A stretch of 64,000 nt of DNA from an uncultured virus (IMG/VR IMGVR_UViG_3300028571_000012). Its lineage: Duplodnaviria; Heunggongvirae; Uroviricota; Caudoviricetes. Below the pieces are notes generated by a model. The model made no database searches. It saw only the letters and a list, made by a program, of their open reading frames with translations, and was not told the DNA's origin. The first letter of the stretch is position 1, and every line of letters starts with the position of its first letter. This document shows, piece by piece, positions 1 through 64,000 of this stretch. The DNA is taken from the IMG/VR virus record IMGVR_UViG_3300028571_000012. One strand, 5' to 3'. Both the position numbers and the translations under genes were made by a program.

Positions 1-697
1 TAGTAGAAGTAGAAGTAAAACCATCATTTACTCTTAATTTCAAAACAGATCCTGTGGATCCTGTGGTAGTATATCCTTCGCCTCCATCAATAATGGTAAA
101 ACCGGTAACAACACCTCCGCATTGTGCGATTGAATTGGTTTCTTCGTTTCCAGTTAATTTTGTAGTACGAATATCAGTAAATGTATTGGTTCTGACAATT
201 TGTGTACTTGGCGTTTCTTGGACCAAAACCCAAGTATAACCATCACCACTTAAAGTAAATGGTGCGTATTTGGATGATTGAACTGTAGGTTGAACGGTCG
301 ACGCGCTTGATCCAGCTTTAATGCATAGGAAGATTGCTCCGTTTATAGTAACATAACATGGTTGTAAATTACCCGACGGATAAAAAGTCTCATTGTTGTA
401 TGAGCTGTAAGTTTGATATGTATTACCACTTTTCCAAGCCACGGCCGGTATAACTCTTCCAACACCTGTTAAGGCATTTAAAGAAACCAAAGTACTAAGA
501 TTATTAAGTACTTCCAACGCATCCGCTTGTGTACCTACGGCAACAGGAACGCTGAAATTTATATTTTCTTCATCATTATCCCAACGATCCTGTTTACCAA
601 TACCAAGGTAATATTTACCATTTGTTCGAGCTGATATATCGTTTAAAAATAATCGTGTATTATTTCTGCGAAAGTTTTCTGTTATAATTGCTGACAT
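1..697 (-). CDS. gp8: baseplate wedge protein, T4 gp8-like (runs off window start)
   Basis: Not in ORF track; manual translation from ATG at 697 gives MSAIITENFRRNNTRLFLNDI...YYLGIGKQDRW...WKSGNTY...DGYTW, typical gp8 N-terminus; late promoter TATAAATA at 703-710. Confidence 0.75.
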   Translation of the reverse strand, partial: MSAIITENFRRNNTRLFLNDISARTNGKYYLGIGKQDRWDNDEENINFSVPVAVGTQADALEVLNNLSTLVSLNALTGVGRVIPAVAWKSGNTYQTYSSYNNETFYPSGNLQPCYVTINGAIFLCIKAGSSASTVQPTVQSSKYAPFTLSGDGYTWVLVQETPSTQIVRTNTFTDIRTTKLTGNEETNSIAQCGGVVTGFTIIDGGEGYTTTGSTGSVLKLRVNDGFTSTST

Positions 698-712
698 AGT
701 ACTATTTATATG

Positions 713-3148
713 TTATACGATTGAAATTTTTCTAAGAATGGTAGAATTTGTAAGATCCAAACCTAACATATAGTCTCCGGCATATCCCGCACCCCACAAA
801 TTATCATTTTGATCAACTGCAACAAGAACGGTTCCACTATTGTATCCAAAAAGTGATATGTCTTTAAAGCTTAAATTACCATCCATTATTATTTGCCCAA
901 AGGACTTTTTTGTTTCATTGTCACCGCGACCGCATTGGCCGTAACCGTTATAACCAGTTGTCCAAATTGTACCATCACTTTTAAGAATTGCCGTGACAGT
1001 ATAATTATCATGTGTTTCTACTTTTAATGCGGTTCCTGTAAAACCTATTGGTGTTTCAGGAGCAATTTGATCTGTGGTATTATTGGTACCTAATTGGCCG
1101 TTAGCGTTATAGCCCCATGTTTTTACTGCTCCATTGGTTTGTCTACAAATCACATTTGTTCCATTCCAACCACCCAATGAAAGTTGTGCACAAGTATTAC
1201 CGTTTCCCAAATTTATTTGTCCAAAGGTACTTTTATTAAAATTATCACCGCGTCCCAATTGACCGTAAGCGTTATATCCGCAAGACCATATTTCACCGCT
1301 GCGTATAATATATGCGGAGGATCTATAGTCACCGTGCGATAATAATATATCGTCAGCAAGTCTGCCTGGAACCAAAGTAAAAAGGTTTCTTCGAATCGCG
1401 TCTCCATGACCTAATTGTCCGACATTGTTATAACCACATGAATAAACTTTATTATTGTTGTCTATGGCATATGAAAAATTATGATGGGCATGTGTAAAAA
1501 CCTTTCTAAAACTTATATTGGTTGTTAATGCTGTATAGTCGATACTATTAGGCAGAGCGGGCGATATTGTATTTGTAATAGCAGCAGTGGTGGAAACAGT
1601 TGGTATTGTAAAAGTATCAGCGTCCGTTCTGGTAACAGCGTATGTTCGCGTAGGAATAATTGTTGAAAATGCCTTTGTTACATCAATATTATCACCTGTC
1701 TGCAAACCGTGTGCTGTCAATGTAATTGTTGCAAATGCAGTACCAGCACTTCGAGCTCCAACTAAGGCTTTTTCAAACTTGGCTGTGACAACTTGTTGAG
1801 GAGTATAATAATTATTAGAATTACCAAGACCTAATGATTGATCATCACCAAAGCCCCACATATAAAGTTTACCGCTTGCAGTAACTGCACCGCAAGAAAT
1901 TGCATTCCGTGCTATACCAGACATTGGGGAAAACCAAACAACAGGATCGCCAAATGGAAATGTTGTTATTTTCTGAAATGTAGTTCTATCAACGGCGTCT
2001 CCAACTCCTAATTGACCGTAACCGTTATAACCACTTGAATATACATTTCCGGCGTCTGTAAGTAAATACATTGATGGATCATCAATACCACCTGAATAAA
2101 TGTTTACTATTTTTTCACCAGAAGCCAACGGAACCATTAACGGGCGATGCTCTCCAATATATGTTGCATTATTGTTTGGCCCTTGGATTGATTCCCCTCC
2201 TCCATAACCACCGGAGTACAATCCTCCATTTTTTGAAATAAAAGATACGGTGCGGTAAAATGAACTTGTCGCTCTTTCAATTCCATTAGGATTTCTTTCA
2301 ATTTCGATGACACCAGCGGAATCAATAGCAGCAGTGCTAACGGTCGGTATTGTAAAAACATTATCATTTGTTTTGGTAACAGCGTATGTTCCCACAGGAA
2401 TAATTGCTGTTCCCGTCGATGGATATGGTGTGGTTACAACAATGTTATTACCATTGACAAAACCATGAGCAGTTAATGTAATTGTCGCAATTGCTGTATC
2501 AATTGATCGAGTCGAAACAGCGGCGTTTACACTATTACCACCAAATGTGCCCCATGGATTACTATTTGTATTAAGATAATTTTGAATCGCAGTTGATGTA
2601 GGCACACTGGAATGACCAGATATTGGGTTTGATAAATTGGTATCAAGGTTAAGCAATTCAACGTTTCCTGATCCGGAAGTTCTTCTTCCTAAAATTTGAT
2701 TTGCATTGATATTTTGAATTTTATCAAATGTAACACCATCATTGATTATTGCATTTGTATTTACAGCATCTGTTCCGATATTAGCTTCAGCTATAACTCC
2801 AACCGAAAGTATACCAGAAGTAGGATCCTTTACTATTGTTGTTTCGTCAACAGTGACTGTTCCCGAAGCACCTGTATCACCTTTAAGCCCCGTATCACCT
2901 TTATCACCTTTAGCTCCCGTAAGCCCCGTATCGCCTTTAGGTCCCACTGGCCCTGTAATCGCGCTTAAATCATCAGCCAAAGCAATAATTTCACTTGCCA
3001 ATTTTGTGGAAGTAATTTTCTTATTGGTACCAGTTGGAGCAAATGTTGTATCGGATACATCAACAAAAGTGAAAAGATCATCAGCGGCCAAAGCGGCAGA
3101 TCCAATTGAACTAAGTTCTGTAACAGTTTTTGAATTTCCTAAATGCAT
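713..3148 (-). CDS. tail fibre/receptor-binding-like protein: short collagen repeat plus RCC1-repeat beta-propeller
   Basis: GxY triplets (GPKGDTGLTGAKGDKGD), repeated W/YxxGYNxxGQLGxGD motifs, located in baseplate cluster. Confidence 0.7.
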   Translation of the reverse strand: MHLGNSKTVTELSSIGSAALAADDLFTFVDVSDTTFAPTGTNKKITSTKLASEIIALADDLSAITGPVGPKGDTGLTGAKGDKGDTGLKGDTGASGTVTVDETTIVKDPTSGILSVGVIAEANIGTDAVNTNAIINDGVTFDKIQNINANQILGRRTSGSGNVELLNLDTNLSNPISGHSSVPTSTAIQNYLNTNSNPWGTFGGNSVNAAVSTRSIDTAIATITLTAHGFVNGNNIVVTTPYPSTGTAIIPVGTYAVTKTNDNVFTIPTVSTAAIDSAGVIEIERNPNGIERATSSFYRTVSFISKNGGLYSGGYGGGESIQGPNNNATYIGEHRPLMVPLASGEKIVNIYSGGIDDPSMYLLTDAGNVYSSGYNGYGQLGVGDAVDRTTFQKITTFPFGDPVVWFSPMSGIARNAISCGAVTASGKLYMWGFGDDQSLGLGNSNNYYTPQQVVTAKFEKALVGARSAGTAFATITLTAHGLQTGDNIDVTKAFSTIIPTRTYAVTRTDADTFTIPTVSTTAAITNTISPALPNSIDYTALTTNISFRKVFTHAHHNFSYAIDNNNKVYSCGYNNVGQLGHGDAIRRNLFTLVPGRLADDILLSHGDYRSSAYIIRSGEIWSCGYNAYGQLGRGDNFNKSTFGQINLGNGNTCAQLSLGGWNGTNVICRQTNGAVKTWGYNANGQLGTNNTTDQIAPETPIGFTGTALKVETHDNYTVTAILKSDGTIWTTGYNGYGQCGRGDNETKKSFGQIIMDGNLSFKDISLFGYNSGTVLVAVDQNDNLWGAGYAGDYMLGLDLTNSTILRKISIV

Positions 3149-3164
3149 ATATGTTGTATTTATA

Positions 3165-4352
3165 TTATCCTAATTGTATATAATCGCGATCTTGGAATTG
3201 TGCATATTCACGGTTTTGATGCAGCAACGTGTTGTGCGGTTCAGCATTAAATGTCAGCACAGGAGATTGGTCCGAACCATTATCAAATGTTAGCGCCTTA
3301 CCGTTAAGTGTCAATGCATAATTTCCATTAAATATTACAATTCCTGATGTAATATATGTTGAAAGGTTTAAAAACTTACAACCGTTGGTTTCGCTGTACG
3401 GTTCATTTGCTTCAAATATTGTTTTATTTAGAAATCCACAGTCCTTTAAAGTACATTCGTCAATAAATTTAAAGCCATGATAATCATAATCAGCGCGAAC
3501 AAGAGAATTTCTACTATTGCTGGATTGAATAATAATTGTTAATACCGCAAGAATAAAATATGCTTGTTCTGTTGAAACATGCGGCCAACCGACAGGTCGT
3601 GAATCCGCTTGAAAAAGAAACCTAAGAAGCAATTCGCGTATCCAACCAGGTTGATATATTGGTGTATGTTGACCAGGATAAGTCAGCTCCAACCGTTTGA
3701 TCCAATCTGTATTGTCATCAACAATATTAAAAGTTGGTATTTTTTTGGAATCAAAAGTGTTTGGTGCAAATAATTGAACTGCAAGCTCATAAAACATTTT
3801 AAGACCCGCTGGGTGCATAAAATTATTAAATGCATCAGACCATAATGAGGTATCAAGTGATGCGCGAACTACATATGAAAAGTGCTGCCAATAATAACTG
3901 TCTTGAATTTTTGATGTATGAGACGGAAAGGATTTTTCGGGTGAACTCGACGGTTCAAATAAAAGCTCCTTAGGATAACGAATGCTGGCAGTTTCGTTAA
4001 ACAGTATTTTAAATAGTGTAAGAATATTATCTTCACTACCTCTGCTGTTGTAGTATTTTACAATTATTTTATATAATGATACACGATCAAGAACTCGAGA
4101 ATTGGGAACATTTGAGGCAATAAGATTTTGAATTGAATCAAGATATTTCAGTGAAACAATATCCAAATCTTTATTCAATAAAACACTGCTTATTTCCAAC
4201 GACGGGCCGCCGACACTGTTTAAATAATTATAATATTCGTCCAAAAATTGGACCAACTTTTCGGCATTACCACGAATAGTTTCAGGCAACAGAGTGTTTA
4301 CTCCATAGCTTTCAACATTTCTTGGTGTGGCGTTGGCTATACTGAATAACAT
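3165..4352 (-). CDS. baseplate wedge protein, short gp7-like
   Basis: LVQFLDEYYNYL, YYNSRGSE..LFKILFN, KIQDSYYWQHFSY, HPAG motifs; directly downstream of gp6. Confidence 0.6.
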   Translation of the reverse strand: MLFSIANATPRNVESYGVNTLLPETIRGNAEKLVQFLDEYYNYLNSVGGPSLEISSVLLNKDLDIVSLKYLDSIQNLIASNVPNSRVLDRVSLYKIIVKYYNSRGSEDNILTLFKILFNETASIRYPKELLFEPSSSPEKSFPSHTSKIQDSYYWQHFSYVVRASLDTSLWSDAFNNFMHPAGLKMFYELAVQLFAPNTFDSKKIPTFNIVDDNTDWIKRLELTYPGQHTPIYQPGWIRELLLRFLFQADSRPVGWPHVSTEQAYFILAVLTIIIQSSNSRNSLVRADYDYHGFKFIDECTLKDCGFLNKTIFEANEPYSETNGCKFLNLSTYITSGIVIFNGNYALTLNGKALTFDNGSDQSPVLTFNAEPHNTLLHQNREYAQFQDRDYIQLG

Positions 4353-4355
4353 TTT

Positions 4356-6314
4356 TTATCTTTCGCGTGAAAATGATTGATAATCAACTGCTCGGCTTGA
4401 TCCGCCGGAAGCAATAATGTCAACGTCGGCTGTAAGGCTTAGACGATCCATATCAATGGTAAGCACTTGATTGCGTTTTGGTGCAACGTCATTTGACTCT
4501 GGAATTACATCAATGTATACGGTAACATCATCATCTGCTTCCAAAGAATCAAGTGTTAATATTCCAGCGTCCAAATCTATGGTGCCAATAGGACGATCCT
4601 CAATTCCATTAACATTTTTAAATTTACTGACAGAGCCATTTTCCAATGTATATTTGAAAATATTCCTAATGTTTGCAACATTGGACGGTTCATCTCCAAG
4701 ATAAATTGTTCTTCCTCTATATGAATAGCCTTGAAACGCCGCAATTGTTTTACCGTCCAATACTGTAAGAGGTGTACCAAAATCTACTACAATTCTTTCA
4801 GGTTGTAATGTTTGATTGTTGATTGTTTGTTCCGATTTAATATCAATTTTTTTGGATACAAATACTCGAACCAAACTGTTAAGAATTGCAAGATCACTAG
4901 TATCAATTGATTGTAATAATGTCGAATGTCTAAATACCTTTTCGAATGAATCCAAATAATCACGATTAAAGGCATCAATAACATTATATACTTTATTTTC
5001 CAATTGATTTTTTGAAAGTACACTAAGGTTGTTATTGTATTTAAAAAGAACATCAAGAACAAGTGTAATACGTTGCGGATCTACCAACACAGGAGATATG
5101 GATAATATTTTTTTAGAATCCAAAAAATTCAATACTGCTTGTTTTTCACCCGGAGTAAGAGTTACACCATTTTCTTCTTCCGTTTGCGGTTGAATACTTA
5201 TGTAAACATTTCCGTATTGTGGAGGAACATTATTTTCACCGCCCCATACTGCAATACTTTTTGCAATTGAAAAATTAGAATAAATTAATGATTTATAATC
5301 GTTTGCTGTTACAGCTCTGTTTTGTGTAACAAATGATGCAGGTGCGCTTAATCGGATACTATCAATACTTTCTTTTTCATTGCCACCAAACGATTTTTCA
5401 AAAACGACAGTTCCGTTGGCATCAATTGTAGACATTGCTGTCACGTTTGATTGTGATGATGCATAAAGAATTGTAGGTCCTACATATTTAAAAGTTTTTG
5501 CACCGTTGGATGATGAACCTGTTGTTGTTAAATATTCAATTTCAACAATTCCCAAATTTGGCGGTCTTTTGCCAAATGTTCCTGTGTTACTAAATGATAT
5601 TTGATATTTACCGTATGCATTCTCAGAAAGAAAATAAATCGATGCAACGGCCAAGTTTGACTCATTGGTTAATTGAAGCGTTGTAAAATTTCTATATACT
5701 TCGAATGATGAAGCGTTCACGTGGTCGTACACACGTACAATCATTGTGCTTATATCAATGTTGTCATCATCAATTTGATATACGTTTTTATCATTGGAAT
5801 TTGAAAGAGCAAATCTGTTTCTTCTTAATGAACCTTCTCTTAATAAAATATTAGTGCCTGTATATCTTGATGATGCATCAATTTCCAATTTGTGATCATC
5901 CAATGTTGTATAAATGTACGAATCATCACCGTAGGTTGTTTTAAAATTAGATCCTCTTGGTAATGTAATGTATGTATTAGGATTAGGGGGGCTTGTTGCC
6001 ATACCAAATTCAACTTTAACATTAATTGATGGCGCCGTTTTGCTTCGTGGAACATATCCTAAAAGTTTGGCATTTGAAACAACGCTGCTTCTTAATTGAG
6101 CTGTATCAATAAAGCTTTCGTTGACAGCAGTGTGTGCCAACATGGCATTATAATGCGTGTTATATGACAATACATCCAACAATTGATTTAATCCAGATCC
6201 TGAATAATCATAATCTTTAAATGGTTCGGTATTTTTAAAATAAGTTATAAGATTGGATTTGATGCTATCAAAATCCAATTCGGTAACGTCCAAGCGTTTT
6301 TGTAAATTTGCCAT
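4356..6314 (-). CDS. gp6: baseplate wedge subunit gp6
   Basis: ELDFDSIKSNL..F.DYDYSGSGL..LLDVLSYNTHY, ESIDSIR..AP, QNRAVTANDY, WGGE motifs. Confidence 0.95.
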   Translation of the reverse strand: MANLQKRLDVTELDFDSIKSNLITYFKNTEPFKDYDYSGSGLNQLLDVLSYNTHYNAMLAHTAVNESFIDTAQLRSSVVSNAKLLGYVPRSKTAPSINVKVEFGMATSPPNPNTYITLPRGSNFKTTYGDDSYIYTTLDDHKLEIDASSRYTGTNILLREGSLRRNRFALSNSNDKNVYQIDDDNIDISTMIVRVYDHVNASSFEVYRNFTTLQLTNESNLAVASIYFLSENAYGKYQISFSNTGTFGKRPPNLGIVEIEYLTTTGSSSNGAKTFKYVGPTILYASSQSNVTAMSTIDANGTVVFEKSFGGNEKESIDSIRLSAPASFVTQNRAVTANDYKSLIYSNFSIAKSIAVWGGENNVPPQYGNVYISIQPQTEEENGVTLTPGEKQAVLNFLDSKKILSISPVLVDPQRITLVLDVLFKYNNNLSVLSKNQLENKVYNVIDAFNRDYLDSFEKVFRHSTLLQSIDTSDLAILNSLVRVFVSKKIDIKSEQTINNQTLQPERIVVDFGTPLTVLDGKTIAAFQGYSYRGRTIYLGDEPSNVANIRNIFKYTLENGSVSKFKNVNGIEDRPIGTIDLDAGILTLDSLEADDDVTVYIDVIPESNDVAPKRNQVLTIDMDRLSLTADVDIIASGGSSRAVDYQSFSRER

Positions 6315-6319
6315 ATTTT

Positions 6320-6757
6320 TTATCTTAATCTGCTTAAATACAATTCAAATTGTTCATTGCGGTTGTTAAAAACAACAAATCCTATTGTAATAACGTATGC
6401 GTTTCTTTCACTATCATCTTGAATTTGAACTGTAACATTTTTAACTCGCGGTTCAAATTCACTAATTACGGTTGTAATGGTATCTTTTAATGATAATGCC
6501 GTAAATAAATCTACTGGTTCAAATAGTAATGCTCTTATACCTGCGCCAATTTCTGGATGAAACGGTCGCTCAAGAAAACTTGTTTGAACAAGATTACTAA
6601 TGGAATTTTTAACAGCGGCAATATCAAGAACAGGTTTTATATCATTTGTTGTAGGGTGAACATTGAATGATAAATCCAAATCACTGTATACATTTCCTCG
6701 CGAAATATTACTGGATTTTTTACCGCGTTCATTAAAATCTGAAAGTTTCAAACTCAT
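6320..6757 (-). CDS. gp25: baseplate wedge subunit gp25
   Basis: YSDLDLSF..HP, AVKNSISNLV.T...ERPFHPEIG, FEPRV. Confidence 0.95.
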   Translation of the reverse strand: MSLKLSDFNERGKKSSNISRGNVYSDLDLSFNVHPTTNDIKPVLDIAAVKNSISNLVQTSFLERPFHPEIGAGIRALLFEPVDLFTALSLKDTITTVISEFEPRVKNVTVQIQDDSERNAYVITIGFVVFNNRNEQFELYLSRLR

Positions 6758-6788
6758 TACATTACTATTTATACAAAAAAGTTAGCGG

Positions 6789-8699
6789 TTATTTAGGACC
6801 TCCGCTTACGATTCTTATTTCAATAGGTGTTGTATATGATGGTTTTGTTTTTCCCCCTTGGTTTTTCGAACCACTTGTAATTTGTTTTTTCAACATTGTA
6901 TCTCCAGCAACAAAATAATCAAGTACATTTTTGGACATTCCTCCAGTATCATCAACTCGTACTCGGCCGCTTCCCACAGGTGCTTTTGTGTCGGCAAATC
7001 TTATATCAAGAACAGTTCCGTGTTTAAAATAATTGGATGCAACACTTGTACCTTTTACAAGTTTGTTGTTTCTGTTTCCCAAATATTGCCATTCTTCTTT
7101 AATTTTGCCTGATGCTATATCATCCGCAGTTGTCGCGTCCAACGTTGATCCGTCATCTGCTTTGACGTGACCGTATGCACTCATGTACCATGGTAACCAA
7201 TCTCCCGATCCGCTTGGCGTATAAAAGTTTCTTATAACTTGTGCATTACGAGAGATAACATCAGATATTATTGTTCCTCTATTATTAAAATCTGTAAGAA
7301 TATCATTTGACCAGGACGGATGTTGTGCCGCGGTATTTGCTATTGATGTATCAAATTCGGCGCGATATGCCGCATCTTTGGAATCATCAACTGTTTTGGC
7401 AATTTTATCATGATATGCAAGCGCGATGGTATGCAAATATGATATGCTCGAAACATAATTTTCTTGATCTGTTCCACTATAAGACGCCGATACTGTTTGA
7501 TCAGTTTCAGTGTATTCTTTTAATTGAAATGTAAATGAATCATATTCATCTTTTGGAGCCGAATCATATTCTGCGGTGCCTACAGGAATTGCAACACCGC
7601 TTACACTTGACGGTGGAACACCCAATGGAATATTTGTAAGAGCAGGAAGCGGTTTACCGTCAAGACTATAATTTGTCACCTTACAAAAATCAGAATTTAA
7701 TGCTTGTTCAACAATACCTGATATACCACTTACCGCGGCAAAATCATCTATTATCTTGTTTGTTTTTTCTATTAAATCAATTCCCGTGTATGATCGTAGT
7801 GCATTTAGTGCACCCAACAATGTAAGCTCTTTTAGGTTAAAATTTTGAATGTATTCTACAATCTTTTGAACTCTATCATAACTATCCTTTAACCGTTGTA
7901 AGTCTTCAAATATAAGACCAGTGGAATCTCTTAAAGCGCTTTCAGCTTTTTCTGTGGCAAATTTTATTGCCATTTCCATCAAACGATTTGGAATATTTTT
8001 GGCGCAATCTGCCAACGATTGTGCTTGCGATAATGCATTTATTGATTCCAATGGAAAATATGAAAGTATGGAATCCATGTCACCAGACGCAAAAGTACCG
8101 CTTAATGCATCATTTTTTTGTTGACGAATTTCCTCGTCATCATTAAATAACGGTTCTGTTACAGTAACACGTGCACCGTTTGAATTTACATAATCGGCCG
8201 CCGTTGACACTCGCACCCAAGCAGTAAAAGATTCTTGAACATTGGTCTTTGTGTATGACGCACTTGTCGCACCAACAATAGGGTTATCATTAAGACCTGA
8301 AGAACCAAGATACCATTGATAGGAATATGGAGTAAGATTTGGCGTTGGTGCAACGACAACTGATAATGTTGCACTTTCTCCTGTTCTTACATTTACGGAC
8401 GACGGTTCAGTGCTTATTACAGGCGGATCAATTACTGTAATTGTTACACTATTGCTTGTGACAAAAACTGTTGGTGCTGCGCTGCTTGATACCTTAACAT
8501 AATAACTTTTTGATAATGTTAATGGCAACGGAGTAAATGATGCCGATGTTCCACTTTGTAGCAAAACATCAACTGTGGTGTCTTCATACCAATCGTAATT
8601 TAATGTACCTGAAGTTGTTGTTGCAAATACACTAAGTGTATTTGTTCGGTTTTTAACTACGGTAGAATTGACCGGTTGAGTTGTTATTGTTACGGCCAT
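6789..8699 (-). CDS. virion protein with two Ig-like domains and C-terminal 3D (MltA/RlpA-like) domain
   Basis: TQP/TEP..V..YxWY..GATSASYT Ig repeats; C-terminal VASN..GTVL..VDDTGG..LDYFV. Confidence 0.6.
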   Translation of the reverse strand: MAVTITTQPVNSTVVKNRTNTLSVFATTTSGTLNYDWYEDTTVDVLLQSGTSASFTPLPLTLSKSYYVKVSSSAAPTVFVTSNSVTITVIDPPVISTEPSSVNVRTGESATLSVVVAPTPNLTPYSYQWYLGSSGLNDNPIVGATSASYTKTNVQESFTAWVRVSTAADYVNSNGARVTVTEPLFNDDEEIRQQKNDALSGTFASGDMDSILSYFPLESINALSQAQSLADCAKNIPNRLMEMAIKFATEKAESALRDSTGLIFEDLQRLKDSYDRVQKIVEYIQNFNLKELTLLGALNALRSYTGIDLIEKTNKIIDDFAAVSGISGIVEQALNSDFCKVTNYSLDGKPLPALTNIPLGVPPSSVSGVAIPVGTAEYDSAPKDEYDSFTFQLKEYTETDQTVSASYSGTDQENYVSSISYLHTIALAYHDKIAKTVDDSKDAAYRAEFDTSIANTAAQHPSWSNDILTDFNNRGTIISDVISRNAQVIRNFYTPSGSGDWLPWYMSAYGHVKADDGSTLDATTADDIASGKIKEEWQYLGNRNNKLVKGTSVASNYFKHGTVLDIRFADTKAPVGSGRVRVDDTGGMSKNVLDYFVAGDTMLKKQITSGSKNQGGKTKPSYTTPIEIRIVSGGPK

Positions 8700-8701
8700 A
8701 T

Positions 8702-9484
8702 TTAATTATCCAAATTGATTGTTGATCCTTTAATTTGAACAGCACCGGAACTGTCAAGTGTTGTTGAACCTTTGCTTTTACTTGTAAAGTTTGCACTGTT
8801 AATTGTTGTTGCGCCAGTGCTTGTTGTAACCAAAGATGAACCTGCGGAAATTATCGTTCCTTGTGCACTTCTCCATATGGTTTGATTTGCGACAGTTTTA
8901 TTTGACCCTATTATAAGAGTATTATTATCACCTGTAACAGTAATTTCATTGGCGCCATAAACATCACTTTTGCTGTTGCCATGAATTTCCAATTTATTGC
9001 TCGCGCCTATAAAAGTTTCGCTTGCACCGTTTACAGTATGTTTATGGTCACCTTGAACTGTAATTTTTTGAGCGCCGCCAATATTCATTGCATACTCATC
9101 AGTCACTTCTGCAAGCATTTGAGCTCCGACTTTTGTTCTTTTGGTTCCCTTTATTGTTTCATTATAATCACCATTAACTTCAACATTATAATTGCCATTG
9201 ACAACAGTGTTGCAATCACCCATTACAGTAATTTGCACATTGCCGCTAACAGTCATATGATCATCACCCAGCACAACTCTATAACCATTGGCAAGAATTG
9301 TCAGCGTGTGCTCACCGTTTGCGTTAATTTCTTCGCTTGTACCTGATTTGTGTTTACGGTATATTCGTTCATTGCCAAGAGTATCATCAACTTCAAAAAT
9401 GTGACCTGCTCTTGTTTGAGTTACACTGTTGTAAGGATAAACCGAATCACCTTTAGCCACCGGAGCTGACCATTCATTTGCCAT
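8702..9484 (-). CDS. gp5: baseplate hub needle, gp5 C-terminal beta-helix part
   Basis: YPYNSVTQTRAGHIFEVDDT.GNERI..HKSGT followed by VxGD/N octapeptide repeats. Confidence 0.9.
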   Translation of the reverse strand: MANEWSAPVAKGDSVYPYNSVTQTRAGHIFEVDDTLGNERIYRKHKSGTSEEINANGEHTLTILANGYRVVLGDDHMTVSGNVQITVMGDCNTVVNGNYNVEVNGDYNETIKGTKRTKVGAQMLAEVTDEYAMNIGGAQKITVQGDHKHTVNGASETFIGASNKLEIHGNSKSDVYGANEITVTGDNNTLIIGSNKTVANQTIWRSAQGTIISAGSSLVTTSTGATTINSANFTSKSKGSTTLDSSGAVQIKGSTINLDN

Positions 9485-9498
9485 AGTATTGGTATTTA

Positions 9499-10491
9499 TT
9501 AAATAATAAAAGCTGCAACACTTCGCACGCTTTTAATTGATCTTGTTTTTTCGTAAACACCATTACCTTTTCTGCTTCCTGCGGACCTTGTATTACCTTC
9601 AACGCATTTAAAAGAACCGTTTGAGTCACTATTTGTTGATGCAACACCAATGTGGCTAAAACTAAATATAACAAGATCTCCTGCATTAATTGTTCTTGGG
9701 TTTACTATAAGTTTTGCAACCGAAGGGTTTGATCGCGCCCAAGATTCATAACCACCACCACGAAACGCGGCCGCACTTTTTGGTCTAATATCATCAGGTA
9801 ATACTCCAGTTTGTTGAACACACCAAGATGCAAATGCGGCACACCATGGCTGACGAGCACTATAACCACCGGGAAAGGTTGTGGAGCTCCACAATTCAGC
9901 AATTCCAGGTCCTTGATGTTTCGATGTTTCGTATGTATTACCAATTCTGCTTTTTGCAATTGCTACTAATTTTTCTCGTACACCACCCGCAACATTTGGT
10001 GGTGGAGGAGGATTTTCCATCGAAGATAAAACGCCACTTTGACCTACTGCAAAACCTCCATAAGTTGAAAGACCTCCACTTTGCGCACCACTGGTCGCTG
10101 CACCTGGAATATCATACCCACCGCCTAAGCCATATGAACCATAAGGATCTTTAAACCCAACACCGTCAAATGCACCAAGCCCATTATCATAACCAACAAC
10201 ATCAGAAGAAGATGCGATACTGCTTAATACTACCGGATCTTGCATTTCAGCTCCATCACGGAAAAATCCAAATACCCAACTTCCAGGAACCAACCCGGTT
10301 GCACTAATACCAACACCTAATATACTTGCACTAGTCACAGGCAATAAACATGTGGCCCACGGCAAATCTTCGGTGGGAAGTTCCGCCTTATCATCATTAT
10401 GAAAACCTAGGCAACGGATGCGCACACGACCGCTGTTTGTAGGATCTGATACATCTTCAACAACTGCTGTAAACCATGTTGTAATTGTCAT
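9499..10491 (-). CDS. gp5: gp5 N-terminal OB-fold fused to CHAP amidase/peptidase
   Basis: WFTAVVEDVSDP..GRVRIRCLGFH..LPWA..GSWVFGFFRDG; C-terminal PWCAAFASW..SHIG..VEGNT. Confidence 0.88.
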   Translation of the reverse strand: MTITTWFTAVVEDVSDPTNSGRVRIRCLGFHNDDKAELPTEDLPWATCLLPVTSASILGVGISATGLVPGSWVFGFFRDGAEMQDPVVLSSIASSSDVVGYDNGLGAFDGVGFKDPYGSYGLGGGYDIPGAATSGAQSGGLSTYGGFAVGQSGVLSSMENPPPPPNVAGGVREKLVAIAKSRIGNTYETSKHQGPGIAELWSSTTFPGGYSARQPWCAAFASWCVQQTGVLPDDIRPKSAAAFRGGGYESWARSNPSVAKLIVNPRTINAGDLVIFSFSHIGVASTNSDSNGSFKCVEGNTRSAGSRKGNGVYEKTRSIKSVRSVAAFII

Positions 10492-10494
10492 ACT

Positions 10495-11874
10495 TTATTG
10501 ATCTTTCATTATTTTGGCTGATGTTGTATACACGCCGTCGGAAAATGTATGAACGGCAACCGCAACCATATAAGTACCGGAAAGTGCTTCGTCAACATCG
10601 TTGTCATCCTCAAGACCAGTATTAATTTTCTTTTTGTATTCTTCAAGGTTACAAGATTTTGGAATATTAATTACAATTTTGCGGCCTGGATTTAAATTAA
10701 AATCACCGTATACTTCCATTTGATGATTTAATGTTTCCATGTTTGACAAATATGATTTAAGTCGTCCTAAACTTTCCGACAGCAAAGTGGAACTGTTTGG
10801 ATTACCGCTGGAATTACTATTGGTATTTGTTGATATTGTAGTACGACTCGCATCAGCAATATCTGTCAACTGTTCTGGCGGACTTGTTATACCGTTAATA
10901 ATAAAATTAAGAGTTTTACCCCACGGTGAATTTTCAAGAAGCTTATTTGCTTTTAATTTTGTATCTTTATCTCGGTTAAATATTATTTCAAAAAATGATT
11001 TTTTAGCATAATCTGTAACAACCGTTTTACTGGCAAAAGCACCTTCATTTGCTTGTTTTAACTTATCCAACTTTATGTTACTTTTTACATCTATAATTTT
11101 TTTAACAGCCTCCATATATGCCTCTTTACTGCTTGGACCAGTACCGTTGGCATAAGGTCTATAGTTGTATTCCTTATACACTTTTTTCCTAAAAAGGTTT
11201 GCAAGCGATGTAATAATAATATTTGGTGAACCTATTCTTGGAAAAATGAAAAACGGTGATCCTTCCGAATCATATGCTTTTTGTCGCAACCATTCAATTG
11301 CTTTAAGAGGACTTTGAATTACAAGCACTCCATCAAATGATGATGTACACGGTTGTGACACAATTGTGGTTTTAACATTAAGATCTTTTTCAAATATCTT
11401 TACAATACTATCAACAACATTACCTTTTACACTGCGACTTATTCTTTTTAGCAATGACAAATAACCAAAATCGGAAATGGCAATCAAATCATATTCTTGT
11501 ACACTTGATTGCGGTGTTTTAACATAATTTGGATATTCCTTAACAAAAAATTTAATGTCAATTTTGTTAACGGCGGTTTTGTCATTATTTGGTTTATACA
11601 CAATAAGATGTATTATTTCCTGTCCGCTAATTGCAAAATCTTCAAAGAAATTAATATTATCTCGTATGCGAGCATTAAACATAATAACAGGACTGAATAA
11701 TTCTTCAGTCAATGAGAAACTTGTTACCAACGGGCGTAAGTCTACAACAACACCTTTTTGATTTTGTATGAGCATTTGTTGAACATAAAATGTACCTGGT
11801 ACGTTTTGGTATATGTTATCTTCACCAATTGCTCCTTTTGGTGTATTTCGCACCACTGTATCATCATACGCCAT
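10495..11874 (-). CDS. baseplate hub protein, gp27-like
   Basis: Between gp53 and gp5; EELFSPVI, VYGDFNL.PG, LSGTYMV.AV.H.F motifs of tail-hub proteins. Confidence 0.6.
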   Translation of the reverse strand: MAYDDTVVRNTPKGAIGEDNIYQNVPGTFYVQQMLIQNQKGVVVDLRPLVTSFSLTEELFSPVIMFNARIRDNINFFEDFAISGQEIIHLIVYKPNNDKTAVNKIDIKFFVKEYPNYVKTPQSSVQEYDLIAISDFGYLSLLKRISRSVKGNVVDSIVKIFEKDLNVKTTIVSQPCTSSFDGVLVIQSPLKAIEWLRQKAYDSEGSPFFIFPRIGSPNIIITSLANLFRKKVYKEYNYRPYANGTGPSSKEAYMEAVKKIIDVKSNIKLDKLKQANEGAFASKTVVTDYAKKSFFEIIFNRDKDTKLKANKLLENSPWGKTLNFIINGITSPPEQLTDIADASRTTISTNTNSNSSGNPNSSTLLSESLGRLKSYLSNMETLNHQMEVYGDFNLNPGRKIVINIPKSCNLEEYKKKINTGLEDDNDVDEALSGTYMVAVAVHTFSDGVYTTSAKIMKDQ

Positions 11875-11878
11875 AGCT

Positions 11879-13930
11879 TTATGTATTTAACAAATCAAAA
11901 TAAGTTTTTGAAAATCTATTAATAACCTCAGGTCTTATTACTTTAATGTTTCTTTTATCACTATTGGCATTTTCTTCTTTTTCATAAAAACTTAAAACAC
12001 CAATTGGTGGTGGGGGCGTATCAGGCGTATCATTGCGCGGATACAATACATCATACACCGAAACGGGAATTGTTGTTGTTACAGTTTCACCGTCAACAGT
12101 TACTGTTTGAGTTGATGTATATTGAGCCGTTGCATTTCTATAAAGTTCCCATGAATAAACTTTTGAATTGGAATTGGGAACCTTTAAATAGTTTTTATCA
12201 AAAATATATCTTTCCCGCCCTATAGTACTATTGTCGTAAGTCGGATCCGTATTATTCGAAGGGTCTGAAACTCGGCCGGGATAATAATATCTATCAATAG
12301 GTTCAAAATATGTCAAAGCGGCTGTGACAAATCGTGCTTTAAGAGCTTCATTGGCATTAAATGCATCGGTTTGCGTAATTTGATTGTATGGATTAATCCA
12401 TAACAGTTTAAAGCTTTCGGCGTTTAATAGCGATTCTCTGGAGATTACAGGTTTGGAAACATCACACGTTCCAGTTGCTGTAATACCACCTGCCGGTGCT
12501 GCTCCAAATGTGACAGTAGGGTTTGTGACGTATCCGGATCCAGGATTTGTTATAACAACTGACGTTACACTTCCTCCCGAGTCTACTACTGCAATACCTG
12601 TTGCGGTAGTACCACCTGATGGTGCTGAACCAAATGTTACAGTCGGCGCTGGCAAATATAATGTATCGGAATTTGTTACAACATTAACACTTATTACACT
12701 TCCTTGCGAATCAATCGCCACATTACAGGTGGTAAATTCACCCGAAAAAGAAGTAAAAACATTTGGCCAGAAAGATGCGGGAGTTCCAAATTGCCCAGAA
12801 TTAATAGGTTGAATAATCAGTTCGACCAAAGTATTTGCTTGAGTGTTGGCCTCCAACGCGGCCTTTACCACAGCTGGAGTTAAAGCACTTTGAGTTGGTG
12901 AATAATTTACTGTAATGTCTGTTCCCGAAACAACAACCGATGTAACACTCGCCAATGGCAATGGGGCGAGATGCAGCCCACCAGAAAATCCATTAAATTT
13001 AATTCTAATATTGTTTCCTGCGGCGCCTGGTATGCGCGATCGAAGGATGGCCGTTGGCGGATTATCAGTATCCGGTACTATCAGTGGGCTAAAAAACGAC
13101 CCTATGTTTTTTGTTCTAAATATATTTAAGCTTGCGTATTCGGATGAAACTGTAACAGACGGAGGTGTGACATACCCTGATCCTGGATTTGTTACAAACA
13201 CCGATGAAACCTTTCTGTCAGATCCTACAACCGCGATACCTGTTGCGGTGGTACCGCCAGTTGGTGCGGCACCAAATGACACTGGCGGTGTAGGCGCATA
13301 GCCTGAGCCGCCGTTGGTAATATGCACACTTGTTTTAACATTATCACGAATATCATAAACAACAAGTTGGCACGTGGCACTGTCATATTTTAATATTTTT
13401 GCGGATGGTGGTGCATCACCTGTGGCGGGAACCAAACGCAAATATGGCAAATATTGATCTTGATCATCCACAGATGTTAACAAATTATTAATTGGTACCA
13501 ATGGAACAAAGGAAAAATCTGATCGCTTATTTACAGCATTATCCGATGATAAAAATCCATTTGAATCCAATGTACCAGGTGCGTGTAATATAGGATAAAA
13601 TGTAATTGCACTATAAACATCATACTCATTGGCCATCATATTTTCAAACGCGTGACTGTTCAACGGCCATGCATTGCTTAACCCTGCTTTAAGACTATCA
13701 TTTATTACAAAAAATGTCCAATAGTATTGCGGTGTACCATAAAGACGATAAGAAAGACTATCAGGTCTTTCGCCGTCGCCAATTTCTTGAAATGTATAAT
13801 ATGTTACACTATCATTATCAAACGTATTAATGTCAACGGTTTTTGTAATATCGGTAAGAATGGAAAAGTTACCATCATTATTAACATCAAATAATACTTT
13901 TGGGAATTTATTAAAATAATTTACAGACAT
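11879..13930 (-). CDS. gp53: baseplate wedge gp53 with large inserted repeat domains
   Basis: YFNKFP, GERPDSLSYRLYG.PQYYWTF..IN..WPL, terminal YEKEENAN..KRNIKVIRP. Confidence 0.85.
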   Translation of the reverse strand: MSVNYFNKFPKVLFDVNNDGNFSILTDITKTVDINTFDNDSVTYYTFQEIGDGERPDSLSYRLYGTPQYYWTFFVINDSLKAGLSNAWPLNSHAFENMMANEYDVYSAITFYPILHAPGTLDSNGFLSSDNAVNKRSDFSFVPLVPINNLLTSVDDQDQYLPYLRLVPATGDAPPSAKILKYDSATCQLVVYDIRDNVKTSVHITNGGSGYAPTPPVSFGAAPTGGTTATGIAVVGSDRKVSSVFVTNPGSGYVTPPSVTVSSEYASLNIFRTKNIGSFFSPLIVPDTDNPPTAILRSRIPGAAGNNIRIKFNGFSGGLHLAPLPLASVTSVVVSGTDITVNYSPTQSALTPAVVKAALEANTQANTLVELIIQPINSGQFGTPASFWPNVFTSFSGEFTTCNVAIDSQGSVISVNVVTNSDTLYLPAPTVTFGSAPSGGTTATGIAVVDSGGSVTSVVITNPGSGYVTNPTVTFGAAPAGGITATGTCDVSKPVISRESLLNAESFKLLWINPYNQITQTDAFNANEALKARFVTAALTYFEPIDRYYYPGRVSDPSNNTDPTYDNSTIGRERYIFDKNYLKVPNSNSKVYSWELYRNATAQYTSTQTVTVDGETVTTTIPVSVYDVLYPRNDTPDTPPPPIGVLSFYEKEENANSDKRNIKVIRPEVINRFSKTYFDLLNT

Positions 13931-13998
13931 AATTTTTAACTATTATTTGAAGAGGTCGGTCAGGTTATAAGCATTAGGGTCGGTGCCGAGTCCAGGTC

Positions 13999-15003
13999 CT
14001 ACTGCAGGCCCGCAGGATCCATATCATAGCGATAGCCAGCGGGAGCTATTGGTTTTCGCTCAGCATCACGGGTCTCGGTCTGAGGAGTTACGGTGGTAGA
14101 TGTTGTTGCAGAACTTTTAATTATATCTCTGATAGCTTTTTCATTTCCACCTCCATACAGTCGTGCAAAATCACCTTCCTGGAATGCTCTTGCTTCTAAA
14201 CTTTTAATATCTTCATATGTTAATGCACGTGATTCGATAAATTGAACTGTTACATCCGTTTCAATTGGAGAACCGCCTCGTCTCCATACATTTGCGCTCG
14301 GATTAAAATTACTCGATAAACCTTTAAGATAGCATTCAAATATTTTAGGTAGATACGGAATATCATCTCCACTTACACCGTTTAAAAATTGTATATTCCA
14401 TGTGGGAGGATATTGCAACGAAATAAAATTACCTATTGGGTATAAATTTGATCTAAATGTTTCAATAATATTTTTAATAACAAGTGTTTCTTCTTCGCTT
14501 TTGGATACAAATTTGAAAGTAAAGGAAAAATTTCTTGTACCAACGCCAGTAAATTCTGTTACAACATTCTTATTTAATGTTGTTCCCATACCAATGGCCA
14601 CACCGGATGTAATTTCACTATCAACTCCACCAATTGAAGCAGCCTTTATCACACCTGCAACAATATCTCTTGTTCCAACGGAACCAAGCGCGTCTTGGCC
14701 TGTTTTTAATGCACCTTTCAACGCTCCGTCAAGACCACCAGCAGCTGTTCCGGCGCTTATATTTCGAGCAGCGTTCATTGCCAAACCACCAAAAATATTA
14801 AGCTCAGCATCATTATATGATGCACCATCATCAAAAGTAAGCCCCACGGGAATAGGAACGTAAATTTCAATTGGATTAATACCAGCAGACTGCCCTACAG
14901 ATGTAGAACTTACTTTAGGAACATTAGGCTTGCCGCATTTCATGCGCATCATAGGTCTATTTGTGCCTCTTAATTCCAAAGGATATATTAACGGTGATGC
15001 CAT
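13999..15003 (-). CDS. gp48: baseplate tail-tube cap gp48
   Basis: LIYPL, IYVPIP, FTGV..RNFSFTFKF...SEEE, YP..W.I.F, CYL, V.FIE..ALT. Confidence 0.8.
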   Translation of the reverse strand: MASPLIYPLELRGTNRPMMRMKCGKPNVPKVSSTSVGQSAGINPIEIYVPIPVGLTFDDGASYNDAELNIFGGLAMNAARNISAGTAAGGLDGALKGALKTGQDALGSVGTRDIVAGVIKAASIGGVDSEITSGVAIGMGTTLNKNVVTEFTGVGTRNFSFTFKFVSKSEEETLVIKNIIETFRSNLYPIGNFISLQYPPTWNIQFLNGVSGDDIPYLPKIFECYLKGLSSNFNPSANVWRRGGSPIETDVTVQFIESRALTYEDIKSLEARAFQEGDFARLYGGGNEKAIRDIIKSSATTSTTVTPQTETRDAERKPIAPAGYRYDMDPAGLQ

Positions 15004-15030
15004 ATAAATAGTTGTATAAGGTTATTTATA
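15003..15030. promoter_or_regulatory. divergent T4-type late promoters
   Basis: TATAAATA on + at 15003-15010 and on - at 15023-15030 in the gp48/gp4 gap. Confidence 0.75.
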
Positions 15031-15509
15031 TGACATACAAAGGTAGATTTACACCAAAAAATATTTCAAAATATGAAGGTAACCCAATGCGTATTGAATA
15101 CAGATCATTGTGGGAACGACAAACATTCCGTTGGTTGGATAACAATGACCATGTGGTAAAATGGAGCAGTGAAGAAGTAATTGTTCCGTATGTATGCCGA
15201 ACAGATAACAGAAAACATTTGTATTTTCCTGATTTAAAAGTTACATTTAAAAATGGAGCGACATATCTTATTGAAATCAAACCTAAAAAGGAAACAATAG
15301 AACCTAAAAGAAAAGCAAAGACAAAAGCATTTTTATTTGAGGTTATGAAATATGCTAAAAATATTTCCAAATGGGAAGCCGCAGCATCATATGCAAAAGA
15401 TAAAGGTTGGACATTTGAAGTATGGCATGAAGATACATTACGATCATTAGGCATTGTTTTATTGCTTAAAGAAGCGCAAAAGAAACCTGGTAAAATTGTT
15501 TATAAATAG
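15030..15509 (+). CDS. gp4: head completion nuclease gp4 (TnsA-like)
   Basis: YKGRFTPKN..KY.G....IEYRSLWE, WSSEE..VPY, YFPD, EIKP, N..KWEAA; ATG at 15030 preferred. Confidence 0.92.
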   Translation: MTYKGRFTPKNISKYEGNPMRIEYRSLWERQTFRWLDNNDHVVKWSSEEVIVPYVCRTDNRKHLYFPDLKVTFKNGATYLIEIKPKKETIEPKRKAKTKAFLFEVMKYAKNISKWEAAASYAKDKGWTFEVWHEDTLRSLGIVLLLKEAQKKPGKIVYK

Positions 15510-15529
15510 CTTAGGGACTTTCTACAATT

Positions 15530-16120
15530 ATGGATAATATAGCACAGTTTGTAGCATTAATTAAGCAAAAGGGTGGAGTTGCCAAAAAGAATCGTTTTAG
15601 AATAGAAATAGCAGAAACAGCATTTCCTGATAATGGGCGTGCACTTTCATTGTTATGTGAAAGTGCGTCATTTCCAAGCAAAACAATTCAATCATTTGAA
15701 TTTAGTTCATATCGCAATCCTATAAAAATACCTACAGGTTTTGCAAATGAAGATGTTAGTGTTGTTTTTCATCTGACAAATGATTATTATGTTAAGAAAA
15801 TTTTTGATCAATGGTTAAATAGAATTGTTGATCCTGATTATTTTATATCTTATGATTCTACATTTAAAACAACAATAGAAATTTTTCAACTTGATGAAAA
15901 GGATCAGGATGTGTATGGAGTCAAATTAATAGATGCATATCCAGTATCTGTGAGTGCTGTTGAATTGGATAATTCACAAACCAACGCCACGCAAAAATTA
16001 ACCGTAGATTTTACATATAATATTTGGGTGCCAATAATTAGTTACCGTGGTGATATTAATGTTCCTTCAGACACACCGGCCACAAACAACCCTACAAATC
16101 TACCGTCAGCGTTTGCTTAA
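15530..16120 (+). CDS. tail tube initiator, gp54/gp19-like
   Basis: GGVAKKNRF, LCESASFP, FQLD..D...Y...L.DAYP..V..VELD, LTVDFTY; late promoter at 15501-15508. Confidence 0.7.
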   Translation: MDNIAQFVALIKQKGGVAKKNRFRIEIAETAFPDNGRALSLLCESASFPSKTIQSFEFSSYRNPIKIPTGFANEDVSVVFHLTNDYYVKKIFDQWLNRIVDPDYFISYDSTFKTTIEIFQLDEKDQDVYGVKLIDAYPVSVSAVELDNSQTNATQKLTVDFTYNIWVPIISYRGDINVPSDTPATNNPTNLPSAFA

Positions 16121-16167
16121 ATGATTTTAAATTTTACCATATATAATATACAACAAAATAATACATT

Positions 16168-16875
16168 ATGCCATTACCAATCCTAGAATCGTCAAAATAT
16201 ACCGTCGCAATTCCTTCAACAGGTAAAATTGTAGAATATCGTCCATTTCTTGTTAAGGAGGAAAAAATACTACTAATCGCACAAGAATCAAATGATTCAA
16301 TCCAAATGTTTTCCGCAATGAAGGAAATTATTCGTGCATGTACATTTGAAAAACTTGATATTAACAGTATTACAAGTTATGACCTTGAATATATTTTCTT
16401 AAAGCTTCGCTCTAAAAGTATCGGTGAAATTACCGAGATAAATTTGGAATGTTCAGAATGTAAAACACCAAATCCTGTCAGCATTGTTATTGATGAAATT
16501 GAAGTTAAAATTGATCCTAAGGCATCCAAAACCGTAATGTTGACGGATACCGTTGGTATCAATTTGCGTCACATTCGTGTTAAGGATATGGCATTGCTTG
16601 CAGATGATAAAAAACCGCAAAGTGAAATTATCAACAATGTGGTTATGGCTTCAATCGAATCCATTTTTGATGCAGACACTGTTTATCCTGGTGATAAATC
16701 AACACCAGCGGAATTAACTACATTTATCAATTCATTGACACGTGCGCAAATGTCCAAAATTGAAAGCTTTATTGAATCAACACCTAAGGTTCAAAAAGAT
16801 GTAAGCTTTAAATGTAAAAGTTGCGCACACGACAACACTATTAATATTTCTGGAACTCAGTCTTTTTTCGTATAA
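16168..16875 (+). CDS. gp26: baseplate hub assembly protein gp26
   Basis: MPLP, YRPFLVKEEKILLIAQES, DLEYIFLKLRSKSIGE, two CxxC, terminal G.QSFF. Confidence 0.93.
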   Translation: MPLPILESSKYTVAIPSTGKIVEYRPFLVKEEKILLIAQESNDSIQMFSAMKEIIRACTFEKLDINSITSYDLEYIFLKLRSKSIGEITEINLECSECKTPNPVSIVIDEIEVKIDPKASKTVMLTDTVGINLRHIRVKDMALLADDKKPQSEIINNVVMASIESIFDADTVYPGDKSTPAELTTFINSLTRAQMSKIESFIESTPKVQKDVSFKCKSCAHDNTINISGTQSFFV

Positions 16876-16877
16876 GC

Positions 16878-17051
16878 CTCTCGCATGAATCATTGGCAAA
16901 TTACTATCAAACTAATTTTGCTTTAATGCAACATCACAAATACAGTTTAAGCGAGCTTGAAGGCATGTTGCCATGGGAGAGGGAAATTTATGTCAGCTTA
17001 TTATCAAACTATATTAAGGAAGAAGAATTAAAGCAAAAAAATAATAAATAG
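16878..17051 (+). CDS. gp51: gp51-like baseplate assembly chaperone, -1 frame relative to gp26
   Basis: Missed by ORF track; reads LSHESLANYYQTNFALMQHHKYSLSELEGMLPWEREIYVSLL; first ATG only at 16926. Confidence 0.85.
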   Translation, partial: LSHESLANYYQTNFALMQHHKYSLSELEGMLPWEREIYVSLLSNYIKEEELKQKNNK

Positions 17052-17056
17052 TATAT

Positions 17057-19258
17057 ATGTCGTCATCAAAAACAGATACTACTTTATTAGCTCAAATTTC
17101 AGCGCAATTAGCATCTTCAAAAGATGGCGGTTATTTGCAAAAAATTGCAGCCAAGTTTAATGCCACAAGTGGTGCAAATAAAAATGATCCTTTTGCTGGA
17201 TTTAAAATACCAAAACTTACGGACATTGCAAAAGGTTTGACTTTTGGTTTGGCTCCTGGGCTGATTAGAAAATCGGTGGCGGGAATGCAAATATTCATGG
17301 ACTCATTAAATTCCATGAATATTGATGATGTTAATAAATCCAGTGCAATAATTGAATTGGTGGATGATTACAGCGTTGCAACGACAAGATTTGCTGAAAT
17401 TCCTTGGATGAAAGCATTAAAAGGAACATTTTTATTACAAACATTTGCGGACCGATTTAAAACAATAGGAGCTGTTTTAGGAAGTAACGAAAATATAAAT
17501 GCACTAATACCTTTTAAAAGATTCGCAAAGACATTTGGTACGCCATTAAAACTTATAGGAGATGGACTATCATCTTTTGCAAAAATAAAATGGACTTCAG
17601 TTTTCATCAGCACAATCTTTTTAAAGAAAATTACAACTTCATTGTCGGAAATAGGAGGTATTTTTGCTGGAAACGATCAAATGTTTGAAAAAATGGGTGA
17701 AGTTATGGGAAAACTCGCCGAAGCACTTAAACAAATAGGTAATACATTGCTTAAAGCCTCGGTTTCATTACTAATAGTTGCTGCTTCATTAGGACTGGCC
17801 GCTCTATCTTTAAAATTATTTGCAGACATGCCAACGGATGCAATTATAACTGGCGCAGGAACATTGGTTGCTTTGATGAGTTCGGTGGCGCTTTTATCAA
17901 AATTTGCCAAAGAAGCAATACAGGGTGCTGCTGCTTTGGCCATTGTTGGTGCTTCATTAGGACTGGCCGCGTTAAGCTTAAGGTTATTTGCAGATATTGA
18001 GTGGCCTACGCTTGGAAAAGCCGGCCTGGCATTACTCGCAATGGTAGGTACATTGGCTGTAATTGGAGTGATTATGGCAACTGTAGGGGCGGGTATTTTA
18101 ACCGGCGTGGGGGCTTTAGCTTTAGTAGGTTTATCTTTGATACCATTTGCCGCAGGTATGACAATATTAGGTGCTGTAAACTGGAAAGGTTTTGATGGAA
18201 TATACGAAGCATTAAAAGCTCTTGGCCTCGGCGGCGGCATTTTAACACTAGCAATTCCTGCAATGATTGCTGGAGCAATTGCCAGCATTCCATTTGCATT
18301 AGGTATGATGCTATTAAGTACCGTAAAATGGGATACAATCGAAAAAAGCGGTGCCGCGTTAACATCCTTCGGTGAAGGTGTTGCTAAACTAAGTTACTTC
18401 AATTTAATAAAAGCTGCATTAGGTTTAATACCATTTTCCGCGGGTATTTTTGCTTTAAAATTGGCCATAGGTAAAGATGATACAATATCAAAATTTTTAA
18501 AAACATTTAACAAATCAATAAAAGATCTAAAAGGTGATGATTTAATATCCGCATCGAAAGGTATATTGGCGTTATCTGGTGCTCTTGTTGCGTTTGCCGG
18601 AACACAAGTTGTTTCAGGTATCGGAAACTTAATTGGTAAAATACTAAGTATTGGAAGTGACAGTCCTATTGAACAACTTATTAAATTGGCCAAACACGGT
18701 TATAACTTAAGTATTCTTGGTATGGGTGTCCGCGACCTGGCCAACGGACTGAAAACATTGGCAGGTTTTACTTCTGAACTTGATATTCTTGAAACATTGG
18801 CTGATAAGTTTAAAGGGCTGGACGCACTTGATCCTACAGGTATTAAAGCCTTCGCTGAAGGACTTAATATACTTGTGGTTGCATTAAATGCACTGTCGCA
18901 ACTTGACGGTAAATTATCCGTCCTGGATCAAATACCATATGATAAACTTAAAAGCTTAAGTGAATCCATAAAACCTGGTGCACCATTAATTCAAATTGTT
19001 AACGGCCTTAAGGAATCAGAACAATCAAAAGAAACTGCTGTACTATTACAAAAAGGAATCCAATCAAAACCACCAACGGTAGGAACACAATTGGGAAATG
19101 CTGGTTCCACTGCCGCGGCACCTGTGGTTATTATTAACAATAATACTGGTGGTAATATTACCAATAACAGTTCAACGTCAAGCAACGTAAACAACAACGG
19201 TTCTGTAAATGCTCCTATTATTACGGCAAGCGGAAGCGGAATGTTTACAGCTCAATAA
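17057..19258 (+). CDS. tape-measure-like protein (gp29 position)
   Basis: Ala/Gly/Leu-rich helical repeats, follows gp26/gp51. Confidence 0.65.
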   Translation: MSSSKTDTTLLAQISAQLASSKDGGYLQKIAAKFNATSGANKNDPFAGFKIPKLTDIAKGLTFGLAPGLIRKSVAGMQIFMDSLNSMNIDDVNKSSAIIELVDDYSVATTRFAEIPWMKALKGTFLLQTFADRFKTIGAVLGSNENINALIPFKRFAKTFGTPLKLIGDGLSSFAKIKWTSVFISTIFLKKITTSLSEIGGIFAGNDQMFEKMGEVMGKLAEALKQIGNTLLKASVSLLIVAASLGLAALSLKLFADMPTDAIITGAGTLVALMSSVALLSKFAKEAIQGAAALAIVGASLGLAALSLRLFADIEWPTLGKAGLALLAMVGTLAVIGVIMATVGAGILTGVGALALVGLSLIPFAAGMTILGAVNWKGFDGIYEALKALGLGGGILTLAIPAMIAGAIASIPFALGMMLLSTVKWDTIEKSGAALTSFGEGVAKLSYFNLIKAALGLIPFSAGIFALKLAIGKDDTISKFLKTFNKSIKDLKGDDLISASKGILALSGALVAFAGTQVVSGIGNLIGKILSIGSDSPIEQLIKLAKHGYNLSILGMGVRDLANGLKTLAGFTSELDILETLADKFKGLDALDPTGIKAFAEGLNILVVALNALSQLDGKLSVLDQIPYDKLKSLSESIKPGAPLIQIVNGLKESEQSKETAVLLQKGIQSKPPTVGTQLGNAGSTAAAPVVIINNNTGGNITNNSSTSSNVNNNGSVNAPIITASGSGMFTAQ

Positions 19259-19260
19259 TC

Positions 19261-19521
19261 ATGCCAAAAATTTCACGAATAGGAATTGATACCGCGGGAG
19301 GATTAATATTGTCCAACGTTGCATCATGCCAAGTGTATATTAATGGCGCCGAAGCTGTGCTGCAAGGAGCACTTGTAAAAAATCATGGCGGCCATTCCAA
19401 TGTTACCATGATCCAATCCAGTGGATCAGTGTTTATAAACGGTCTTGGTGTTGTACGCCAAGGTGACTCCGCAAGTTGTGGCCACATTGCAACAGGTTCT
19501 GTTGATATATCAGCCGCGTAG
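19261..19521 (+). CDS. PAAR spike-tip protein (gp5.4-like)
   Basis: RIG.D, VYING, H..H, GS.SVFING..VVRQGD..SCGH..GS. Confidence 0.9.
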   Translation: MPKISRIGIDTAGGLILSNVASCQVYINGAEAVLQGALVKNHGGHSNVTMIQSSGSVFINGLGVVRQGDSASCGHIATGSVDISAA

Positions 19522-19788
19522 TTATTCCAGACCGTATACCAAGTCAAACAGTTCAATGTGTGACAGTATTTTTCCTGCTTGTCGGACCAATACGCCATCT
19601 TCATATATTAATGTTGATGGAATATGTGTCAGTTTTTTGGCCATAATCATTTCAAAATTACGTTCGTTATCAATGTCAATAATCGAATAAGTTACATCAT
19701 CTCGAAGAGCGCAAAAATATTCCACCAAGCGGTGGTATTTACTGCAATCCAAACAATTATAAATGCTATAAACTTCGATGTGTTTCAT
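19522..19788 (-). CDS. thioredoxin/glutaredoxin-like protein
   Basis: CLDC motif, cis-Pro region HIPST. Confidence 0.65.
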   Translation of the reverse strand: MKHIEVYSIYNCLDCSKYHRLVEYFCALRDDVTYSIIDIDNERNFEMIMAKKLTHIPSTLIYEDGVLVRQAGKILSHIELFDLVYGLE

Positions 19789-19793
19789 AAAAG

Positions 19794-19835
19794 AAAAATG
19801 GCGGCACGAATTTATTTATCGTGCCGCCACCTTTT
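19794..19835 (-). terminator. intrinsic terminator after gp32
   Basis: TGGCGGCACGA/TCGTGCCGCCA stem flanked by T tracts. Confidence 0.8.
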
Positions 19836-19850
19836 GGATTTTAATTATTC

Positions 19851-20756
19851 TTAGCTTTGTGCAAGTTTTGCAAAATAGCTTAACGAATCATCTTCTTCTT
19901 CTTCAGATGAATCGTCACCTGCGGTTGGAAGTGATGGAGCCTCAGCCGTAACATTTGTCGACACGTGAGTGTTTTCATAAACAGGTTTATGGTCAACAGT
20001 TGCTCCTGCGGCATCAGCACCAATAACTTCAATAAGTTTGCGCTTAAGGTCTGCATAACTCTTATAGTTTGCTGGATCAATAAATTCGGAAAGCGAATAA
20101 AGCTTGCCGTAAATTTCTTCCAAACGTGCTTCGTCGCCGTCAAACAATTCACTCGGTTTGTCAAATTCGGATTTATCATAGTTCCGATAACCTTCAACAT
20201 TGCGAATTTTAAGTTTGAAATTGGTACCAGTCCAAAAATCAAATGGATTGATAGGTTGTTCATCTTGAAATTGTGGTTGCATAATATCCATGATTTTGTC
20301 AAAGATTTTCTTACCAAATTTGTATAGGACAACCTTACCTTCATTTTGAGGATTTGCTGGATCACTAATTACAAGAGCATTAACAATGTAATGCAGTCGG
20401 CGTTTGCGATCACGAGCAATTTCCTTATCGGATTCAACACCACTGTTCCAAAGCAAACTGTTTGCTTCGCTGACAGGATCAGGTTGACCGATTGAGGTTA
20501 GACTGTTTTCGATGTACCAACGCCCGGTCAGTCCTTTAAATCCATGGTCCCAGAAACGGACCCATGGTAGATCTTCTCCTTCTTTTGCAGGAAGAAAACG
20601 AAGAATTGCATAACCGTTTCCGGCTTTATCAACTGCTGGGCTCCACAGACGATCATCGCCATAGGATTTTGTTGCACCACCAGCTACTTTTTCAGCGGCA
20701 TTGACAAGTTTATCAATTGCGGCGGAACGATTTTGTTTCAGTGTTTCGAATGACAT
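19851..20756 (-). CDS. gp32: single-stranded DNA-binding protein gp32
   Basis: DKAGNGYAILRFLP, WYIENSLTSIG..DPV, FGKKIFDKI, NYDKSEF, acidic tail YFAKLA. Confidence 0.97.
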   Translation of the reverse strand: MSFETLKQNRSAAIDKLVNAAEKVAGGATKSYGDDRLWSPAVDKAGNGYAILRFLPAKEGEDLPWVRFWDHGFKGLTGRWYIENSLTSIGQPDPVSEANSLLWNSGVESDKEIARDRKRRLHYIVNALVISDPANPQNEGKVVLYKFGKKIFDKIMDIMQPQFQDEQPINPFDFWTGTNFKLKIRNVEGYRNYDKSEFDKPSELFDGDEARLEEIYGKLYSLSEFIDPANYKSYADLKRKLIEVIGADAAGATVDHKPVYENTHVSTNVTAEAPSLPTAGDDSSEEEEDDSLSYFAKLAQS

Positions 20757-20831
20757 AGTATTTACAGTGTATTATTTGTTTTGTATTGTTGTTTTGTTGC
20801 AGTGGAATTACCACCATTAGAATATTATACA

Positions 20832-21467
20832 TCATTTATTTACTGCTGTAAACAAACTTATTATAATATTTTTGTATTTTTCAACATTCATTTCTGAACG
20901 AAGAAAAGGTTTATATTTGGCAATTTTAAAAGATATGTCGGATATTATTCCAAGCGGATCATTGCATTTTTTGCCTATTGTTAAAGTGTATTGAACCAAA
21001 GTATCAAGCACAGCCAACGTGTTTAAACAAATGGCATCTGATTGATATAACTTATATATAACAGGAATTTCCCCTGCACATTGTGGCGCGAATGCATCAT
21101 CAAAATTATCACAATGTTGGCGCAGCACATTCATATCGCTTTTAAAAACATATTGCATTGACTGTATTGATCCAAGGTATTCATCATAAGTATTTCTGGT
21201 CATATTATTTATCCAAGTCTTATTTGCCAAAAGGTTGGATAAAAAATAAAGAATCAAATCATTCTTTTTGGGATATGCTCTTGCCAATTTTTCAAACTCA
21301 TATCGGTTTTTATGAGCCAAAAATGTTTCCTTTTTAAGTCTTGGGCCTTTAAAATTAAATTTAAAGGCATCATAACTTGATCCTTTTTTAAAGTGCAAAC
21401 ACATCGCCGTATAGATGCTCCATACTTCAAAAGGACTGGCGTTTGTTTCTGTGCTTAAGTTTATCAA
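20832..21467 (-). CDS. gp59: helicase loader gp59
   Basis: Y.AM.LHF...YD..KF, FEKLA, KY.PFL; upstream of gp32 as in T4. Confidence 0.85.
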   Translation of the reverse strand: MINLSTETNASPFEVWSIYTAMCLHFKKGSSYDAFKFNFKGPRLKKETFLAHKNRYEFEKLARAYPKKNDLILYFLSNLLANKTWINNMTRNTYDEYLGSIQSMQYVFKSDMNVLRQHCDNFDDAFAPQCAGEIPVIYKLYQSDAICLNTLAVLDTLVQYTLTIGKKCNDPLGIISDISFKIAKYKPFLRSEMNVEKYKNIIISLFTAVNK

Positions 21468-21703
21468 AACAAAGAATAAGATGATTTGGGCAATAAATTA
21501 TTGCGCTGCGCTTCGGCCTCAAGCTTGTCTTTAAGACTTCCTACACAAAGTTTGGAAATATCAACAGGATCAAGAGTATTGGCATCACAGTAATGTATAA
21601 TCGCTTCAACGTATGACATTTCTTTTGCCTTTACCAATTTTTCAATGGCCATGGCAAAATCTTGTTTTGTAATAATATTAAGATTTAAATTTTCTGTTTG
21701 CAT
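21464..21703 (-). CDS. gp33: late transcription co-activator gp33
   Basis: FA..IE.LV....SYVEAII.YC, LKDKLEAEA...NLL. Confidence 0.9.
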   Translation of the reverse strand: MQTENLNLNIITKQDFAMAIEKLVKAKEMSYVEAIIHYCDANTLDPVDISKLCVGSLKDKLEAEAQRNNLLPKSSYSLF

Positions 21704-22929
21704 TAGATTCGGTTTTCGATTACTTTAAGAATTATTGTTTGCGTATTAATTCGACCGTTTACCTTTTTCTTTTTAAGTGTCACGCCATCGAAAATTTTAT
21801 CAAGTTTTTTAGGCGTTGCGCCAAGAATGCCGGCAAGAATATCCTTAGGTTTGCGCAACGTTGTGCCAAAGCTGGATTCAGTATCATACATTTTTACGGT
21901 AGTTCCTTGAACAGCAAACCCAGAAGACCCGGATGCATAATATACATTCAATTGTCTTGTTTTTGTATTAAAAGTGTACAATCTTTGCGATGTAGGAATC
22001 CGCGCAGGATTAATACTGTCAATGTTATATTCGGCACTGTTGGTTTGATATTGAAGTCGCGCCACTTGTTTGTCCGCATTTTTAACTTTTTTAACTCTAG
22101 GTTTGCGTGAGTTGTTTTTAATCTTGGCGTGACTTTGAACATCAAAGATAAAATCCTCGAGAATTTTTACAATTTTGCGCAATGATGGTTTTGACAAATA
22201 TGAATAACCTTCAACAAATTGTGAATCAGTTTTTTTAAGAGCACCATTATATTCTTCATGGTATCTATGAAGCCAATCAAGAATAAATTTGCACCCTTGA
22301 GCAGGAACTTTATTGTCTCGTAGGTAACCAATAAGATCCAATGTAGGAGGTGTTTTGGATGTATCACCCCAATCGTCAAGCAAGGAATCAAGAGGAGCGA
22401 TAATATCTTTTTCAACATTCTTTTTAATACGCTCCAACGGTGACGGAACATAAGCTTTAGGTGCGACTGTTAGAATTTCCTCAGCCGAAACTTGTTTGGC
22501 CTGTTTTAAAGTTTTTAATGCACCATGAATGTAATTATGCACACAACCTTGATCATTTTTTGGAATTGGAGGATTGTCTTCATCGTGAAAAGGAAGTGAA
22601 GCAAAATGTTCAACCGCTCCAGGGTGCATTGAAGGCATACCTCGTTCCAAACATCGCACCAATTTTCCCACAGTGGAAGGAAGAGCATACGGTGGTGCTT
22701 CTTTAATGGATAAGATTTCATCCTTGGTATAACCGTTTTTTTTCATCCATTCAAGAACCATAGGTTTCATTGAAGAAGAATCAAGGTAATAGTTGTAAAA
22801 ATTTAACGCTCTGGATCGCACTTGAAAGAATCGCTGGACGGTCCACTGTTCCCATCCATGCCAATCCGGCTCATCTCCAGTCCATTTGCTGTCTCCAGCA
22901 ATTACTCTTCCAGCTTTAAATACACTCAT
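21703..22929 (-). CDS. conserved T4-like hypothetical protein
   Basis: Probable start MSVFKAG at 22929; FNTKTR.L, TLRKP, NGRIN..ILK C-terminus. Confidence 0.6.
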   Translation of the reverse strand: MSVFKAGRVIAGDSKWTGDEPDWHGWEQWTVQRFFQVRSRALNFYNYYLDSSSMKPMVLEWMKKNGYTKDEILSIKEAPPYALPSTVGKLVRCLERGMPSMHPGAVEHFASLPFHDEDNPPIPKNDQGCVHNYIHGALKTLKQAKQVSAEEILTVAPKAYVPSPLERIKKNVEKDIIAPLDSLLDDWGDTSKTPPTLDLIGYLRDNKVPAQGCKFILDWLHRYHEEYNGALKKTDSQFVEGYSYLSKPSLRKIVKILEDFIFDVQSHAKIKNNSRKPRVKKVKNADKQVARLQYQTNSAEYNIDSINPARIPTSQRLYTFNTKTRQLNVYYASGSSGFAVQGTTVKMYDTESSFGTTLRKPKDILAGILGATPKKLDKIFDGVTLKKKKVNGRINTQTIILKVIENRI

Positions 22930-22933
22930 ATTC

Positions 22934-23215
22934 TTATGCAACAGGTTCAAAACTGATAACATTATCAGCGAGAAAAGACCTCCATCCGTCATTCTCAAGA
23001 TCAAATACTCGAATAACTTTATCGTTTGGAACGACTGTCGATTCTTTTTGTTTTGGATGAAATTCAACTGGAATCAAATCAAGATTTGTTGTACATTCCA
23101 TATTGCGAATTGTGCCGTCAATTTTTGTAAATGAAACATGCACCGGAGTGTACGATTCGTTTAAAATGCTTTTAAGATTTTGTGTTATCATTTGTTGTGT
23201 AATCATATTATACAA
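22934..23215 (-). CDS. small SH3/WYL-like phage protein
   Basis: V.FTK.DG.IR.M.CT, VFDLE..GWRSF. Confidence 0.7.
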   Translation of the reverse strand: MYNMITQQMITQNLKSILNESYTPVHVSFTKIDGTIRNMECTTNLDLIPVEFHPKQKESTVVPNDKVIRVFDLENDGWRSFLADNVISFEPVA

Positions 23216-23241
23216 TAATTTTTCGCTTTTGTAAACAAGTT

Positions 23242-23826
23242 TTAAAGGTTTCTTTCAATAATACTTGCGTTTTTTGGATTTTTGCGATGTTTGGCAAAAT
23301 GCTCAACTCCAAATCCATCAAGATACATAAGAGCCAAACGGATCCATTCGCCATGTGATACAATTACAACATCATTGGTGGAACTATTTTGTTGTCTGAT
23401 GCAACGCAGATGAGTAAAAAATGAGTATACCCGCAAGTGTGCATCTGCATAACTTTCACCTTTATCAGGACGATAGTAAAAATTAAAATGAGCTTCCTTT
23501 TTAAGGTGGCGATTGTCCACAATATCGCGTAAACTTCCCCAGTCACGTTCGCGCAACAATGGGTTTTCCTGCAATGATACAACATTACCATTGCTGGATA
23601 AAGCGTCAAAGACATATGCAGACGTTTGACGCGCCCGAACATAAGAACTTGTATAAATTTCAACAGCGTTGGCGCATACTAAACTTACCAACAAATCCGA
23701 ACATTCTTGTGCTTGAGCTCGGCCGTGTTCGGTAATGCAAATTTCACTATCGTGTTTTTCATAATACACGCTTTTGTCAACATTGCCTTCACTTTCGGCG
23801 TGACGAATAAGAAATATTTTACTCAT
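23242..23826 (-). CDS. histidine phosphatase (phosphoglycerate mutase family)
   Basis: LIRHAES.GN, RARQT, LRERDWG, GES, VSHG. Confidence 0.9.
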   Translation of the reverse strand: MSKIFLIRHAESEGNVDKSVYYEKHDSEICITEHGRAQAQECSDLLVSLVCANAVEIYTSSYVRARQTSAYVFDALSSNGNVVSLQENPLLRERDWGSLRDIVDNRHLKKEAHFNFYYRPDKGESYADAHLRVYSFFTHLRCIRQQNSSTNDVVIVSHGEWIRLALMYLDGFGVEHFAKHRKNPKNASIIERNL

Positions 23827-24275
23827 TTTGTTTTGTTACGTTGTTTAAGCAATTCTGCAACTTGAGCATCATGCTTTTTTGATTGTGAAAGAATAGAGTG
23901 TGTTAAAATGATTGATACAACCGCAATTGTAAAAACAACTCCTATAAAAATAAATGGTAACGTTGACATATTAGAATGATTGTTTCATTGAAGGATCATA
24001 TTGTGTTTCGCGCATTTTGTAGTATGTACGTTCCAAAGTTTTGGAAGATGATGGAGCGACAACGATCCATCCATCTTTTTGGCGTGTCATGCTCCATGCA
24101 GCTCCTAATCCAAAGCGACCGCGTTTCATAAAGACACCAAGAGCTTCTCGTGCATTGCGTCCTCGGACAATCACTTCCTCACCTGCATTATTTAGAATAG
24201 TGTAATCCTTGTCCTTTTTCATAATCAATTTATTTGTACTCATAATTTTAGATGTTTTCATAATATTGTATAATG

Positions 24276-24710
24276 TTAAGCTACTGCCCAGGTTCCACGG
24301 ATGAATTGCAATTCACCTGGGATGCAAAGAGTGGCTTCGTGCGCGTCCACTTCGGCCTGCCAAGCATCCTCAATCTTTTGTTGAGCAGCATATTTTTCTT
24401 CCATTTCGGCTTGCCATTCGGCAGTATCGTTAAGACTGGCAATGGTTTCCTCAAGATCCGCGACAGTCATGGACTTGAAGTCCATGAAGCGAGGGCGGAC
24501 TCCATGCACGCTTTTGTACAGGTCCCACACGGTTGATTCAAGTTCGTTGCGTTGAAAGTCTTCCACCGTAAAAACACCAATCTCATTCCAATAGGACAGA
24601 TCCTCAGTGTAGGTGAATGCGGCGCGGTATTTATCCGAATCCTCAGCAACCCAGGCAAGAGTTACTGCATTGAGTGAGGCGAGGTGGGCTGATAGAGTGG
24701 TGTTGGTCAT
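24276..24710 (-). CDS. early hypothetical protein
   Basis: ORF directly behind the repeated early promoter cassette; DLYKSVHGVRPR motif. Confidence 0.6.
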   Translation of the reverse strand: MTNTTLSAHLASLNAVTLAWVAEDSDKYRAAFTYTEDLSYWNEIGVFTVEDFQRNELESTVWDLYKSVHGVRPRFMDFKSMTVADLEETIASLNDTAEWQAEMEEKYAAQQKIEDAWQAEVDAHEATLCIPGELQFIRGTWAVA

Positions 24711-24783
24711 GGTGTGGTGTTTCCTTACGTGACTATTCTACCATACTTTGCCGCGTTTGTAAACAACTTTTTTCAACAAAATG
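24708..24783 (-). promoter_or_regulatory. early promoter/leader cassette (repeat copy)
   Basis: GTTTACA-17-TAGAAT then GTAAGGAAACACCAC..ATG. Confidence 0.8.
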
Positions 24784-24993
24784 AAAATATTTCAGATTCT
24801 ATAGCCTGTATACAAACTTAGCGGAAAAATTTGGCGGCAACCCACAAAGATGCTTCACATTCCGGACATTGTACAACATATGCGTCTCCATCTCGCTGAT
24901 CATTCACATATTTTGCTTCAGATGCTTCAAACACAAACATGCAAATCTCGGTACGTATCTTAGGTTTGCCATTTTTCCCTGATACTAATATTT

Positions 24994-25602
24994 TCATAAT
25001 GTGCACAAATTCTCGTGTAAGTATCGGAATAGTCCGACCGTTTGTCGAATGTCATATTGCGCATCATGAGCTCGCGATTCATCCCATCCAACTTCAGAGC
25101 ATTGACATAATGTTCCCAATTTAAAGTTGGGAAATGCTCCACGCACACGTTGAGTAAACCAAGCGGCCGCGAGCATTACACAAATCGGCGGATTCCAAAA
25201 CCATGAACCAAAATATGCATCATTATGTTTTGCGAAAAATTCACGCATAAAGTCGCCGTCAAAAGATGCATTGTATGCAACAAAATGCATTTTATCTTTT
25301 TTGTCAAATTTATTGACATGGCGTGACAATATTTTAATAAGCTCTTGATATGCTTCGTGTGACTTCATAGGCAATGCAATCAAATCGTCAATTGTCATTC
25401 CTGTGGCATCCAGCGCACCTTGCTCAGTATGTTCCAAACTGTGCGGTTTAAACTTAAGGTCAAAGCTTTCAATTTCCTTAAGGTTGGAATCAAGAACGAC
25501 TCCGCTAATTTGGAAAATATTATGCAGCTTGCGGTCAAGACCTGTAGTTTCAACATCAATAAAACAATATTTGTAGCCGTGGTATTTTATATCCTCACTC
25601 AT
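24994..25602 (-). CDS. DEDDh 3'-5' exonuclease
   Basis: IDVETTGLD, AYNASFD, AHDAQYDI. Confidence 0.9.
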   Translation of the reverse strand: MSEDIKYHGYKYCFIDVETTGLDRKLHNIFQISGVVLDSNLKEIESFDLKFKPHSLEHTEQGALDATGMTIDDLIALPMKSHEAYQELIKILSRHVNKFDKKDKMHFVAYNASFDGDFMREFFAKHNDAYFGSWFWNPPICVMLAAAWFTQRVRGAFPNFKLGTLCQCSEVGWDESRAHDAQYDIRQTVGLFRYLHENLCTL

Positions 25603-25816
25603 AATTTTCTAAATATTGGACCAGAGAACTTATGGTGCGAATTTTATCAGAATCATCATCTCCGATTTCAATATCAAATTCGTCTTCAATCTTAAGAAAT
25701 ATTTCCACCATATCAAGCGAATCTAATCCTAGATTTGCAAATGTTTGATCAGAGGAAATTTCTGAACTATCAATAATAAGATAGTCCGATATAATCCTTT
25801 TAATCTTTTCTTCCAT
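25595..25816 (-). CDS. acpP: acyl carrier protein
   Basis: Start MEEKIK at 25816; LGLDSLDMVE..IEDEFDIEI.D...KI.T with phosphopantetheine Ser. Confidence 0.9.
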   Translation of the reverse strand: MEEKIKRIISDYLIIDSSEISSDQTFANLGLDSLDMVEIFLKIEDEFDIEIGDDDSDKIRTISSLVQYLENYE

Positions 25817-25832
25817 GAAAACCTCAAAACTT

Positions 25833-26243
25833 TCATTCAAACATTTGTTCTGCTTTTTCCCGTGCTTCTTCCGTTTCGGCACAATATACAACCTCCCAGT
25901 CCGCGGAAGCTTCAAGCATTTTTTGATATTTTTCCTCCTTGGTAAGAGGTTTTTGCTTACCTTTGGTTGCCACTTTCTTTGCGGCAAGTTGTTTTGGCGC
26001 GGCACATGTTTCGGTCTTAAACTCACTTAACAGTTTAAGAGCAACCAAATCATATTTGCCATAGCCAACTTTAAGAGCATCTGTCATAAAAGTTTCCTGA
26101 ATTTCTCGGAATTTCATTCCAGCGGCACGCCCGGCATTGTAAATTACCGTAGTTCCAAATACAATTCCACCTGCTTTAGGTTTACCATCGCCACCGGCAA
26201 GTAGCATTTCCAATGTCTTTTGTGCTTTATCGTTTAGTTTCAT
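25833..26243 (-). CDS. hypothetical protein
   Basis: ORF with likely start MKLNDK at 26243. Confidence 0.5.
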   Translation of the reverse strand: MKLNDKAQKTLEMLLAGGDGKPKAGGIVFGTTVIYNAGRAAGMKFREIQETFMTDALKVGYGKYDLVALKLLSEFKTETCAAPKQLAAKKVATKGKQKPLTKEEKYQKMLEASADWEVVYCAETEEAREKAEQMFE

Positions 26244-26460
26244 AATATACGTTTTGTTGTTTTGTTTGTTTTTGTTGTAATAATCAGAGCAGATTTTTTT
26301 CCACATAATCACTCACGGTCGGAATGCTCTCGCGATACCGTTGCAAGTCTACAATAATGTCATTCAGGTTTTCGCGATTGTGTGCGCATGGGCAGTTCAA
26401 GTTACCGTTGACAAGAGTCAATATTCGAGCGGCGATTTCTTCGTGAGTCGGGTAGTTGTT

Positions 26461-26535
26461 CATGTTGTGGTGTTTCCTTACAGGACTATTCTACCATAAA
26501 AATCAGCAGTTGTAAACAACTTTTTTCAACAAAAT
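26461..26535 (-). promoter_or_regulatory. early promoter/leader cassette (repeat copy)
   Basis: TTTACA 26516-26511, TAGAAT 26493-26488, leader CCTGTAAGGAAACACCACAACATG. Confidence 0.8.
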
Positions 26536-26604
26536 GCACTTTTTTTCGGCTTTAGACAGAAATTGGCGCCAAAATTGCTGGATGACGCACATAATTCGCA
26601 AATC

Positions 26605-27510
26605 TCACGCCTTTTTCTTTTTTGTCACCTTTGTCTTTTTAGGCTTATCATTAATACCGACCCAAGACGGTCTTTCAACAAGTTTCATGCCATAAGTATT
26701 AACACCGGTAGGAATTTCAATGTCGGTTCTTTTAATAAGCTTATTGTGTACCAATGTGCCATAGTCAACATGGTGATGCCAACGTCCGTAGCGCCAAACA
26801 ATTTTTGCATGTTCGGGATGCATATTGACAAGCAGCTGAGATTTATCCAATGTTCCTTTGCCGTTTTCCGCTTTTCCTTTACCGTATAGTTCTTCGGTAT
26901 TACCACCTTTGACTGTTTGCGTTGCCATTTTCATTTGCAGAAACGCATTAAACAATATTGTGCATTGCCCTGCTTTAAGCACTTGAAGTGAAAGATCAAC
27001 GTCCTCATTGTATTTGCCTCTCCATCGAAACGGAGCATCATTTTCAATAAGCATGCAGGAAAAGATTCTTCGGTTTACAGCAAATGCAGGATATTTAAAA
27101 CCATCAACACAAAAGAATGTGTATTGTAATCCTGCCAATGGCACATTTTCATACCGATCAACAAAATCTTCCATCACTTTAAACATGGTTCCACTTTCGG
27201 CTATAATTCTGCGACCTTTGTGCAATCTGTAAAACCGGTTAATGTTATCGTCCATTAACCAATGGCGCTTAAAGCCTAAGCTTTTGGCATGTTCCCAACA
27301 CCAGTTGCGAGCAGGTCCAGAACCTAGTCCATGGTTGCTAAACGGAAGAACCAAAATTTTCTTAGGATCAATTACAGCAGCATATGCTTCATATTCCTGC
27401 GGTTCAATGACAATGCTGTATGGCACTTTCATATGTTCAAGCGACCTACTTGTCACTCGACTATCAGCACGACCTTTGGAAATAATATAGACAGGATATT
27501 GTGGGTTCAT
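26605..27510 (-). CDS. GT-A glycosyltransferase, TET-associated/GREB1-like family
   Basis: YPVYIISKGR, VIEPQE, ARNWCWEH, W.MDDNI, YNEDVDLSL, GGNTEELY, RWHHHVDY. Confidence 0.8.
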   Translation of the reverse strand: MNPQYPVYIISKGRADSRVTSRSLEHMKVPYSIVIEPQEYEAYAAVIDPKKILVLPFSNHGLGSGPARNWCWEHAKSLGFKRHWLMDDNINRFYRLHKGRRIIAESGTMFKVMEDFVDRYENVPLAGLQYTFFCVDGFKYPAFAVNRRIFSCMLIENDAPFRWRGKYNEDVDLSLQVLKAGQCTILFNAFLQMKMATQTVKGGNTEELYGKGKAENGKGTLDKSQLLVNMHPEHAKIVWRYGRWHHHVDYGTLVHNKLIKRTDIEIPTGVNTYGMKLVERPSWVGINDKPKKTKVTKKKKA

Positions 27511-27514
27511 AACT

Positions 27515-27856
27515 TTACGGTAGTTGATCTTCTTGCTCCCCATCAATCCATCGCAGCAATGAATTTTTGCCGCGCACTTGTGCAGGATGCCAAATGCTCT
27601 TTGTTTTAAGAGTCATATTTGGTTGTCCAATAAGATTGCAAAACTCAAGATAATCTTCTTCATTGTTAAAATGAACGCGAATACTTTTATAGACATATTC
27701 ACCTTCTTCATATTCGGGCATTCCTGTCCATTCTTTTTTCCACAAGTCAATTTCATCAATTTGATCCGGTTCTTCCATAAAACCGCCAAGTGTTGATGGT
27801 GAAAGATCTACTTTTTTTCGATCCAATCCGTGTTCGTAGTCAACTGCGTTTCTCAT
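27515..27856 (-). CDS. small partner protein upstream of the glycosyltransferase
   Basis: W.GMPEY, V.F.NEED..F..LIGQ..T.KTKSIWHP. Confidence 0.6.
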   Translation of the reverse strand: MRNAVDYEHGLDRKKVDLSPSTLGGFMEEPDQIDEIDLWKKEWTGMPEYEEGEYVYKSIRVHFNNEEDYLEFCNLIGQPNMTLKTKSIWHPAQVRGKNSLLRWIDGEQEDQLP

Positions 27857-28306
27857 ATATGTTATATAGTATTTTGTTATAACCTTCTTTAATGTATGTT
27901 TTAAATATCATAAGTTTATTTATTGTTAACTTAATGCGCCATCGCCTATTAGTATGTCAAAAATATTAGACAAGGCCAGCGCGTCAAAATCTTTCAGCTC
28001 TTTTTTTACAATATTAGGACCGACAATGTTGTCGACTATTGAGTGCATTGTAAAATTGCTTAAAACAATCATTGAATCATCCGATTGGTATGATATGTTT
28101 ATAAGAAACAATGTATCATCAATAGTTTTAAAATGTCGGTGAACGTGCACGATTAAAACCAAATTGTGATCAATTTTACGAGCGCTGTAATCATTCCGGC
28201 AAGAATGGTCAGAGAAAATAACAATAGTAGTATTGAAGGCAAAAACACAATGACACCTACAATAATATCACCAATTTTCATTTCAGATTGTTCGTTTGAC
28301 ATACTT

Positions 28307-28696
28307 TTAAAATGTAAGAAGTTGAAGCTTCCTGGTGTCATTGGTCCAATAGTACCATGCACCGTCCTTAAAAATGTAGTTATACTCTTGACTGTCAATC
28401 TCATGAATTGAAACGGATCGGTCAATGTGTAGTGCTTCACCGCGGTCACGATGATATGCTACAACCACATCTGTTTGCTTATGATCAAAGCTGTGACGTG
28501 CATCTGGATCAGGCGTCATATTTTTATCAAGACTGGAAAGATCTCCAAGGTCAATTAGTGCATTGGCCTTTTCTTCAGTATTGTAATATGTATGCAGCAT
28601 TGCGCCGACGTGACTTAGGTAACCATCATAATGACAATAAATGGTGCGGATGGCATCTTCCGATGTTTGAATTGAGATTGTTGAACGTGTGTGCAT
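28307..28696 (-). CDS. conserved phage hypothetical protein (YCHxDGY family)
   Basis: TRS.I, IYCHYDGY...G..L, AYHRDRGE, EYNYIF; follows promoter cassette. Confidence 0.65.
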   Translation of the reverse strand: MHTRSTISIQTSEDAIRTIYCHYDGYLSHVGAMLHTYYNTEEKANALIDLGDLSSLDKNMTPDPDARHSFDHKQTDVVVAYHRDRGEALHIDRSVSIHEIDSQEYNYIFKDGAWYYWTNDTRKLQLLTF

Positions 28697-29318
28697 AATG
28701 TTGTGGTATTTCCTTACAAAGATATTCTACCATATTCTATGGCAGCTGTAAACATCTTTTTTCAATTATTTGTCGTTAGCAAAGGTCCAAAGTGTTTGAA
28801 TGTGCCATTTTTCCCAAACAATTGCATCATTTTCTTCATCAGTTCCTACATAAAGAACCGTTTTAAGAAGCCGAGCAGGACGCGTTCCAGTACCAGGACG
28901 CCGAAACGGCCCTTCAGTTTCACCGCAATAAAGCGTATGAGTTGCGCCTCTGTCGGCGGACCAAATGCATGGTGCACCTGTATAGACATCGTGAGTTTTT
29001 CCGTAGGTCTTTTCACGGACTCCAAAAATAGGAGTCTTACGAGAACGGAGTGAATCTTCCAAAGGGTAGGCGGTCATTACGGTACTATTCTACCATACTT
29101 TACCGCGGTTGTAAACAAAATTTTAAGGTTTTTTACGGTTGGAAATTACCATCCAATCCTACCATAGAAGGAATCATACACACATTTGTCATCCCTTCGG
29201 GAACCTTCGGTACTTTTAATGTTTGTTTTATAACAAAACAAGGTCAAGCCATTATGGCGCCTTTAAGACCTTAATATTATTATATCAAATTTCAAAAGTA
29301 TGTAAACAACAAAATGTA

Positions 29319-29552
29319 TTATTGTTCACCTTTTCTTAATTTCAAAAGATCACCTTTTATTAATTTATCCATTGTATCATATATGTCCTTCAATTGAAGT
29401 ACAAGTTCTTGATTGAGATCCTTATCCAAAATAAAAGGATCCAAAACTTTATCTTGAAAGTTTTTAAGAACGTCATTTATGTCTTGATAAGATACACCTT
29501 CCTTAAGACTTTGAGATTGATACATTTTTCGATATTGTGATGTTATAGACAT
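29319..29552 (-). CDS. small late protein, possible internal head protein
   Basis: TATAAATA at 29559-29566; N-terminus ends in LKE. Confidence 0.5.
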   Translation of the reverse strand: MSITSQYRKMYQSQSLKEGVSYQDINDVLKNFQDKVLDPFILDKDLNQELVLQLKDIYDTMDKLIKGDLLKLRKGEQ

Positions 29553-29584
29553 AATGTTTATTTATATTGTAGAAGTATTAAACA

Positions 29585-29617
29585 AAAAACCAAGAGGATA
29601 AAGTACCTCTTGGTTTT
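29585..29617 (-). terminator. intrinsic terminator after lysis cassette
   Basis: AAAACCAAGAGG/CCTCTTGGTTTT stem. Confidence 0.75.
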
Positions 29618-29638
29618 AAGTTTGTAGAATTTTGATAA

Positions 29639-29878
29639 TTATTTGTATGAACCAATAATTATTGCTCTACGATAGCTGTAATCGTTGTGGTATTTTTCTC
29701 CATCGCGACCAATTAACACTCCTTCTTTAAATTGGTACGATATACCTTCAACTAATGTTACTGTTTCCGGAGTGTAAAGATTTGAGCCGTTCGCTCTTTC
29801 GTTTGATTCTTTTGGCCAACCGTTCAATCCGCAATTTGCTAGCAGGACTGCCATCAGCAGCGAGAGCATCAATTTCAT
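29639..29878 (-). CDS. lipoprotein, o-spanin (Rz1)-like
   Basis: MKLMLSLLMAVLLANC signal with lipobox Cys; overlaps upstream gene in another frame. Confidence 0.55.
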   Translation of the reverse strand: MKLMLSLLMAVLLANCGLNGWPKESNERANGSNLYTPETVTLVEGISYQFKEGVLIGRDGEKYHNDYSYRRAIIIGSYK

Positions 29879-29981
29879 CTTCAATTTTGTCGATTTCATT
29901 TTCTCTTTTGCTTTTAAGATAAGCACCATACTGTACAGCAAGTTCGGTTATGGCAACCAAAAACAAACTTAGCGTGTTCAT
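29748..29981 (-). CDS. i-spanin (Rz)-like protein
   Basis: Hydrophobic N-terminus then charged coiled coil; overlaps lipoprotein gene. Confidence 0.45.
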   Translation of the reverse strand: MNTLSLFLVAITELAVQYGAYLKSKRENEIDKIEDEIDALAADGSPASKLRIERLAKRIKRKSERLKSLHSGNSNIS

Positions 29982-30172
29982 TTTTTCGTACCATCATCCT
30001 TTGCATTACCAATATTAAGAGCGAGAAAATCAATGACGGTGTACAATTTGGCAAGAACAGTTCCAGGTTTTGGTGTAGGTGTCGCAGCTGCAATTGCACT
30101 TGCAAGAGCAATAGCTGCAGTTACAATACCAAACCATGATTGTTCAGAAATAAAATTAAGTAGTATGTCCAT
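29978..30172 (-). CDS. holin-like membrane protein
   Basis: TM segment, ATPTP motif, FLALN; late promoter at 30221-30228. Confidence 0.5.
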   Translation of the reverse strand: MDILLNFISEQSWFGIVTAAIALASAIAAATPTPKPGTVLAKLYTVIDFLALNIGNAKDDGTKK

Positions 30173-30240
30173 ATATTTGTGTTGTTGTTGTTACTGATAC
30201 CGACATGGCATCATCAATGGTATTTATACAAAAATCAAAT

Positions 30241-30759
30241 TTACAAATTAATTATTCTTTTTACTTCTTCCAAGTTTAGAAACATAGTACCATATTTTGG
30301 ATAAACAACGTCTACGCAGGTATTAATGTATTTACGGTCAGGACGCTTCCATGGACCGTAACCTTTCATTATGCTTTTGTTGTGCACATGGCCATGAATG
30401 TTACATTTGCGACCACGCATTTCATCCGGATGTATTGGGCAGTGCGTCAGCCACATTCCTTTGTATTTAAGCATTCCATGAATTTCTTCAAATACTGCGG
30501 CTTGATCCACCGTTGATACCATGTTATCATGGTTACCTTTAATAAGAATCTTTCGGGCACGCAGGTTACCAATCAAATCCAATGATTCTTTATCAAATGC
30601 AGCATCACCCATAAAGTAAACAATGTCATTTTTCCTAATGGTTTTATGCCAACTGTCAAGAAACAATTGTGTGTTGTGCTCTGTTGAAGTTACAAAAGGT
30701 CGAAACTTTGCAATGTTGCGGTGTCCTAGGTGCGGGTCTCCGATGAAATATACGCTCAT
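30241..30759 (-). CDS. calcineurin-like metallophosphoesterase
   Basis: D.HLGH, GD, GNHD, H.P, HGHVH. Confidence 0.9.
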   Translation of the reverse strand: MSVYFIGDPHLGHRNIAKFRPFVTSTEHNTQLFLDSWHKTIRKNDIVYFMGDAAFDKESLDLIGNLRARKILIKGNHDNMVSTVDQAAVFEEIHGMLKYKGMWLTHCPIHPDEMRGRKCNIHGHVHNKSIMKGYGPWKRPDRKYINTCVDVVYPKYGTMFLNLEEVKRIINL

Positions 30760-30763
30760 ATCT

Positions 30764-31666
30764 TTATTTATTTAAAATTTCCAGTATAGCAAAATCCTTT
30801 GCTTTTAATTCCACTTCCCATGTACAATCAAGATTTTCCGTTACACAAGATGGTACGTGTGATGCACGATCACAATGCGCTCGCGATCCGTTTATGCCTT
30901 CGCTCCAATGAAATACCGGAACATATTGTGCCCAAGTATCTCGAAACAATTGTATAATATTTTCCATTTCGCACGATGGATTACAAGCATCGTGTAAGTT
31001 ATCATACACCAATGCTCGGACATCAGAAAAATGTTCATACAAATTGCGGCAATTCCAAAATGATTTATCTTCATTTTCCAACACAAGACGTGCACGAACA
31101 CCATCACTGCAGCATGACAAATTGGTCAAAAATCGTGCTTTGTATTGTTCCAAACTTTCTCGTTTAAAGTCTGGAGCACGATTAAGATGTAAACACATTG
31201 GAGAAGATAAGTCTTGCGCGCAACCCATTAGATCAAGGACATATGATTGATGATTTAATTCAACAATTGTTTTTTCCACAACACTTGGATTGTAGCTGGC
31301 AAGGACATTAAATTGATCTGGGTGGCAACTTAATGATATGTTGCATTGCCTCGCAAGTGATCCTGCACTTTCCAAATTGTTTTTAATAGCATCAATGTCT
31401 GGCAGATCAGCATAAGATAATTGCAATGAAGGATCCGTAACCAACGGGAACATACAGCTGCTTATTCTGTAATGACTTATTCCAACATTGGAAAGATGCG
31501 CAATAATTTGACGCACCACAATTGTGTTGTGCAATATGCGAGAACTTAAAATTGCAATTGCCGTATTGCGATCCATGCTGTTAAAGCTTTTGCGCGTCAT
31601 TGTCTTAAATGCAATTTTTTCATTTGCTTTAAGAATTTCGCTAATACATACCAATCCGAGTTTCAT
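30764..31666 (-). CDS. uvsE: UV-damage endonuclease
   Basis: LGLVC, YRISS..FP, HPDQF..L.S, LENED, D.LH, H.SE, ELKAKD.A. Confidence 0.9.
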   Translation of the reverse strand: MKLGLVCISEILKANEKIAFKTMTRKSFNSMDRNTAIAILSSRILHNTIVVRQIIAHLSNVGISHYRISSCMFPLVTDPSLQLSYADLPDIDAIKNNLESAGSLARQCNISLSCHPDQFNVLASYNPSVVEKTIVELNHQSYVLDLMGCAQDLSSPMCLHLNRAPDFKRESLEQYKARFLTNLSCCSDGVRARLVLENEDKSFWNCRNLYEHFSDVRALVYDNLHDACNPSCEMENIIQLFRDTWAQYVPVFHWSEGINGSRAHCDRASHVPSCVTENLDCTWEVELKAKDFAILEILNK

Positions 31667-31906
31667 AATGCTTAAAGTTGTTTAATGTAATAAGGAAACG
31701 CATCCTCACGAGCTTTGGCTGTTCCTGCGGTAAAGTAGAAACAGTCTTTTAAACAGTCGTATGCACGTTGTACGACTTCTTGTCGCCCAGCAAAAACTAC
31801 GCGGGAGTCGCCTTTCTTAAAAATGCCATAATGTTCTTTCACGTCAATATTCTACCATATTTTTTGGCGTTTGTAAACAACAAAATGAGTTTACTATAAA
31901 TAAAAT

Positions 31907-32764
31907 GTGATAATCAATACATACAAAACACGACCAATCAATGGAATGGGTTTGGGCGATTTTATTAGAGGCAATATAGCATTGCACCAAGTTTGCGCCG
32001 AAAAGAACATTCCTTTTGACGTTGATTTTTCACAACATCCAATGGGTGCATATTTAAAAGGTCACGAAGAATCAAGTGAAAGTGGTGCACAAAAATCCAT
32101 TGATCTTATTGATGTGTATGAAGATGAATTACGCTCCACTTTGGAATTGTGGAATAAGATCAAAAAGCATTACCGCAAAGGTAAGGTGCTAAGAACATAT
32201 TGTAATGCATTTCAAACTTTTCCAATATCGCAGGACTGTAAAACTTTTGTAAGAAACAGTATGATCCCAAATGATCTTTTGCAAGATAAAATTTCAAGTG
32301 TATGCCATCCTTCTTTTAACATGGCTTCATACGAAACAATTCACATAAGAACAGGCGATCCTGTTGCTTTTGGTGGAGCTTTAAAAAGAAATGTCATTGA
32401 AAGATTATATGATGAAATTGGTAAAACGATTACACACATAAGAAAAGGTTCAAATAAACACATTATTGTATTATCCGATAGCACAGCAATTAAAAACTTA
32501 ATTGCAAAAAAATTTGGATTATACACAACCAACGGCGCAACGACACACCTTACAGTGGGAAACGGTGATGTGGCCGGAACACTGGCCGATTATTTTATTA
32601 TGACCAACAGTGATAAAATCCATCAATTTACCAATGCATATCATTGGTGGGGCAGTGGTTTTAGTAACAGTGCATCCTGGATCAATGATGTTCCATTACA
32701 ATCTTATAAATTGAAATGTTTTAAGATGGAGTTTCTACAATTGAAACAAAAAGAATTTCTATAG
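31907..32764 (+). CDS. GT-B fucosyltransferase-like protein (NodZ/O-FucT-like)
   Basis: GLGDFIRG, IHIRTGD, LSDS, DYFIM, SGFS; late promoter at 31895-31902. Confidence 0.6.
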   Translation: MIINTYKTRPINGMGLGDFIRGNIALHQVCAEKNIPFDVDFSQHPMGAYLKGHEESSESGAQKSIDLIDVYEDELRSTLELWNKIKKHYRKGKVLRTYCNAFQTFPISQDCKTFVRNSMIPNDLLQDKISSVCHPSFNMASYETIHIRTGDPVAFGGALKRNVIERLYDEIGKTITHIRKGSNKHIIVLSDSTAIKNLIAKKFGLYTTNGATTHLTVGNGDVAGTLADYFIMTNSDKIHQFTNAYHWWGSGFSNSASWINDVPLQSYKLKCFKMEFLQLKQKEFL

Positions 32765-32783
32765 AAACTCCATCTTATGTTTC

Positions 32784-33053
32784 TTATACTCCTTCTACAA
32801 AACTGTAAAGTTCTGCTGCACGAGCTTTAATATCTGCTGGCGACGGAATATGCGCTTCAATTGCCGCAGCGGTAAATGAAAGCATAGGCAACGGAGTGGA
32901 TATATTCGCGTCCCTCTTTCTGTAATAATCTTCCATTGCGCGTTGATCTTGTTCTCTAAGAACATTCAACTTTTCGTGATACGTATTCCAAGAATCGCTG
33001 TGAGCGAGACTTAATACTTCCAGGCGGATTTCATATGCGTTTTTATTATTCAT
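32784..33053 (-). CDS. conserved phage hypothetical protein
   Basis: NAYEIRLEVL..A, P...DI..RA.ELY.FV; late promoter at 33108-33115. Confidence 0.55.
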   Translation of the reverse strand: MNNKNAYEIRLEVLSLAHSDSWNTYHEKLNVLREQDQRAMEDYYRKRDANISTPLPMLSFTAAAIEAHIPSPADIKARAAELYSFVEGV

Positions 33054-35577
33054 TGTTTTGTGTGTTTGTGTTTTGGTTTGGTAATACCATTGTAGTATTA
33101 CTAAAATTATTTATACATAAAAACCTCAGAGCTTTCCAGGTGCATAAATCGAAGGATTGTCATAGTCAAAATGAGGCACAATTTGAAAGTCTGTGTCATT
33201 TTTTAGACCGAGTGTTTGAATTAGAAAAACCGCATTGTCCAAAGCTTCCTTTGTAAAAAACTTGAGTGTTTTCAGATCTTTATAAAAATCAAACTTAAAG
33301 TTATTGCCTTCAAAAGCAGTGTGTGCTGTTTGTAACGCGTCCGTTGTATTGCATTGTATCATCATATTTGTATTATTATTGTTGTTGGTTGGAGAGCTAT
33401 GAATTTTAAAGATCACTTGTCACGTATTTTGAGAAATATTTTGCGATACTATCATCCCAAGGCTTGTTGCGCCTTGCTCCTTGGTCAGCAGTGCTTTTAA
33501 AGCGTCGCGCTCGCGGATTAACTTTTCAACTTCGTCCCGACTGCGTTCAAAGCTCGAATGCATTTCATACCAAGCCTTCCGCGCTTCATCGCGTTGCAGC
33601 AGCAACTTGGCCATAGCGCGACCAGTATCTTCAGAAGCGACCTTTTTCAAAGCCTCGTTAAGCATACGCTCTAATTCCTCGGCACGGTCAACCAAGTCAG
33701 TGACAAATTCACGTGCCACCCCATCAAATGTATTTAGCACCGCTCGGGCGTGCGGAGTATTGTGGATTTGTTTCATGGTGTTAATGAGTGTTTAGGTTGT
33801 GACTGTTCGTCGGACATTTCCAGGAATGCGCTGTGATCAACATGGACAAACACAACCAATGAAAGTCGATGTCAGTATTTTCGTACGATCTGAAACGCCC
33901 GCCGTTTGTTCTAAGCGTCGGCCACCAAAACCACCAGTTGCGCCCAAATCTAGGTCGAGTATGTGCTTCAAGTTCCCATTGCTCAAACTTTTCATTGGTG
34001 GTTCGGCTTGCAAGAGTCGCTCCGAAATGGATGTTTTTCGTGATTGGTATGATCATAAAATTAAATCTTAGACAAACGTGCTGATTGCGTTTTGAATATC
34101 AGTGTTGTCATTTATATATTCGGCTCGAGCAGAGACAATGCGCTTAAAAAGCTCACTGTCCTGAATTTCATCGTATGTTTCCATATCTACTACCAATGTA
34201 TCTACGACGGCTCCGTCTTGGAGTGTGTCGGATACACCATACACTGTTCCATCATAATCAGTACATTCAAACTGAATCATATTGTCTTCTAGTCTTGCAA
34301 ATTCTACATTCATATTTTATTTTTTATTCTGGAAAGTTATCTGTTGATGTTAGTATTATAATTCCTACGGCCAGTATTAAACAGCCAAATAGCGTCCAAA
34401 GTGAAAAGAATTCGGTAATCATAGCTGTTCAGTTGATTTCTGCAAGAGCATTTTTTATAATCTCCTCACGAGTGGTAAGTTTATCGGTACGAGGATCAAC
34501 ACTGCACTCGTTGCCCCTCCTATCAACTGCGATCAAAGTGGTGTGATTAACTTTGGTAACGGTCAGCGCATAAAGCCTGCGAATTGAAGTACGACCATCA
34601 AAGATCCACTCCACGAGAATGATTTCTTGACCAACGGTAAAGGTTGGAGTTTCGACTGGATGTAGTTGTTTTGCGATCAGTTTCATAGTGTGGTAGTGTT
34701 ACAAGATTATTGTATCATAATTTATTGTATTAAGAATGTGAGAAAAATCGTTTAACATTTTCTCTCATAACTTCTGCCGCACGTAAGATATCGTCACATA
34801 TTTTCTTTTCACTTTCGTTCAATGAATCAAGATTTAACGGTTGCGTCGAATCAATTGTCCAAAATGACTTTAGTGTTTCTTCAAGCTCTTTGTTCATATT
34901 TGTCCATCAGTTTATCATATTCGTTTTGATAGTCAAGAATCATTTCTCTTGCACCCGCAGAACAATCCATACTGTTCATCCAAAGCACTATTGCTTCCGC
35001 CACACCGTAGCAGCCAGAGCCGAAAAACATTCTGATGATCTGTTGTTGATGTTCGGGCAGCAGATCAAATCTTTTATCAAAAATAGCGTTGTGATAACTG
35101 CATCCCCACGGATAAGCGGTGAGGAAAATCTCTTGCGGAGAACGTGTTTCAAGTGCCTGTGTTTCTTTTTTCATATTTAAAATTCGTAATAAGTCGTCAC
35201 CATATTGTCGCCGCATTGATCGCAAGTCTCGGAATAATGAGTATCCTCCACATGGAGCAATTCCACCAAATCATTTACGCCGATTTCCCCATCATCAAAC
35301 ATGCGCCGAATTTCCGCAAACGAATCATTATGAAAGCTTTCGCGCGGTTCTGCGGATAGTTCGTAACGCTTGTCTTCACAGGAATAGGAGGTATCATTGA
35401 CTTCTAAATGTCCTCCTGCGGTGCATCCATTGGATATGTTTAGTTTGTATTTCATATAACCAAATTAAAATTTTTAGGGTTTTGAACAATTTTAAGCTCA
35501 GTATCGCCAGATTCTTTCATCCACCCACTTTTCATAATTGTATTCTTCAGGATTTGCTTTCATTTCCGAGTTCATGA

Positions 35578-35982
35578 TTATTTTAATTTCAAGCTATTTT
35601 TAATATTCTCTACATGCCGATCAATCACATGATCGGGTGTTTCATGAGTGTTGACTCCACTGTGACGTTTTTCCACTACCAACGAGAATACCATGATACC
35701 ACGTTTTTCCGCTTCAGCAACATAAAATTGAAAGTCTTGTTCTTTGGTGTTTGTGTTGGCCACCACAACGGTATCAAAGTCTGGATTATCCAGAGCATAC
35801 ACAAATTTTTCTTGGCATTGTTTATGAGCGATTGATAGATGATCAGGATTGAAATTATATTTTCCCCATGAATCATAAAAGTAATCATCGGCAGTGCAAA
35901 TCGCAACTTCGCCACCAAAAAGCTGTGCCACAGAACTTTTACCACACCCAGATGCGCCTCTAAGCAAAATTATTTTTTTCAT
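35578..35982 (-). CDS. P-loop kinase (AAA_33, polynucleotide-kinase-like)
   Basis: LRGASGCGKS, ADDYF, AH..CQ, V.NTNT. Confidence 0.8.
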   Translation of the reverse strand: MKKIILLRGASGCGKSSVAQLFGGEVAICTADDYFYDSWGKYNFNPDHLSIAHKQCQEKFVYALDNPDFDTVVVANTNTKEQDFQFYVAEAEKRGIMVFSLVVEKRHSGVNTHETPDHVIDRHVENIKNSLKLK

Positions 35983-36715
35983 CTCTTTTCTTTCTTGCTC
36001 CTGTTACAATTACAACATAATGATTATCCTCTTTTTCAATTTTTGCTTGAGAATAGCCGTCAAGCTCAGGATATTTTCGTCCCAAATATTCTCGTACAAC
36101 ATCCCAAACTTTGGTGTAATTTTTGGTTTCTTGAGCGTTATTCAGTTGATCAACAATGGTCTTCCCTTTGATAAGAAACCGCTTGTCTGCGGAAAATCCT
36201 TCAATCACTGGCAAAGGAATTTGCGTGATTTGTAAAGGGCTACTATAACTTACGCCAGCACCTTCATAGCCATCATTATTTTTTAGAGACACATATTGAC
36301 GCAATGTGGAATAGATTTCATATGCCAACGTACCTCCGCCTTTAATCATTTGTTCATGACCTACTCCACAGGGAGCATGTAATTCGGACCGCTTCAAACG
36401 AATTTTATCTTCATATGTCATTCGGCTATCATCCATTGTCCCGTCCTTATTGTAAGCGCGACCGTATTGGTCGCAATAACTTCCATTTCCCGCGTATTTC
36501 AAAGCGGGCGGTCCAGGATACAGGATACCTCTCACGAATTTTTCAATGGATTCGGATTCTTTCCAAGACAGTCCTACATCCCGAAATGCCGTATCAATGG
36601 CAATTTTGATTTGTCCTGCCCGCAATCTGGAATATACTTCCAAAGCTGTCATCATCACATGGAGATGTTCGTCTGTAAATTTGATTTTAGTCATGTCTAT
36701 ACTGTATTGTTTCAT
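35960..36715 (-). CDS. hypothetical protein
   Basis: 251-aa ORF on the coding strand. Confidence 0.55.
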   Translation of the reverse strand: MKQYSIDMTKIKFTDEHLHVMMTALEVYSRLRAGQIKIAIDTAFRDVGLSWKESESIEKFVRGILYPGPPALKYAGNGSYCDQYGRAYNKDGTMDDSRMTYEDKIRLKRSELHAPCGVGHEQMIKGGGTLAYEIYSTLRQYVSLKNNDGYEGAGVSYSSPLQITQIPLPVIEGFSADKRFLIKGKTIVDQLNNAQETKNYTKVWDVVREYLGRKYPELDGYSQAKIEKEDNHYVVIVTGARKKRDEKNNFA

Positions 36716-36864
36716 TTTAAGAGTTCACTATTCTCAAAAACGTTGCCAACAACTCTTCCTAAATGAGCATTACCACAAACAAATGGATATTTTACTTCGG
36801 TAATTGTATTGAGTTGATCACCCCAAACGCCTTCTTGTTTTACAATATTGCTTTTTCTAGGCTC

Positions 36865-36938
36865 ATAATGTGGTGTTTCCTTACGGGACTATTCTACCAT
36901 AAAAATCGCCGTTTGTAAACAACTTTTTTCAACAAAAT
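36865..36938 (-). promoter_or_regulatory. early promoter/leader cassette (repeat copy)
   Basis: Near-identical to 26461-26535. Confidence 0.8.
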
Positions 36939-37091
36939 GCATTTTATTTGGGCGCATCGGCCGGTCACCAATAAAACACACTTATAACAGTTCAACGATC
37001 AGCAGCATCAGCGCAACACTTAAAAATACCACGGCAAGCACGTCACATGAATATATCATGCTAAGCACAAAACATATTAGACAAATAACAA

Positions 37092-37634
37092 TCATAAAGA
37101 TGGCAGGTCATAGAGTTCCCGAATATCATTTTTGACGCGCTCTGTTTCAGCAGCAACCCACGAGCCGTTGGCTCCATAATAGTCTCTGACCTTGATATAT
37201 TGTGAAAGCATCCCAATAAAACTACATTTGCCTGCATTGTATCGTTCTGGAAGATTGTCAATCAGAACATTTTCAGGATCTGCAATGTCTTTATTTTCTG
37301 CATAAATGTAGTCCGATCCGTAGGCCAATTGAACTTTGTGTGCATAACGGTCTTGATCTTCTCGTGCAAAAATATGATCATGATCAAAATCAAAACCTCC
37401 TGCACTGTTTAGTTCATGCGCATACGATCTTGTTGCGGCAGTAAGAATATATACGTTTTCCTTTCCGACAAGTTCACGTGCAAACTCAATAAGATGCACT
37501 GCGTCTGGTCTAAAAATTGTAAAATAAGATTCTCTACTACTGTCCTTATGCGTGTAGCACTCTTGGTTTGGATGATTTCCAACTATGGTGTGCAGCAGTG
37601 TTTCATCAAGATCAAAAAATATTCGTTTTATCAT
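37092..37634 (-). CDS. HAD-family (NIF/FCP1-like) phosphatase
   Basis: FFDLDETLLH, RP, TAA...YA, LIDN. Confidence 0.8.
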   Translation of the reverse strand: MIKRIFFDLDETLLHTIVGNHPNQECYTHKDSSRESYFTIFRPDAVHLIEFARELVGKENVYILTAATRSYAHELNSAGGFDFDHDHIFAREDQDRYAHKVQLAYGSDYIYAENKDIADPENVLIDNLPERYNAGKCSFIGMLSQYIKVRDYYGANGSWVAAETERVKNDIRELYDLPSL

Positions 37635-38151
37635 TTTAGTAAAATTAAGATTTATTATGCATTTGCATTTGTTTTGTCAGTGCATTTCGATGATCCAACA
37701 GCCTATCAATTGCAGGCATAAATTTTTCTTTTTCCTTGCATGTTTTTGACAAAAGAGTGGTAATTCTCATTACGTCATCAATTGTTTTTATTAGCGTTTC
37801 GTATTGTTCAGTCATAATTTTTGTTAATTAAATCGAGTACCCACTGCAGGCGAAATTGTGCATTAAACCTATCACAAATATATTGAAGATTGTTTAGAAT
37901 TGATTCTTCGGATTTGTAACCATAGGTATTTTTTCCACTTCTTCTATCAGGGCCAAAATATCCATCACGACAATCTTGCCAATCCAAATATTCAATTTGC
38001 GCGGCAATTGTACCACCATACGGTTGTATAATTTTAATAGCAGCGTCTAATGTCATATTATGCAAACCATAAAATTTACAAAATACTTGTCTGTTGAGAA
38101 TTTCTACGCGAGCATCTTGCTTACGGTGCAGTCTATTAATTGTTGATCTTT

Positions 38152-38742
38152 TCATGTCCACAAATGTTCGTGATATTTGACGATTGTTTTCATTGTCATC
38201 ATATCTTTTTTGGCTATAAGTTTTTCAAGAAGATTGGTTTCAGCATATGCTTGTTCGTATGGCATGCCGTAAAGCTCTTCGCAGCTTCTCATCATGTAGT
38301 GTCCATCTTTATTTTCGACAAACCACTCTTTGTTTGCTGATATTGTTTCTGGGTAGGAATTTTCATGCTGGCGTTGCAATATAGGTCGCTCAAACTTGAT
38401 GTAATTATACGCCGATCGAAGTGTTTTATCTCGCTTAATAATAGCATCAAGATATTGTTGCGACACGTGACCGTCTTTAAGATCTTGTGACCAGTCAATT
38501 TGATCTTGAAGTCCTTCTTCATGTTCAACATAATGAACAAGACATTCAAACAGAAGATGCGGAATAAGAGTCACTTTATCGCACCATGTGTTTGGAATTG
38601 TTTGTGTTAACCATTTTTGACGAGGATTAAACCATGCCTCAATTTTATTTTTCAAATCACTGCGAAAGAACTGGTTAAAAACTAAAGATGGTTTTTTAAA
38701 CAGTTTTGTCAAATCCGATGAAATGTATGTATGATTAATCAT
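38152..38742 (-). CDS. hypothetical protein
   Basis: 196-aa ORF on the coding strand. Confidence 0.55.
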   Translation of the reverse strand: MINHTYISSDLTKLFKKPSLVFNQFFRSDLKNKIEAWFNPRQKWLTQTIPNTWCDKVTLIPHLLFECLVHYVEHEEGLQDQIDWSQDLKDGHVSQQYLDAIIKRDKTLRSAYNYIKFERPILQRQHENSYPETISANKEWFVENKDGHYMMRSCEELYGMPYEQAYAETNLLEKLIAKKDMMTMKTIVKYHEHLWT

Positions 38743-39038
38743 GTCTTTATAGTATCATATTATAGAAAAATGTAAACCATTATTTTTGCGCAATCGTATC
38801 ACGCATTGCAGCATGAAAGACTTCGGCTGAGCTTTGAAGCGCCGGAGTAATCTTCGACTTTTCGTTCCATTCTCGAATTTGAACTTCCATAAGATAAGTT
38901 AGTCCTGGATTGTCCGCTGCCATTCTGCGCAAACTGTGAAACGCACGACAATAGATCCACCAATCCCACTTTCGAAGAATCTTTGCTCGAAAAGAAGAAT
39001 ATGTAAATTTCGCTTGTTGTGTTTTTATAATCATGATG

Positions 39039-39791
39039 CTAAAATGGTGCGAAGCGATTGAAGAGTCTTTCCGCCGAGTTTTTTTCGGCGGCATCGGAGC
39101 GGTGTTCTTTAATTTCTTCAATATTCAATATTGTCGCCAAACAGCCATCGGCATGTGCCATACCATTGCAATGAAAATGACCGTGATAAGATTTGCGTGG
39201 TTTACACAATGAGATTAATGCATTGTGATCCTGTCGTTCCTGCATGCACTCTTCCCACAACGATGCATCTTTTTGCGTCCAGCTTGCTATGGCGCTTTTA
39301 TCATATGGCCCAACCCAACTTGGTGCCGAATGTGTAATAAGAACATCACATGCGGTCACGCGGTTTGTGTCCAGCACAAAAGCTTCGTTGCTCCAATAGC
39401 TGACATTGTTTTCGCGCAATCGTCGATCAATGCTAACCGCACCGCCTACAAACAAAAACTTTTCGCCGTTAATAGTTTCACTGTAATAGTCCGGAAGTAA
39501 TTTAACGTGGCTAAGATTTATTCGTTTTTCAGCGTCATTAAAAAATATCGGATCATCATGATTGCCGCGTATTGTCATAAAGACAATATTGCGCTTGGCA
39601 AAAAAAGTGTTAAGCACAATACAATCATCAACATTAGCACCATATTTGCGCTTAAATCCAATACCAAAATCTCCTACGCAAATTAAAGTACAATCCTTAA
39701 TGTTGTTTTGAAACACCAAATTTTTTAATCTGGCAAATTGTCCATGAATGTCTCCAATTATATAGACCGGGTTTGTTTCCTCTGTTTTCAT
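39039..39791 (-). CDS. metallophosphoesterase
   Basis: GDIHG, GDFG, GNHD, GGAVSID, THSAP, HGHFH. Confidence 0.9.
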   Translation of the reverse strand: MKTEETNPVYIIGDIHGQFARLKNLVFQNNIKDCTLICVGDFGIGFKRKYGANVDDCIVLNTFFAKRNIVFMTIRGNHDDPIFFNDAEKRINLSHVKLLPDYYSETINGEKFLFVGGAVSIDRRLRENNVSYWSNEAFVLDTNRVTACDVLITHSAPSWVGPYDKSAIASWTQKDASLWEECMQERQDHNALISLCKPRKSYHGHFHCNGMAHADGCLATILNIEEIKEHRSDAAEKNSAERLFNRFAPF

Positions 39792-39988
39792 ATTTTTTCC
39801 AGTTTACTCATAAACAAGCACTTAAAGTAAGATTCTCCAACACAATCATTTAAAGTACAGTTATACTCCGTTGCAATTACACATACATTCTTTTTACACA
39901 ATGAAAAATATTCGATCCAAAAGGTAATTGGTTTTTTGTTTAGAATTTTCACGTATTGCAAATGTTTGATTTTTTGTATTTATTAAAA

Positions 39989-40313
39989 TGGTGGAGGTGT
40001 CGGGAGTTGAACCCGAGTCCACGATACAAACAATCTATAATCTACAACAATATCAAGCTTTTTTCGCCATGCTTGCCGGCTATGCACCTACGTTGTGCCC
40101 CAGAGTATAGTTTGGTGTACTCAACCTATTTTAGATTTGCCTAAAAAGCTATCCTCTGTCGTCGCCCACATCTTTTAGAGGAGTCAAAAAGTGGACGTAG
40201 CTTACGCAGCTAATGCAAGGTTATTTTCGCCTTTTGTTTTTCGCTTTTAAAGTCAAGCAGACTGTGTGTTGCAATAGGTGTGTTTCTTATCATGTCGAAA
40301 CCTTTTCACCCCC
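39989..40313 (-). ncRNA. ssrA: tmRNA, tag (A)GENNLALAA
   Basis: 5' GGGGGTGAAAAGGTTTCGAC, 3' GGGTTCAACTCCCGACACCTCCACCA with G3.U70; internal GGC GAA AAT AAC CTT GCA TTA GCT GCG TAA. Confidence 0.95.
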
Positions 40314-40496
40314 AGTTGAAATTGAAGCTTTGCCGTATGTTGATTCGATGCGCTCGATTTCCTTTGTAATAAAGGCCCTGAGCTCATCATATTTGTTTGG
40401 GTGAACGATATTGGTTTGCACTAAGGCGTAGATTAATCCGTGCATAGTGCCTTTGTAGGCACCAGCAAGAGATGCATAATTAATTTCTGTATTCAT
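40290..40496 (-). CDS. small hypothetical protein whose stop codon lies inside tmRNA
   Basis: ATG overlaps the stop of 40493-40693; last 7 codons and TGA are tmRNA nt 1-24. Confidence 0.55.
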   Translation of the reverse strand: MNTEINYASLAGAYKGTMHGLIYALVQTNIVHPNKYDELRAFITKEIERIESTYGKASISTGGEKVST

Positions 40497-41392
40497 AGAG
40501 TGTGTTGTACTAAAACGCTGAGCAAATGATTGTAGTCGCTGCTCGTGCAGTCATCCAATACCGCCTTGATTTCTTCAGTTGTGCGTCCTTGCTGGCGTGC
40601 CGCTGATTGGAATGCTCCCATAAGAGAATAGGCATTGCCGTTAAGACCAACAAGTTCGAGTTTAACAGGTTTACAGTGTAGTGATTCAGTCATAAAGTAT
40701 TGGTTACAAAGTTATTGTACCATACTTTATGACATTTGTAAACAAAAAAGTGAACAAGTTTTTACCGTCCTATGCGGTCGGCTCAATCAATTCCCATCGC
40801 TTGTCCATTTCAACCTCGTTTGTGGCGGCATTATAAAAAATTGATGGATGTCTCAATGCATAAGATCCTCGAAAATCAATATCTAGGCGCATTTGATTTG
40901 GCATTCCGCCAACTTGTTTCCAAACTGCATCAAACTCTTCTCCCGCGGACACCGGGCCGTAGTCTGCCACGGTCTTAATCTTCACCTTTTGACCTGACTT
41001 GAATTTTGTCTCTTCATTAAGAACACATGATGGATCCAAAACGGACATTGCGGCGTGACATAGTGCGTCTTGTTTGCGAAAAATATTGCTGTTGTTCATA
41101 CTTGTTTATTTATACACACTTCAATTTCAATCATTGTCTGGCACGCCATATTCAGTGCGAAGAGCCCAAACATATTCTCTGAATTGATCTATTAAATGAT
41201 CGCATGCCTGTCTGACATTTTCGTCAATGTTTTCATCTTGACGAAAATGACCACCGTTGTATTTTTGTGCGGTGCGCAGTTCATTCAACAGTTCGTCCAG
41301 CACTCTCAAGCTTCTTGTGCCGTTTACGGCAGCCGTATATTCATAATCTTCTTCGGGCAATTGAAATTCTAATGTTGCTTTCATAGTTTTAT

Positions 41393-42475
41393 TTATGGTT
41401 CAATTTTCACTTGCTCCAATTCATAAAAAATCGCAACGGTGTCGTCAGTTTGTTTTTCGGACAATATATTAAAGCAATGCGCCTTGCGCCAATCATCATA
41501 TTGTTGTGTTATTGCATACGCTTGTTCTCGGCGAGTGTCATACGCACGCAATGAGTTTGCCCAGTCAATCATAGCATCGCGTTTTTGAATATAGCAATTA
41601 TATGCCTGCACCACTGTTTCAATTTCTGGGCGAATTCGCTCGGCAATCTCATAGTCAGTTGTATTGACAACATAATCATAAAAATCATTTGCACAGATAA
41701 AGCGTGGAGAAGCCAAAAACAAATCCATCACTGATTTTACATTGGAAATTCCGGCGGCAACTTTATGCAAATGGCAATAATGAGACGCCTTAATTTTCTT
41801 CAATGTTTGACCGTCAGGAGAATAGAGCACAACACCTTCTTTTCCAATCCAATTTTGCACATCCGAAATACATTCTTGCGTTGTGTTGTAGTTGTAGCGC
41901 GACGGACGACCGACGCACCACAATTTGGCAACGTCATCTAGACTTTGTTGTGATACGTATTGTGCAGTCTTATTAAAGATCATGCCTACCAAAGTTAGTG
42001 TCGGGACATTATGTTCACGCAGCACAATAATGCGCGTTGGACTTGTCCATTCCAGCAATACCGAATAGCCATTGTCTAAAAAATTATTGTCAAACACTTC
42101 AGGATACCGAATGACTAAACCGTCAATTTCATGGCCGTTGGTCAGCATCCGAGCATCGACCGTTCCTCGAGTACTCACAACAAGTTTTCCGTTGTGACGT
42201 GAAACAATAAGCAACGAGCCGTCAAGCTTATGAACAGCTTTTACAGGCCATGAATCTTCCCACGGTTGAAAGTTTGGCTGCTCTCCAAAGTTGGTAAATT
42301 TTCCAAAGCCTTGAGACACTACGGTGTTATCGGATTTGCGGACAATGCAAGAACGAAAGCGCGCATTGTCGTCAGTCCACTTTACCGACATATCTTTTGG
42401 TGTGATTAACCAACAGTCGTCACCAGCAACAGTGACATCTTTAAAATTAAATTGTTCTGTATCGGGAAGTTTCAT
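41393..42475 (-). CDS. RNA ligase, T4 Rnl1-like
   Basis: KFTNFGE, KLDGSL, EW.SP..IV, EGVV, KIK...Y. Confidence 0.85.
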   Translation of the reverse strand: MKLPDTEQFNFKDVTVAGDDCWLITPKDMSVKWTDDNARFRSCIVRKSDNTVVSQGFGKFTNFGEQPNFQPWEDSWPVKAVHKLDGSLLIVSRHNGKLVVSTRGTVDARMLTNGHEIDGLVIRYPEVFDNNFLDNGYSVLLEWTSPTRIIVLREHNVPTLTLVGMIFNKTAQYVSQQSLDDVAKLWCVGRPSRYNYNTTQECISDVQNWIGKEGVVLYSPDGQTLKKIKASHYCHLHKVAAGISNVKSVMDLFLASPRFICANDFYDYVVNTTDYEIAERIRPEIETVVQAYNCYIQKRDAMIDWANSLRAYDTRREQAYAITQQYDDWRKAHCFNILSEKQTDDTVAIFYELEQVKIEP

Positions 42476-42862
42476 GTAATAAATGTGATTTGGTTTTACA
42501 GTTCGGTTTGTTTAAAAAAGGTTAACTTTTTATATTTGATTTCACTGTACAAAAATCAATGTCACCATGATCTTTCCAACCGCTTCCTGCAACCCATATG
42601 TCAACTTCAAAGTATGGATCATCTGGAAACATCTTGGACTCTTGAACATTCGTTACGCGGTAAAGCTCGGAGTCGCTCATAAAAATATCTCCTACTGATA
42701 TGTTATTCATGTCGTTATTGTAACTAGGTTCCTTTTACAGCGATGATCTTCTCTACCATCTCGTTCAAATCATCTATCGAGAATTCTACCCACTGGATAC
42801 CTTCACAGTAACTTAAGATGATGTCTTTGATTTCTTCTTTCTTTTGTTTTTCTTGTGTGGAC

Positions 42863-42940
42863 ATAATGTTGTGGTGTTTCCTTACAGGACTATTCTACCA
42901 TAAAAATCAGCAGTTGTATACAACTTTTTTCGACAAAATG
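42863..42940 (-). promoter_or_regulatory. early promoter/leader cassette (repeat copy, -35 variant TATACA)
   Basis: Near-identical to 26461-26535. Confidence 0.75.
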
Positions 42941-43313
42941 GCATATGTTTAGACCTAAGGTCTAAATCACTCTGCACTTAACTTGTAATTTGGCAACGCC
43001 GTTGCGTCACCATTAGTCAAAAAATATTCCACGGTTGCCGCAACCGCCAATGCATAAACACGATCTCTAATGTCATATGCCTGACCGTTTGTGTAGGCCT
43101 GAGCTTCCTGCAACAATACGTCCTGGTTTGGATCAAAAACAGCAAATGTTTTCATTCTAGGACTTTTGAAAATTTCACGAGATATTTCTTGGTTATAACC
43201 AATTTCTTCAATTCTTCTAGAAAACATCCAGCCACAACTTTCACTTAGTTGTCGTTTCCGGAAACCGCCGTCATTGTCCGTAGTATCAGTTTGTTTATCA
43301 TTCATAGCTTTAT

Positions 43314-43745
43314 TTATTCGTAGATGTGCACGTCCATCCACATTGGCATTGTTTCTGCCATTTGTTTGAGTTTGGCGTGGCTTTTTACATATACATCAAA
43401 CACATACCCACGACCGCCTGCGGCCTTTTTGGAATTTACTGCGGATCCTCGGTCTTGCACAATAAAGTTTCCGTTCCCAATTTTGCCTTTAAGACGTGGA
43501 ATTGAAATGGCAGATCCAAATTTAAAATTTGTATGAGCAGCCACAGTCACTCCTTCGGTTGCACATTTTGTTTTTGGATCGGCAACACGCACTCCATATT
43601 TTTTATCGGCCGTATAGTATGTAATGCGAGCCTTTATTTTTTTATATTTTCTCTTTTGTTCGGTGCCTTGAAGAATGTCAAGTGACAGTCCAGCAAAAAC
43701 AGCAGACAGTGTACCAATAAATTTTCTTGTTGTATAGTTTTTCAT
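43314..43745 (-). CDS. 3D-domain putative lytic transglycosylase
   Basis: ITYY, TVAA...FG..I.IP, VQDRGSAV, FDVYV; hydrophobic N-terminus. Confidence 0.65.
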   Translation of the reverse strand: MKNYTTRKFIGTLSAVFAGLSLDILQGTEQKRKYKKIKARITYYTADKKYGVRVADPKTKCATEGVTVAAHTNFKFGSAISIPRLKGKIGNGNFIVQDRGSAVNSKKAAGGRGYVFDVYVKSHAKLKQMAETMPMWMDVHIYE

Positions 43746-43948
43746 ATTATTTTATTGTCTCTCTGGATATGGCGGAGGAACTATTTCCTGAATCCATTCG
43801 TCCACGTGATCAAAGTGCCAGCACGGTTCCTGTCCCGGAATGTAAAATCCTCGGCCTGAAGCACACACAGCAACCACATTGTATCGGCATTCAACACTTA
43901 CAAGCCAAAGCGAATTTGGCTTTGGGATAAAAGATTGTTCTTCCTTGC

Positions 43949-44767
43949 TCATTGTTTTGTTTTTATTGTTTCGTATGCCTGAATAATATCTTTTCTGGAA
44001 ATACTGCTAAAGCTTAAGTTTACATTATCCAAAAAAGAAAAATCCAAATTTTCAAACGCGTTCATATTATTCTTATCATGCACTTTAACAAACCAATGGC
44101 TTCCGCCGGTAATGGTTTTAATATCGCGCAATTCAAAATTACCAACCTGCGGAATCGAAAAATCAAAATTTGATTTTATTTCCTCAAATTCTTCTTTGGA
44201 AATTTTTGACATATGAGCATGTCTTAGAAGAAAATCACAGTGACTAATTTTTCTATTTTCAAATTTTCTAAAAGTATCTCTCTTTTCCCAAATTTGAAAA
44301 ACACATTTTATTTTTATTTCCTTTCCAGCAGGACAAACAAATTCATCACAATCAAACTGGTCAACAAGATGAAATGATTTATCGATTCGATCGTAAAATG
44401 TTTCTTTTTTAAATGTCCGAGGCAAAATGAATGCAATGACTCTGCTGAATTTTGCAGCATGGTTAATAAACTTGGTTGCAATCTGAGCTCTTCTTCCAAA
44501 TGGAGGATTGCCAATACAAAGAACATTTGTACGGTTTGAATAATCCCACAAAAAGAAATCCGATCGAATAACAGAATTATGCAACGGTTCAATATCCAAT
44601 CCTATTGTTTTATTGGCATCGAGTAAACTATAAAATGAACCGTTGCCGGCCGATGGTTCTAGTAATAAAGAAAACGAATCCAAATCATAGTGTTGTTTTA
44701 CACGATCAACGCATCGCCGAGCCAATTCTGGTTTTGTAAAATATTGTTCTTTTATTATTGTTCTCAT
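43949..44767 (-). CDS. amino (N6A/N4C) DNA methyltransferase
   Basis: QYFT, LEPSAGNGSF, GNPPFG, FILP. Confidence 0.85.
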   Translation of the reverse strand: MRTIIKEQYFTKPELARRCVDRVKQHYDLDSFSLLLEPSAGNGSFYSLLDANKTIGLDIEPLHNSVIRSDFFLWDYSNRTNVLCIGNPPFGRRAQIATKFINHAAKFSRVIAFILPRTFKKETFYDRIDKSFHLVDQFDCDEFVCPAGKEIKIKCVFQIWEKRDTFRKFENRKISHCDFLLRHAHMSKISKEEFEEIKSNFDFSIPQVGNFELRDIKTITGGSHWFVKVHDKNNMNAFENLDFSFLDNVNLSFSSISRKDIIQAYETIKTKQ

Positions 44768-45147
44768 TTAGATACTGTGTTCATAGTGTCCAATAGGATG
44801 TCAATATGCCGAGTAATAAGCAAGAAAGAAATACCGCAACACTTGCAAAGCAAATGACAAATACAATAATTTTAATAAACGGTTTCATACGTTGTAAGTT
44901 TATTGATAGCGCCGAACAAGTGGGTGAACATTTGAGGTGTCATTAAACTTAATGTGTTTATGCCAACCTCTTACGCATTCTCCATTACTGTTGTAAAAAT
45001 GAGAAATTCTGCCGTGTGTTGAATCAATTACATTGTTGGTAACACGCATCGCGCTATAAAGTTTTTGCGAATAGTTTTGCTTGTAAAAAATACGATAGTA
45101 CATTTTCCAAAGCGATGTCCGAATTAGTCCGATTGTTGGTTTCATAA

Positions 45148-45819
45148 TTATTTTGCGATTTTAAGATCTTTTACATTCACTCCAAACTTGGCAGCAATCA
45201 TGTCAAGTGTAAGCACCACTTCAGTTGCCGTCGCTGCTAAAAATTCTGCTTCGGACAGATGTTTCCAATTTAAATACCAAAGCTTGTCTTGATTCGCCCA
45301 TTCGATTGCGGGACCATCGGTGCGATGCCGCTGTCCGTTCAACCACCATTCCTTGGTGCCATCCGCACCGACGAAGGCGGGGCCTTCGTCGCGGTGAATT
45401 TTTCCATTCACATACCAAAGCTTGTCTTGATTCGCGCGTTCGATTGCGGGACCATCGGTGCGATGCCGCTGTCCGTTCAACCACCATTCCTTGGTGCCAT
45501 CCGCACCGACGTATGCGGGGCCTTCGTCGCGGTGAATTTTTCCGTTCACATACCAATGCTTGTCTTGATTCGCGCGTTCGATTGCGGGACCATCGGTGCG
45601 ATGCCGCTGTCCGTTCAACCACCATTCCTTGGTGCCATCCGCCGCGACGTATGCGGGGCCTTCGTCGCGGTGAATTTTTCCATTCACATACCAAAGCTTG
45701 TCCTCCGGATTCGCGCGTTCGATTGCGGGACCATCGGTGCGGTGAAGTGTCTTCATAGCCGCATCACTGTAATAATAGCGGCTGCCATATTCGTCGATTT
45801 TAATATATATTGGTTTCAT
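45148..45819 (-). CDS. HRxDGPA (MORN-like) tandem-repeat protein
   Basis: Repeated HRTDGPAIE..WYVNGKIHRDEGPA..WWLNG units. Confidence 0.8.
   Translation of the reverse strand: MKPIYIKIDEYGSRYYYSDAAMKTLHRTDGPAIERANPEDKLWYVNGKIHRDEGPAYVAADGTKEWWLNGQRHRTDGPAIERANQDKHWYVNGKIHRDEGPAYVGADGTKEWWLNGQRHRTDGPAIERANQDKLWYVNGKIHRDEGPAFVGADGTKEWWLNGQRHRTDGPAIEWANQDKLWYLNWKHLSEAEFLAATATEVVLTLDMIAAKFGVNVKDLKIAK
45276..45742. repeat. 138-bp tandem repeat, about 3.4 copies
   Basis: CGATTGCGGGACCATCGGTGCG at 45303, 45441, 45579, 45720. Confidence 0.95.
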
Positions 45820-46250
45820 AGTGTAGTGTTTTGTGAATATTGAAAATTAGGATCATAAGACATCACTCTACCACTTTTTCCGCATCGGCTATGCAAAATA
45901 TGCCAAACGCAGCAAGTATTGTCAGATCTTCGATAAGAAGGCTGGCTCCACGACCAGGAACTGCATCAATCCAGGCCTGAGTTTTGCGATTTTGGTCAAT
46001 GACCCAGTCTCGAAGAGCGAGTTGATCAGCGGTAAATGTAGTAACGTCAATGTGCACAAGAACATTATACCACATTTTTGCCGTTTGTAAACAAAAAAGT
46101 GATATCGTGCCTCAACCACCATAAGGTAAAAACATCCGAGCACACATGGCATGCCCAACACAATTTCAACAATGTCTAGACTCATATTGGAAACTTGTTC
46201 GGAACTCAAATAATCCTACTTTTCACAAAAATCTTTTAACCTTTGGCGGA

Positions 46251-46799
46251 TTATTTGGATTGTGCTTTTACAAATGCATTAAAAGCATCTGTATCATTAG
46301 CAATAGTGTGTGCAAGTGATAGGAGAAATTTTGCAGATACTTCAGAATCCAATTTGGAGCGAACGGTATTAATATCTCCAAGGGAAGCTCCCATTGAACG
46401 CATTACTGTTGATAGTGCAGACAGTTGGTCGGATGATGCTTCAACAAATTTTATTGGGCCTCCTGTCAAACTTGCTCGCAATTGCGATGTCGGTCGATCG
46501 GCACCACGAAATGCTTTAGTATCTCCTTTTTGAGCAAGATGTAATGGCAACCGAATGGAGGATAGCAAAATGGAACGACTACCAGGTGTGCCTCCTACAT
46601 ACAGTTTTCCATCTTTTTCAAAAACTTTTTCACGAAAAGTGAGTGGACCATTGTACCATTCAACAGTATCTCCCGCTTGTACATCAGAATGTTTGATTGG
46701 CTTTGGCTCATTTTGTTCAACAAGGTTGTTGTCTCTTGAAAGGACACTTTGACTTGCTTGGACCAACTTATCGTTAAAATATTCTGTAAATGGTTTCAT
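46251..46799 (-). CDS. late protein, probable internal head protein
   Basis: N-terminal leader shared with 46830-48353 and 56037-56498, ending LVE. Confidence 0.55.
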   Translation of the reverse strand: MKPFTEYFNDKLVQASQSVLSRDNNLVEQNEPKPIKHSDVQAGDTVEWYNGPLTFREKVFEKDGKLYVGGTPGSRSILLSSIRLPLHLAQKGDTKAFRGADRPTSQLRASLTGGPIKFVEASSDQLSALSTVMRSMGASLGDINTVRSKLDSEVSAKFLLSLAHTIANDTDAFNAFVKAQSK

Positions 46800-46829
46800 A
46801 TGGTATTGTTGTTAAGACTTATAAAATGA

Positions 46830-48353
46830 TTAACGGTCAACATATCCTTTGGTAAGAAGATTTTCAAGGTCGTCACGAATATCCTCTGGTGTCTTATTAC
46901 CATCTCCTTCAATATAATCATTAAAATCGTTTTCATACCATTCGGCAAATATTTGTGTTCCTAATAGTCGAAAAACCTTTTCCAAAACACTTTTTGATAT
47001 GGTTTCCTCGGATAGTGACCCTTCATCCAATTTATATTCATCCGGCTTGAGTGTCAGATTGTGCACCATACGCCCTTTACTATCATTCTTTCGATATTGC
47101 GCATTAATACGGCCATCATCAAATTTATGAAAAATATCAACTTGTTTGCCATCCATAAAATGACCAGACTTGGTAATAGTCGCGGTACCCATTTTGAATG
47201 AATATGGAGCTTCATGGAGTTCCATTTCATCAAAATCATAAATATACTCAACAACATCAGGATCATTCATTGCTTTATTTTTCTCGGCCCAAGCTTTAAA
47301 ATTACTTGTTGTAGTTTTTACCAAGGAAGTATTACCCATTTTTTGTGCGTGGCGAATGGCATTAATAAATGTATATTTTGTTTCGGGACCTGCTTCATCA
47401 ATTTCTTTTTTATCGGAATTATGCGATTGCATAAATTCGGTAACACTTACAATACCATCCTCAGCAACAGCAATTTCACTTTGCGCCCATTCAGGAAATT
47501 CGCGATCATCTTCAATCATTTGGAGACAAGTGTTGGAATTGCGAACAATTGTTTGAAGTTGATTTTTAATCATCTTTTGTGAATAAAAACCTTCTTTCAT
47601 ACCTTCCTCAATTTCAAAGAAAGAGAGTACATCCTTAAGATTGCCTTGCGCCTTAAATGAACCACCATCTTTAATTGTTAACCATGAACCACCGCCTTTG
47701 CGTTGAAGAATCCAATCTCCCGCCCACTTACCATCGGCACGTCTACCGTAAATATCAGTTACAACATCCCAAGTGCTGTCACTCAATTTTTGTGTGACAC
47801 TTTTAATGGTAGAATTTACCGCAGTATGAATTTCATCGTCACTCATTAATCCATTAAGCTGTTTAAAACCTATATTGCTAAATGCGACATTATCCTCTGT
47901 AAAAGTATGCTCTTTAAGTTTAAATTCACCTAAAGCTGAATCTAAGGATTTGTGAACTTTACTTACCGTGGTAGAATTTGGATTAATTGTCATCCAACTT
48001 CCAACCATTGCAGTCTTGGTACCAGACCAGGCGCTGTCATTGTTGTATAAAATAAAACCAACCGAATCAGAATTTCGCCTTTTACCATAAACATCAGCGT
48101 TTTTCAGGGTCTTTAAGTCTATTTTGTCATTATTAGGAATCTCTGAATTAATAATGCTTAAAAGTTTTTCATCGCTGATATACGCTTGATATTTGTCACT
48201 TTTTAAAGTTTTCCAATCTTCTGCTTTCAATTTAGGATCATGTGGTGTCGAATTACTTGTCGCAATGACATTATCCTCTGTAAGTTGTTGCCCTTGGAGA
48301 ACTGATGCGGCCGCTGCATATAATGGATCTTGATTGTAGTGAAATGGTTTCAT
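46830..48353 (-). CDS. late multi-module protein, probable internal head (poly)protein
   Basis: TATAAATA 48363-48370; leader ending LTE; internal hydrophobic-x-E sites between modules. Confidence 0.55.
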   Translation of the reverse strand: MKPFHYNQDPLYAAAASVLQGQQLTEDNVIATSNSTPHDPKLKAEDWKTLKSDKYQAYISDEKLLSIINSEIPNNDKIDLKTLKNADVYGKRRNSDSVGFILYNNDSAWSGTKTAMVGSWMTINPNSTTVSKVHKSLDSALGEFKLKEHTFTEDNVAFSNIGFKQLNGLMSDDEIHTAVNSTIKSVTQKLSDSTWDVVTDIYGRRADGKWAGDWILQRKGGGSWLTIKDGGSFKAQGNLKDVLSFFEIEEGMKEGFYSQKMIKNQLQTIVRNSNTCLQMIEDDREFPEWAQSEIAVAEDGIVSVTEFMQSHNSDKKEIDEAGPETKYTFINAIRHAQKMGNTSLVKTTTSNFKAWAEKNKAMNDPDVVEYIYDFDEMELHEAPYSFKMGTATITKSGHFMDGKQVDIFHKFDDGRINAQYRKNDSKGRMVHNLTLKPDEYKLDEGSLSEETISKSVLEKVFRLLGTQIFAEWYENDFNDYIEGDGNKTPEDIRDDLENLLTKGYVDR

Positions 48354-48375
48354 ATGTATTGTTATTTATACAAAA

Positions 48376-49182
48376 TTATTTTTTAACCCATACTGTAGGA
48401 CGACCGTTCCAAAATTTTGTTTGCACAAGAGAATAACCATGATTTCTCAAACATTGATTAAATTTTCTCGAAATTGCTTTTGGGCTATAATCAACACCAC
48501 GATCTTTGTAAACATCAAAATGGCCTACGCTTTTACTACCAAATGCATTGGCAATAACAAGTGCTTTTGGAGTTGCTTTTGCCAATACTTCTTCCAGGTG
48601 TTCAATTGGAGCTTCCCAATGTTCAAAATATTCACTTGCAAAAACAAGATCGGCATGCGATTCCAATCCTCCAATAATGCTGAATCCGTGTGCTGCTCCC
48701 ATATTGGTTGCAATACTGTATTGAGGTGAACCAGCAACTTGTGTACCAATTACATTTGCATTTGGATATGCTTCTTTCCATGCTGCAGTAGTATATGCAC
48801 AACCACAACCAATATCGGCAATGGATTGAATATCACCTAATGAGTCACGCAATGATCCGTGTTCTGTTTGCCCAGCTTTATCAAGCAATCCAATATATTT
48901 GCGGGAATACATGCACCAGCACGCCCATACTTCAACAAGCATATACGGATCATCATATACAGAATAATCAGGCTTGCCTGTTGCTAAAGAATCATACCAA
49001 CGCGATTCAATTTCTTGGTATTCGCGCAATTGTTCTCTTTGATTTTTTGAACCTTTGTAGTACAACAATGCATTGGACGCAAGTGTAAAAAACTTGTCTT
49101 TGTCAATGTCAATATATGCGCTGCACAGTTCTACAAAATTTTGTAAGTCCTCTGTTTTAAATTTATCAAGTGTTTTCTTCAT
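48376..49182 (-). CDS. class I SAM-dependent methyltransferase
   Basis: DIGCG motif I, FASEYFEH. Confidence 0.7.
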   Translation of the reverse strand: MKKTLDKFKTEDLQNFVELCSAYIDIDKDKFFTLASNALLYYKGSKNQREQLREYQEIESRWYDSLATGKPDYSVYDDPYMLVEVWACWCMYSRKYIGLLDKAGQTEHGSLRDSLGDIQSIADIGCGCAYTTAAWKEAYPNANVIGTQVAGSPQYSIATNMGAAHGFSIIGGLESHADLVFASEYFEHWEAPIEHLEEVLAKATPKALVIANAFGSKSVGHFDVYKDRGVDYSPKAISRKFNQCLRNHGYSLVQTKFWNGRPTVWVKK

Positions 49183-49206
49183 GCAATAATATATATGTGC
49201 TTAAAA

Positions 49207-49293
49207 TGGTGCGTAAGACAGGACTCGAACCTGCAAGCCTCGTAGGCGCGGAATTTTAAGTTCCGAGTGTATCATCAATTCCACCACTTACGC
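49207..49293 (-). tRNA. tRNA-Leu(TAA), long variable arm
   Basis: CGGAA-CT TAA AA-TTCCG, GGTTCGAGTCC, CCA. Confidence 0.9.
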
Positions 49294-50011
49294 ATTAGAA
49301 AATTTATCGGTTGGTAAAACAATTTACCTGTAGGGACCGAAAGCTCCTGTAAGCGACACCACCACAGTGCCAAATTATTTCATAATATTTGCCAATGATT
49401 TTTCAAATTCTTCCACTTTGGGAAGTCGATTTGGCCAATAAATATAATCCTTTTCTTCGTTTTCTTTTAATCGTGATAACAAAGGAAGAATGGCGGCATA
49501 CAAAGCATCTGCTTTCTTTTTTTCACTTTCTGCGTTTTGTACAATTTCCAACTCACTTTCGTTTACAGCGGAAAATCCAAAGTCAAAATCGTAGTCAATA
49601 TTTTTCATGTATTAATGTCTTACCTATAATATGGGCTATTGCGACGGTAAGGCGGTCGCCAATATTCGTTAGGAATGTATGTATAAGTTGTATGGCAAGT
49701 TGAAAATCCCGTCGAGTGAATTCCAGGATAATAATACGGATCATAAGAAATGGTACAGCTTGAACTTATAAGCGCAAGTGCGCAAAACAATGTGATGTGT
49801 TTCATGCTTTTGTTTTTTTAAGTTGTGCTTTCATTTGCGCAAGCAACTTTTTCAATTCGGGAAGCAGATATTTTGGATCAACGGTATCAAACGGAAGAAC
49901 GTGAAACGGTCCGCGCGCATTTGGCTGACCGTAGGTTTCCATTCTTTTGGTGTGAAAAGCAATTGATTGCTCCATTGATTGAATATCGCTTTTTAAGATT
50001 TGCTTGTTGTT

Positions 50012-50078
50012 CATGTTGTGGTGTTTCCTTACAGGAACATTCTACCATATTTTGCGGAGGATGTAAACATCTTTTTTC
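50012..50078 (-). promoter_or_regulatory. early promoter/leader cassette (repeat copy)
   Basis: GTTTACA..TATGGTAGAAT..CCTGTAAGGAAACACCACAACATG. Confidence 0.8.
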
Positions 50079-50597
50079 ATTATTTTGAATCTTTTGTTGA
50101 TAGAATAATTCCGTACCAATACAAACACACGCACAAATACCATACGCCTATTGACGAACTGAATGTAAAATATACAACCGTGCCAGAAATTACCAAGGAT
50201 AGTAACAATGAAATCCATCCTGGCCATTCCATATCAACTTTGTCTTTTGAAAATGCCGCCAACGCACAACCTATTGAAGCAAGCGACAAATATATAACAG
50301 AAGCAATGAATAAAGTGATATTTCCTGTTTGTGCATAAACACACATGCCAACAAGGCATAGAAAATTGATTATTGTCACCATATGATGTATTGTTTTACA
50401 GTTTAAATATTGCGTTGTATGTTGATAGTTGCTGTGGGTTTTGAAGATCGCGAACTGAGGCATCGTCAAATCCCCCAACGGCCATTAGAAGGCCGAGGCC
50501 AAGAATCGTGAGAAAGATAAACAACAGTATGTTTGGTTGGTCTTGCATGTCAATATTCTACCATATTTTGCACGGTTTGTAAACAACTTTTTGCTGT

Positions 50598-51212
50598 TTA
50601 TTGCGGCACTGTACCGTAACCAAGCCGAGCTGCTTCCTTTGGTGATAAAGTGGCATACCATGATTTTTTTTGAACTAGTAATCCTGGCTTTCCTGTATAT
50701 TGGCAAGTGTTTTTACTGAGATATTCCGCGAACGCAATCATACCTTGAACGGTTTCATCTCCTCCATCAATATAGATTCTTAAACAACCAAACTTTTCCT
50801 TGAATTGGCCTATTTTTATTGCAGGCGGATTTGTATAAACATACAACTGTTGCTTATGGAGGAAATTTTGAATTTTTCCTGTAAGCCGTCTTACTTTTTT
50901 CCAGAAAATGTTTTTTGGATTGCAGTGCAAGCTTATTTTTCTGTTAAACTTTTGTATCAAATCATTGACAAAATTCATGAATTTTCTATTAGGATTTTTA
51001 ACGGCGCGTGATGTGTTTTGAATATAGTCAACAAATGATCCGAATAAATGATCAACAATAGTTTCCCATCCTTTGGGACAATCGTTGGCGCACCTTAAAG
51101 GCAAAAGTTTACCATCTGTACCAGTGTCAAAAAGACTTGGATATTTTTCAAATAATACTTGCTCAAAATCTTTCTTTGCAATTCTTTTCTTTGCTTGTTT
51201 TACTGTTTGCAT
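50598..51212 (-). CDS. conserved phage hypothetical protein (Q.KEKFG.LR.Y family)
   Basis: C.KGW..I, QFKEKFGCLRIY, AEYLS..TC..TG.PG; likely start MQTVKQ. Confidence 0.6.
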   Translation of the reverse strand: MQTVKQAKKRIAKKDFEQVLFEKYPSLFDTGTDGKLLPLRCANDCPKGWETIVDHLFGSFVDYIQNTSRAVKNPNRKFMNFVNDLIQKFNRKISLHCNPKNIFWKKVRRLTGKIQNFLHKQQLYVYTNPPAIKIGQFKEKFGCLRIYIDGGDETVQGMIAFAEYLSKNTCQYTGKPGLLVQKKSWYATLSPKEAARLGYGTVPQ

Positions 51213-51225
51213 AATGATATGTATA

Positions 51226-51543
51226 TTAGAGTTTTGGAAGTGATGTCCATAATGTCGGCTCGCGCAATTCACATACGCACCATCCAGCATCTGGGTGCCA
51301 TGAACAGATGCTCGCCAAATGACCAAGACCGTGTTGGTTTGGCGGACAATAGACAATAACTTCCGTTCCGTCCTTGGGAGCAGTTTCAATAGGTTTCCAA
51401 CAATTGTCATCTTGAATTTGTACCATCGTCCTGCCATAATCTGGACTCCAGCCTACATGACCTAATGTATGTTGTGCATTTTTATTCATAATTTTTTTAT
51501 TGTTATGTATCATGTCTTCTGGTGCGATGGTCGGCTTCGACAT
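51226..51543 (-). CDS. DUF551-like phage protein
   Basis: WKPIETAPKDGT, PTLW..LP. Confidence 0.6.
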   Translation of the reverse strand: MSKPTIAPEDMIHNNKKIMNKNAQHTLGHVGWSPDYGRTMVQIQDDNCWKPIETAPKDGTEVIVYCPPNQHGLGHLASICSWHPDAGWCVCELREPTLWTSLPKL

Positions 51544-51852
51544 AGCCGGGCAATTCGTTCAAAGAAAAAAGCCAGTCGGCATTTTTGAGCGGACAACGCT
51601 CTGGGACGATTCCTTGCTTCCACTCATTTACGACAAATGTTGAATAGTCAGTGTCATATTGCGCGTTCAGTTGCTGGGATAGTCCGCAGTATTTGTGCGC
51701 GTAGAACGGGCAGGTGCTGCAACTTGTAATGGAGAAGCTAATAGGACGGTCAGACTTAACAGGCGGGGCGGTATTAGTAAATGTTACAGTGTTTCGTTAC
51801 AGTTTATTGTACCATATTTTACGGGCAATGTAAACAAAAAGCGAAATATCAA

Positions 51853-52911
51853 CTATTTGTTCATATCATAGTTTTTGTTAATTACCTTGAATGAATTGGC
51901 AACATATTGCTTTGTCAGCACAATGTCATCAACAGAATGAGACAAACAATATGCACCATGATTGATTACAACACCTTCAAAAGCTTTGCCATCAATTTTC
52001 TTAAGACCAGTGGAATATTTGTCAATCAACGTTTGAGTCAGCACAACATTTTCTTCCAAGATTGGAACGTGAGGCAGTGACAGTGCATTTGCAACAATTG
52101 GAAAATAAAATGCATCACCTTTGCGTGCATATTTTCTTTCTTTGATGCGATACACACTGAAAATTGCCAATCCCGGATCGTCTTTTGAATGTGGATTTTC
52201 AGCAAATGCCTGAATGCCTTGACCATAAGATTCACCACGAATTGCCAATGAAACGCCGTGCTCTTTGCAATACGCGGTGAGCTTTTCACGAATGCCGTAT
52301 TTTTGGACATGAGCAGTGTATTTGTTATGAGCGTCATCTTTAAATTCAAGAGTTCGGCCGCATACGCCAAAGGTGTCAGATTCAATGTTGTAGTATGCAG
52401 TCCAAGATTGACCGTCAATTTTCAACGTGACATCTACAATTTCACCAAATGGTAGTGCACTTACCATATTTTCCCATCGCTCTTCATCAGTTTTAGGAAT
52501 GCCAAAAGGAAGCAAACCTTTAGCAGAAAGATCCTGCGGCAGTGGTGGTTCATAGTGAGTGATGCCTAAGGCATCGGACACATCACGACCTTCATCTTCA
52601 GGTTGAACACAATCGCCGTATTTCAGCATAATAGAATCCACTTGCTCAGGTTGTACAACAATACCTTCGCTCCATTCCCCGCGAAGCTTTACAGCTTTGA
52701 TGCGGCCTGGAGAATATTTGCGGTAGCCTTCGGCCCATTCAGCATCTTCAGGAAGAACTGAGTCAGGTTGAATGTAGATTACAAGATCACCTTCACGATG
52801 AAGGCCTCGTTCGGTTACACATTGATAGCCTAAAATTTTGACAAGATCAAGACGATCTGCATTTGGGTGAGAGACTACCGATTTAATTTTTTCAACTGAT
52901 GCGTTTTTCAT
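51853..52911 (-). CDS. RNA ligase, DRB0094/Rnl5 family
   Basis: N-terminal OB (HPNADRL, KLRG..SEG), PKTDEER, KIDGQS.T, GE..G.GIQ.N, EGVV, SFKVIN. Confidence 0.88.
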   Translation of the reverse strand: MKNASVEKIKSVVSHPNADRLDLVKILGYQCVTERGLHREGDLVIYIQPDSVLPEDAEWAEGYRKYSPGRIKAVKLRGEWSEGIVVQPEQVDSIMLKYGDCVQPEDEGRDVSDALGITHYEPPLPQDLSAKGLLPFGIPKTDEERWENMVSALPFGEIVDVTLKIDGQSWTAYYNIESDTFGVCGRTLEFKDDAHNKYTAHVQKYGIREKLTAYCKEHGVSLAIRGESYGQGIQAFAENPHSKDDPGLAIFSVYRIKERKYARKGDAFYFPIVANALSLPHVPILEENVVLTQTLIDKYSTGLKKIDGKAFEGVVINHGAYCLSHSVDDIVLTKQYVANSFKVINKNYDMNK

Positions 52912-53221
52912 AATGTAATTAGTTTATTCCAGCAATTTTCAATCTTGCGATTCCATTTTCATCCCAGTTTATCAGCTCGACGAGACCAATATTTCCATCT
53001 ACGGAAATTTCCGTGTATTAGGCGATTTTCATTTTTGATTGCTTGGGATAACTTTTCTCTCGTAGTCATTGACGCGATTCTATTAAAGTTCATTTTTTCG
53101 ACATGCATTTTTGGATGCACTCTTTTTCTTATTGGTAAAATATTTTGTAGGAGGCGCAATCTTATGGCGCACCAACGACCTAAGAGCAATTGGAGAATAA
53201 TCAAATGTGTTTTTAGTTGTC

Positions 53222-53296
53222 ATAATGTGGTGTTTCCTTACAGGACTATTCCACTATAAAATGCACCGTTTGTAAACAACTTTTTTCAACAAAATG
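53222..53296 (-). promoter_or_regulatory. early promoter/leader cassette (repeat copy)
   Basis: Near-identical to 26461-26535. Confidence 0.75.
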
Positions 53297-53371
53297 AAAA
53301 AGATTCAACCTATACAGGATAAGGGAAGCATCCACAATTACACATTGGAATTGACAATTGATTGAAAAGAA

Positions 53372-53459
53372 TGGCGGATGAAGTAGGTCCTGCCCCCAAA
53401 GCTCTTTCGAGCTCATACTGATTAGCAATCAGTTTCAGCGCTTCGCTGATTCATCATCC
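53372..53459 (-). tRNA. tRNA-Ser(GCT)
   Basis: ACTGA-TT GCT AA-TCAGT, long variable arm, CCA; atypical T loop. Confidence 0.8.
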
Positions 53460-53465
53460 ATAAAA

Positions 53466-53542
53466 TGGTACACCGAGTGCGACTCGAACGCACAATCGCC
53501 AGAGCTTAAATCTGGAGGCTTTACCAATTAGCCCACCGGTGC
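53466..53542 (-). tRNA. tRNA-Leu(TAA), short variable loop
   Basis: CCAGA-TT TAA GC-TCTGG, TTCGAGT, CCA. Confidence 0.85.
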
Positions 53543-53545
53543 ATT

Positions 53546-53637
53546 TGGCGGAACGTGCAGGATTCGAACCTGCGACACTCTTTGAAGGAGTGTTCTGCAC
53601 TTTCCAAGTGCAGTCTTCGTCCGTCCAGTCACGTTCC
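53546..53637 (-). tRNA. tRNA-Ser(GGA)
   Basis: TGCAC-TT GGA AA-GTGCA, long variable arm, CCA. Confidence 0.88.
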
Positions 53638-53645
53638 AAGGAAAG

Positions 53646-53717
53646 TCCGCGGGCTTGGATTTGCACCAAGTTGGTCAGATTCACAGTCTGAGGCCTTACT
53701 ACATAGGCTACCCTCGG
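53646..53717 (-). tRNA. tRNA-His(GTG), atypical
   Basis: TCAGA-CT GTG AA-TCTGA; no encoded CCA, lacks G-1/C73. Confidence 0.65.
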
Positions 53718-53794
53718 GAAAATTTGCAAGCATTTCACTTGCGCGCACACTCATTATCCTGGTGAGAAATCCTAAGATTGGCAGTGTGTGTACC

Positions 53795-54523
53795 TTATCC
53801 TAATTGAATTTTTTTGCGTTTGCGTGTAGGACCGCCACTCTCTCTTTTAAAAGAAGCATTGTCCATACCATGAGACAGCACTTTATATTTGTTTTGCACT
53901 TCAACAGTTTGCAGTTCAGGTGCTTGCAGTGAATTAAAAATTTGTGTATAGACAACCACTGGATCCACCGGAAATTTCATGTCTTTCAAACATGGATTTA
54001 AAACCCAGCAGTTGTGATCATCAGAATGTTCGACACCGCGATAATTCAATCCAAACAGCGGAACATCAAGATGTGCATGCAATGCCATCAACTTTTCAGG
54101 TTTGCAATTTGCTTCAAAATTGTTACACACTGCGGTTGAATAGTTGGAAAGGTACTTGAATCTTTTTCCAAGTCTATCATTCTTATAAGCATAAGCTTCA
54201 GCGAATGATACAACAGCGTGTGTTTCATGAATGAGAAAATATGGATGGCCACCAACACAATAAAATGAAATTGGGGCGTTTGAAGTCCAACCATTTTGCA
54301 AACGATAAGTTTTTGAAGGATTAAGTTCACGTATCACAATGGCGCAAAGCTTAAGAAATTGTGATGGATCATTAACATCGTATCCGCCGATTGTGTATCT
54401 TCCAGGAAGCGTTTTATCAACCGTTGGAATCTTTGATGTTTTGCGGTTGTAGACAATTTTAGAATCTTGACCATACTTGGTGCAAAAATCATAATAGTCT
54501 GAAAAGTTTGAATTGATGTACAT
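53795..54523 (-). CDS. hypothetical protein inside RNA array
   Basis: 242-aa ORF; I.S.F.DYYD N-terminus, K...HG.D..SF C-terminus. Confidence 0.65.
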   Translation of the reverse strand: MYINSNFSDYYDFCTKYGQDSKIVYNRKTSKIPTVDKTLPGRYTIGGYDVNDPSQFLKLCAIVIRELNPSKTYRLQNGWTSNAPISFYCVGGHPYFLIHETHAVVSFAEAYAYKNDRLGKRFKYLSNYSTAVCNNFEANCKPEKLMALHAHLDVPLFGLNYRGVEHSDDHNCWVLNPCLKDMKFPVDPVVVYTQIFNSLQAPELQTVEVQNKYKVLSHGMDNASFKRESGGPTRKRKKIQLG

Positions 54524-54542
54524 AATATAAAGTTTGGTAAAA

Positions 54543-54617
54543 TGGTAGGGGCGACAGGAATTGAACCTGCTTACCTTCGATTATGAGTCGAACGCTAGAC
54601 CAATTAGCTACACCCCT
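54543..54617 (-). tRNA. tRNA with CAT anticodon (Ile2 or Met)
   Basis: TTCGA-CT CAT AA-TCGAA, CCA. Confidence 0.85.
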
Positions 54618-54729
54618 TTTTATTTTGCCAATATTGTTTTTTTATTTCGGCAAGTTTTTTCCTTACATGGTTATTCTACTATAAAACAAGGCAGTTGTAA
54701 ACAACTTTTTTCACTTTTTTTCGATAAAA

Positions 54730-54807
54730 TGGCACACCACGTGAGGATCGAACTCACTAAGACGAAAGATTTGGAGTCCTTCCGACTTGCCCACAGTCTG
54801 ATGGTGC
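54730..54807 (-). tRNA. tRNA-Trp(CCA)
   Basis: AAGGA-CT CCA AA-TCTTT, G73, CCA. Confidence 0.85.
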
Positions 54808-54815
54808 GTTGAAAA

Positions 54816-54890
54816 TGGTCCACACTGACGTGTCCGAATCGTCTTGTTTCGCTCTTCAGGCGAACGCTTTACCATATAAGCTAAGTGTGG
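54816..54890 (-). tRNA. tRNA-Phe(GAA)
   Basis: TTCGC-CT GAA GA-GCGAA, CCA. Confidence 0.85.
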
Positions 54891-54898
54891 ATATAAAA

Positions 54899-54987
54899 TG
54901 GAGGGAGCTAGAGGAATCGAACCCCTACCCGCTACAAACGCATAGCCCAGAGTTCAAATCTGGTTTGTCACCTTGACGCTAGCTCCC
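54899..54987 (-). tRNA. tRNA-Ser(TGA)
   Basis: CCAGA-TT TGA AC-TCTGG, long variable arm, CCA. Confidence 0.85.
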
Positions 54988-54994
54988 TAAAAAT

Positions 54995-55043
54995 TGGAAC
55001 AGGCGGCCGGGATCCCAACCCTTGGTTATCCTTGCGGACCTGC
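54995..55043 (-). ncRNA. 49-nt tRNA-like mini RNA ending in CCA
   Basis: GCAGGT/GCCTGT terminal stem plus T-CCA; no anticodon arm. Confidence 0.45.
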
Positions 55044-55054
55044 ATTGTATAAAA

Positions 55055-55086
55055 TGGTACCTTCGGTGTGATTCGAACACACCGTT
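55055..55086 (-). pseudogene. 3' half of split tRNA (T arm, acceptor strand, CCA)
   Basis: GTGTG-TTCGAAT-CACAC-CGAAGGT-A-CCA; pairs 7/7 with GCCTTCG at 55949-55943. Confidence 0.8.
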
Positions 55087-55091
55087 TTAAT

Positions 55092-55806
55092 TTAAATTAT
55101 GGAATAAAGATCTTCGACATCTTCCAATTTTATCTGTCCCGAAATAAATTTTGTGAAATTATTAATTCCATTTTCATTTCTGATTAGAAATATTTTTAAA
55201 TTTGGATTGTCTTTTTTTACTAATCTATATTTGTTTTTATCACGATCTGATAACCAACCTTTAACTTCGATATATGTATGATCGGAAACTTTAAAATCCG
55301 GTGTATAGCACCTATGCTCATCAAACTTAAGTCTTTCCCGAGATATGGTATACCCAAGTTCGATCAATTTTTTCACCTACTTGGGCTTCCCAAGTTCCTT
55401 GAACTTTAAGACCATTGGAAAGAGTATACCATTTTATATGTGGTGATCGTTCTAAATATTCAATTCGGGCCTTAGATAATTTTCGTTTTGATTCCACAGA
55501 ATGACCGTTTAATGATGCCCCAAATTTTTTTCCAACCAATGTTGGTCTTTCTAAACGAGGATCATCATGTTTCGTTATTCCTGCAGACCATCCCATCATT
55601 TTTCTAGTTTCAGATGAATAATTTTTTCTCATGTTTTTCCTGTTTTCTAAATATCCAGGATCTTTATTCTTTAAAAGAAGCGCATCGCTATTTCTTTTCC
55701 TAATAACAGGACAACTGTTGGATGATTTAGAACATATATTTTTACCAACTTTAATAGTCTTAAAAAGTGCTAAGTTGCCACAACCATGTTCACATAAAAT
55801 GTCCAT
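55092..55806 (-). CDS. PD-(D/E)xK homing-type endonuclease with NUMOD3-like region, split by a +1 frameshift
   Basis: HS.ESKRKLS, QGTWE in one frame; YTPDF..YIEVKGW in the next; join at A6 run 55368-55373; late promoter 55811-55818. Confidence 0.75.
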
Positions 55807-55834
55807 ATTTTATTTATAATAGAATCTAAATTAA

Positions 55835-55916
55835 TACCCCGACCGAGACTTGAACTCGGACGTTCTTCCGAACAACAGTTTCTAAGACTATCATGTCTGC
55901 ATTCCATCATCGGGGC
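55835..55916 (-). tRNA. tRNA-Leu(TAG), nested in split tRNA, no encoded CCA
   Basis: GCCCCGA/TCGGGGT acceptor, ATAGT-CT TAG AA-ACTGT, long variable arm. Confidence 0.85.
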
Positions 55917-55919
55917 TTT

Positions 55920-55949
55920 ACGGCGCCTCTACCGTTGGGCTACGAAGGC
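55920..55949 (-). pseudogene. 5' half of split tRNA (Leu-type D arm)
   Basis: GCCTTCG-TA-GCCCAACGGTAGAGGCG then truncation. Confidence 0.8.
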
Positions 55950-55951
55950 AA

Positions 55952-56026
55952 TGGCGCACACAGAAGGACTCGAACCTCCAACATTCTGTTTCGAAGACAG
56001 ACGCTCTTCCATTGAGCTATGCGTGC
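55952..56026 (-). tRNA. tRNA-Arg(TCG)
   Basis: TCTGT-CT TCG AA-ACAGA, CCA. Confidence 0.92.
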
Positions 56027-56036
56027 ATGGAAAATG

Positions 56037-56498
56037 TTATACTTTTGCGCCAACCGCAAGTGCGGCAGCATAAGCTTTAAATTCCGCAGAAGTTTTACCT
56101 TTAACAAAGACACCTTCTGAATCATAACTACGATATTCTGACCATGGCAATGTTCCATCGCTTGTGTTAATAAGACCCGATGGAAGTTTAATGAAAACCT
56201 TTGTATCGCCTCGCATGTATGCAACGCATCCGCTACCGCAATAAATTACATCGTCATTAAGTTGACCATTAATGGATGTGGCATTTTTATCGGTTGCTTT
56301 AAGACCACCGTCAATCATTGGCTTACCAATTCGATCTTCGTTTGAGGCCAAAAAGTTATCATAATTATGTGCTCCTTTTTTAGTCCAAGGAGTATTGCCT
56401 GCGGCAAAAGGAAATTCACCATTTGCTTCAACAATTTGTCCTCCCAAAATTGCTTTTGCGGCAATATACGTTTCATCGTTTGTTTTAATAATATTCAT
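56037..56498 (-). CDS. late protein, probable internal head protein
   Basis: TATAAATA 56508-56515; 22 nt around the start identical to that of 46830-48353; leader ending IVE. Confidence 0.6.
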   Translation of the reverse strand: MNIIKTNDETYIAAKAILGGQIVEANGEFPFAAGNTPWTKKGAHNYDNFLASNEDRIGKPMIDGGLKATDKNATSINGQLNDDVIYCGSGCVAYMRGDTKVFIKLPSGLINTSDGTLPWSEYRSYDSEGVFVKGKTSAEFKAYAAALAVGAKV

Positions 56499-56533
56499 AT
56501 GTATTGTTATTTATACATTTTTTGTTTTGAAAA

Positions 56534-56609
56534 TGGCGCACATGGCGAGTACTGATCTCGCGTCCGAAACATTGACAATGTTCCCATCTGCCATTGAAAG
56601 TACATGTGC
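56534..56609 (-). tRNA. tRNA-Asp(GTC)
   Basis: GAACA-TT GTC AA-TGTTT, G73, CCA. Confidence 0.85.
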
Positions 56610-56613
56610 GTAT

Positions 56614-56640
56614 TGGTGCCTCTGGGAGAATTTGAATCTA
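56614..56640 (-). pseudogene. 3' remnant of a tRNA
   Basis: AGA-TTCAAAT-TCTCC-CAGAGGC-A-CCA without an upstream body. Confidence 0.6.
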
Positions 56641-56656
56641 GATCTTATCAAATAAA

Positions 56657-56734
56657 TGGTGCAGGTGAGAGGATTCGAACCTCCATCGCTCCATTACGGT
56701 GCTACTGCTTAGAAGACAGTTCCGATACACCTGC
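56657..56734 (-). tRNA. D-arm-less tRNA-Arg(TCT)-like RNA
   Basis: GCAGGTG/CACCTGC, 7-nt linker instead of D arm, ACTGT-CT TCT AA-GCAGT, long variable region, canonical T arm, CCA. Confidence 0.7.
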
Positions 56735-57604
56735 TGAAAATTTTCTTTTAAAACATTTAAGTTCATAAAACTCAGGTAAATATCTTTTCATCCACTTTGA
56801 AACATTCTGTGGTTTTTTACCAAGCAGCTTTGAAACTTTATTCACCCACCCAAACTTCGAAAAATCTATACCCGAATTTAAAACCAAGTCTTTATATGGT
56901 TCCCATCTAATGGCTTCTCTTAATAGTATTTTTTCTCCGGGCGCCAATTTTTTTTCTTTAGCTGCTTTGAGTCTTAATATTTCAAAATATTTTTCATAAG
57001 ATGGTTGTTTTCCGATTTTTATTACAGAATCAATGAGTTCATGGTTGTACACAGAAGTATAATGTAATTCAATTAACGTCCATCCGGCTGAGGTGATTAA
57101 ATCATGTCGTTTTTGATAATATTCGGCGAGTGTCCCATCCTTATTATAATGTTGATTTCCATTTACCTCTATTCCAAATTTTAAATCGGGAAAACATATA
57201 TCTATTGAAAAATTTCTATCTTCCAGTGGGCTCCATTCTGAAACAAATGATATCCCCTTTGAGTTAAGATAGGTTTTAAGATATTCACAAGGAACGGATA
57301 TAAATTTAGAATTATTCTTCCAAGGGTGTTTATCCGGATTCTTCTTAAGAAAATCTTTTCTCTTTATTGAGAGATTATTTTTTCTTTCTGCGGAAAAAAC
57401 AATTGGAAATTTCTTACATTCGACACATCGTTTTCCTCTACTATTAAACAGTATTCCACAACGTAGACATGTTTTTTCTTTCCTCTGTTTTCTGTTTGGA
57501 TTTGATTTGCACCACCGTATGTGGTCTCCAATAGATCCTCTAGTTTCATTCGAAATTTCAATACTACAAAATGAACATTTCCTAATTCGAATCTCATTTT
57601 GCAT
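56702..57604 (-). CDS. homing-type endonuclease: Zn-ribbon N-terminus plus Vsr/DUF559-like nuclease
   Basis: CxxC pairs, S.P.E, FSIDI.FP...GIEVNGNQHY, R...I...GW; late promoter 57610-57617. Confidence 0.8.
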   Translation of the reverse strand: MQNEIRIRKCSFCSIEISNETRGSIGDHIRWCKSNPNRKQRKEKTCLRCGILFNSRGKRCVECKKFPIVFSAERKNNLSIKRKDFLKKNPDKHPWKNNSKFISVPCEYLKTYLNSKGISFVSEWSPLEDRNFSIDICFPDLKFGIEVNGNQHYNKDGTLAEYYQKRHDLITSAGWTLIELHYTSVYNHELIDSVIKIGKQPSYEKYFEILRLKAAKEKKLAPGEKILLREAIRWEPYKDLVLNSGIDFSKFGWVNKVSKLLGKKPQNVSKWMKRYLPEFYELKCFKRKFSAGVSELSSKQ

Positions 57605-57632
57605 AAAGTTATTTATACAAGATTCGAATTAG
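57582..57632 (-). promoter_or_regulatory. 13-bp hairpin enclosing late promoter and start codon
   Basis: CTAATTCGAATCT (57582-57594) / AGATTCGAATTAG (57620-57632). Confidence 0.75.
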
Positions 57633-57653
57633 AACGAACGAGGCATAAGAAAA

Positions 57654-57728
57654 TGGTACGCAATGACAGATTTGAACTGCCGACAATCTGAATGTAAATC
57701 AGGGGCTCTACCGCTGAGCTAATTGCGC
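57654..57728 (-). tRNA. tRNA-Val(TAC)
   Basis: CTGA-TT TAC AT-TCAG, CCA. Confidence 0.92.
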
Positions 57729-57736
57729 ATTAAAAA

Positions 57737-57810
57737 TGGTGGGGGATTTGTGAGTTGAACACAAACATCTCGAGTCAAAGTCGAGAGCACTACCATTATG
57801 CTAATCCCCT
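57737..57810 (-). tRNA. tRNA-Gln(TTG)
   Basis: CTCGA-CT TTG AC-TCGAG, CCA. Confidence 0.9.
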
Positions 57811-57819
57811 ATTGAAAAA

Positions 57820-57894
57820 TGGTGAGTCGCCCAGTAATCGAAACTGGATCTCTACGTTCGTAGCGTAGCGTGCTGTCCATTCTACTAACAACTC
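57820..57894 (-). tRNA. tRNA-Arg(ACG)
   Basis: CTACG-CT ACG AA-CGTAG, CCA. Confidence 0.9.
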
Positions 57895-57900
57895 TTAAAT

Positions 57901-57977
57901 TGGTCCTCGATGTTGGGCACGATCCAACGACCTCACGCTTATCAAGCGTGCGCTCTACCAGGCTGAGCTAATCGAGG
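57901..57977 (-). tRNA. tRNA-Ile(GAT)
   Basis: CACGC-TT GAT AA-GCGTG, CCA. Confidence 0.92.
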
Positions 57978-58059
57978 TTTGAAAATTGACCAATTGCCTA
58001 ATCCGCTGCACACTACTTTATCAGGTATAGCCGCTTGCAATCAGGCAATTGGAAATGAA

Positions 58060-58213
58060 TTTGCGGCTCAGGTCGCTATATCGTGCAATGTGTTCCCAAC
58101 CGAAATTGATAACGTCTCGAAAGACTCGATTTCTACCATATGCCGACTGGCGTCTTCCTATGGCTACCTTGCACAAACGTCTTAGTTGACGAATACCCCT
58201 CAATGACCGCAAA
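58060..58213 (-). ncRNA. unidentified multi-stem RNA
   Basis: Nested stems GCGG/CCGC, GTGCAA/TTGCAC, CCATA/TATGG, GTCT-TTCG-AGAC. Confidence 0.55.
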
Positions 58214-58215
58214 AG

Positions 58216-58292
58216 TGGTCGGGACGGCCAGATTCGAACTGACGACATCATGCTCCCAAAGCATGCGCTCTACCAGGCTGAGCTACGTCCCG
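58216..58292 (-). tRNA. tRNA-Pro(TGG)
   Basis: CATGC-TT TGG GA-GCATG, CCA. Confidence 0.95.
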
Positions 58293-58510
58293 TAAAAAAA
58301 TTTATGATTCTCGCCAACCCGAAGATTGTTGCACGCCATCACAGGAATTCCTCCGACGCACACGAGATAACGGATTCAAGGACCCGGGACACCCTTGTTG
58401 ATTGACATTTCAACTTATGGCTTACGATTTTTACCTGACAGCAGGCTTCTTTCATGTGGAGTACAACATGCCGTGCTGTACCATTAGTTCGTACTTATGA
58501 CGCAGAAAAT

Positions 58511-58599
58511 TGGCGGCCCGTTAACATCAAATGGATTTGGAATCCACATGTTCCGCTCATCACTTCACGACGGGCCAAGCGTGAAGCTCAATTGAGCGC
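58511..58599 (-). ncRNA. kink-turn/pseudoknot RNA ending in CCA
   Basis: CGCTCA-ATT-GA/GA-TGAGCG k-turn pattern; loop GGCCCGT pairs with 3' ACGGGCC-G-CCA. Confidence 0.6.
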
Positions 58600-58607
58600 A
58601 AGAAAAA

Positions 58608-58679
58608 CTTTCATGGCAGGCCATTCTCCTGCACTTTCCTTTTTACAACAAAGGGTCCTATTATTTAGACGACATGAAA
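58608..58679 (-). tRNA. degenerate tRNA-Thr(TGT)-like cloverleaf
   Basis: TTTCATG/CATGAAA, CCTTT-GT TGT AA-AAAGG, T loop AGAATGG, no CCA. Confidence 0.5.
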
Positions 58680-58682
58680 AAT

Positions 58683-58773
58683 TGGCTCCCATCCTAGGTA
58701 ACGATCCTAGCCCCCGAATTTCACGGTTCAGTGATTAACAGTCACGCGCGTTCGCCTGCTCGCGTCGATGGGA
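58683..58773 (-). tRNA. tRNA-Asn(GTT) with long variable arm
   Basis: GTGA-CT GTT AA-TCAC, G73, CCA. Confidence 0.8.
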
Positions 58774-58782
58774 TTTGAAAAT

Positions 58783-58857
58783 TGGTGCGCCTCCACGGTA
58801 CTGCCCCGTGTTAGTCTGGTTAAAAGCCAGGTGCTTCACTGTTAAAGCTTGAAGCGC
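58783..58857 (-). tRNA. tRNA-Lys(TTT)
   Basis: CTGG-CT TTT AA-CCAG, CCA; T loop GGCAGTA. Confidence 0.85.
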
Positions 58858-58867
58858 ATATGAAAAT

Positions 58868-58943
58868 TGGAGCCCCCTATCTGATTTGAACAGATAACCT
58901 GCTCATTACAAATGAGCTGCTCTGCCAGTTGAGCTAAGGAGGC
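58868..58943 (-). tRNA. tRNA-Thr(TGT)
   Basis: GCTCA-TT TGT AA-TGAGC, CCA. Confidence 0.95.
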
Positions 58944-58952
58944 ATTAGAAAT

Positions 58953-59027
58953 TGGAGCGCCGAGTCAGAATCGAACTGACTTATAACAGGGTTGCAATCT
59001 GTCGGGTGGCCATTCCCCATTCGGCGC
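58953..59027 (-). tRNA. tRNA-Cys(GCA)
   Basis: ACAG-A TT GCA AC C-CTGT, U73, CCA. Confidence 0.88.
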
Positions 59028-59198
59028 ATAAAGAATTCCAACACGCGCTGAAGTTTGAAAGGTAGAAATTTGTTCAAGTATCCGGTCTTGTCGAGATATT
59101 GTTTTGTTTTAGGTCTTAAAGACTTACTTCCGCACTCGCAGTCACCCTTTCTTTTGGTCTCGTAAATTACAACAGCTAGACCGTCTGTGTTGAAAAAT

Positions 59199-59273
59199 TG
59201 GTACCACAAGAGAATTTTGAAATCTCGACCTGATCCGTATGAAGAATCTGCTCTGCCTCTGAGCTATTGTGGT
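59199..59273 (-). tRNA. tRNA-Met(CAT), elongator-type
   Basis: GATTC-TT CAT AC-GGATC, CCA. Confidence 0.85.
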
Positions 59274-59280
59274 ATAAAAG

Positions 59281-59356
59281 TGGTGGAGGTTGCCGGGCTC
59301 GAACCGACCACACTCTGCTTGCAAAGCAGATGCTCTACCAGATGAGCTAAACCCCC
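59281..59356 (-). tRNA. tRNA-Ala(TGC)
   Basis: G3.U70, TCTGC-TT TGC AA-GCAGA, CCA. Confidence 0.95.
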
Positions 59357-59390
59357 GTTGTTGTTCGGTGTGAACAACTTGTTTTGAAAT

Positions 59391-59464
59391 TGGTGCGTCA
59401 TGTGGTAGTCGAAACCACGCTTTCTGAGTGGAAGTCAGATGTGCTGCCGTAACACTTATGACGC
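59391..59464 (-). tRNA. tRNA-Gly(TCC)
   Basis: TCTGA-CT TCC AC-TCAGA, CCA. Confidence 0.9.
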
Positions 59465-59473
59465 GAAAATCGA

Positions 59474-59573
59474 ATAATACAGACAGAATTGAACTGTCAC
59501 TGCGGCATGTTTGCCTATCCTATCGGACAAGAAACCCTTTGCTTGGGGCGTGCTGCCATTACACTATGTATTA
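59474..59573 (-). ncRNA. tRNA-like RNA with extra arms
   Basis: TAATACA/TGTATTA acceptor, D arm, T arm GACAG-TTCAATT-CTGTC, three small hairpins between. Confidence 0.55.
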
Positions 59574-59577
59574 AAAA

Positions 59578-59650
59578 TGGTGCGGCGGAAGGCAATTGAG
59601 TCCTTCATATTTCACATTACGAGTAAAATATAATCCCGTCGTTCACGCGC
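59578..59650 (-). ncRNA. aberrant tRNA-like RNA (GTA in loop), CCA end
   Basis: 9-bp stem ATATTTTAC/GTGAAATAT, GAAGG/CCTTC arm, ACCA. Confidence 0.5.
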
Positions 59651-59660
59651 ATTGTAAAAT

Positions 59661-59737
59661 TGGTGATGCATACGGGGAACGATCCCGTAGTCTCTTGAGT
59701 GAAAGTCAAGTGTGTTAGCCCGTTACACTAATGCATC
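59661..59737 (-). tRNA. tRNA-Glu(TTC)
   Basis: CTTGA-CT TTC AC-TCAAG, CCA. Confidence 0.9.
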
Positions 59738-59746
59738 ATAGAAAAT

Positions 59747-59831
59747 TGGTGCGGCCGTGTGGTTTCGATCCACTCCCCCGAAGAGATAAGATTTACAGTC
59801 TTACTGCTGGAGCCACCAGCTTTCCGTCCGC
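59747..59831 (-). tRNA. tRNA-Tyr(GTA)
   Basis: TAAGA-CT GTA AA-TCTTA, variable arm, CCA. Confidence 0.85.
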
Positions 59832-59938
59832 TTTGAAAATTTAAACAGCTTTAACAAGCATACAACCTCAGCAATCCGAAGACTGGAACTTAATCCAAAC
59901 TGAGAGCATCGCTACTGTTCCTGAGTGCGGTTGCAAAT

Positions 59939-60013
59939 TGGTCCTCCTGGTTGGGAATGATCCAACGACCCGGCCCTTATAAAGAACCCCCTCTACCACT
60001 GAGCTACAGGAGG
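59939..60013 (-). tRNA. tRNA-Ile(TAT)
   Basis: GGTTC-TT TAT AA-GGGCC, body resembles Ile(GAT), CCA. Confidence 0.85.
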
Positions 60014-60342
60014 TGACATTATTAAAAATGTGAGAGGCGTCCATTCGTGACATGAACTGATCTTTCAATCAAGGTGGTCTTACGCTTTCGCGGGTTTACT
60101 TCAACCTCTCGTTGTATTGTGAAAGTTTTAGTAACGGTATCACTATTATATTCCGTTAATGTATTATACATTGCACAATAAGTGTGTTTAGTGTATAATG
60201 TATGAATCATTGTGAAAAGGGACACACGGGCTCATAATATTCGGATTATATGAGCGAGCCCGTGATTTACTACCATGCTCGATATGACACCGACTTGTCA
60301 ATACCGTGGGTTCATGCACCGCATGCTGCTTCCGTGTGAAAT

Positions 60343-60419
60343 TGGTTGCGAGTGCCGGAATCGAACCGACCTCCTAAGCTTATGAAACTTGGCTGGAACC
60401 ACCTCCAGTCTAACTCGCG
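60343..60419 (-). tRNA. initiator-type tRNA-fMet(CAT)
   Basis: C1.A72 mismatch (CGCGAGT/ACTCGCA), CAT anticodon; lacks the three G-C anticodon-stem pairs. Confidence 0.8.
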
Positions 60420-60442
60420 ATTTGAAATACTTGTGAGTGACA

Positions 60443-60515
60443 AAAAGTAAATTGGATTTGCACCAATTCCTCCGGTCACAGCTGGACCGGCACACATCTA
60501 TTATGCTATTACCTT
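60443..60515 (-). ncRNA. tRNA-like cloverleaf with non-canonical anticodon loop
   Basis: AAGGTAA/TTACTTT, CCGGTC-CAGCTGT-GACCGG, ATTGG-TGCAAAT-CCAAT; no CCA. Confidence 0.5.
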
Positions 60516-60600
60516 CACGATGATCCGATCCGTTGCAGCGGGGCTTCACCATCATGTTCACTCACTTGCACGAACAGCCTGCAAGCCGTCCGAAAATTTG

Positions 60601-60690
60601 AGGGCAATATTGGGAATCTAACCCATACTCTACATCTGAAACAACAGACACGCTTAGTTTATTTCAAGTTTGCGCTAGAGTTTATTACCC
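60601..60690 (-). ncRNA. tRNA-like RNA: acceptor plus T arm with branched third stem
   Basis: GGGTAAT/ATTGCCC, TGGG-TTAGATT-CCCA, ACTCTA/TAGAGT. Confidence 0.5.
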
Positions 60691-60749
60691 ATTAAAATTG
60701 GTTTAAATTTAAAGTATTATCCTTTAATTACCAATGCATATTTGAAAAT

Positions 60750-60821
60750 TAGTGGAGTGACTGGGAATCGAACCCAGAGGATACCTTTCGGTTTTTAGAC
60801 CTCCATGCCAGAGATCACCCA
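60750..60821 (-). ncRNA. tmRNA-TLD-like mini RNA
   Basis: Acceptor with G3.U70 and A73, canonical T arm CTGGG-TTCGATT-CCCAG, no D stem or anticodon loop. Confidence 0.55.
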
Positions 60822-61002
60822 TTGAAAATTTCGCTTGTAGGGTCATTCTCCCCTCCCTCTCCTGCTTTCTTTTGCCGCGCCTTCGGGCTACTCTCAGTCA
60901 GGAGTATGCAATTAGCACCTCAAACGTGAATGTGTCGGCGATTACAACATAATCTTTAAAACTCATGAAGTAGAGTTACCGTTCGAACACACAATGTGGT
61001 TC

Positions 61003-61104
61003 TTCAAGTTGATTGGATTAACCAATCTTTTGCGGACTTGATGGCCACATTCTTTTTCAAGTTGATTGGATTAACCAATCTTTTGCGGACTTGATGGCCA
61101 CATT
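61003..61104. repeat. 53-bp-period direct repeat, 2 copies, each with internal hairpins
   Basis: TTCAAGTTGATTGGATTAACCAATCTTTTGCGGACTTGATGGCCACATT at 61003 and 61056. Confidence 0.95.
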
Positions 61105-61247
61105 TTTTTTCAATCAATTGTCAACGCATCATCTTGTGATCCATGCCGTTCAACCACGGTCGTTTTGAGTTTCTCGCACTCATTCAGCGTTTCGTTAGAG
61201 TTATTATACCACATTTTCAGTGGGATGTAAACATCTTTTGTAAATCT

Positions 61248-61447
61248 TTTTTACGTTGGCAGAAGGTTTTGAATCTTCTTTGTTGCCGCCGTATGTGAAT
61301 ATTCTACCATAAAAAGCAGCAGTTGTAAACAACTTTTTACGATTTTTTTTACGTTGGCAGAAGGTTTTGAATCTTCTTTGTTGCCGCCGTATGTGAATAT
61401 TCTACCATAAAAAGCAGCAGTTGTAAACAACTTTTTACGATTTTTTT
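61248..61447 (-). repeat. 98-bp tandem duplication, each copy an early promoter
   Basis: ACGTTGGCAGAAGG... at 61253 and 61351; each has GTTTACA..TATGGTAGAAT. Confidence 0.95.
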
Positions 61448-61475
61448 CATTTTTATTTTTCCCTTATGCCATAAC

Positions 61476-61509
61476 AAAAAGACCCTCGGCTTGGTGGCGG
61501 AGAGTCTTT
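61476..61509 (-). terminator. intrinsic terminator (candidate attenuator)
   Basis: AAAGACTCTC/GAGGGTCTTT stem followed by TTGTT. Confidence 0.7.
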
Positions 61510-61540
61510 CAAAAACTTTTTTGTCGGATTGTTCTCTGCC

Positions 61541-61675
61541 TTATTTTTTTCTAGGATTAAAGCTTTGTGTTCCTGTGGCAATATACGTCTCACTGCCAAA
61601 TGACCACGCACGCGCAACACACAATACGTTGCGTGACGGTGTGTTAGGTTTGACGGAGAGAGGTTTCATATTCAT
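61541..61675 (-). CDS. 44-aa candidate leader peptide
   Basis: MNMKPLSVKPNTPSRNVLCVARAWSFGSETYIATGTQSFNPRKK; late promoter 61680-61687; terminator follows. Confidence 0.5.
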   Translation of the reverse strand: MNMKPLSVKPNTPSRNVLCVARAWSFGSETYIATGTQSFNPRKK

Positions 61676-61716
61676 AAGTTATTTATACAATTTTATGCTT
61701 CAAGAATGAATTATTT

Positions 61717-62337
61717 TTAAATAATTGCAGGCACTTGCTCTCTTGGATTGCCAACAAAAACATCCCATTCAACACGATGGCGCACACTGTCAGACAATGC
61801 CGAAAATTCAACATCGGACAATATTTTTGGAACAACACTTGATCCAAATGCATTGGAATATGGAAATTTTGATCCTTTACGCAAATTGCATTTTTTACAT
61901 GACAGCACAATGTTTGAATCACAATTGACACCACCTTTGCTTCTTGGCACCACATGATCTCGTGTTGCAACCGAATAAGGAATTTCCTTCAAACAATATT
62001 GGCACTTACGATCATAAATGTTGTACAACTGACGCAACTTTATTGTTTTGCGCCTGCGCTTCATAAATCTTTTAGAATTGAAATAGCCAGGAATTACAAC
62101 AATTGTAGGAACTGCATACGCCACGTCTGCTGTACGCATACACGGATAATCATCTGGCAATCCTGTATCATTGCTTATCCATGAGCTCCAATCATGAATG
62201 TTGCCATGCGGATCATATGCTTTTACAGCACCTACCACAAGATTGCGCATTGCCGATCTTGCGTTAAAAAAACCAAGAGGTTCAAACCCACCAGAAAGGA
62301 CTAGTGTTGTTTTTGTTGTTGGCGTGATAGGTTTCAT
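61717..62337 (-). CDS. HNH endonuclease (McrA-like)
   Basis: CQYC, TRDHVVPRSKGG, N.V.SC..CN..KG. Confidence 0.9.
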   Translation of the reverse strand: MKPITPTTKTTLVLSGGFEPLGFFNARSAMRNLVVGAVKAYDPHGNIHDWSSWISNDTGLPDDYPCMRTADVAYAVPTIVVIPGYFNSKRFMKRRRKTIKLRQLYNIYDRKCQYCLKEIPYSVATRDHVVPRSKGGVNCDSNIVLSCKKCNLRKGSKFPYSNAFGSSVVPKILSDVEFSALSDSVRHRVEWDVFVGNPREQVPAII

Positions 62338-62683
62338 ATTATATTGTTGCATTCAAAACTGTAGAAAGACTTAATCGCATATTAAAGTCACATTCTGTAA
62401 TAGGTGTATCAAGTGTCACGCCATCATTTTGAGACCAACCGTTTGCATTTAAAATTTTCACTTTTAAATTTTTATGTGTCGTCCATTCATGTGCGGTCTT
62501 TTTAGGTCCAAAAATATTGTCCCAATTGTCACGTCCTTGTTTGGACAATGTTTTTGAGGCAATCGAATCTCCTGTAATATCATTTTTTGCTGACATAATC
62601 TTTATTGTGTGAATATTATACCTTACTTTAAGGACATTGTAAACAACTGTTTTCAAATCTTACGATATTTATAAATATATATT

Positions 62684-63622
62684 ATGAAAAAGAAAATAAT
62701 GTTCTACGGAAATTGCCAGTTAGGTGTTTTAAGTAGAATGTTAGAAATTCACACACCTCAATTTAATGAGAACTATGAAATACTAAAAGCCGCAGATTAT
62801 GATCTAGCAACAATATGGATTGAAGAAGTTGGTGTTGTCGCTCCTTTTATGTATGTACCAACTACCGAACATGGAATTGCTACCGAAAAAACGATTAAAT
62901 CATTGGAAAGAATTATTGATGATTCGGATATTATTGTAATTCAAAAATTTAATGAGGCAACAGATAGACGCATCGAATTAACTACCGACTATATCTACGA
63001 CAAATATCATAGCACAAAACAAATAATATGCATTCCATCATTTTGGTTTTCTGGTTATTTGTCAGAAAACCATAAAAATGATCTACAAATACCATACATT
63101 TTTATATGGCTTTTAGAAAAAGGTTTAAATAATACGCAAATCCTAGATTGGTTAAAAAATGAAAATGATCCAAAAATTGGAGCCTTAATAGATTATAATG
63201 TGAATAGTTGTTTGGAAGAACTTAAAAGAAGAGAAGCAGATGAATGTTCCAAATATAAATGTTTCATAAGTATTTTAGATATTGTAAATACATATAAAGA
63301 AAATATCATATGTTATAATGTGAGTCACCCAAGTGAATATTACTTTAAAATGTTATACAAAAAATTGATTTGTGTTTTAGATGAAACTCTGTTCTGCAAT
63401 ATAGATGAAAACAATATTATATTGCCCGGTCCGGATTGGGAAATATTTCCGTTGGATTTATGTTGGTTTAGAGAAAACTTTAAAGATTTAAATGTCTCGC
63501 GTAACTCATACCAAACCTTTATTAATATTGATTTTATCAATACTCAAGTTGAACGCGTTAAAACACTTAATGCTGAAGATTTGCAAATATTACAACCAAA
63601 AATAGATTTTCTTAAAGCATAA
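62684..63622 (+). CDS. WcbI-like polysaccharide-modifying protein
   Basis: FYGNCQ, IP..WF.GY, SHPS; late promoter 62670-62677. Confidence 0.65.
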   Translation: MKKKIMFYGNCQLGVLSRMLEIHTPQFNENYEILKAADYDLATIWIEEVGVVAPFMYVPTTEHGIATEKTIKSLERIIDDSDIIVIQKFNEATDRRIELTTDYIYDKYHSTKQIICIPSFWFSGYLSENHKNDLQIPYIFIWLLEKGLNNTQILDWLKNENDPKIGALIDYNVNSCLEELKRREADECSKYKCFISILDIVNTYKENIICYNVSHPSEYYFKMLYKKLICVLDETLFCNIDENNIILPGPDWEIFPLDLCWFRENFKDLNVSRNSYQTFINIDFINTQVERVKTLNAEDLQILQPKIDFLKA

Positions 63623-63626
63623 TATA

Positions 63627-64000
63627 ATGAATGTAGATATTTTAATACGATCCTATAGTAAAGATTTTGAATGGCTTGGACATTCATTAAAAAGTATTGC
63701 GCAATATTCGTCGGGTTTTTCAAACATACATATTGTTGTTCCTGAATCTGATGCGCATTTAATTGGCCATTTAACAAGTGAAAAGGTACATCCTACACTT
63801 GACATGTGTGATGGTTATCTCGCTCAACAAATAACAAAGTTGTATGCTGACACGTGGTGTAAAGGAGACTATGTTTTGCATATAGACAGCGACTGTATAT
63901 TCTATAAAGAGTTTTCACCTGAGTGTTTTTTTATTGATGGTAAACCAGTTTTACTACGAGAAAAATGTGTCGACAGTCCGTGGAATACAATATCCGAAAA
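63627..64000 (+). CDS. GT-A glycosyltransferase-like protein (runs off window end)
   Basis: Manual translation MNVDILIRSYSKDFEWL..SL.SI...GYLAQQITKL.AD....DYVLHIDSD. Confidence 0.65.
   Translation, partial: MNVDILIRSYSKDFEWLGHSLKSIAQYSSGFSNIHIVVPESDAHLIGHLTSEKVHPTLDMCDGYLAQQITKLYADTWCKGDYVLHIDSDCIFYKEFSPECFFIDGKPVLLREKCVDSPWNTISE

Follow-up and report, generated by a model that had tools for sequence, protein, structure and literature searches.

The window, that is the whole stretch of 64,000 nucleotides that was analyzed, is part of an uncultured freshwater T4-like myovirus and has a G+C content of 38%. The T4-like type was deduced from Pfam matches to gp32, gp59, gp5, gp6, gp25 and baseplate proteins. 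This Pfam scan, which comprised 50 of the 94 crude ORFs of the window, also identified two RNA ligases and several phosphatases, and no SmpB was found among the 50 ORFs. Using ARAGORN, 24 tRNA genes and one tmRNA gene were detected, all of them located on the minus strand. A query of 1301 nt (39800-41100) is matched with 100% identity by the nearest record (G001), which adds no independent data. In the cultured phage collection, no match could be found to the 3.5-kb region around the tmRNA (megablast), to the ORF upstream of the tmRNA (ORF68; tblastn) or to the tmRNA itself (blastn).

The tmRNA gene is of the one-piece type and spans 325 nt on the minus strand (39989..40313), with identical coordinates from ARAGORN and Rfam (RF00023). 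The RF00023 match reached 97.5 bits compared to a gathering score of 47, with an E of 1.9e-38, and covered the full model (1-374/374). The acceptor stem consists of 7 bp, in which the 5′ GGGGGUG pairs with CACCUCC followed by ACCA; the CCA is encoded, and G3 lies opposite a U. Such a G3-U pair is known as the identity element for alanine. A T-arm with the sequence GGGUUCAACUCCC is seen in both the Rfam alignment and the fold of the tmRNA, and in the MFE fold nt 1-7 of the tmRNA were paired with the 3′ end while the T-arm was formed. The tag reading frame, GENNLALAA followed by a stop, was identified by ARAGORN at 40202..40231 on the minus strand (nt 83-112; coordinates computed from 40313). 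The tag ends in the hydrophobic LAA, and the resume codon is GGC, compared to the usual GCN. In its score, in acceptor stem, T-arm and CCA, and in its tag frame, the gene agrees with a one-piece tmRNA of RF00023.

The 5′ end at 40313 is a prediction of the two programs from the acceptor stem. RNase P is described to generate the 5′ ends of tmRNAs (PMC3985003). From this known role, a cleavage at the present junction would be expected between 40314 and 40313, with a U at position -1.

Upstream of the tmRNA and on the same strand, the ORF list contains ORF68 (40290..40496), which codes for a helical-hairpin protein of 68 aa. The two genes overlap by 24 nt (40290..40313, minus strand), whereby nt 1-24 of the tmRNA are identical to codons 62-68 and the stop codon of ORF68. 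On the minus strand, the junction reads ..TCA ACT/GGG GGT GAA AAG GTT TCG ACA TGA, the slash marking the predicted 5′ end of the tmRNA. The stop codon UGA at 40290-40292 corresponds to nt 22-24 of the tmRNA and lies within the 5′ strand of its acceptor stem and helix 2 region. The original prediction of an ORF that stops inside the tmRNA, with tmRNA nt 1 at a codon boundary, was confirmed by the sequence, the ORF list, ARAGORN and Rfam. The fit to the codon boundary was considered as a meaningful feature and rejected, since it is expected by chance in 1 of 3 cases and is lost in a variant with six G's (see below).

The arrangement has the layout of an overlap class defined in a survey of bacterial genomes, namely a CDS upstream on the same strand whose stop lies inside the RNA gene (Hudson et al., 2014; PMC4131195). 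In this class, a functional CDS is recognized by a Pfam or CDD match. ORF68 differs in having no Pfam family, yet it belongs to a conserved protein family and its start codon has been rebuilt in a relative.

The stop codon of ORF66 (40493..40693, minus strand; 66 aa, function unknown), the next ORF upstream in the ORF list, overlaps the start codon of ORF68 in the sequence ATGA. ORF66 matches phrog_1933 (E 1.3e-19), and no Pfam match above the cut-off was found for it. In a distance of 21 nt before its start, the sigma-70 scan identified the early-promoter motif TTTACA-N14-TGG-TACAAT (40714..40742, minus strand; TTTACA-17-TACAAT, 10 of 12 matches with TG). With one mismatch allowed, the window contains 17 copies of TTTACA-N14-TGNTANAAT, each of them on the minus strand, compared to 0.47 expected copies, and none of 100 shuffles reached 17. 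The same 40-nt block was found at two other places of G001, and the alignment revealed the conserved block TTGTTTACAA...TATGGTAGAAT. The motif is evidently the early-promoter consensus of this phage, and the site before ORF66 is on this basis a putative promoter.

The next copy of the motif in the direction of transcription is located at 36891-36919, and none was found inside ORF66, inside ORF68 or just before the tmRNA. Likewise, the sigma-70 scan revealed no minus-strand site between 40714 and 40313; the promoter scans thus covered two classes, sigma-70 and the phage early motif. By inspection, a weak -10-like TTCAAT is seen 8-13 nt before nt 1 of the tmRNA, and no Shine-Dalgarno sequence is visible before ORF66 or ORF68. 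A terminator scan detected no terminator-like site between the promoter and the tmRNA, inside the tmRNA or just after it, and the 216 nt following the tmRNA were less structured than shuffles (z +1.42). Since the motif precedes ORF66, none lies nearer to the tmRNA and no terminator separates them, ORF66, ORF68 and the tmRNA are likely to be carried on one transcript, as judged from sequence features.

Additional information on this unit comes from other lake and sediment runs (X3, X4 and X9). One contig of run X4 (depth 2.6) diverges from the window just upstream of ORF68, with a loose end at 40507, and carries a TGGTATAAT-type -10 element on the minus strand at that point. This divergence, seen in one contig at a depth of 2.6, is a hint that promoter, ORF68 and tmRNA may form a unit that is kept. 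The sole contig from an RNA library (X9; 249 nt, depth 2.2) covers a relative's 40054-40302, with nothing over ORF68; as a depth of 2.2 shows neither expression level nor RNA ends, no conclusion was drawn from it.

For the protein encoded by ORF68, a word-indexed search returned nine proteins including ORF68 itself, with eight non-identical relatives of 61-69 aa and 64-88% identity. A profile search among 1.84 billion representatives extended the family to 17 clusters (50% identity clusters) at E <= 0.001 with lengths of 54-107 aa, all of which match profile positions of about 3-55. The conserved core INYA.LAGAY.G....L.Y.L....IVD.DKYDEL comprises residues 3-55 and is present in ORF68. In the joint alignment A2, Y7 and G12 are invariant, whereas N6, L21, Y23 and L25 are nearly invariant. 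The core stops at about residue 55, and the C-terminal tails of the family range from 0 to 13 residues, varying in length and sequence. Most members are proteins of 54-65 aa with their own ends.

A C>T exchange at 40494 abolishes the window's ATG in run X3, where a 6-nt insertion behind 40489 recreates ATG-AAC-ACA. The N-terminus MNTEIN is thereby kept, as reconstructed from the variant tables. Judged by its conservation in the family and by this rebuilt start, ORF68 is a real gene. Using AlphaFold with an alignment of 21 rows, helices were predicted for residues 7-27 and 33-60 (mean pLDDT 81.4). The pLDDT of residues 60-68 is below 50, and the tail encoded by the tmRNA lies within that stretch. 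Being located outside the core, variable in the family and of low pLDDT, the C-terminal tail is predicted to be dispensable.

No PHROG match and no ESM Atlas match were found for ORF68. The Pfam scan at E <= 0.1 gave a single match of 12.5 bits to UPF0182 and none to ArfA, and the Foldseek search against the PDB gave none at E <= 0.001, the best one being a generic helical hairpin with an E of 2.1. A membership of ORF68 in the ArfA family was rejected on account of the empty Pfam, PHROG and structure searches.

A distant member of the family with 48% identity was found on a metagenome contig (L005). It is 79 aa in length, has its own stop codon and is followed by ordinary ORFs, and no tmRNA could be detected in the 6.2-kb locus. 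The ORF upstream of this homologue has no similarity to ORF66, so the two ORFs do not constitute a conserved two-gene module. The link to a tmRNA is confined to a narrow clade of the ORF68 family with at least 81% identity.

Within this family, the junctions of the eight non-identical relatives (P0002-P0009) are known from the protein ends, and the corresponding DNA was taken from contigs of the runs X3, X4 and X9. Conservation of the overlap among homologues had been suggested as a check of the original prediction. It was found in five of the eight relatives, as judged from protein ends and contigs, and is present in every close relative with a readable junction. The ends dictated by the tmRNA are ..GGEKVSTQ (P0002), ..GGEMVSTR (P0003), ..GGEKVSTR (P0004) and ..STGG (P0005 and P0006). 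The three remaining relatives (P0007-P0009) end in ..GGKIDPQ, a tail that, according to the protein ends only, is not derived from this tmRNA 5′ end.

The contigs contain variants of the overlap itself. In X3, X4 and X9, an A>G exchange at 40292 converts the stop codon UGA to CGA, resulting in an ORF that is one codon longer and ends at UAA. According to our reading of the Rfam alignment, the same exchange turns a U-G pair of a tmRNA helix into C-G. In X3, a T>A exchange at 40303 replaces Lys by Met. In one contig of X4, an extra C behind 40308 gives a run of six G's, as a result of which the ORF ends at the UGA of tmRNA nt 6-8; this contig of 94 nt and depth 2 may contain an error, although its ORF end agrees with P0005 and P0006. 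The contig variants agree with the protein ends ..VSTR (P0003, P0004), ..VSTQ (P0002) and ..STGG (P0005, P0006). Going by these sequences, the position of the stop and the length of the tail follow the sequence change of the tmRNA passively.

For the analysis of other phages, viral contigs were scanned for the tmRNA 5′ pattern, resulting in 78 loci. With the window row added, ARAGORN identified 33 one-piece and 22 permuted tmRNAs, and none in 24 loci; permuted and no-call loci were left out of the junction count. An ORF of at least 60 aa reading into the tmRNA was found in 9 of 25 distinct one-piece contexts. Three of these nine (L065, L069 and L070) were judged doubtful, which leaves six contexts that are distributed over three ORF families. 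ORFs from at least three unrelated families terminate within tmRNAs, with all three frames being used, an observation that bears on the homeostat considered below.

Family 2 comprises proteins of ~110-135 aa that lack a PHROG; a Fis-type HTH match was seen in one member, far below the cut-off. From 173 matching loci, 80 were followed. In 20 of the 80, the ORF overlaps the tmRNA by 33 or 39 nt in frame 0, and in one (L122) it stops 35 nt before the tmRNA. The tmRNA is located 186-998 nt further on in 24 of the 80 loci, and none was found within the locus in 35. In the protein tree, which excludes two rows of less than 90 aa, the overlapping state occupies the basal branches of one 33-row clade and extends across deep branches. 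According to this tree, the overlapping state gave rise to one escape and to one subclade without a tmRNA, and the overlap of family 2 may have a single origin.

In the ‘far’ loci of family 2, the tmRNA is preceded by an ORF of family 3 (MWKVYKY..., 69-86 aa). The overlaps of family 3 are 8, 13, 27 or 40 nt in length, and all three frames are used. The ORFs of families 2 and 3 were found in marine phage contigs and are unrelated to each other and to ORF68; neither family has a match in the cultured phage collection (tblastn).

Taken over all distinct junctions, the stop lies inside the RNA gene in 33 of 48 ORF-tmRNA and in 2 of 18 ORF-tRNA junctions; these counts are not independent, because the 33 can be traced to about four ORF families and family 2 served to retrieve 80 of the loci. 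In the remaining 15 of the 48 ORF-tmRNA junctions, the stop is located 4-93 nt upstream of the tmRNA, and the stops of the ORF-tRNA junctions are grouped between -12 and +15. A specific enrichment of overlaps at tmRNAs was considered, and no significance is claimed for it in view of the few families and the sampling through family 2. Tight packing before RNA genes is also shown in the window itself, where a real ORF at 56037-56498 stops 10 nt short of a tRNA-Arg and another one at 60022-60225 stops 8 nt short of a tRNA-Ile.

A comparable overlap has been described for Carsonella ruddii, where smpB runs into ssrA on the same strand, which the authors call a feedback situation (Hudson, Lau and Williams, 2014; PMC4131195). 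The idea is credited there to Mao et al. (2009), and the smpB overlap is stated in that paper to be found ‘nowhere else but in Carsonella’. The same survey, which covered bacteria and required a Pfam-positive CDS, counted 250 same-orientation overlaps with the CDS upstream among 115,660 t(m)RNA genes from 2031 bacterial genome projects (PMC4131195, Table 4). All same-orientation overlaps together were estimated there to concern about 1 in 15,000 mRNAs. In contrast to these numbers, such junctions are common in the phage contigs examined here (33 of 48, not independent). Phages with ssrA are listed in the survey, and in the part that lists them overlaps are not discussed (PMC4131195).

As in Carsonella, an upstream CDS on the same strand continues into the tmRNA gene in the window. 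In Carsonella, this CDS codes for SmpB, the partner of the tmRNA, so that the feedback is built in, whereas ORF68 codes for a 68-aa protein without a link to ribosome rescue. Furthermore, Carsonella is a reduced endosymbiont and not a phage. Formation of a non-stop message through an overlap is therefore a concept that is already published for smpB-ssrA of Carsonella, and ORF68 is a phage instance of it.

A different route to a non-stop message is known for arfA, whose transcript reportedly loses its stop via an RNase III site and whose product is reported to be tagged by tmRNA (Garza-Sanchez et al., 2011, as cited in PMC4131195). Like ORF68, arfA is a small ORF whose stop is lost by endonuclease processing, which in the case of ORF68 is predicted. 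The two differ in that RNase III acts at a hairpin inside the arfA ORF and the product is a rescue factor, whereas RNase P would act at the tmRNA downstream of ORF68. In Alphaproteobacteria, tRNA-Sec was found nested in selB and a non-stop selB mRNA was proposed in a bioinformatic model (PMC8124441). In this bacterial case, as far as it is described there, the RNA gene is nested in a large CDS, and the tRNA is bound by the product of this CDS. In the full-text literature (subscription journals lie outside its scope), no paper was found on ORFs reading into phage tmRNAs.

For the origin of the overlap in the window, we lean towards tight packing of the genes of an early operon, with the overlap as its by-product. 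The early promoter at 40742-40714 would drive a transcript with ORF66, ORF68 and the tmRNA that probably continues into the phosphoesterase gene. Lacking its own stop, ORF68 would be terminated at the first in-frame stop in the tmRNA (nt 22-24). Ribosomes trailing the polymerase could complete the 68 aa at a time when the 3′ half of the tmRNA, required for the acceptor stem, is still to be transcribed. Once folded, the tmRNA would be cut at nt 1 by the RNase P of the host, and the upstream message would then end in ...UCAACU and be stop-less. Later ribosomes would stall and be rescued by trans-translation, whereby the product of 61 aa receives the tag and the fragment is degraded. The overlap would hence shorten the productive life of the ORF68 message and might be tolerated since the tail is unimportant, rather than being built as a sensor.

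Co-transcription, cleavage by RNase P, stalling and tagging are each plausible steps of this scheme. If the RNase P of the host matures the tmRNA from this transcript, a portion of the ORF68 messages would lose the stop and the product should be tagged, which probably takes place at a meaningful frequency. The original prediction that maturation of the tmRNA creates a non-stop mRNA could thus be substantiated in its prerequisites, i.e. the shared strand, the real ORF, the lack of a motif before the tmRNA and the retained overlap in five of eight relatives; the cleavage step itself would follow from the general role of RNase P. Selection for the overlap may also play a role, because the overlap was kept in the readable close relatives and on deep branches of family 2.

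The original prediction had gone further and proposed a built-in sensor or feedback loop. In such a selected device, ORF68 would be destroyed by tagging as long as trans-translation works, as with ArfA, and untagged or truncated ORF68 would build up only when the rescue capacity is exhausted. All structural prerequisites are present, namely the overlap, the shared strand and the promoter motif, and the tag ends in LAA. The truncated product of 61 aa would retain the whole core (residues 3-55), and truncated ArfA retains activity. Five of eight relatives keep the stop in the tmRNA, even after a frame change, and further overlaps are seen in other phage tmRNA loci, where in family 2 they persist over long branches. 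However, no link of ORF68 to translation or rescue could be detected in Pfam, PHROGs, Atlas or Foldseek, and by inspection the protein is not basic, unlike ArfA-type tails. The family also occurs without a nearby tmRNA (the 48%-identical member on L005), its members are mostly proteins of 54-65 aa with their own ends, and the tail of ORF68 is of low confidence and drifts with the tmRNA. Moreover, ribosomes translating the nascent transcript for the first time would not be subject to such a control. In other phages, the ORFs reading into tmRNAs are mutually unrelated, which fits better with packing. The sensor or feedback loop therefore found no support, and we consider a device selected for this purpose unlikely. 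A broader form, in which the tmRNA of aquatic T4-like phages is routinely expressed as the 3′ continuation of a small ORF that is translated and the junction acts as a selected homeostat, appears quite improbable. This homeostat would link tmRNA supply, free ribosomes and the level of the upstream protein, with one stop-less message per maturation, and would include a gating of tmRNA folding by translation of the ORF.

The latter idea can also be taken by itself: ribosomes on ORF68 would keep the acceptor stem unfolded, and the tmRNA would mature mainly at times of poor translation of the operon, with free ribosomes being scarce, so that ribosome availability would control the tmRNA supply. 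The ORF68 stop is indeed part of the 5′ strand that forms acceptor stem and helix 2, even the shortest overlaps of 8 nt would place a terminating ribosome over nt 1-7, and most of the phage tmRNA junctions examined (33 of 48) show an overlap. As to folding and processing, this coupling is pure deduction. In addition, stops located 1-12 nt before tRNAs would shield the acceptor strand almost equally, so that it leaves the position of the stop inside the RNA unexplained, and 15 of the 48 tmRNA junctions with stops 4-93 nt upstream manage without it. We regard this coupling as very unlikely. The same applies to the opposite case, in which the tmRNA and the message of ORF68 arise independently, through an unrecognised promoter inside ORF68 or through transcripts ending in the tmRNA, or in which there is hardly any translation of ORF68, resulting in little non-stop message. 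The lack of a visible Shine-Dalgarno sequence for ORF66 and ORF68 and the weak TTCAAT before nt 1 would fit such an uncoupled state. On the other hand, neither scan revealed a promoter-like site inside ORF68, and ORF68 is conserved as a protein and has had its start rebuilt after an indel, which argues for its translation. A separate promoter of the tmRNA, leaving the mRNA of the ORF intact, had been put forward as a possible refutation of the non-stop message. This argument fails logically: any message that includes the ORF68 stop must contain nt 1-24 of the tmRNA and, as no terminator follows, would carry the whole tmRNA and be a substrate of RNase P regardless of a second promoter.

Provided that RNase P strips the stop from ORF68, the phage would make a defined and abundant non-stop message beside its own rescue RNA. 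The ORF68 message would in this case be a natural substrate for studying the purpose of phage tmRNAs. The wider pattern of unrelated small ORFs ending in phage tmRNAs may outweigh this gene in importance. Compared to the 250 overlaps among 115,660 genes in bacteria, the overlaps in phages suggest maturation from mRNAs as the general route to phage tmRNAs. At present, the overlap of ORF68 is a curiosity at the annotation level with a published conceptual precedent. For annotation, it follows that such ORFs should not be trimmed or discarded for overlapping an RNA gene.

An early promoter upstream of a phage tmRNA has also been described for marine T4-like myophages, where ssrA is located downstream of such a promoter, and 402 of 18,146 phage genomes were reported to encode a tmRNA (Buchholz et al., 2022; PMC9004378). 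The description there concerns two-piece tmRNAs and a glutamine riboswitch and does not mention an ORF reading into the tmRNA, whereas the tmRNA of the window is a one-piece molecule.

Of the 80 loci retained for an unannotated protein family of about 130 aa, 20 have the stop codon of the family member 33–39 nt inside a phage tmRNA; these 20 loci are on marine viral contigs (L084–L091, L102, L110, L112–L113, L117–L118 and L123–L128). A total of 173 relatives were found for this family, and the overlap count covers the 80 loci kept. The N-terminus is rich in lysine, and the family gave a hint of a Fis-like HTH, which was below the cut-off. In the sister loci, the tmRNA is more distant or missing.

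A third, small family of 69–86 aa, beginning with MWKVYKY, adjoins a tmRNA in every case (contig loci L130–L162; for example L130:2408–2617, L139:2445–2699 and L156:1832–2074). Here, the ORF terminates at a stop codon within the tmRNA. The overlap measures 8, 13, 27 or 40 nt, and across the family all three reading frames are used. The comparison of this family with PHROG gave no match.

For the tmRNA of the window, the tag peptide predicted by ARAGORN is (A)GENNLALAA. In the same call, the tag frame (40202–40231, minus strand) starts with GGC (Gly) and not with the usual GCN (Ala) resume codon.

The putative early-promoter consensus of the phage is TTTACA-N14-TGGTAGAAT, which is strongly conserved and often preceded by a T-run. 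It was identified 17 times in the window (0.47 expected) between positions 23207 and 62643, and all 17 copies are on the minus strand, such as those at 24735–24763 and 29087–29115. Three copies (61203–61427) form a tandem triplet starting at 61203, 61301 and 61399, with a spacing of about 98 nt, upstream of the tRNA cluster.

This cluster (49207–60516, minus strand) comprises the 24 tRNA genes of the window, including two for tRNA-Leu(UAA), three with a CAT anticodon and one tRNA-Ile(UAU). Small ORFs lie between them, the real ones ending 8–10 nt ahead of the next tRNA. The tmRNA and the tRNA cluster are surrounded by RNA-repair-type genes, all on the minus strand: a metallophosphoesterase directly 3′ of the tmRNA (39039–39791), an Rnl1-like (41393–42475) and an Rnl2-like RNA ligase (51853–52911), a histidine phosphatase (23242–23826) and a NIF-type phosphatase (37092–37634).

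An HNH endonuclease (61717–62352, minus) adjoins the tRNA cluster and, like a protein with a TnsA-like endonuclease N-terminal domain (15012–15509, plus), is likely a free-standing selfish nuclease. The Pfam TAGT match (E 4.5e-49) of a TET-associated glycosyltransferase (26605–27546, minus) suggests glycosylated hydroxymethyl bases in the phage DNA. An 811-aa protein with RCC1 repeats (713–3148, minus), which adjoins the baseplate genes, is a possible tail fibre or receptor-binding component.

What the first reader, a model, noticed from the sequence alone, without database searches (positions are those of the whole stretch)
55055..55949. Split tRNA whose intact halves enclose a complete tRNA-Leu and an endonuclease gene
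Seen: 5' half (GCCTTCG + D arm, 55949-55920) and 3' half (T arm + CGAAGGT-A-CCA, 55086-55055) still pair 7/7 across about 830 nt holding tRNA-Leu(TAG), a late promoter and a PD-(D/E)xK nuclease; no intron core is recognisable. Inference: an intron-less homing cassette that destroys its target tRNA while supplying a replacement, and/or an mRNA closed by a tRNA-like domain as in tmRNA.
Basis: partly seen in the sequence, partly recalled or inferred. Interest (0 to 1): 0.8.

Follow-up and report, generated by a model that had tools for sequence, protein, structure and literature searches.

The report
Nuclease cassette splits phage leucine tRNA
A selfish DNA-cutting-enzyme gene that travels with its own spare leucine tRNA gene has landed inside a phage's leucine tRNA gene, leaving the two outer pieces as relics; it is a clean natural example of a little-described way for such elements to invade a useful gene without an intron.

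Summary
On the minus strand, positions 1-26 (55949-55924) and 49-76 (55082-55055) of a short-variable-loop ("type I") tRNA-Leu gene lie 841 nt apart. Between them are a complete long-arm tRNA-Leu(UAG), a T4-type late-promoter motif and a nuclease gene. The nuclease has a Cys-rich/NUMOD3-like N-terminal part and a T7-endonuclease-I-like domain.

Two related IMG/VR contigs carry one uninterrupted 77-nt tRNA with anticodon UAG at the same place, between tRNA-Arg(UCG) and tRNA-Ser(UGA). What is held of them has neither the nuclease nor the inner tRNA.

Contigs from two other studies carry the same split layout, so it is not a misassembly. There the nuclease frame is intact; in the window an extra A breaks it.

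No intron family was found, and no excision restores an anticodon arm. The tmRNA-like reading has no support.

Most likely this is a free-standing homing-endonuclease cassette, functionally like T4 SegB, that replaced the anticodon arm of its target and brought a spare isoacceptor. The halves are probably relics.

Earlier notes of this scan describe the same "break one, bring a spare" layout on other DNA with GIY-YIG, HNH and LAGLIDADG nucleases. This would add a fourth nuclease type.

The parts
55924..55949 (-). 5' relic of a type I (short variable loop) tRNA-Leu gene: acceptor strand 1-7, U8 A9, D arm, G26
   Evidence: Sequence. Exact match to the family D-arm motif. Local hit of family model R1 at 55925-55940, 10.4 bits. 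Aligns with positions 1-26 of the intact tRNA at L008:4777-4853.
55917..55923 (-). Left junction, CCGTAAA, between G26 of the relic and base 1 of the inner tRNA. It may hold a remnant of the old anticodon-stem strand or be foreign.
   Evidence: Sequence. No complementary 3' stem strand exists on the right side.
55835..55916 (-). Inner, complete long-variable-arm (type II) tRNA-Leu, anticodon UAG. It has no encoded CCA and, by my reading of the Rfam alignment, has C where G19 is expected.
   Evidence: ARAGORN. Rfam tRNA 44.7 bits against a gathering score of 29, with alignment. 21 of 24 ARAGORN tRNAs in the window encode CCA; this one does not.
55811..55818 (-). T4-type late-promoter motif TATAAATA, 4 nt before the ATG of the nuclease gene
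   Evidence: 18 matches in the window against 6.06 expected; 0 of 100 shuffles reach 18. Several matches lie 4-9 nt before ORF starts.
55327..55806 (-). Nuclease gene, N-terminal frame (159 aa): Cys-rich N-terminus and a NUMOD3-like motif. The frame is lost at the A-run.
   Evidence: ORF list. Pfam NUMOD3 E 0.024, below cut-off. 97% identical to the intact 237-aa protein P0001.
55368..55373 (-). A6 run that carries the frameshift. Relatives have one A fewer here.
   Evidence: P0001 reads ...QVGEKLIELGYTISRER... across this point. Read laying reports '55368 left out 1' in contigs of X3, X4 and X8.
55092..55376 (-). Nuclease gene, C-terminal frame (94 aa listed): T7-endonuclease-I-like PD-(D/E)xK domain with YTPDF...IEVKG
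   Evidence: Pfam Phage_endo_I E 2.7e-6, 27.5 bits against a cut-off of 29.1. PHROG 945 'endonuclease' E 2.6e-12. Profile of A2 against PDB 1m0d (endodeoxyribonuclease I) E 8.8e-7.
55055..55086 (-). 3' relic of the same tRNA-Leu gene: variable-loop remnant (55086-55083), T arm (55082-55066), acceptor strand (55065-55059), A73 and CCA (55058-55055)
   Evidence: Sequence. R1 hit 55055-55121, 20.1 bits, E 0.007 over the whole window. Ends in ACCA followed by TTTTA, like the window's native tRNAs.
55952..56026 (-). Upstream flank: tRNA-Arg(UCG), conserved with the relatives that lack the cassette
54899..54987 (-). Downstream flank: tRNA-Ser(UGA), 1 difference in 89 nt from L008

Best explanation
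The two pieces are the remains of one phage type I (short variable loop) tRNA-Leu(UAG) gene. About 17-22 bp of it, the anticodon arm and most of the variable loop, were replaced by an inserted cassette of about 830 bp.

The cassette holds three things: (i) a structurally different, long-arm tRNA-Leu with the same anticodon UAG, (ii) a late-promoter motif, and (iii) a free-standing homing-endonuclease gene. That gene has a Cys-rich N-terminus, a NUMOD3-like DNA-binding motif and a T7-endonuclease-I-like PD-(D/E)xK nuclease domain.

Inferred mechanism. In a mixed infection the enzyme cuts the uninterrupted tRNA-Leu allele of a relative, in or near the tRNA gene. Repair from the cassette-bearing genome copies the nuclease gene, the spare tRNA and the flanks into the cut genome. 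The carrier is immune because the segment is gone. CUN decoding is kept by the spare tRNA instead of by splicing. After spread, the nuclease gene decays.

Shown: the anatomy; presence/absence polymorphism at one locus; an intact nuclease frame in some lineages and a broken one here; absence of an intron signature.

Inferred: cleavage specificity, homing, function of the spare tRNA, and that the halves are inert.
For: 1. Synteny. L008 and L063 (two IMG/VR contigs; neighbouring protein of L008 76% identical) have Arg(UCG) - one 77-nt tRNA with anticodon UAG - spacer - Ser(UGA) - Phe - Trp - Met. The window has Arg(UCG) - 5' piece - Leu(UAG) - nuclease - 3' piece - spacer - Ser(UGA) - Phe - Trp - Met.

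2. The held parts of those two records (31% and 20% complete) contain neither the nuclease nor the inner tRNA.

3. The same split layout is present in contigs of two further studies (X3, X4) at about 96-97% identity. There, and in X8, the A-run is one A shorter, which matches the intact 237-aa P0001.

4. No Rfam intron family at E<=10 in 54500-56500. ARAGORN with introns allowed up to 1500 nt calls no intron-bearing tRNA. None of 45 simple excisions that would leave type I geometry gives more than 3 of 5 anticodon-stem pairs.

5. The eight closest relatives of the nuclease outside the twin (L072-L079) all lie inside phage tRNA clusters on the tRNA strand. None has an Rfam intron family at E<=0.01. 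L072 repeats the module: type I tRNA-Leu, then type II tRNA-Leu(UAG), then TATAAATA, then nuclease. In L073 and L075 the ORF's stop overlaps the start of a type I tRNA-Leu.

6. The inner tRNA looks foreign. It has no encoded CCA, whereas 21 of 24 tRNAs in the window and the 3' relic do. Cassette GC is 32.3% against 37.9% for the window.

7. Precedent. T4 SegB recognises a conserved tRNA T-arm element, cuts inside tRNA genes of relatives and drives inheritance of itself and neighbouring tRNA genes (PMC2330249, abstract and passages).
Against: No cleavage or homing data exist, and the target site is unknown.

The link to tRNA-Leu is only suggestive. A Leu tRNA is the nearest neighbour in 5 of 8 relatives. 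From the tRNA make-up of those same loci I estimate about 3 of 8 by chance (counts; my arithmetic).

The inner tRNA-Leu is no closer (51-63% identity) to the Leu tRNAs beside related nucleases than to other long-arm Leu tRNAs. So there is no sign that one tRNA-plus-nuclease pair has travelled among these lineages.

The spare tRNA may be impaired. It has C where G19 is expected, and the G19-C56 pair matters for E. coli LeuRS (review PMC9976931, passages).

No uninterrupted allele identical to the halves was found. The 25-mer, 28-mer and 19-mer scans of IMG/VR found only the twin, and the 25-mer scan of metagenome contigs found nothing. The halves differ from L008's tRNA at 9 of 54 positions plus one indel, so the first insertion may have happened in another lineage.

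The twin contig may come from the same sample as the window, so it is not independent.
Confidence: 0.75

Rival explanations
1. The halves are still used. Paired across the insert, or in trans after processing, they would rebuild the acceptor, D and T arms with A73-CCA. These are the parts that suffice for charging by bacterial LeuRS. The result would be a chargeable or RNase-P-recognised tRNA-like cap on the nuclease RNA.
For: [quoted passage not shown] The relics keep A73, CCA, the Leu-type D loop and an intact T arm. In the 895-nt fold the two ends pair in both the minimum-energy and centroid structures, z = -3.97. The layout has persisted through about 3-4% divergence.
Against: In X3 the discriminator is G, while A is invariant in 47 of 47 family tRNAs, and G73 is an antideterminant for LeuRS. 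Transcripts from the late promoter would lack the 5' piece. RNase P cutting at the inner tRNA would separate the pieces, leaving only 7 bp to hold them. Listed changes in the relics (2 substitutions and one 2-nt indel in about 60 nt in X3) are not fewer than in the nuclease gene (8 listed in about 715 nt). The numbers are small and the table was truncated. There is no tmRNA signature.
Confidence: 0.07
2. The pieces come from two different type I tRNA-Leu genes that once flanked the nuclease, as in L075, each later truncated by deletion. On this reading there was no single insertion into one gene.
For: L075 has type I tRNA-Leu genes on both sides of its nuclease. Family acceptor strands cross-pair 7/7 in 13% of cross pairs, and 15 of 47 fit this 5' piece. 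Debris-like tRNA fragments occur in these clusters, for example at L076:2900-3340.
Against: The relatives without the cassette have exactly one such tRNA at this place, and the two pieces together make up positions 1-26 and 44/49-76 with no overlap or duplication. Two independent deletions ending at complementary positions is less parsimonious than one insertion.
Confidence: 0.08
3. The insert is a self-splicing or otherwise processed intron whose core is too divergent to detect, and the outer tRNA is still made.
For: tRNA anticodon loops, notably of tRNA-Leu, are classic group I intron sites in bacteria (own knowledge; the SegB paper's introduction also says tRNA genes are favoured intron sites). 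An earlier scan note, unchecked, says related HNH enzymes ride such introns.
Against: No intron family at E<=10. No anticodon stem-loop can be rebuilt from the flanks: at most 3 of 5 stem pairs in 45 joins. The insert holds a whole tRNA and a promoter. None of the 8 related nuclease loci shows an intron family at E<=0.01.
Confidence: 0.03
4. Assembly artefact: a chimeric join of reads from different tRNA genes.
For: tRNA clusters are repeat-like, and the window comes from a metagenome.
Against: The same arrangement is found in an IMG/VR contig and in single contigs of 3189 nt (X3) and 3381 nt (X4) from two other studies.
Confidence: 0.01

Closest known systems
Phage T4 SegB, a free-standing GIY-YIG homing endonuclease in the tRNA gene cluster (PMC2330249; abstract and passages read)
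   Same: A nuclease gene that stands free among phage tRNA genes, is absent from close relatives, recognises tRNA-gene sequence, and carries neighbouring tRNA genes along when it homes. No intron is involved.
   Different: SegB lies between tRNA genes and is GIY-YIG. Here the cassette sits inside a tRNA gene and has removed its anticodon arm. The nuclease domain is T7-endonuclease-I-like, and the co-carried tRNA is an isoacceptor of the destroyed one. Activity is untested here.
Type I tRNA-Leu: Streptomyces coelicolor tRNA-Leu(CAA) (PMC6614811, abstract read), and tRNA-Leu annotations on the matching phage records
   Same: The destroyed gene belongs to this short-variable-loop Leu type: a Leu-type D loop and A73, and the orthologue has anticodon UAG with a 5-nt variable loop.
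   Different: In the window only the outer parts remain. Whether the host's LeuRS charges this type is unknown.
Genes fractured by free-standing endonuclease genes (Dassa et al. 2009, PMC2677866, search listing only; Aeromonas phage Aeh1 nrdA split by mobE, recalled, not looked up)
   Same: An endonuclease gene without an intron lands inside a useful gene and splits it.
   Different: In those cases the two protein pieces still work together, by split inteins or by assembly. Here function is most likely kept by a second, complete gene brought by the cassette.
HEG-bearing group I introns in bacterial tRNA anticodon loops, for example I-Ssp6803I, a PD-(D/E)xK enzyme in a tRNA-fMet intron (recalled, not looked up)
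   Same: A PD-(D/E)xK-type homing nuclease associated with the middle of a tRNA gene.
   Different: No ribozyme core is detectable, and the flanks cannot rebuild an anticodon arm.
Earlier notes of this scan on other DNA: tRNA-Leu genes split by GIY-YIG, HNH or LAGLIDADG cassettes that carry a spare tRNA-Leu
   Same: The same 'break one, bring a spare' layout, again on tRNA-Leu.
   Different: A different nuclease family here. Those notes are AI notes that I did not check.

Membership tests
Free-standing homing endonuclease gene (intronless homing, SegB-like) | Nuclease ORF with DNA-binding modules that is not embedded in an intron or intein | tested here: met
   Nuclease domain. NUMOD3-like motif, weak. 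No intron family. Own promoter motif.
Free-standing homing endonuclease gene (intronless homing, SegB-like) | Presence/absence polymorphism at the same locus among close relatives | tested here: met
   Present in the window, the twin, X3 and X4. Absent at the syntenic place in L008 and L063.
Free-standing homing endonuclease gene (intronless homing, SegB-like) | Site-specific cleavage of the allele that lacks the gene | not testable with these tools
   Needs an enzyme assay
Free-standing homing endonuclease gene (intronless homing, SegB-like) | Preferential inheritance with co-conversion of flanks in mixed infection | not testable with these tools
   Only a hint: the relics differ from L008 at 9 of 54 positions, while flanking tRNA-Ser differs at 1 of 89 and tRNA-Arg at 5 of 75 (counted by eye).
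T7 endonuclease I-like PD-(D/E)xK nucleases (Pfam PF05367) | Score at or above Pfam's gathering threshold | tested here: not met
   27.5 bits for the window's C-terminal frame and 25.9 bits for P0001, against a cut-off of 29.1.
T7 endonuclease I-like PD-(D/E)xK nucleases (Pfam PF05367) | Conserved PD...(D/E)xK catalytic motif and profile similarity to solved endonuclease I | tested here: met
   Y-T-P-D-F and I-E-V-K-G are invariant in alignment A2. PDB 1m0d E 8.8e-7, with ytPDF and fiEvKG aligned.
Type I (short variable loop) tRNA-Leu | Leu-type D arm, and A73 (invariant in all 47 aligned family tRNAs) | tested here: met
   The 5' piece matches the family motif. A73 is present, and is invariant in 47 of 47 family members.
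Type I (short variable loop) tRNA-Leu | Leu anticodon and a 4-5-nt variable loop | tested here: inconclusive
   The arm is missing in the window. The syntenic orthologue has UAG and a 5-nt loop.
Group I intron in a tRNA anticodon loop | Recognisable ribozyme core | tested here: not met
   No intron family at E<=10
Group I intron in a tRNA anticodon loop | Exons that rebuild the anticodon stem-loop when joined | tested here: not met
   At most 3 of 5 stem pairs in 45 joins. ARAGORN intron mode finds none.
tmRNA-like tRNA domain closing an mRNA | G3.U70 alanine identity and a match to the tmRNA model | tested here: not met
   Pairs 1-3 are G.U, C-G, C-G. Rfam's only tmRNA hit in the stretch searched is 7.7 bits at 54741-54757, outside the element.
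Split tRNA genes of the Nanoarchaeum type (features recalled) | Halves that together include the anticodon arm and carry extra complementary leaders for assembly in trans | tested here: not met
   No anticodon arm is present. I saw no complementary stretch beyond the 7-bp acceptor stem except CCGT/ACGG, which overlaps the T stem.

The most novel reading that the evidence does not exclude
The cut fell so that the relics keep exactly what bacterial LeuRS needs (acceptor stem, A73-CCA, Leu-type D loop, T arm) and lose exactly what it does not need (anticodon and variable arms). On the boldest reading the two pieces still pair, in cis on the cluster transcript or in trans, into a leucine-chargeable or RNase-P-recognised tRNA-like cap on the nuclease RNA. 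The element would then be an mRNA framed by a working tRNA mimic.

A milder version is more likely. It holds that tRNA-Leu is the recurrent victim of 'break one, bring a spare' cassettes of unrelated nuclease families. LeuRS ignores those two arms, so a spare of the other structural type can replace the target while being immune to the nuclease.
Probability: 0.06. Interest if true: 0.8.

Novelty: new variant of a known kind. Interest (0 to 1): 0.5.

Why it matters
Homing endonucleases are thought to enter conserved, useful genes only when an intron or intein repairs the damage, and otherwise to stay between genes. This case shows a third route: destroy the target and bring a working substitute.

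The window's lineage offers a natural test bed. Four states all exist in lake and estuary metagenomes:
- alleles with the uninterrupted tRNA,
- alleles with the cassette,
- cassettes with an intact nuclease frame,
- a cassette with a broken frame.

So the proposed target, the enzyme and the immune allele can each be synthesised and tested directly.

If the earlier scan notes hold (unchecked), the same layout has arisen on tRNA-Leu with at least four unrelated nuclease types. That would call for an explanation specific to tRNA-Leu. It would also bear on how phage tRNA sets are reshuffled. SegB-driven change of tRNA loci has recently been linked to escape from a defence that cuts tRNA (PMC13096335, start of abstract as listed only).

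Tried and rejected
- Named phage records: no near match to 54700-56300. Distant matches were to single tRNAs only.
- The window's own assembly is not held. The nearest record, G001, does not contain this region.
- Exact scans for the halves (25-mer, 28-mer and 19-mer in IMG/VR; 25-mer in metagenome contigs) found only the twin or nothing.
- P0001 in metagenome contigs: 358 pattern matches, none confirmed.
- A 25-mer of the inner tRNA in one genome per prokaryote species: no match, so no host or donor clue.
- The inner tRNA against named phages gave only 73-75% matches to Streptomyces phage tRNA-Leu, which is generic similarity.
- Intron search: Rfam and ARAGORN intron mode were both negative.
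- ARAGORN on 10,201 scripted joins of the flanks called 361 'tRNAs' starting at the outer 5' end. In the ten commonest labels and the first 15 calls printed, the anticodons were scattered and not Leu. I take this as ARAGORN's tolerance, not as evidence for splicing. That script also had the T-stem start off by 2 nt; this was corrected.
- Family model R1 also scores ordinary tRNAs highly, so it does not separate Leu-type from other tRNAs. It gave only modest scores for the pieces.
- CCGT (55923-55920) and ACGG (55085-55082) are complementary, but ACGG overlaps the first base of the T stem and would leave no variable loop. I treated this as chance.
- The 67-nt spacer 54988-55054 is not significantly structured (z = -0.83).
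- The two other ORFs inside the tRNA cluster (53795-54523 and 56702-57604) are unrelated to this nuclease.
- RNA run X9 has contigs on parts of the nuclease gene only (55139-55320 and 55471-55629). This may be DNA carry-over, and I draw nothing from it.
- Paper searches: 'split tRNA' + 'homing endonuclease' + 'phage' gave 0 papers. Three other searches listed no paper, by title or start of abstract, that describes this layout. Subscription journals are not covered.
Full report
**What is there.** The window comes from a tailed phage with a T4-like baseplate wedge protein (PHROG 219, E 2.2e-131). T4-type late-promoter motifs are enriched: TATAAATA occurs 18 times against 6.06 expected, and 0 of 100 shuffles reach 18. 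A minus-strand cluster holds 24 ARAGORN tRNAs plus a tmRNA.

Read on the minus strand, the element runs in this order:
- tRNA-Arg(UCG) ends at 55952, followed by a 2-nt spacer.
- GCCTTCG-TA-GCCC-AACGGTAG-AGGC-G (55949-55924): positions 1-26 of a tRNA.
- CCGTAAA (55923-55917).
- A complete 82-nt long-arm tRNA-Leu(UAG) (55916-55835; Rfam 44.7 bits).
- TATAAATA (55818-55811).
- An ORF from 55806.
- After the ORF's stop and 9 nt: GTGTG-TTCGAAT-CACAC-CGAAGGT-A-CCA (55082-55055), i.e. T arm, 3' acceptor strand, A73 and CCA.

The acceptor strands pair 7 of 7, including G1.U72.

**Which tRNA was split.** The D-arm motif of the 5' piece defines a widespread phage family.
- The pattern TCGTAGCCCAAN{1,2}GGNAGAGGCG gave 64 matches in 60 IMG/VR loci.
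- 63 of these lie in ARAGORN-called tRNAs of 74-83 nt, and 61 have Leu anticodons (27 UAG, 11 CAA, 11 UAA, 5 AAG, 4 GAG, 3 CAG). The other two were called Tyr and His.
- The single uncalled match is the window's twin contig.
- These are short-variable-loop ('type I') tRNA-Leu. In an alignment of 47 distinct members A73 is invariant.
- The matching records among named phages annotate them as tRNA-Leu.
- The type is known from Streptomyces coelicolor, where one LeuRS charges both types (PMC6614811, abstract).

**The uninterrupted orthologue.** Three IMG/VR contigs hold this part of the cluster: the twin, which is split, and two relatives, L008/L152 and L063/L153. In both relatives one contiguous 77-nt tRNA with anticodon UAG (L008:4777-4853) lies between tRNA-Arg(UCG) and a spacer followed by tRNA-Ser(UGA), Phe, Trp and Met. 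This is the window's order.

The allele is not identical.
- The pieces differ from L008 at 9 of 54 positions plus one indel. Compensatory changes occur at pairs 4-69, 51-63 and 52-62.
- The flanking tRNA-Ser differs at 1 of 89 positions and tRNA-Arg at 5 of 75 (counted by eye).
- This fits either older divergence of a working tRNA or arrival of the whole segment from another lineage by co-conversion.
- The held parts of the two relatives (31% and 20% complete) contain neither the nuclease nor the inner tRNA.

**Not an artefact, and older than one genome.** Contigs of two other studies cover 54727-56028 (X3, lake water, 3189 nt) and 54895-56028 (X4, estuary, 3381 nt) without interruption, at roughly 96-97% identity. 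The twin IMG/VR contig may come from the same sample as the window, so I do not count it as independent.

**The nuclease.**
- The ORF is broken. A 159-aa frame (55806-55327) and a 94-aa frame (55376-55092) overlap at an A6 run (55373-55368).
- A database protein, P0001 (237 aa, 97% identical), reads straight through this point.
- The contigs of X3, X4 and X8 have one A fewer there. So the gene is intact in other lineages and frameshifted in the window and its twin.
- The C-terminal part is T7-endonuclease-I-like: Pfam PF05367 27.5 bits, just under the cut-off of 29.1; PHROG 945 E 2.6e-12; a profile of three homologues against PDB 1m0d E 8.8e-7 with PD and ExK aligned.
- The N-terminal part has a Cys-rich start. 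P0004 shares that start but carries Cys/His motifs that I read, by eye, as an HNH-type domain instead of the endonuclease-I-like one. It also has a weak NUMOD3 match.

**Where its relatives live.** Of 80 loci kept from a profile scan of IMG/VR, 12 hold any tRNA. The nine best by similarity (the twin plus L072-L079) all lie inside tRNA clusters on the tRNA strand. None of the eight non-twin loci has an Rfam intron family at E<=0.01.
- L072 repeats the module: type I tRNA-Leu, type II tRNA-Leu(UAG), TATAAATA, nuclease.
- In L073 the gene is itself frameshifted, and its stop overlaps the start of a type I tRNA-Leu(UAG).
- In L075 type I tRNA-Leu genes lie on both sides, and the stop overlaps the second.
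- A Leu tRNA is the nearest neighbour in 5 of 8 loci. From the tRNA content of those same loci I estimate about 3 of 8 by chance, so this is suggestive only.
- The inner tRNA-Leu is not specially similar to the Leu tRNAs next to related nucleases (51-63% identity).

**Intron and tmRNA readings.**
- No intron family appears at E<=10 in 54500-56500.
- ARAGORN with introns allowed up to 1500 nt finds no intron-bearing tRNA.
- The flanks cannot rebuild an anticodon arm: at most 3 of 5 stem pairs in the 45 joins that would leave type I geometry.
- There is no G3.U70 and no tmRNA-model match over the element.
- A normal tmRNA lies at 39989-40313.

**Is the spare tRNA a real replacement?**
- It carries the same anticodon as the lost gene, and it is the only CUN reader that ARAGORN calls in the window.
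- CUN codons make up 46% of 1006 Leu codons in 38 long ORFs.
- It looks imported. It has no encoded CCA, whereas 21 of 24 tRNAs and the 3' relic have it, and the cassette is AT-richer than the window (32.3% against 37.9% GC).
- It has C where G19 is expected (alignment). The G19-C56 contact matters for E. coli LeuRS (PMC9976931, passages), so its efficiency is an open question.

**Are the relics used?**
- In favour: bacterial LeuRS needs neither the anticodon arm nor the long variable arm. Minimal tRNA-Leu without both is still charged if A73 and the D/T-loop contacts remain. Those are exactly the parts kept here. The ends of the 895-nt RNA pair in the predicted fold.
- Against: X3 has G at the discriminator, where A is invariant in the family. 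The relics do not show fewer listed changes than their surroundings, although the counts are small and the table was truncated. Late-promoter transcripts would lack the 5' piece.
- I put this at about 6-7%.

**Verdict.** This is a free-standing homing-endonuclease cassette. It works like T4 SegB, which recognises a tRNA T-arm element and carries tRNA genes along (PMC2330249). Three things differ:
- It sits inside its presumed target gene.
- It has a different nuclease fold.
- It carries an isoacceptor of the other structural type as a substitute.

Cleavage, homing and tRNA function are inferred. I found no paper describing this layout. Earlier notes of this scan describe the same layout on other DNA with GIY-YIG, HNH and LAGLIDADG genes (unchecked). 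If they hold, tRNA-Leu is a recurrent, convergent target.

Noticed in passing
window 56537-56609 and 56660-56734 (-): Two tRNAs that ARAGORN missed. One has anticodon GUC (Asp; Rfam 38.3 bits). The other is odd: almost no D arm, a long variable arm and anticodon UCU (41.4 bits). The start of the second overlaps the 3' end of ORF 56702-57604, which has weak HNH-type PHROG matches.
   Followed up: partly
window 55835-55916 (-): The inner tRNA-Leu(UAG) has C where the near-universal G19 is expected, and it lacks an encoded CCA. It may be a poor LeuRS substrate.
   Followed up: partly
window 51853-52911 (-): An RNA ligase gene (Pfam RNA_ligase E 6e-15 plus an OB-fold domain) lies beside the tRNA cluster. 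It is possibly a tRNA-repair function.
   Followed up: no
window 39989-40313 (-): Phage-borne tmRNA with tag peptide GENNLALAA. The relative L008 has a tmRNA with a different tag inside its tRNA cluster.
   Followed up: no
window 54988-55054 (-); L008:4854-4951: The spacer after the split tRNA ends in CCA in both genomes but differs in length (67 nt against about 98 nt) and in sequence. It has no significant fold (z = -0.83). It is reminiscent of the small stable RNAs of the T4 tRNA region (recalled).
   Followed up: partly
window 56037-56498 (-): This 153-aa gene of unknown function is replaced by other sequence in the X3 and X4 relatives (joints 56028 to 56436 and 56028 to 56296 with other letters between). 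This marks a second variable spot next to the tRNA-Arg gene.
   Followed up: no
L073:2453-3189: The closest full-length relative of the nuclease gene in IMG/VR (62% identity) is also split into two overlapping frames. Decay of these genes is recurrent.
   Followed up: partly
L076:2900-3340 and L072:2937-3050: tRNA-like debris and unusually built tRNA-like sequences lie downstream of related nuclease genes. One example is a mini-helix of acceptor stem plus T arm only. Such wreckage seems common in these clusters.
   Followed up: no
window 49207-49293 and 53466-53542 (-): The phage keeps both a long-arm and a short-arm tRNA-Leu(UAA). So both structural types coexist for UUR as well.
   Followed up: no
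window about 54658-54713 (-): A stretch of about 56 nt between tRNA-Met and tRNA-Trp matches four places in the nearest held virus record G001 at 77-86% identity. It is a repeated intergenic element of unknown role.
   Followed up: no
window 61717-62352 (-): An HNH endonuclease gene (Pfam HNH_5 E 5e-13) lies just beyond the upstream (high-coordinate) end of the tRNA cluster. It is another likely mobile nuclease.
   Followed up: no

Follow-up and report, generated by a model that had tools for sequence, protein, structure and literature searches.

In the 64,000-nt stretch of DNA analyzed here (the window), a small late gene was found to end shortly before an intrinsic terminator, and the 8 nt that directly follow its stop codon are predicted to pair with the 5' arm of that terminator. 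The best reading of the site is a ribosome-dependent conditional terminator, to which we assign a probability of about 0.4. An earlier note on this DNA had proposed a translation-sensing attenuator that gates late transcription into a tRNA array; all of the elements that it listed were present as written on the (-) strand. In the direction of transcription, the site comprised an HNH gene, TATAAATA, the small ORF, GGCAGAGA, an A/U-rich spacer, and the terminator.

The window is part of the genome of an uncultured freshwater phage of the T4-like (Kyanoviridae-like) type. Annotation of its ORFs revealed gp32-like, gp59-like, baseplate, tail-tube, and tape-measure genes, and its G+C content was 38%. 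Judged by the gp32-like protein, the nearest cultured relatives were Methylophilales phage Melnitz, at 56% identity, and cyanophages, at 53%. The DNA runs containing the stretch came from lake and freshwater metagenomes, and none of the listed runs with the stretch was recorded as RNA. No gp55, gp33, or gp45 gene was found among the 45 ORFs scanned in the window, which covers only part of the genome. A blastn search with positions 60900-62400 and a tblastn search with the small ORF against the phage collection returned no matches; the nearest record, G001, contained only copies of the promoter, without this locus. The HNH endonuclease gene, recognized by Pfam and PHROG searches, occupied positions 61717..62352 (-), directly upstream of the site. 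A promoter-like match (TTTACA-17-TATAAT) at 62615..62643 (-) represents a putative early promoter, a transcript from which would cross an 85/105-aa ORF, the HNH gene, and the small ORF and would reach the same terminator.

The T4-type late promoter box TATAAATA was located at 61680..61687 (-), 4 nt before the first ATG (61675) of the small ORF; the late promoter described in the earlier note has the same box-to-ATG layout as bona fide late genes. This box occurred 18 times in the window, against 6.06 occurrences expected, and none of 100 shuffles reached 18. In 10 of these cases, the nearest downstream ATG was 4–9 nt away and opened an ORF of 44–811 aa; the ORFs behind the boxes included baseplate, tail, tail-tube, tail-fibre, HNH, and unassigned genes. 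Both the enrichment of the box and its placement before virion genes are as expected of T4-type, gp55-dependent late promoters. Close-set boxes were observed, for example, at 710, 3164, 29566, 41114, 48370, 55818, 56515, 57617, and 61687 (-), as well as at 62670 (+). According to the accessible part of a T4 transcription account, the late box of T4 lies at positions -13 to -6 (PMC1524935). With this spacing, boxes located 4–9 nt from the ATG imply that late mRNAs begin at the AUG or within a few bases of it; the late mRNAs of this phage, including that of the small ORF, are therefore probably leaderless or nearly so. Motifs resembling a Shine–Dalgarno (SD) sequence preceded 3 of 47 gene starts in the window, and thus a small ORF without a ribosome-binding site is normal for this phage. 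The start context of the small ORF, TGTATAAATAACTTATG, was nearly identical to that of the 300-aa gene at 57604.

The small ORF itself (61541..61675, (-)) was delimited on the basis of its open frame, its late promoter, and its protein homologs. It consisted of 44 codons and a TAA stop (61543-61541) and used 18 of the 20 amino acids, as had been noted earlier, with D and H absent; no regulatory codon runs were present in it. Since Met3 corresponds to the protein start in five of the 11 family members, translation may cover 42 codons. Variants carrying the ORF were detected in L003, L004 (identical to L014), L005, and L016, with proteins of 44, 42, and 46 aa and, in L005, a frameshift after which the frame ends at a TGA approximately 60 nt before the usual stop. 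The broken frame of L005 is either a counter-example or a sequencing error; if the sequence is correct, ribosomes would be unable to mask the element after the stop in this variant. The frame was open in four of the five DNA variants at 49–61% pairwise nucleotide identity (39–51% divergence). The probability that a shuffled ORF body stays open was 0.077, which argues that the frame is under selection. The pN/pS values of the ORF pairs were 0.35/0.52, 0.42/0.57, and 0.46/0.69 (a ratio of about 0.6–0.7).

Further homologs were identified by protein search (P0001, P0002) and by profile search (P0004–P0006, P0008–P0010), and all of them were 42–47 aa in length. Across the 11 sequences, C19, W24, and N40 were invariant and F39 nearly so. 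Searches of the small ORF against Pfam and PHROGs matched no families, and the AlphaFold model of the peptide was a beta-hairpin of low confidence (pLDDT 60.5). Three further matches (P0003, P0007, P0011) were rejected as repeat-driven, these being giant repetitive proteins with 7–16 short matching stretches each and unrelated domains. An antisense ORF of 72 aa was also discarded: it had no promoter, start context, or Pfam/PHROG match, whereas the sense ORF has a canonical late box. Nucleotide identity in the first two thirds of the ORF (61590-61670) was 37–60%, compared with about 70–97% in the flanks (the HNH gene on one side and the terminator/promoter region on the other); this island of divergence may reflect rapid evolution or the exchange of a short segment. 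The sequence evidence marks the small ORF as a genuine late gene belonging to a conserved family of small proteins of 42–47 aa. Its translation is likely, given the late-gene arrangement of promoter and ATG, the rarity of SD motifs, and the open frame in four of five variants. Since it encodes a conserved peptide, neither its conservation nor its translation needs a regulatory explanation, and the idea of an ORF that serves merely as a sensor was not borne out.

An intrinsic terminator was identified at 61476..61509 (-) by folding and scanning; it was formed by a hairpin (61509-61478) and a T-run (61480-61476), after which GTTAT follows. The hairpin consisted of 11 pairs, a 1x1 mismatch, 2 pairs, and a 6-nt loop, followed by TTTTTGTTAT, and its free energy, when folded alone, was -13.7 kcal/mol. 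It thus shows the two hallmarks of intrinsic terminators, a hairpin rich in G+C and a U-tract immediately behind it. A simple terminator scan missed it owing to the internal mismatch; a separate scan and the folds recovered it. The 31 nt between the stop codon and the hairpin place a short ORF just before an intrinsic terminator, as in attenuators. Starting at the first base after the TAA, GGCAGAGA (61533..61540, (-)) forms the 5' strand of the candidate antiterminator, as judged from pairing and folds. Its 3' strand, also predicted by folding, is TCTCCGCC (61496..61503, (-)), which contains the upper 5' arm of the terminator and the first base of the loop. The pairing of these two segments at 7 of 8 positions was confirmed, with one A.C mismatch. 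In the minimum free energy (MFE) fold of the nascent RNA, the loop of the antiterminator enclosed an inner hairpin of an A-tract and a U-tract (CAAAAAAGUUUUUG; 61510..61523, (-)). The terminator and the pairing with its upstream partner were mutually exclusive in silico.

In 10000 shuffles of the 31-nt spacer, the 8-mer that follows the stop reached at least 7/8 matches in a fraction of 0.0021, and any 8-mer of the spacer did so in a fraction of 0.041. Among the seven terminator-like hairpins of the window, the shuffle fraction was smallest for this one (0.021). In the two cleanest of the other terminators (29615, 19830), none of the arm bases paired with upstream sequence; upstream pairing of the 5' arm was also seen for two hairpins of doubtful status (24045, 19413), with shuffle fractions of 0.14 and 0.07, respectively. 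The fold of the whole leader was not unusual (z = -1.53). A copy of TCTCCGTC in codons 5–8 was present in the lineage of the window only and absent from relatives, and the window and its relatives lacked a conserved region 1:2, the anti-antiterminator or pause hairpin. An Rfam search over 60400-61800 with E values up to 5 gave only weak matches at chance level and no T-box, riboswitch, or known leader. The alternative pairing looks like more than chance.

The comparative set comprised the window, L003, L004, L005, and L016, a small set of closely related variants that do not represent independent tests. Scanning of the metagenomes yielded L016 as a new variant and L014 as a duplicate of L004; L015, a chance match in an unrelated GC-rich contig, was dropped. 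In L011, the downstream anchor was present, with a different upstream arrangement that contained tRNA genes and no small ORF. Scans of viral contigs with the 5' end of the ORF, with an element-free terminator pattern, and with an alignment of the ENK subfamily (used because the first alignment was too diverse) recovered the same four contigs or nothing. Further relatives were found among the contigs of four DNA runs (X10 record 2, X3 record 8, and X7 record 17); in the last of these, 212 unlike letters replaced positions 61340-61649. Identity of the stretch among the five variants was 73–90%. In L003, additional genes encoding 104 and 143 aa were found between the HNH gene and the small ORF (L003:4680-5521), each behind a copy of the same late-promoter segment of approximately 45 nt, and the small ORF was still the last gene before the terminator. 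These insertions look like cassette insertion by recombination at promoter repeats.

The earlier note had suggested checking the conservation of the spacing between the stop and the antiterminator in relatives. The equivalent of GGCAGAGA occupied positions +1 to +8 after the stop in all five variants, and this adjacency was maintained despite indels in the spacer and loop and the variable length of the C-terminal tail. The antiterminator helix was present in the MFE fold of the RNA preceding the 3' arm in five of five variants, also when the folding started from the AUG, in which case the pair probabilities were 0.5–1.0. The helix was short, with 7–8 pairs, and its free energy was -7.5 kcal/mol in the window, L003, and L016, the three variants with the internal A.C mismatch, -8.7 kcal/mol in L004, and -13.7 kcal/mol in L005. 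Among 2000 shuffles of the upstream 37–40 nt per variant, the fraction giving a nascent fold at least as stable was 0.0375 for the window, 0.0015 for L003, 0.022 for L004, and 0.0005 for both L005 and L016. The segment from the stop to the T-run folded at -14.3 to -23.4 kcal/mol in the five variants; in the three mismatch variants, the terminator-containing MFE fold had -14.3 to -18.4 kcal/mol compared with -7.5 kcal/mol for the antiterminator. In L005 and L016, the two states were nearly isoenergetic. The estimated barrier on the direct path from the antiterminator to the terminator state was 11.6–13.9 kcal/mol in the five variants, so that the pairing, once formed, should outlast the passage of the polymerase.

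The 8-nt element carried two substitutions among the five variants, both of which preserved pairing. The C-to-U change in L004 resulted in a U.G pair, with one terminal pair lost; in L005, an A-to-C change in the element and a C-to-G change in the arm produced a perfect 8/8 helix. In the alignment, 90% of the antiterminator cells were paired, compared with 35–55% for a slid partner. Covariation of the antiterminator was not significant in the five variants, since 85 of 500 column shuffles reached the observed score; the terminator, which is itself beyond doubt, scored no better (92.3% of cells paired, 121 of 500 shuffles). The terminator was kept in all five variants and had one covarying pair (U-A in L004 and G-C in L005); the covarying arm position of the antiterminator also repairs the terminator itself. 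The inner hairpin was predicted in five of five variants, and its CAAA...UUUG ends were invariant and hence yielded no covariation.

A mechanism consistent with these folds can be outlined for the conditional terminator. Once the 5' arm of the terminator has been transcribed, GGCAGAGA would pair with its upper part; the 3' arm would be shut out by this pairing, and RNA polymerase would read on. With a ribosome at the end of the ORF, the 8 nt after the stop would be covered, the terminator would form, and the transcript would end. A ribosome covers roughly 12 nt beyond the A-site codon, and such coverage would span the 8-nt element; the proposed masking follows from this general footprint. Termination would thus signal that translation of the ORF keeps pace with transcription, and lagging, stalled, or absent ribosomes would lead to read-through into the early promoters, the leader region, and the first tRNA block. 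On a leaderless mRNA, ribosome loading could begin upon emergence of the 5' end, and close coupling would thereby be favored. The naked nascent RNA is predicted by the folding model to form the antiterminator and often to fail to terminate. We infer the kinetic competition in vivo, as well as any physiological trigger. The features of attenuators found in silico were the ORF–terminator layout, an exclusive antiterminator that forms first, and an element within reach of a terminating ribosome; clustered regulatory codons, a region 1:2, and promoterless downstream genes were absent. The attenuator proposed in the earlier note has therefore survived with respect to its exclusive folds, the stop-adjacent partner in five of five variants, the nascent fold, and the late-gene layout, and has lost ground with respect to codon runs, sole gating, and the frame of L005.

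The downstream sequence speaks against a strict gating of the tRNA array as proposed in the earlier note. Directly after the terminator, a promoter scan and a motif count revealed three tandem sigma-70-like early promoters (61203..61447, (-)), two with TTTACA-17-TAGAAT and one with TTTACA-17-TATAAT; all had the TG of an extended -10 element and lay in 98-nt repeats. The extended early-promoter motif occurred nine times in the window against 0 expected, including positions 54712 and 53287 inside the tRNA array, and late boxes were also located inside the array (57617, 56515, 55818). The array, as predicted by ARAGORN, comprised 24 tRNA genes interspersed with ORFs downstream of the site (49207..60516, (-)), the first downstream tRNA ending at 60516. 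Same-strand tRNA genes followed the site in the window, L003, L004, and L005; Melnitz had four dispersed tRNA genes and no comparable array. The downstream genes thus have promoters of their own, and the site does not gate the tRNA array alone. Because promoters are situated both between the terminator and the tRNAs and inside the array, the site cannot be the main control of tRNA supply; at most, it controls the share of upstream early and late transcription that is added to the first tRNA block.

Several other observations were made in this region. The number of tandem promoter units varied, with three in the window, one unit more in L002, and one fewer in L003, L004, L005, and L016; X3 and X10 contigs skipped 99–104 nt at the tandem promoters. 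Each 98-nt unit encoded a hairpin (GGCA..GAAG..CUUC.UGCC) just past the predicted start site. Between the conserved leader and the first tRNA, two 53-nt tandem repeats were present at 61000-61105 (-), each with the perfect palindrome GATTGGTTAATCCAATC, which may be a protein-binding site; the copy number of this repeat also varied in relatives (skips of 51–54 nt). The 680 nt that separate the promoters from the first called tRNA contained, on the (-) strand, the T-arm-like sequences GGGTTCGATTCCC (~60763-60775) and GGGTTAGATTCCC (~60611-60623). No RNA was called in these two regions by ARAGORN or Rfam, and the only Rfam match nearby was a weak one to permuted tmRNA (60683-60777, E = 2.7); the two sequences may represent degenerate or unusual tRNA-like RNAs. 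ARAGORN also predicted a one-piece tmRNA gene at 39989-40313 (-) with the tag GENNLALAA; in L003, the tRNA genes were immediately followed by a predicted tmRNA (L003:8284-8614) that carried another tag, AQQQKALIT.

A role in countering attacks of the host on translation is increasingly attributed to the tRNA arrays of phages, and we know of no account of how their expression is tuned during infection. The neighbors in and around the array included two RNA ligases, a polynucleotide-kinase-like gene, and phosphoesterase genes; their positions on the (-) strand (41393-42475, 51853-52911, 35578-35982, 30241-30759, and 39039-39791) correspond to the two ligases, the polynucleotide-kinase-like ATPase, and two phosphoesterases. 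These genes resemble a set for RNA/tRNA repair of the T4 Pnk/Rnl type and would be the only tie between the site and tRNA loss or defense. The extended proposal is that a lytic phage would carry its own sensor of translation: a failure of late translation, caused by starvation or by the cleavage or depletion of tRNAs by host defenses, would let late transcription extend into the tRNA block, and this feedback would bring about an on-demand resupply of tRNAs, with the ORF possibly acting as an arrest peptide (W...QSFNP); we regard this as quite unlikely.

The evidence was weighed against other explanations of the site. It is possible, and nearly as likely as a conditional terminator, that an ordinary small late gene is followed here by a constitutive terminator that also closes the upstream early operon ahead of the promoters of the tRNA region, the 8-nt complementarity being incidental or ancestral. 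Membership in a conserved family of 42–47 aa and a canonical late promoter are what such a gene would have, and transcription units are normally delimited in this way, by a terminator with promoters behind it. At 73–90% identity among the variants, conservation of the element is largely expected; the covariation of the antiterminator was not significant, its helix was weak in three of five variants, and the broken frame is tolerated in L005. In addition, the site was picked out of 64 kb, which inflates chance estimates made for a single site. However, the shuffle fractions of 0.0005–0.04 in the five variants and of 0.0021 right after the stop speak against an incidental match, as do the retention of pairing by both substitutions in the element and the absence of such a partner from the two cleanest other terminators of the window. 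The dominance of the pairing in the nascent fold of all five variants, with a barrier of 12–14 kcal/mol to the terminator, also argues against it.

The same structural evidence would equally fit a functional pairing that is independent of translation, that is, a fixed leaky termination or control by an RNA-binding protein or RNA processing, by which the tRNA region would receive a constant fraction of the early and late transcripts from upstream. This explanation gains from L005, in which the strongest antiterminator (8/8, -13.7 kcal/mol) is joined to a broken ORF, and from the early transcripts that would also reach the site from the promoter at 62643. It does not need the element to start at the first base after the stop, which it did in five of five variants despite indels in the spacer, and a weaker hairpin would be a simpler way to a fixed leak; we consider this explanation unlikely. 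A cis-acting arrest peptide appears very unlikely. In this case, W24 and the Q-S-F-N-P motif, located 3–5 codons ahead of the stop, would arrest the ribosome in response to a particular condition, with the leading edge of the ribosome just short of GGCAGAGA, so that the antiterminator would form and transcription would continue. Conservation of the C-terminal half (W24, F39, N40, P41) beside the diverged N-terminal two thirds of the ORF is consistent with arrest, and with Pro41 in the P site, the general footprint would end at approximately the stop codon and leave the element free, an argument from geometry only. Nevertheless, the same conservation fits a trans-acting small protein, no tool matched a known arrest motif, L004 has Q in place of P41, and the model of the peptide was the low-confidence beta-hairpin (pLDDT 60.5).

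If the conditional terminator is real, T4-like phages would gain their first example of an attenuator in which termination follows the progress of ribosomes on a leaderless late mRNA, and tRNA supply would be tied to the state of translation. For the related phage Melnitz, a glutamine riboswitch, as given in the accessible part of that report, suggests control at the RNA level (PMC9004378); a true attenuator here would extend such control in phages to classical attenuation. If the site is a plain gene end, the gains are a new family of small proteins and late genes that are probably leaderless. None of the papers listed in a limited literature search described an attenuator before a phage tRNA cluster.

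In leader-peptide attenuators of the trp, his, and pheA type, a ribosome at the stop masks a segment of the leader, and the terminator forms. One example, going by the portion of the source at hand, is pheL (PMC3082878). The present site resembles these attenuators in having a translated short ORF before an intrinsic terminator and a stop-adjacent segment that pairs with the 5' arm of the terminator, and its proposed mode of action is the logic of the trp leader without region 1. It differs from them in that regulatory codon runs are absent, the ORF is long (42–47 codons) and encodes a conserved peptide family, neither a conserved region 1 nor a pause hairpin is present, and the mRNA, transcribed from a phage late promoter, is probably leaderless. 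Moreover, promoters and tRNA genes lie downstream instead of a promoterless biosynthetic operon.

According to the accessible part of the source on T4 and T4-like tRNA regions, early promoters precede the tRNA genes (PMC1524935), and the region studied here is similar in having early promoters before phage tRNA genes as well as TATAAATA late promoters, which the same excerpt places at -13 to -6 in T4. The late boxes of this phage, however, lie only 4–9 nt from the start codons, and a candidate conditional terminator occurs at the entry to the tRNA cluster, where that part of the T4 account includes no attenuator or conditional terminator (PMC1524935). The riboregulators defined computationally by PASIFIC (PMC5314783), as outlined in the available text, share with the site an intrinsic terminator and an alternative structure, each of which excludes the other; unlike in them, the antiterminator here has only 7–8 pairs and follows a coding ORF rather than lying in a 5' UTR. 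The closest functional analogs are the attenuators that sense general inhibition of translation, vmlR (PMC9226507), msrD (10.1101/2021.11.29.470318), and lmrC (PMC8546547), in which, as far as the consulted portions of these reports go, the terminator is disabled by stalling on a short ORF and not by the lack of a single amino acid. These systems are bacterial, respond to antibiotics, and control ABC-F or other resistance genes, whereas the candidate described here would act on the late transcript of a lytic phage, with tRNAs downstream.
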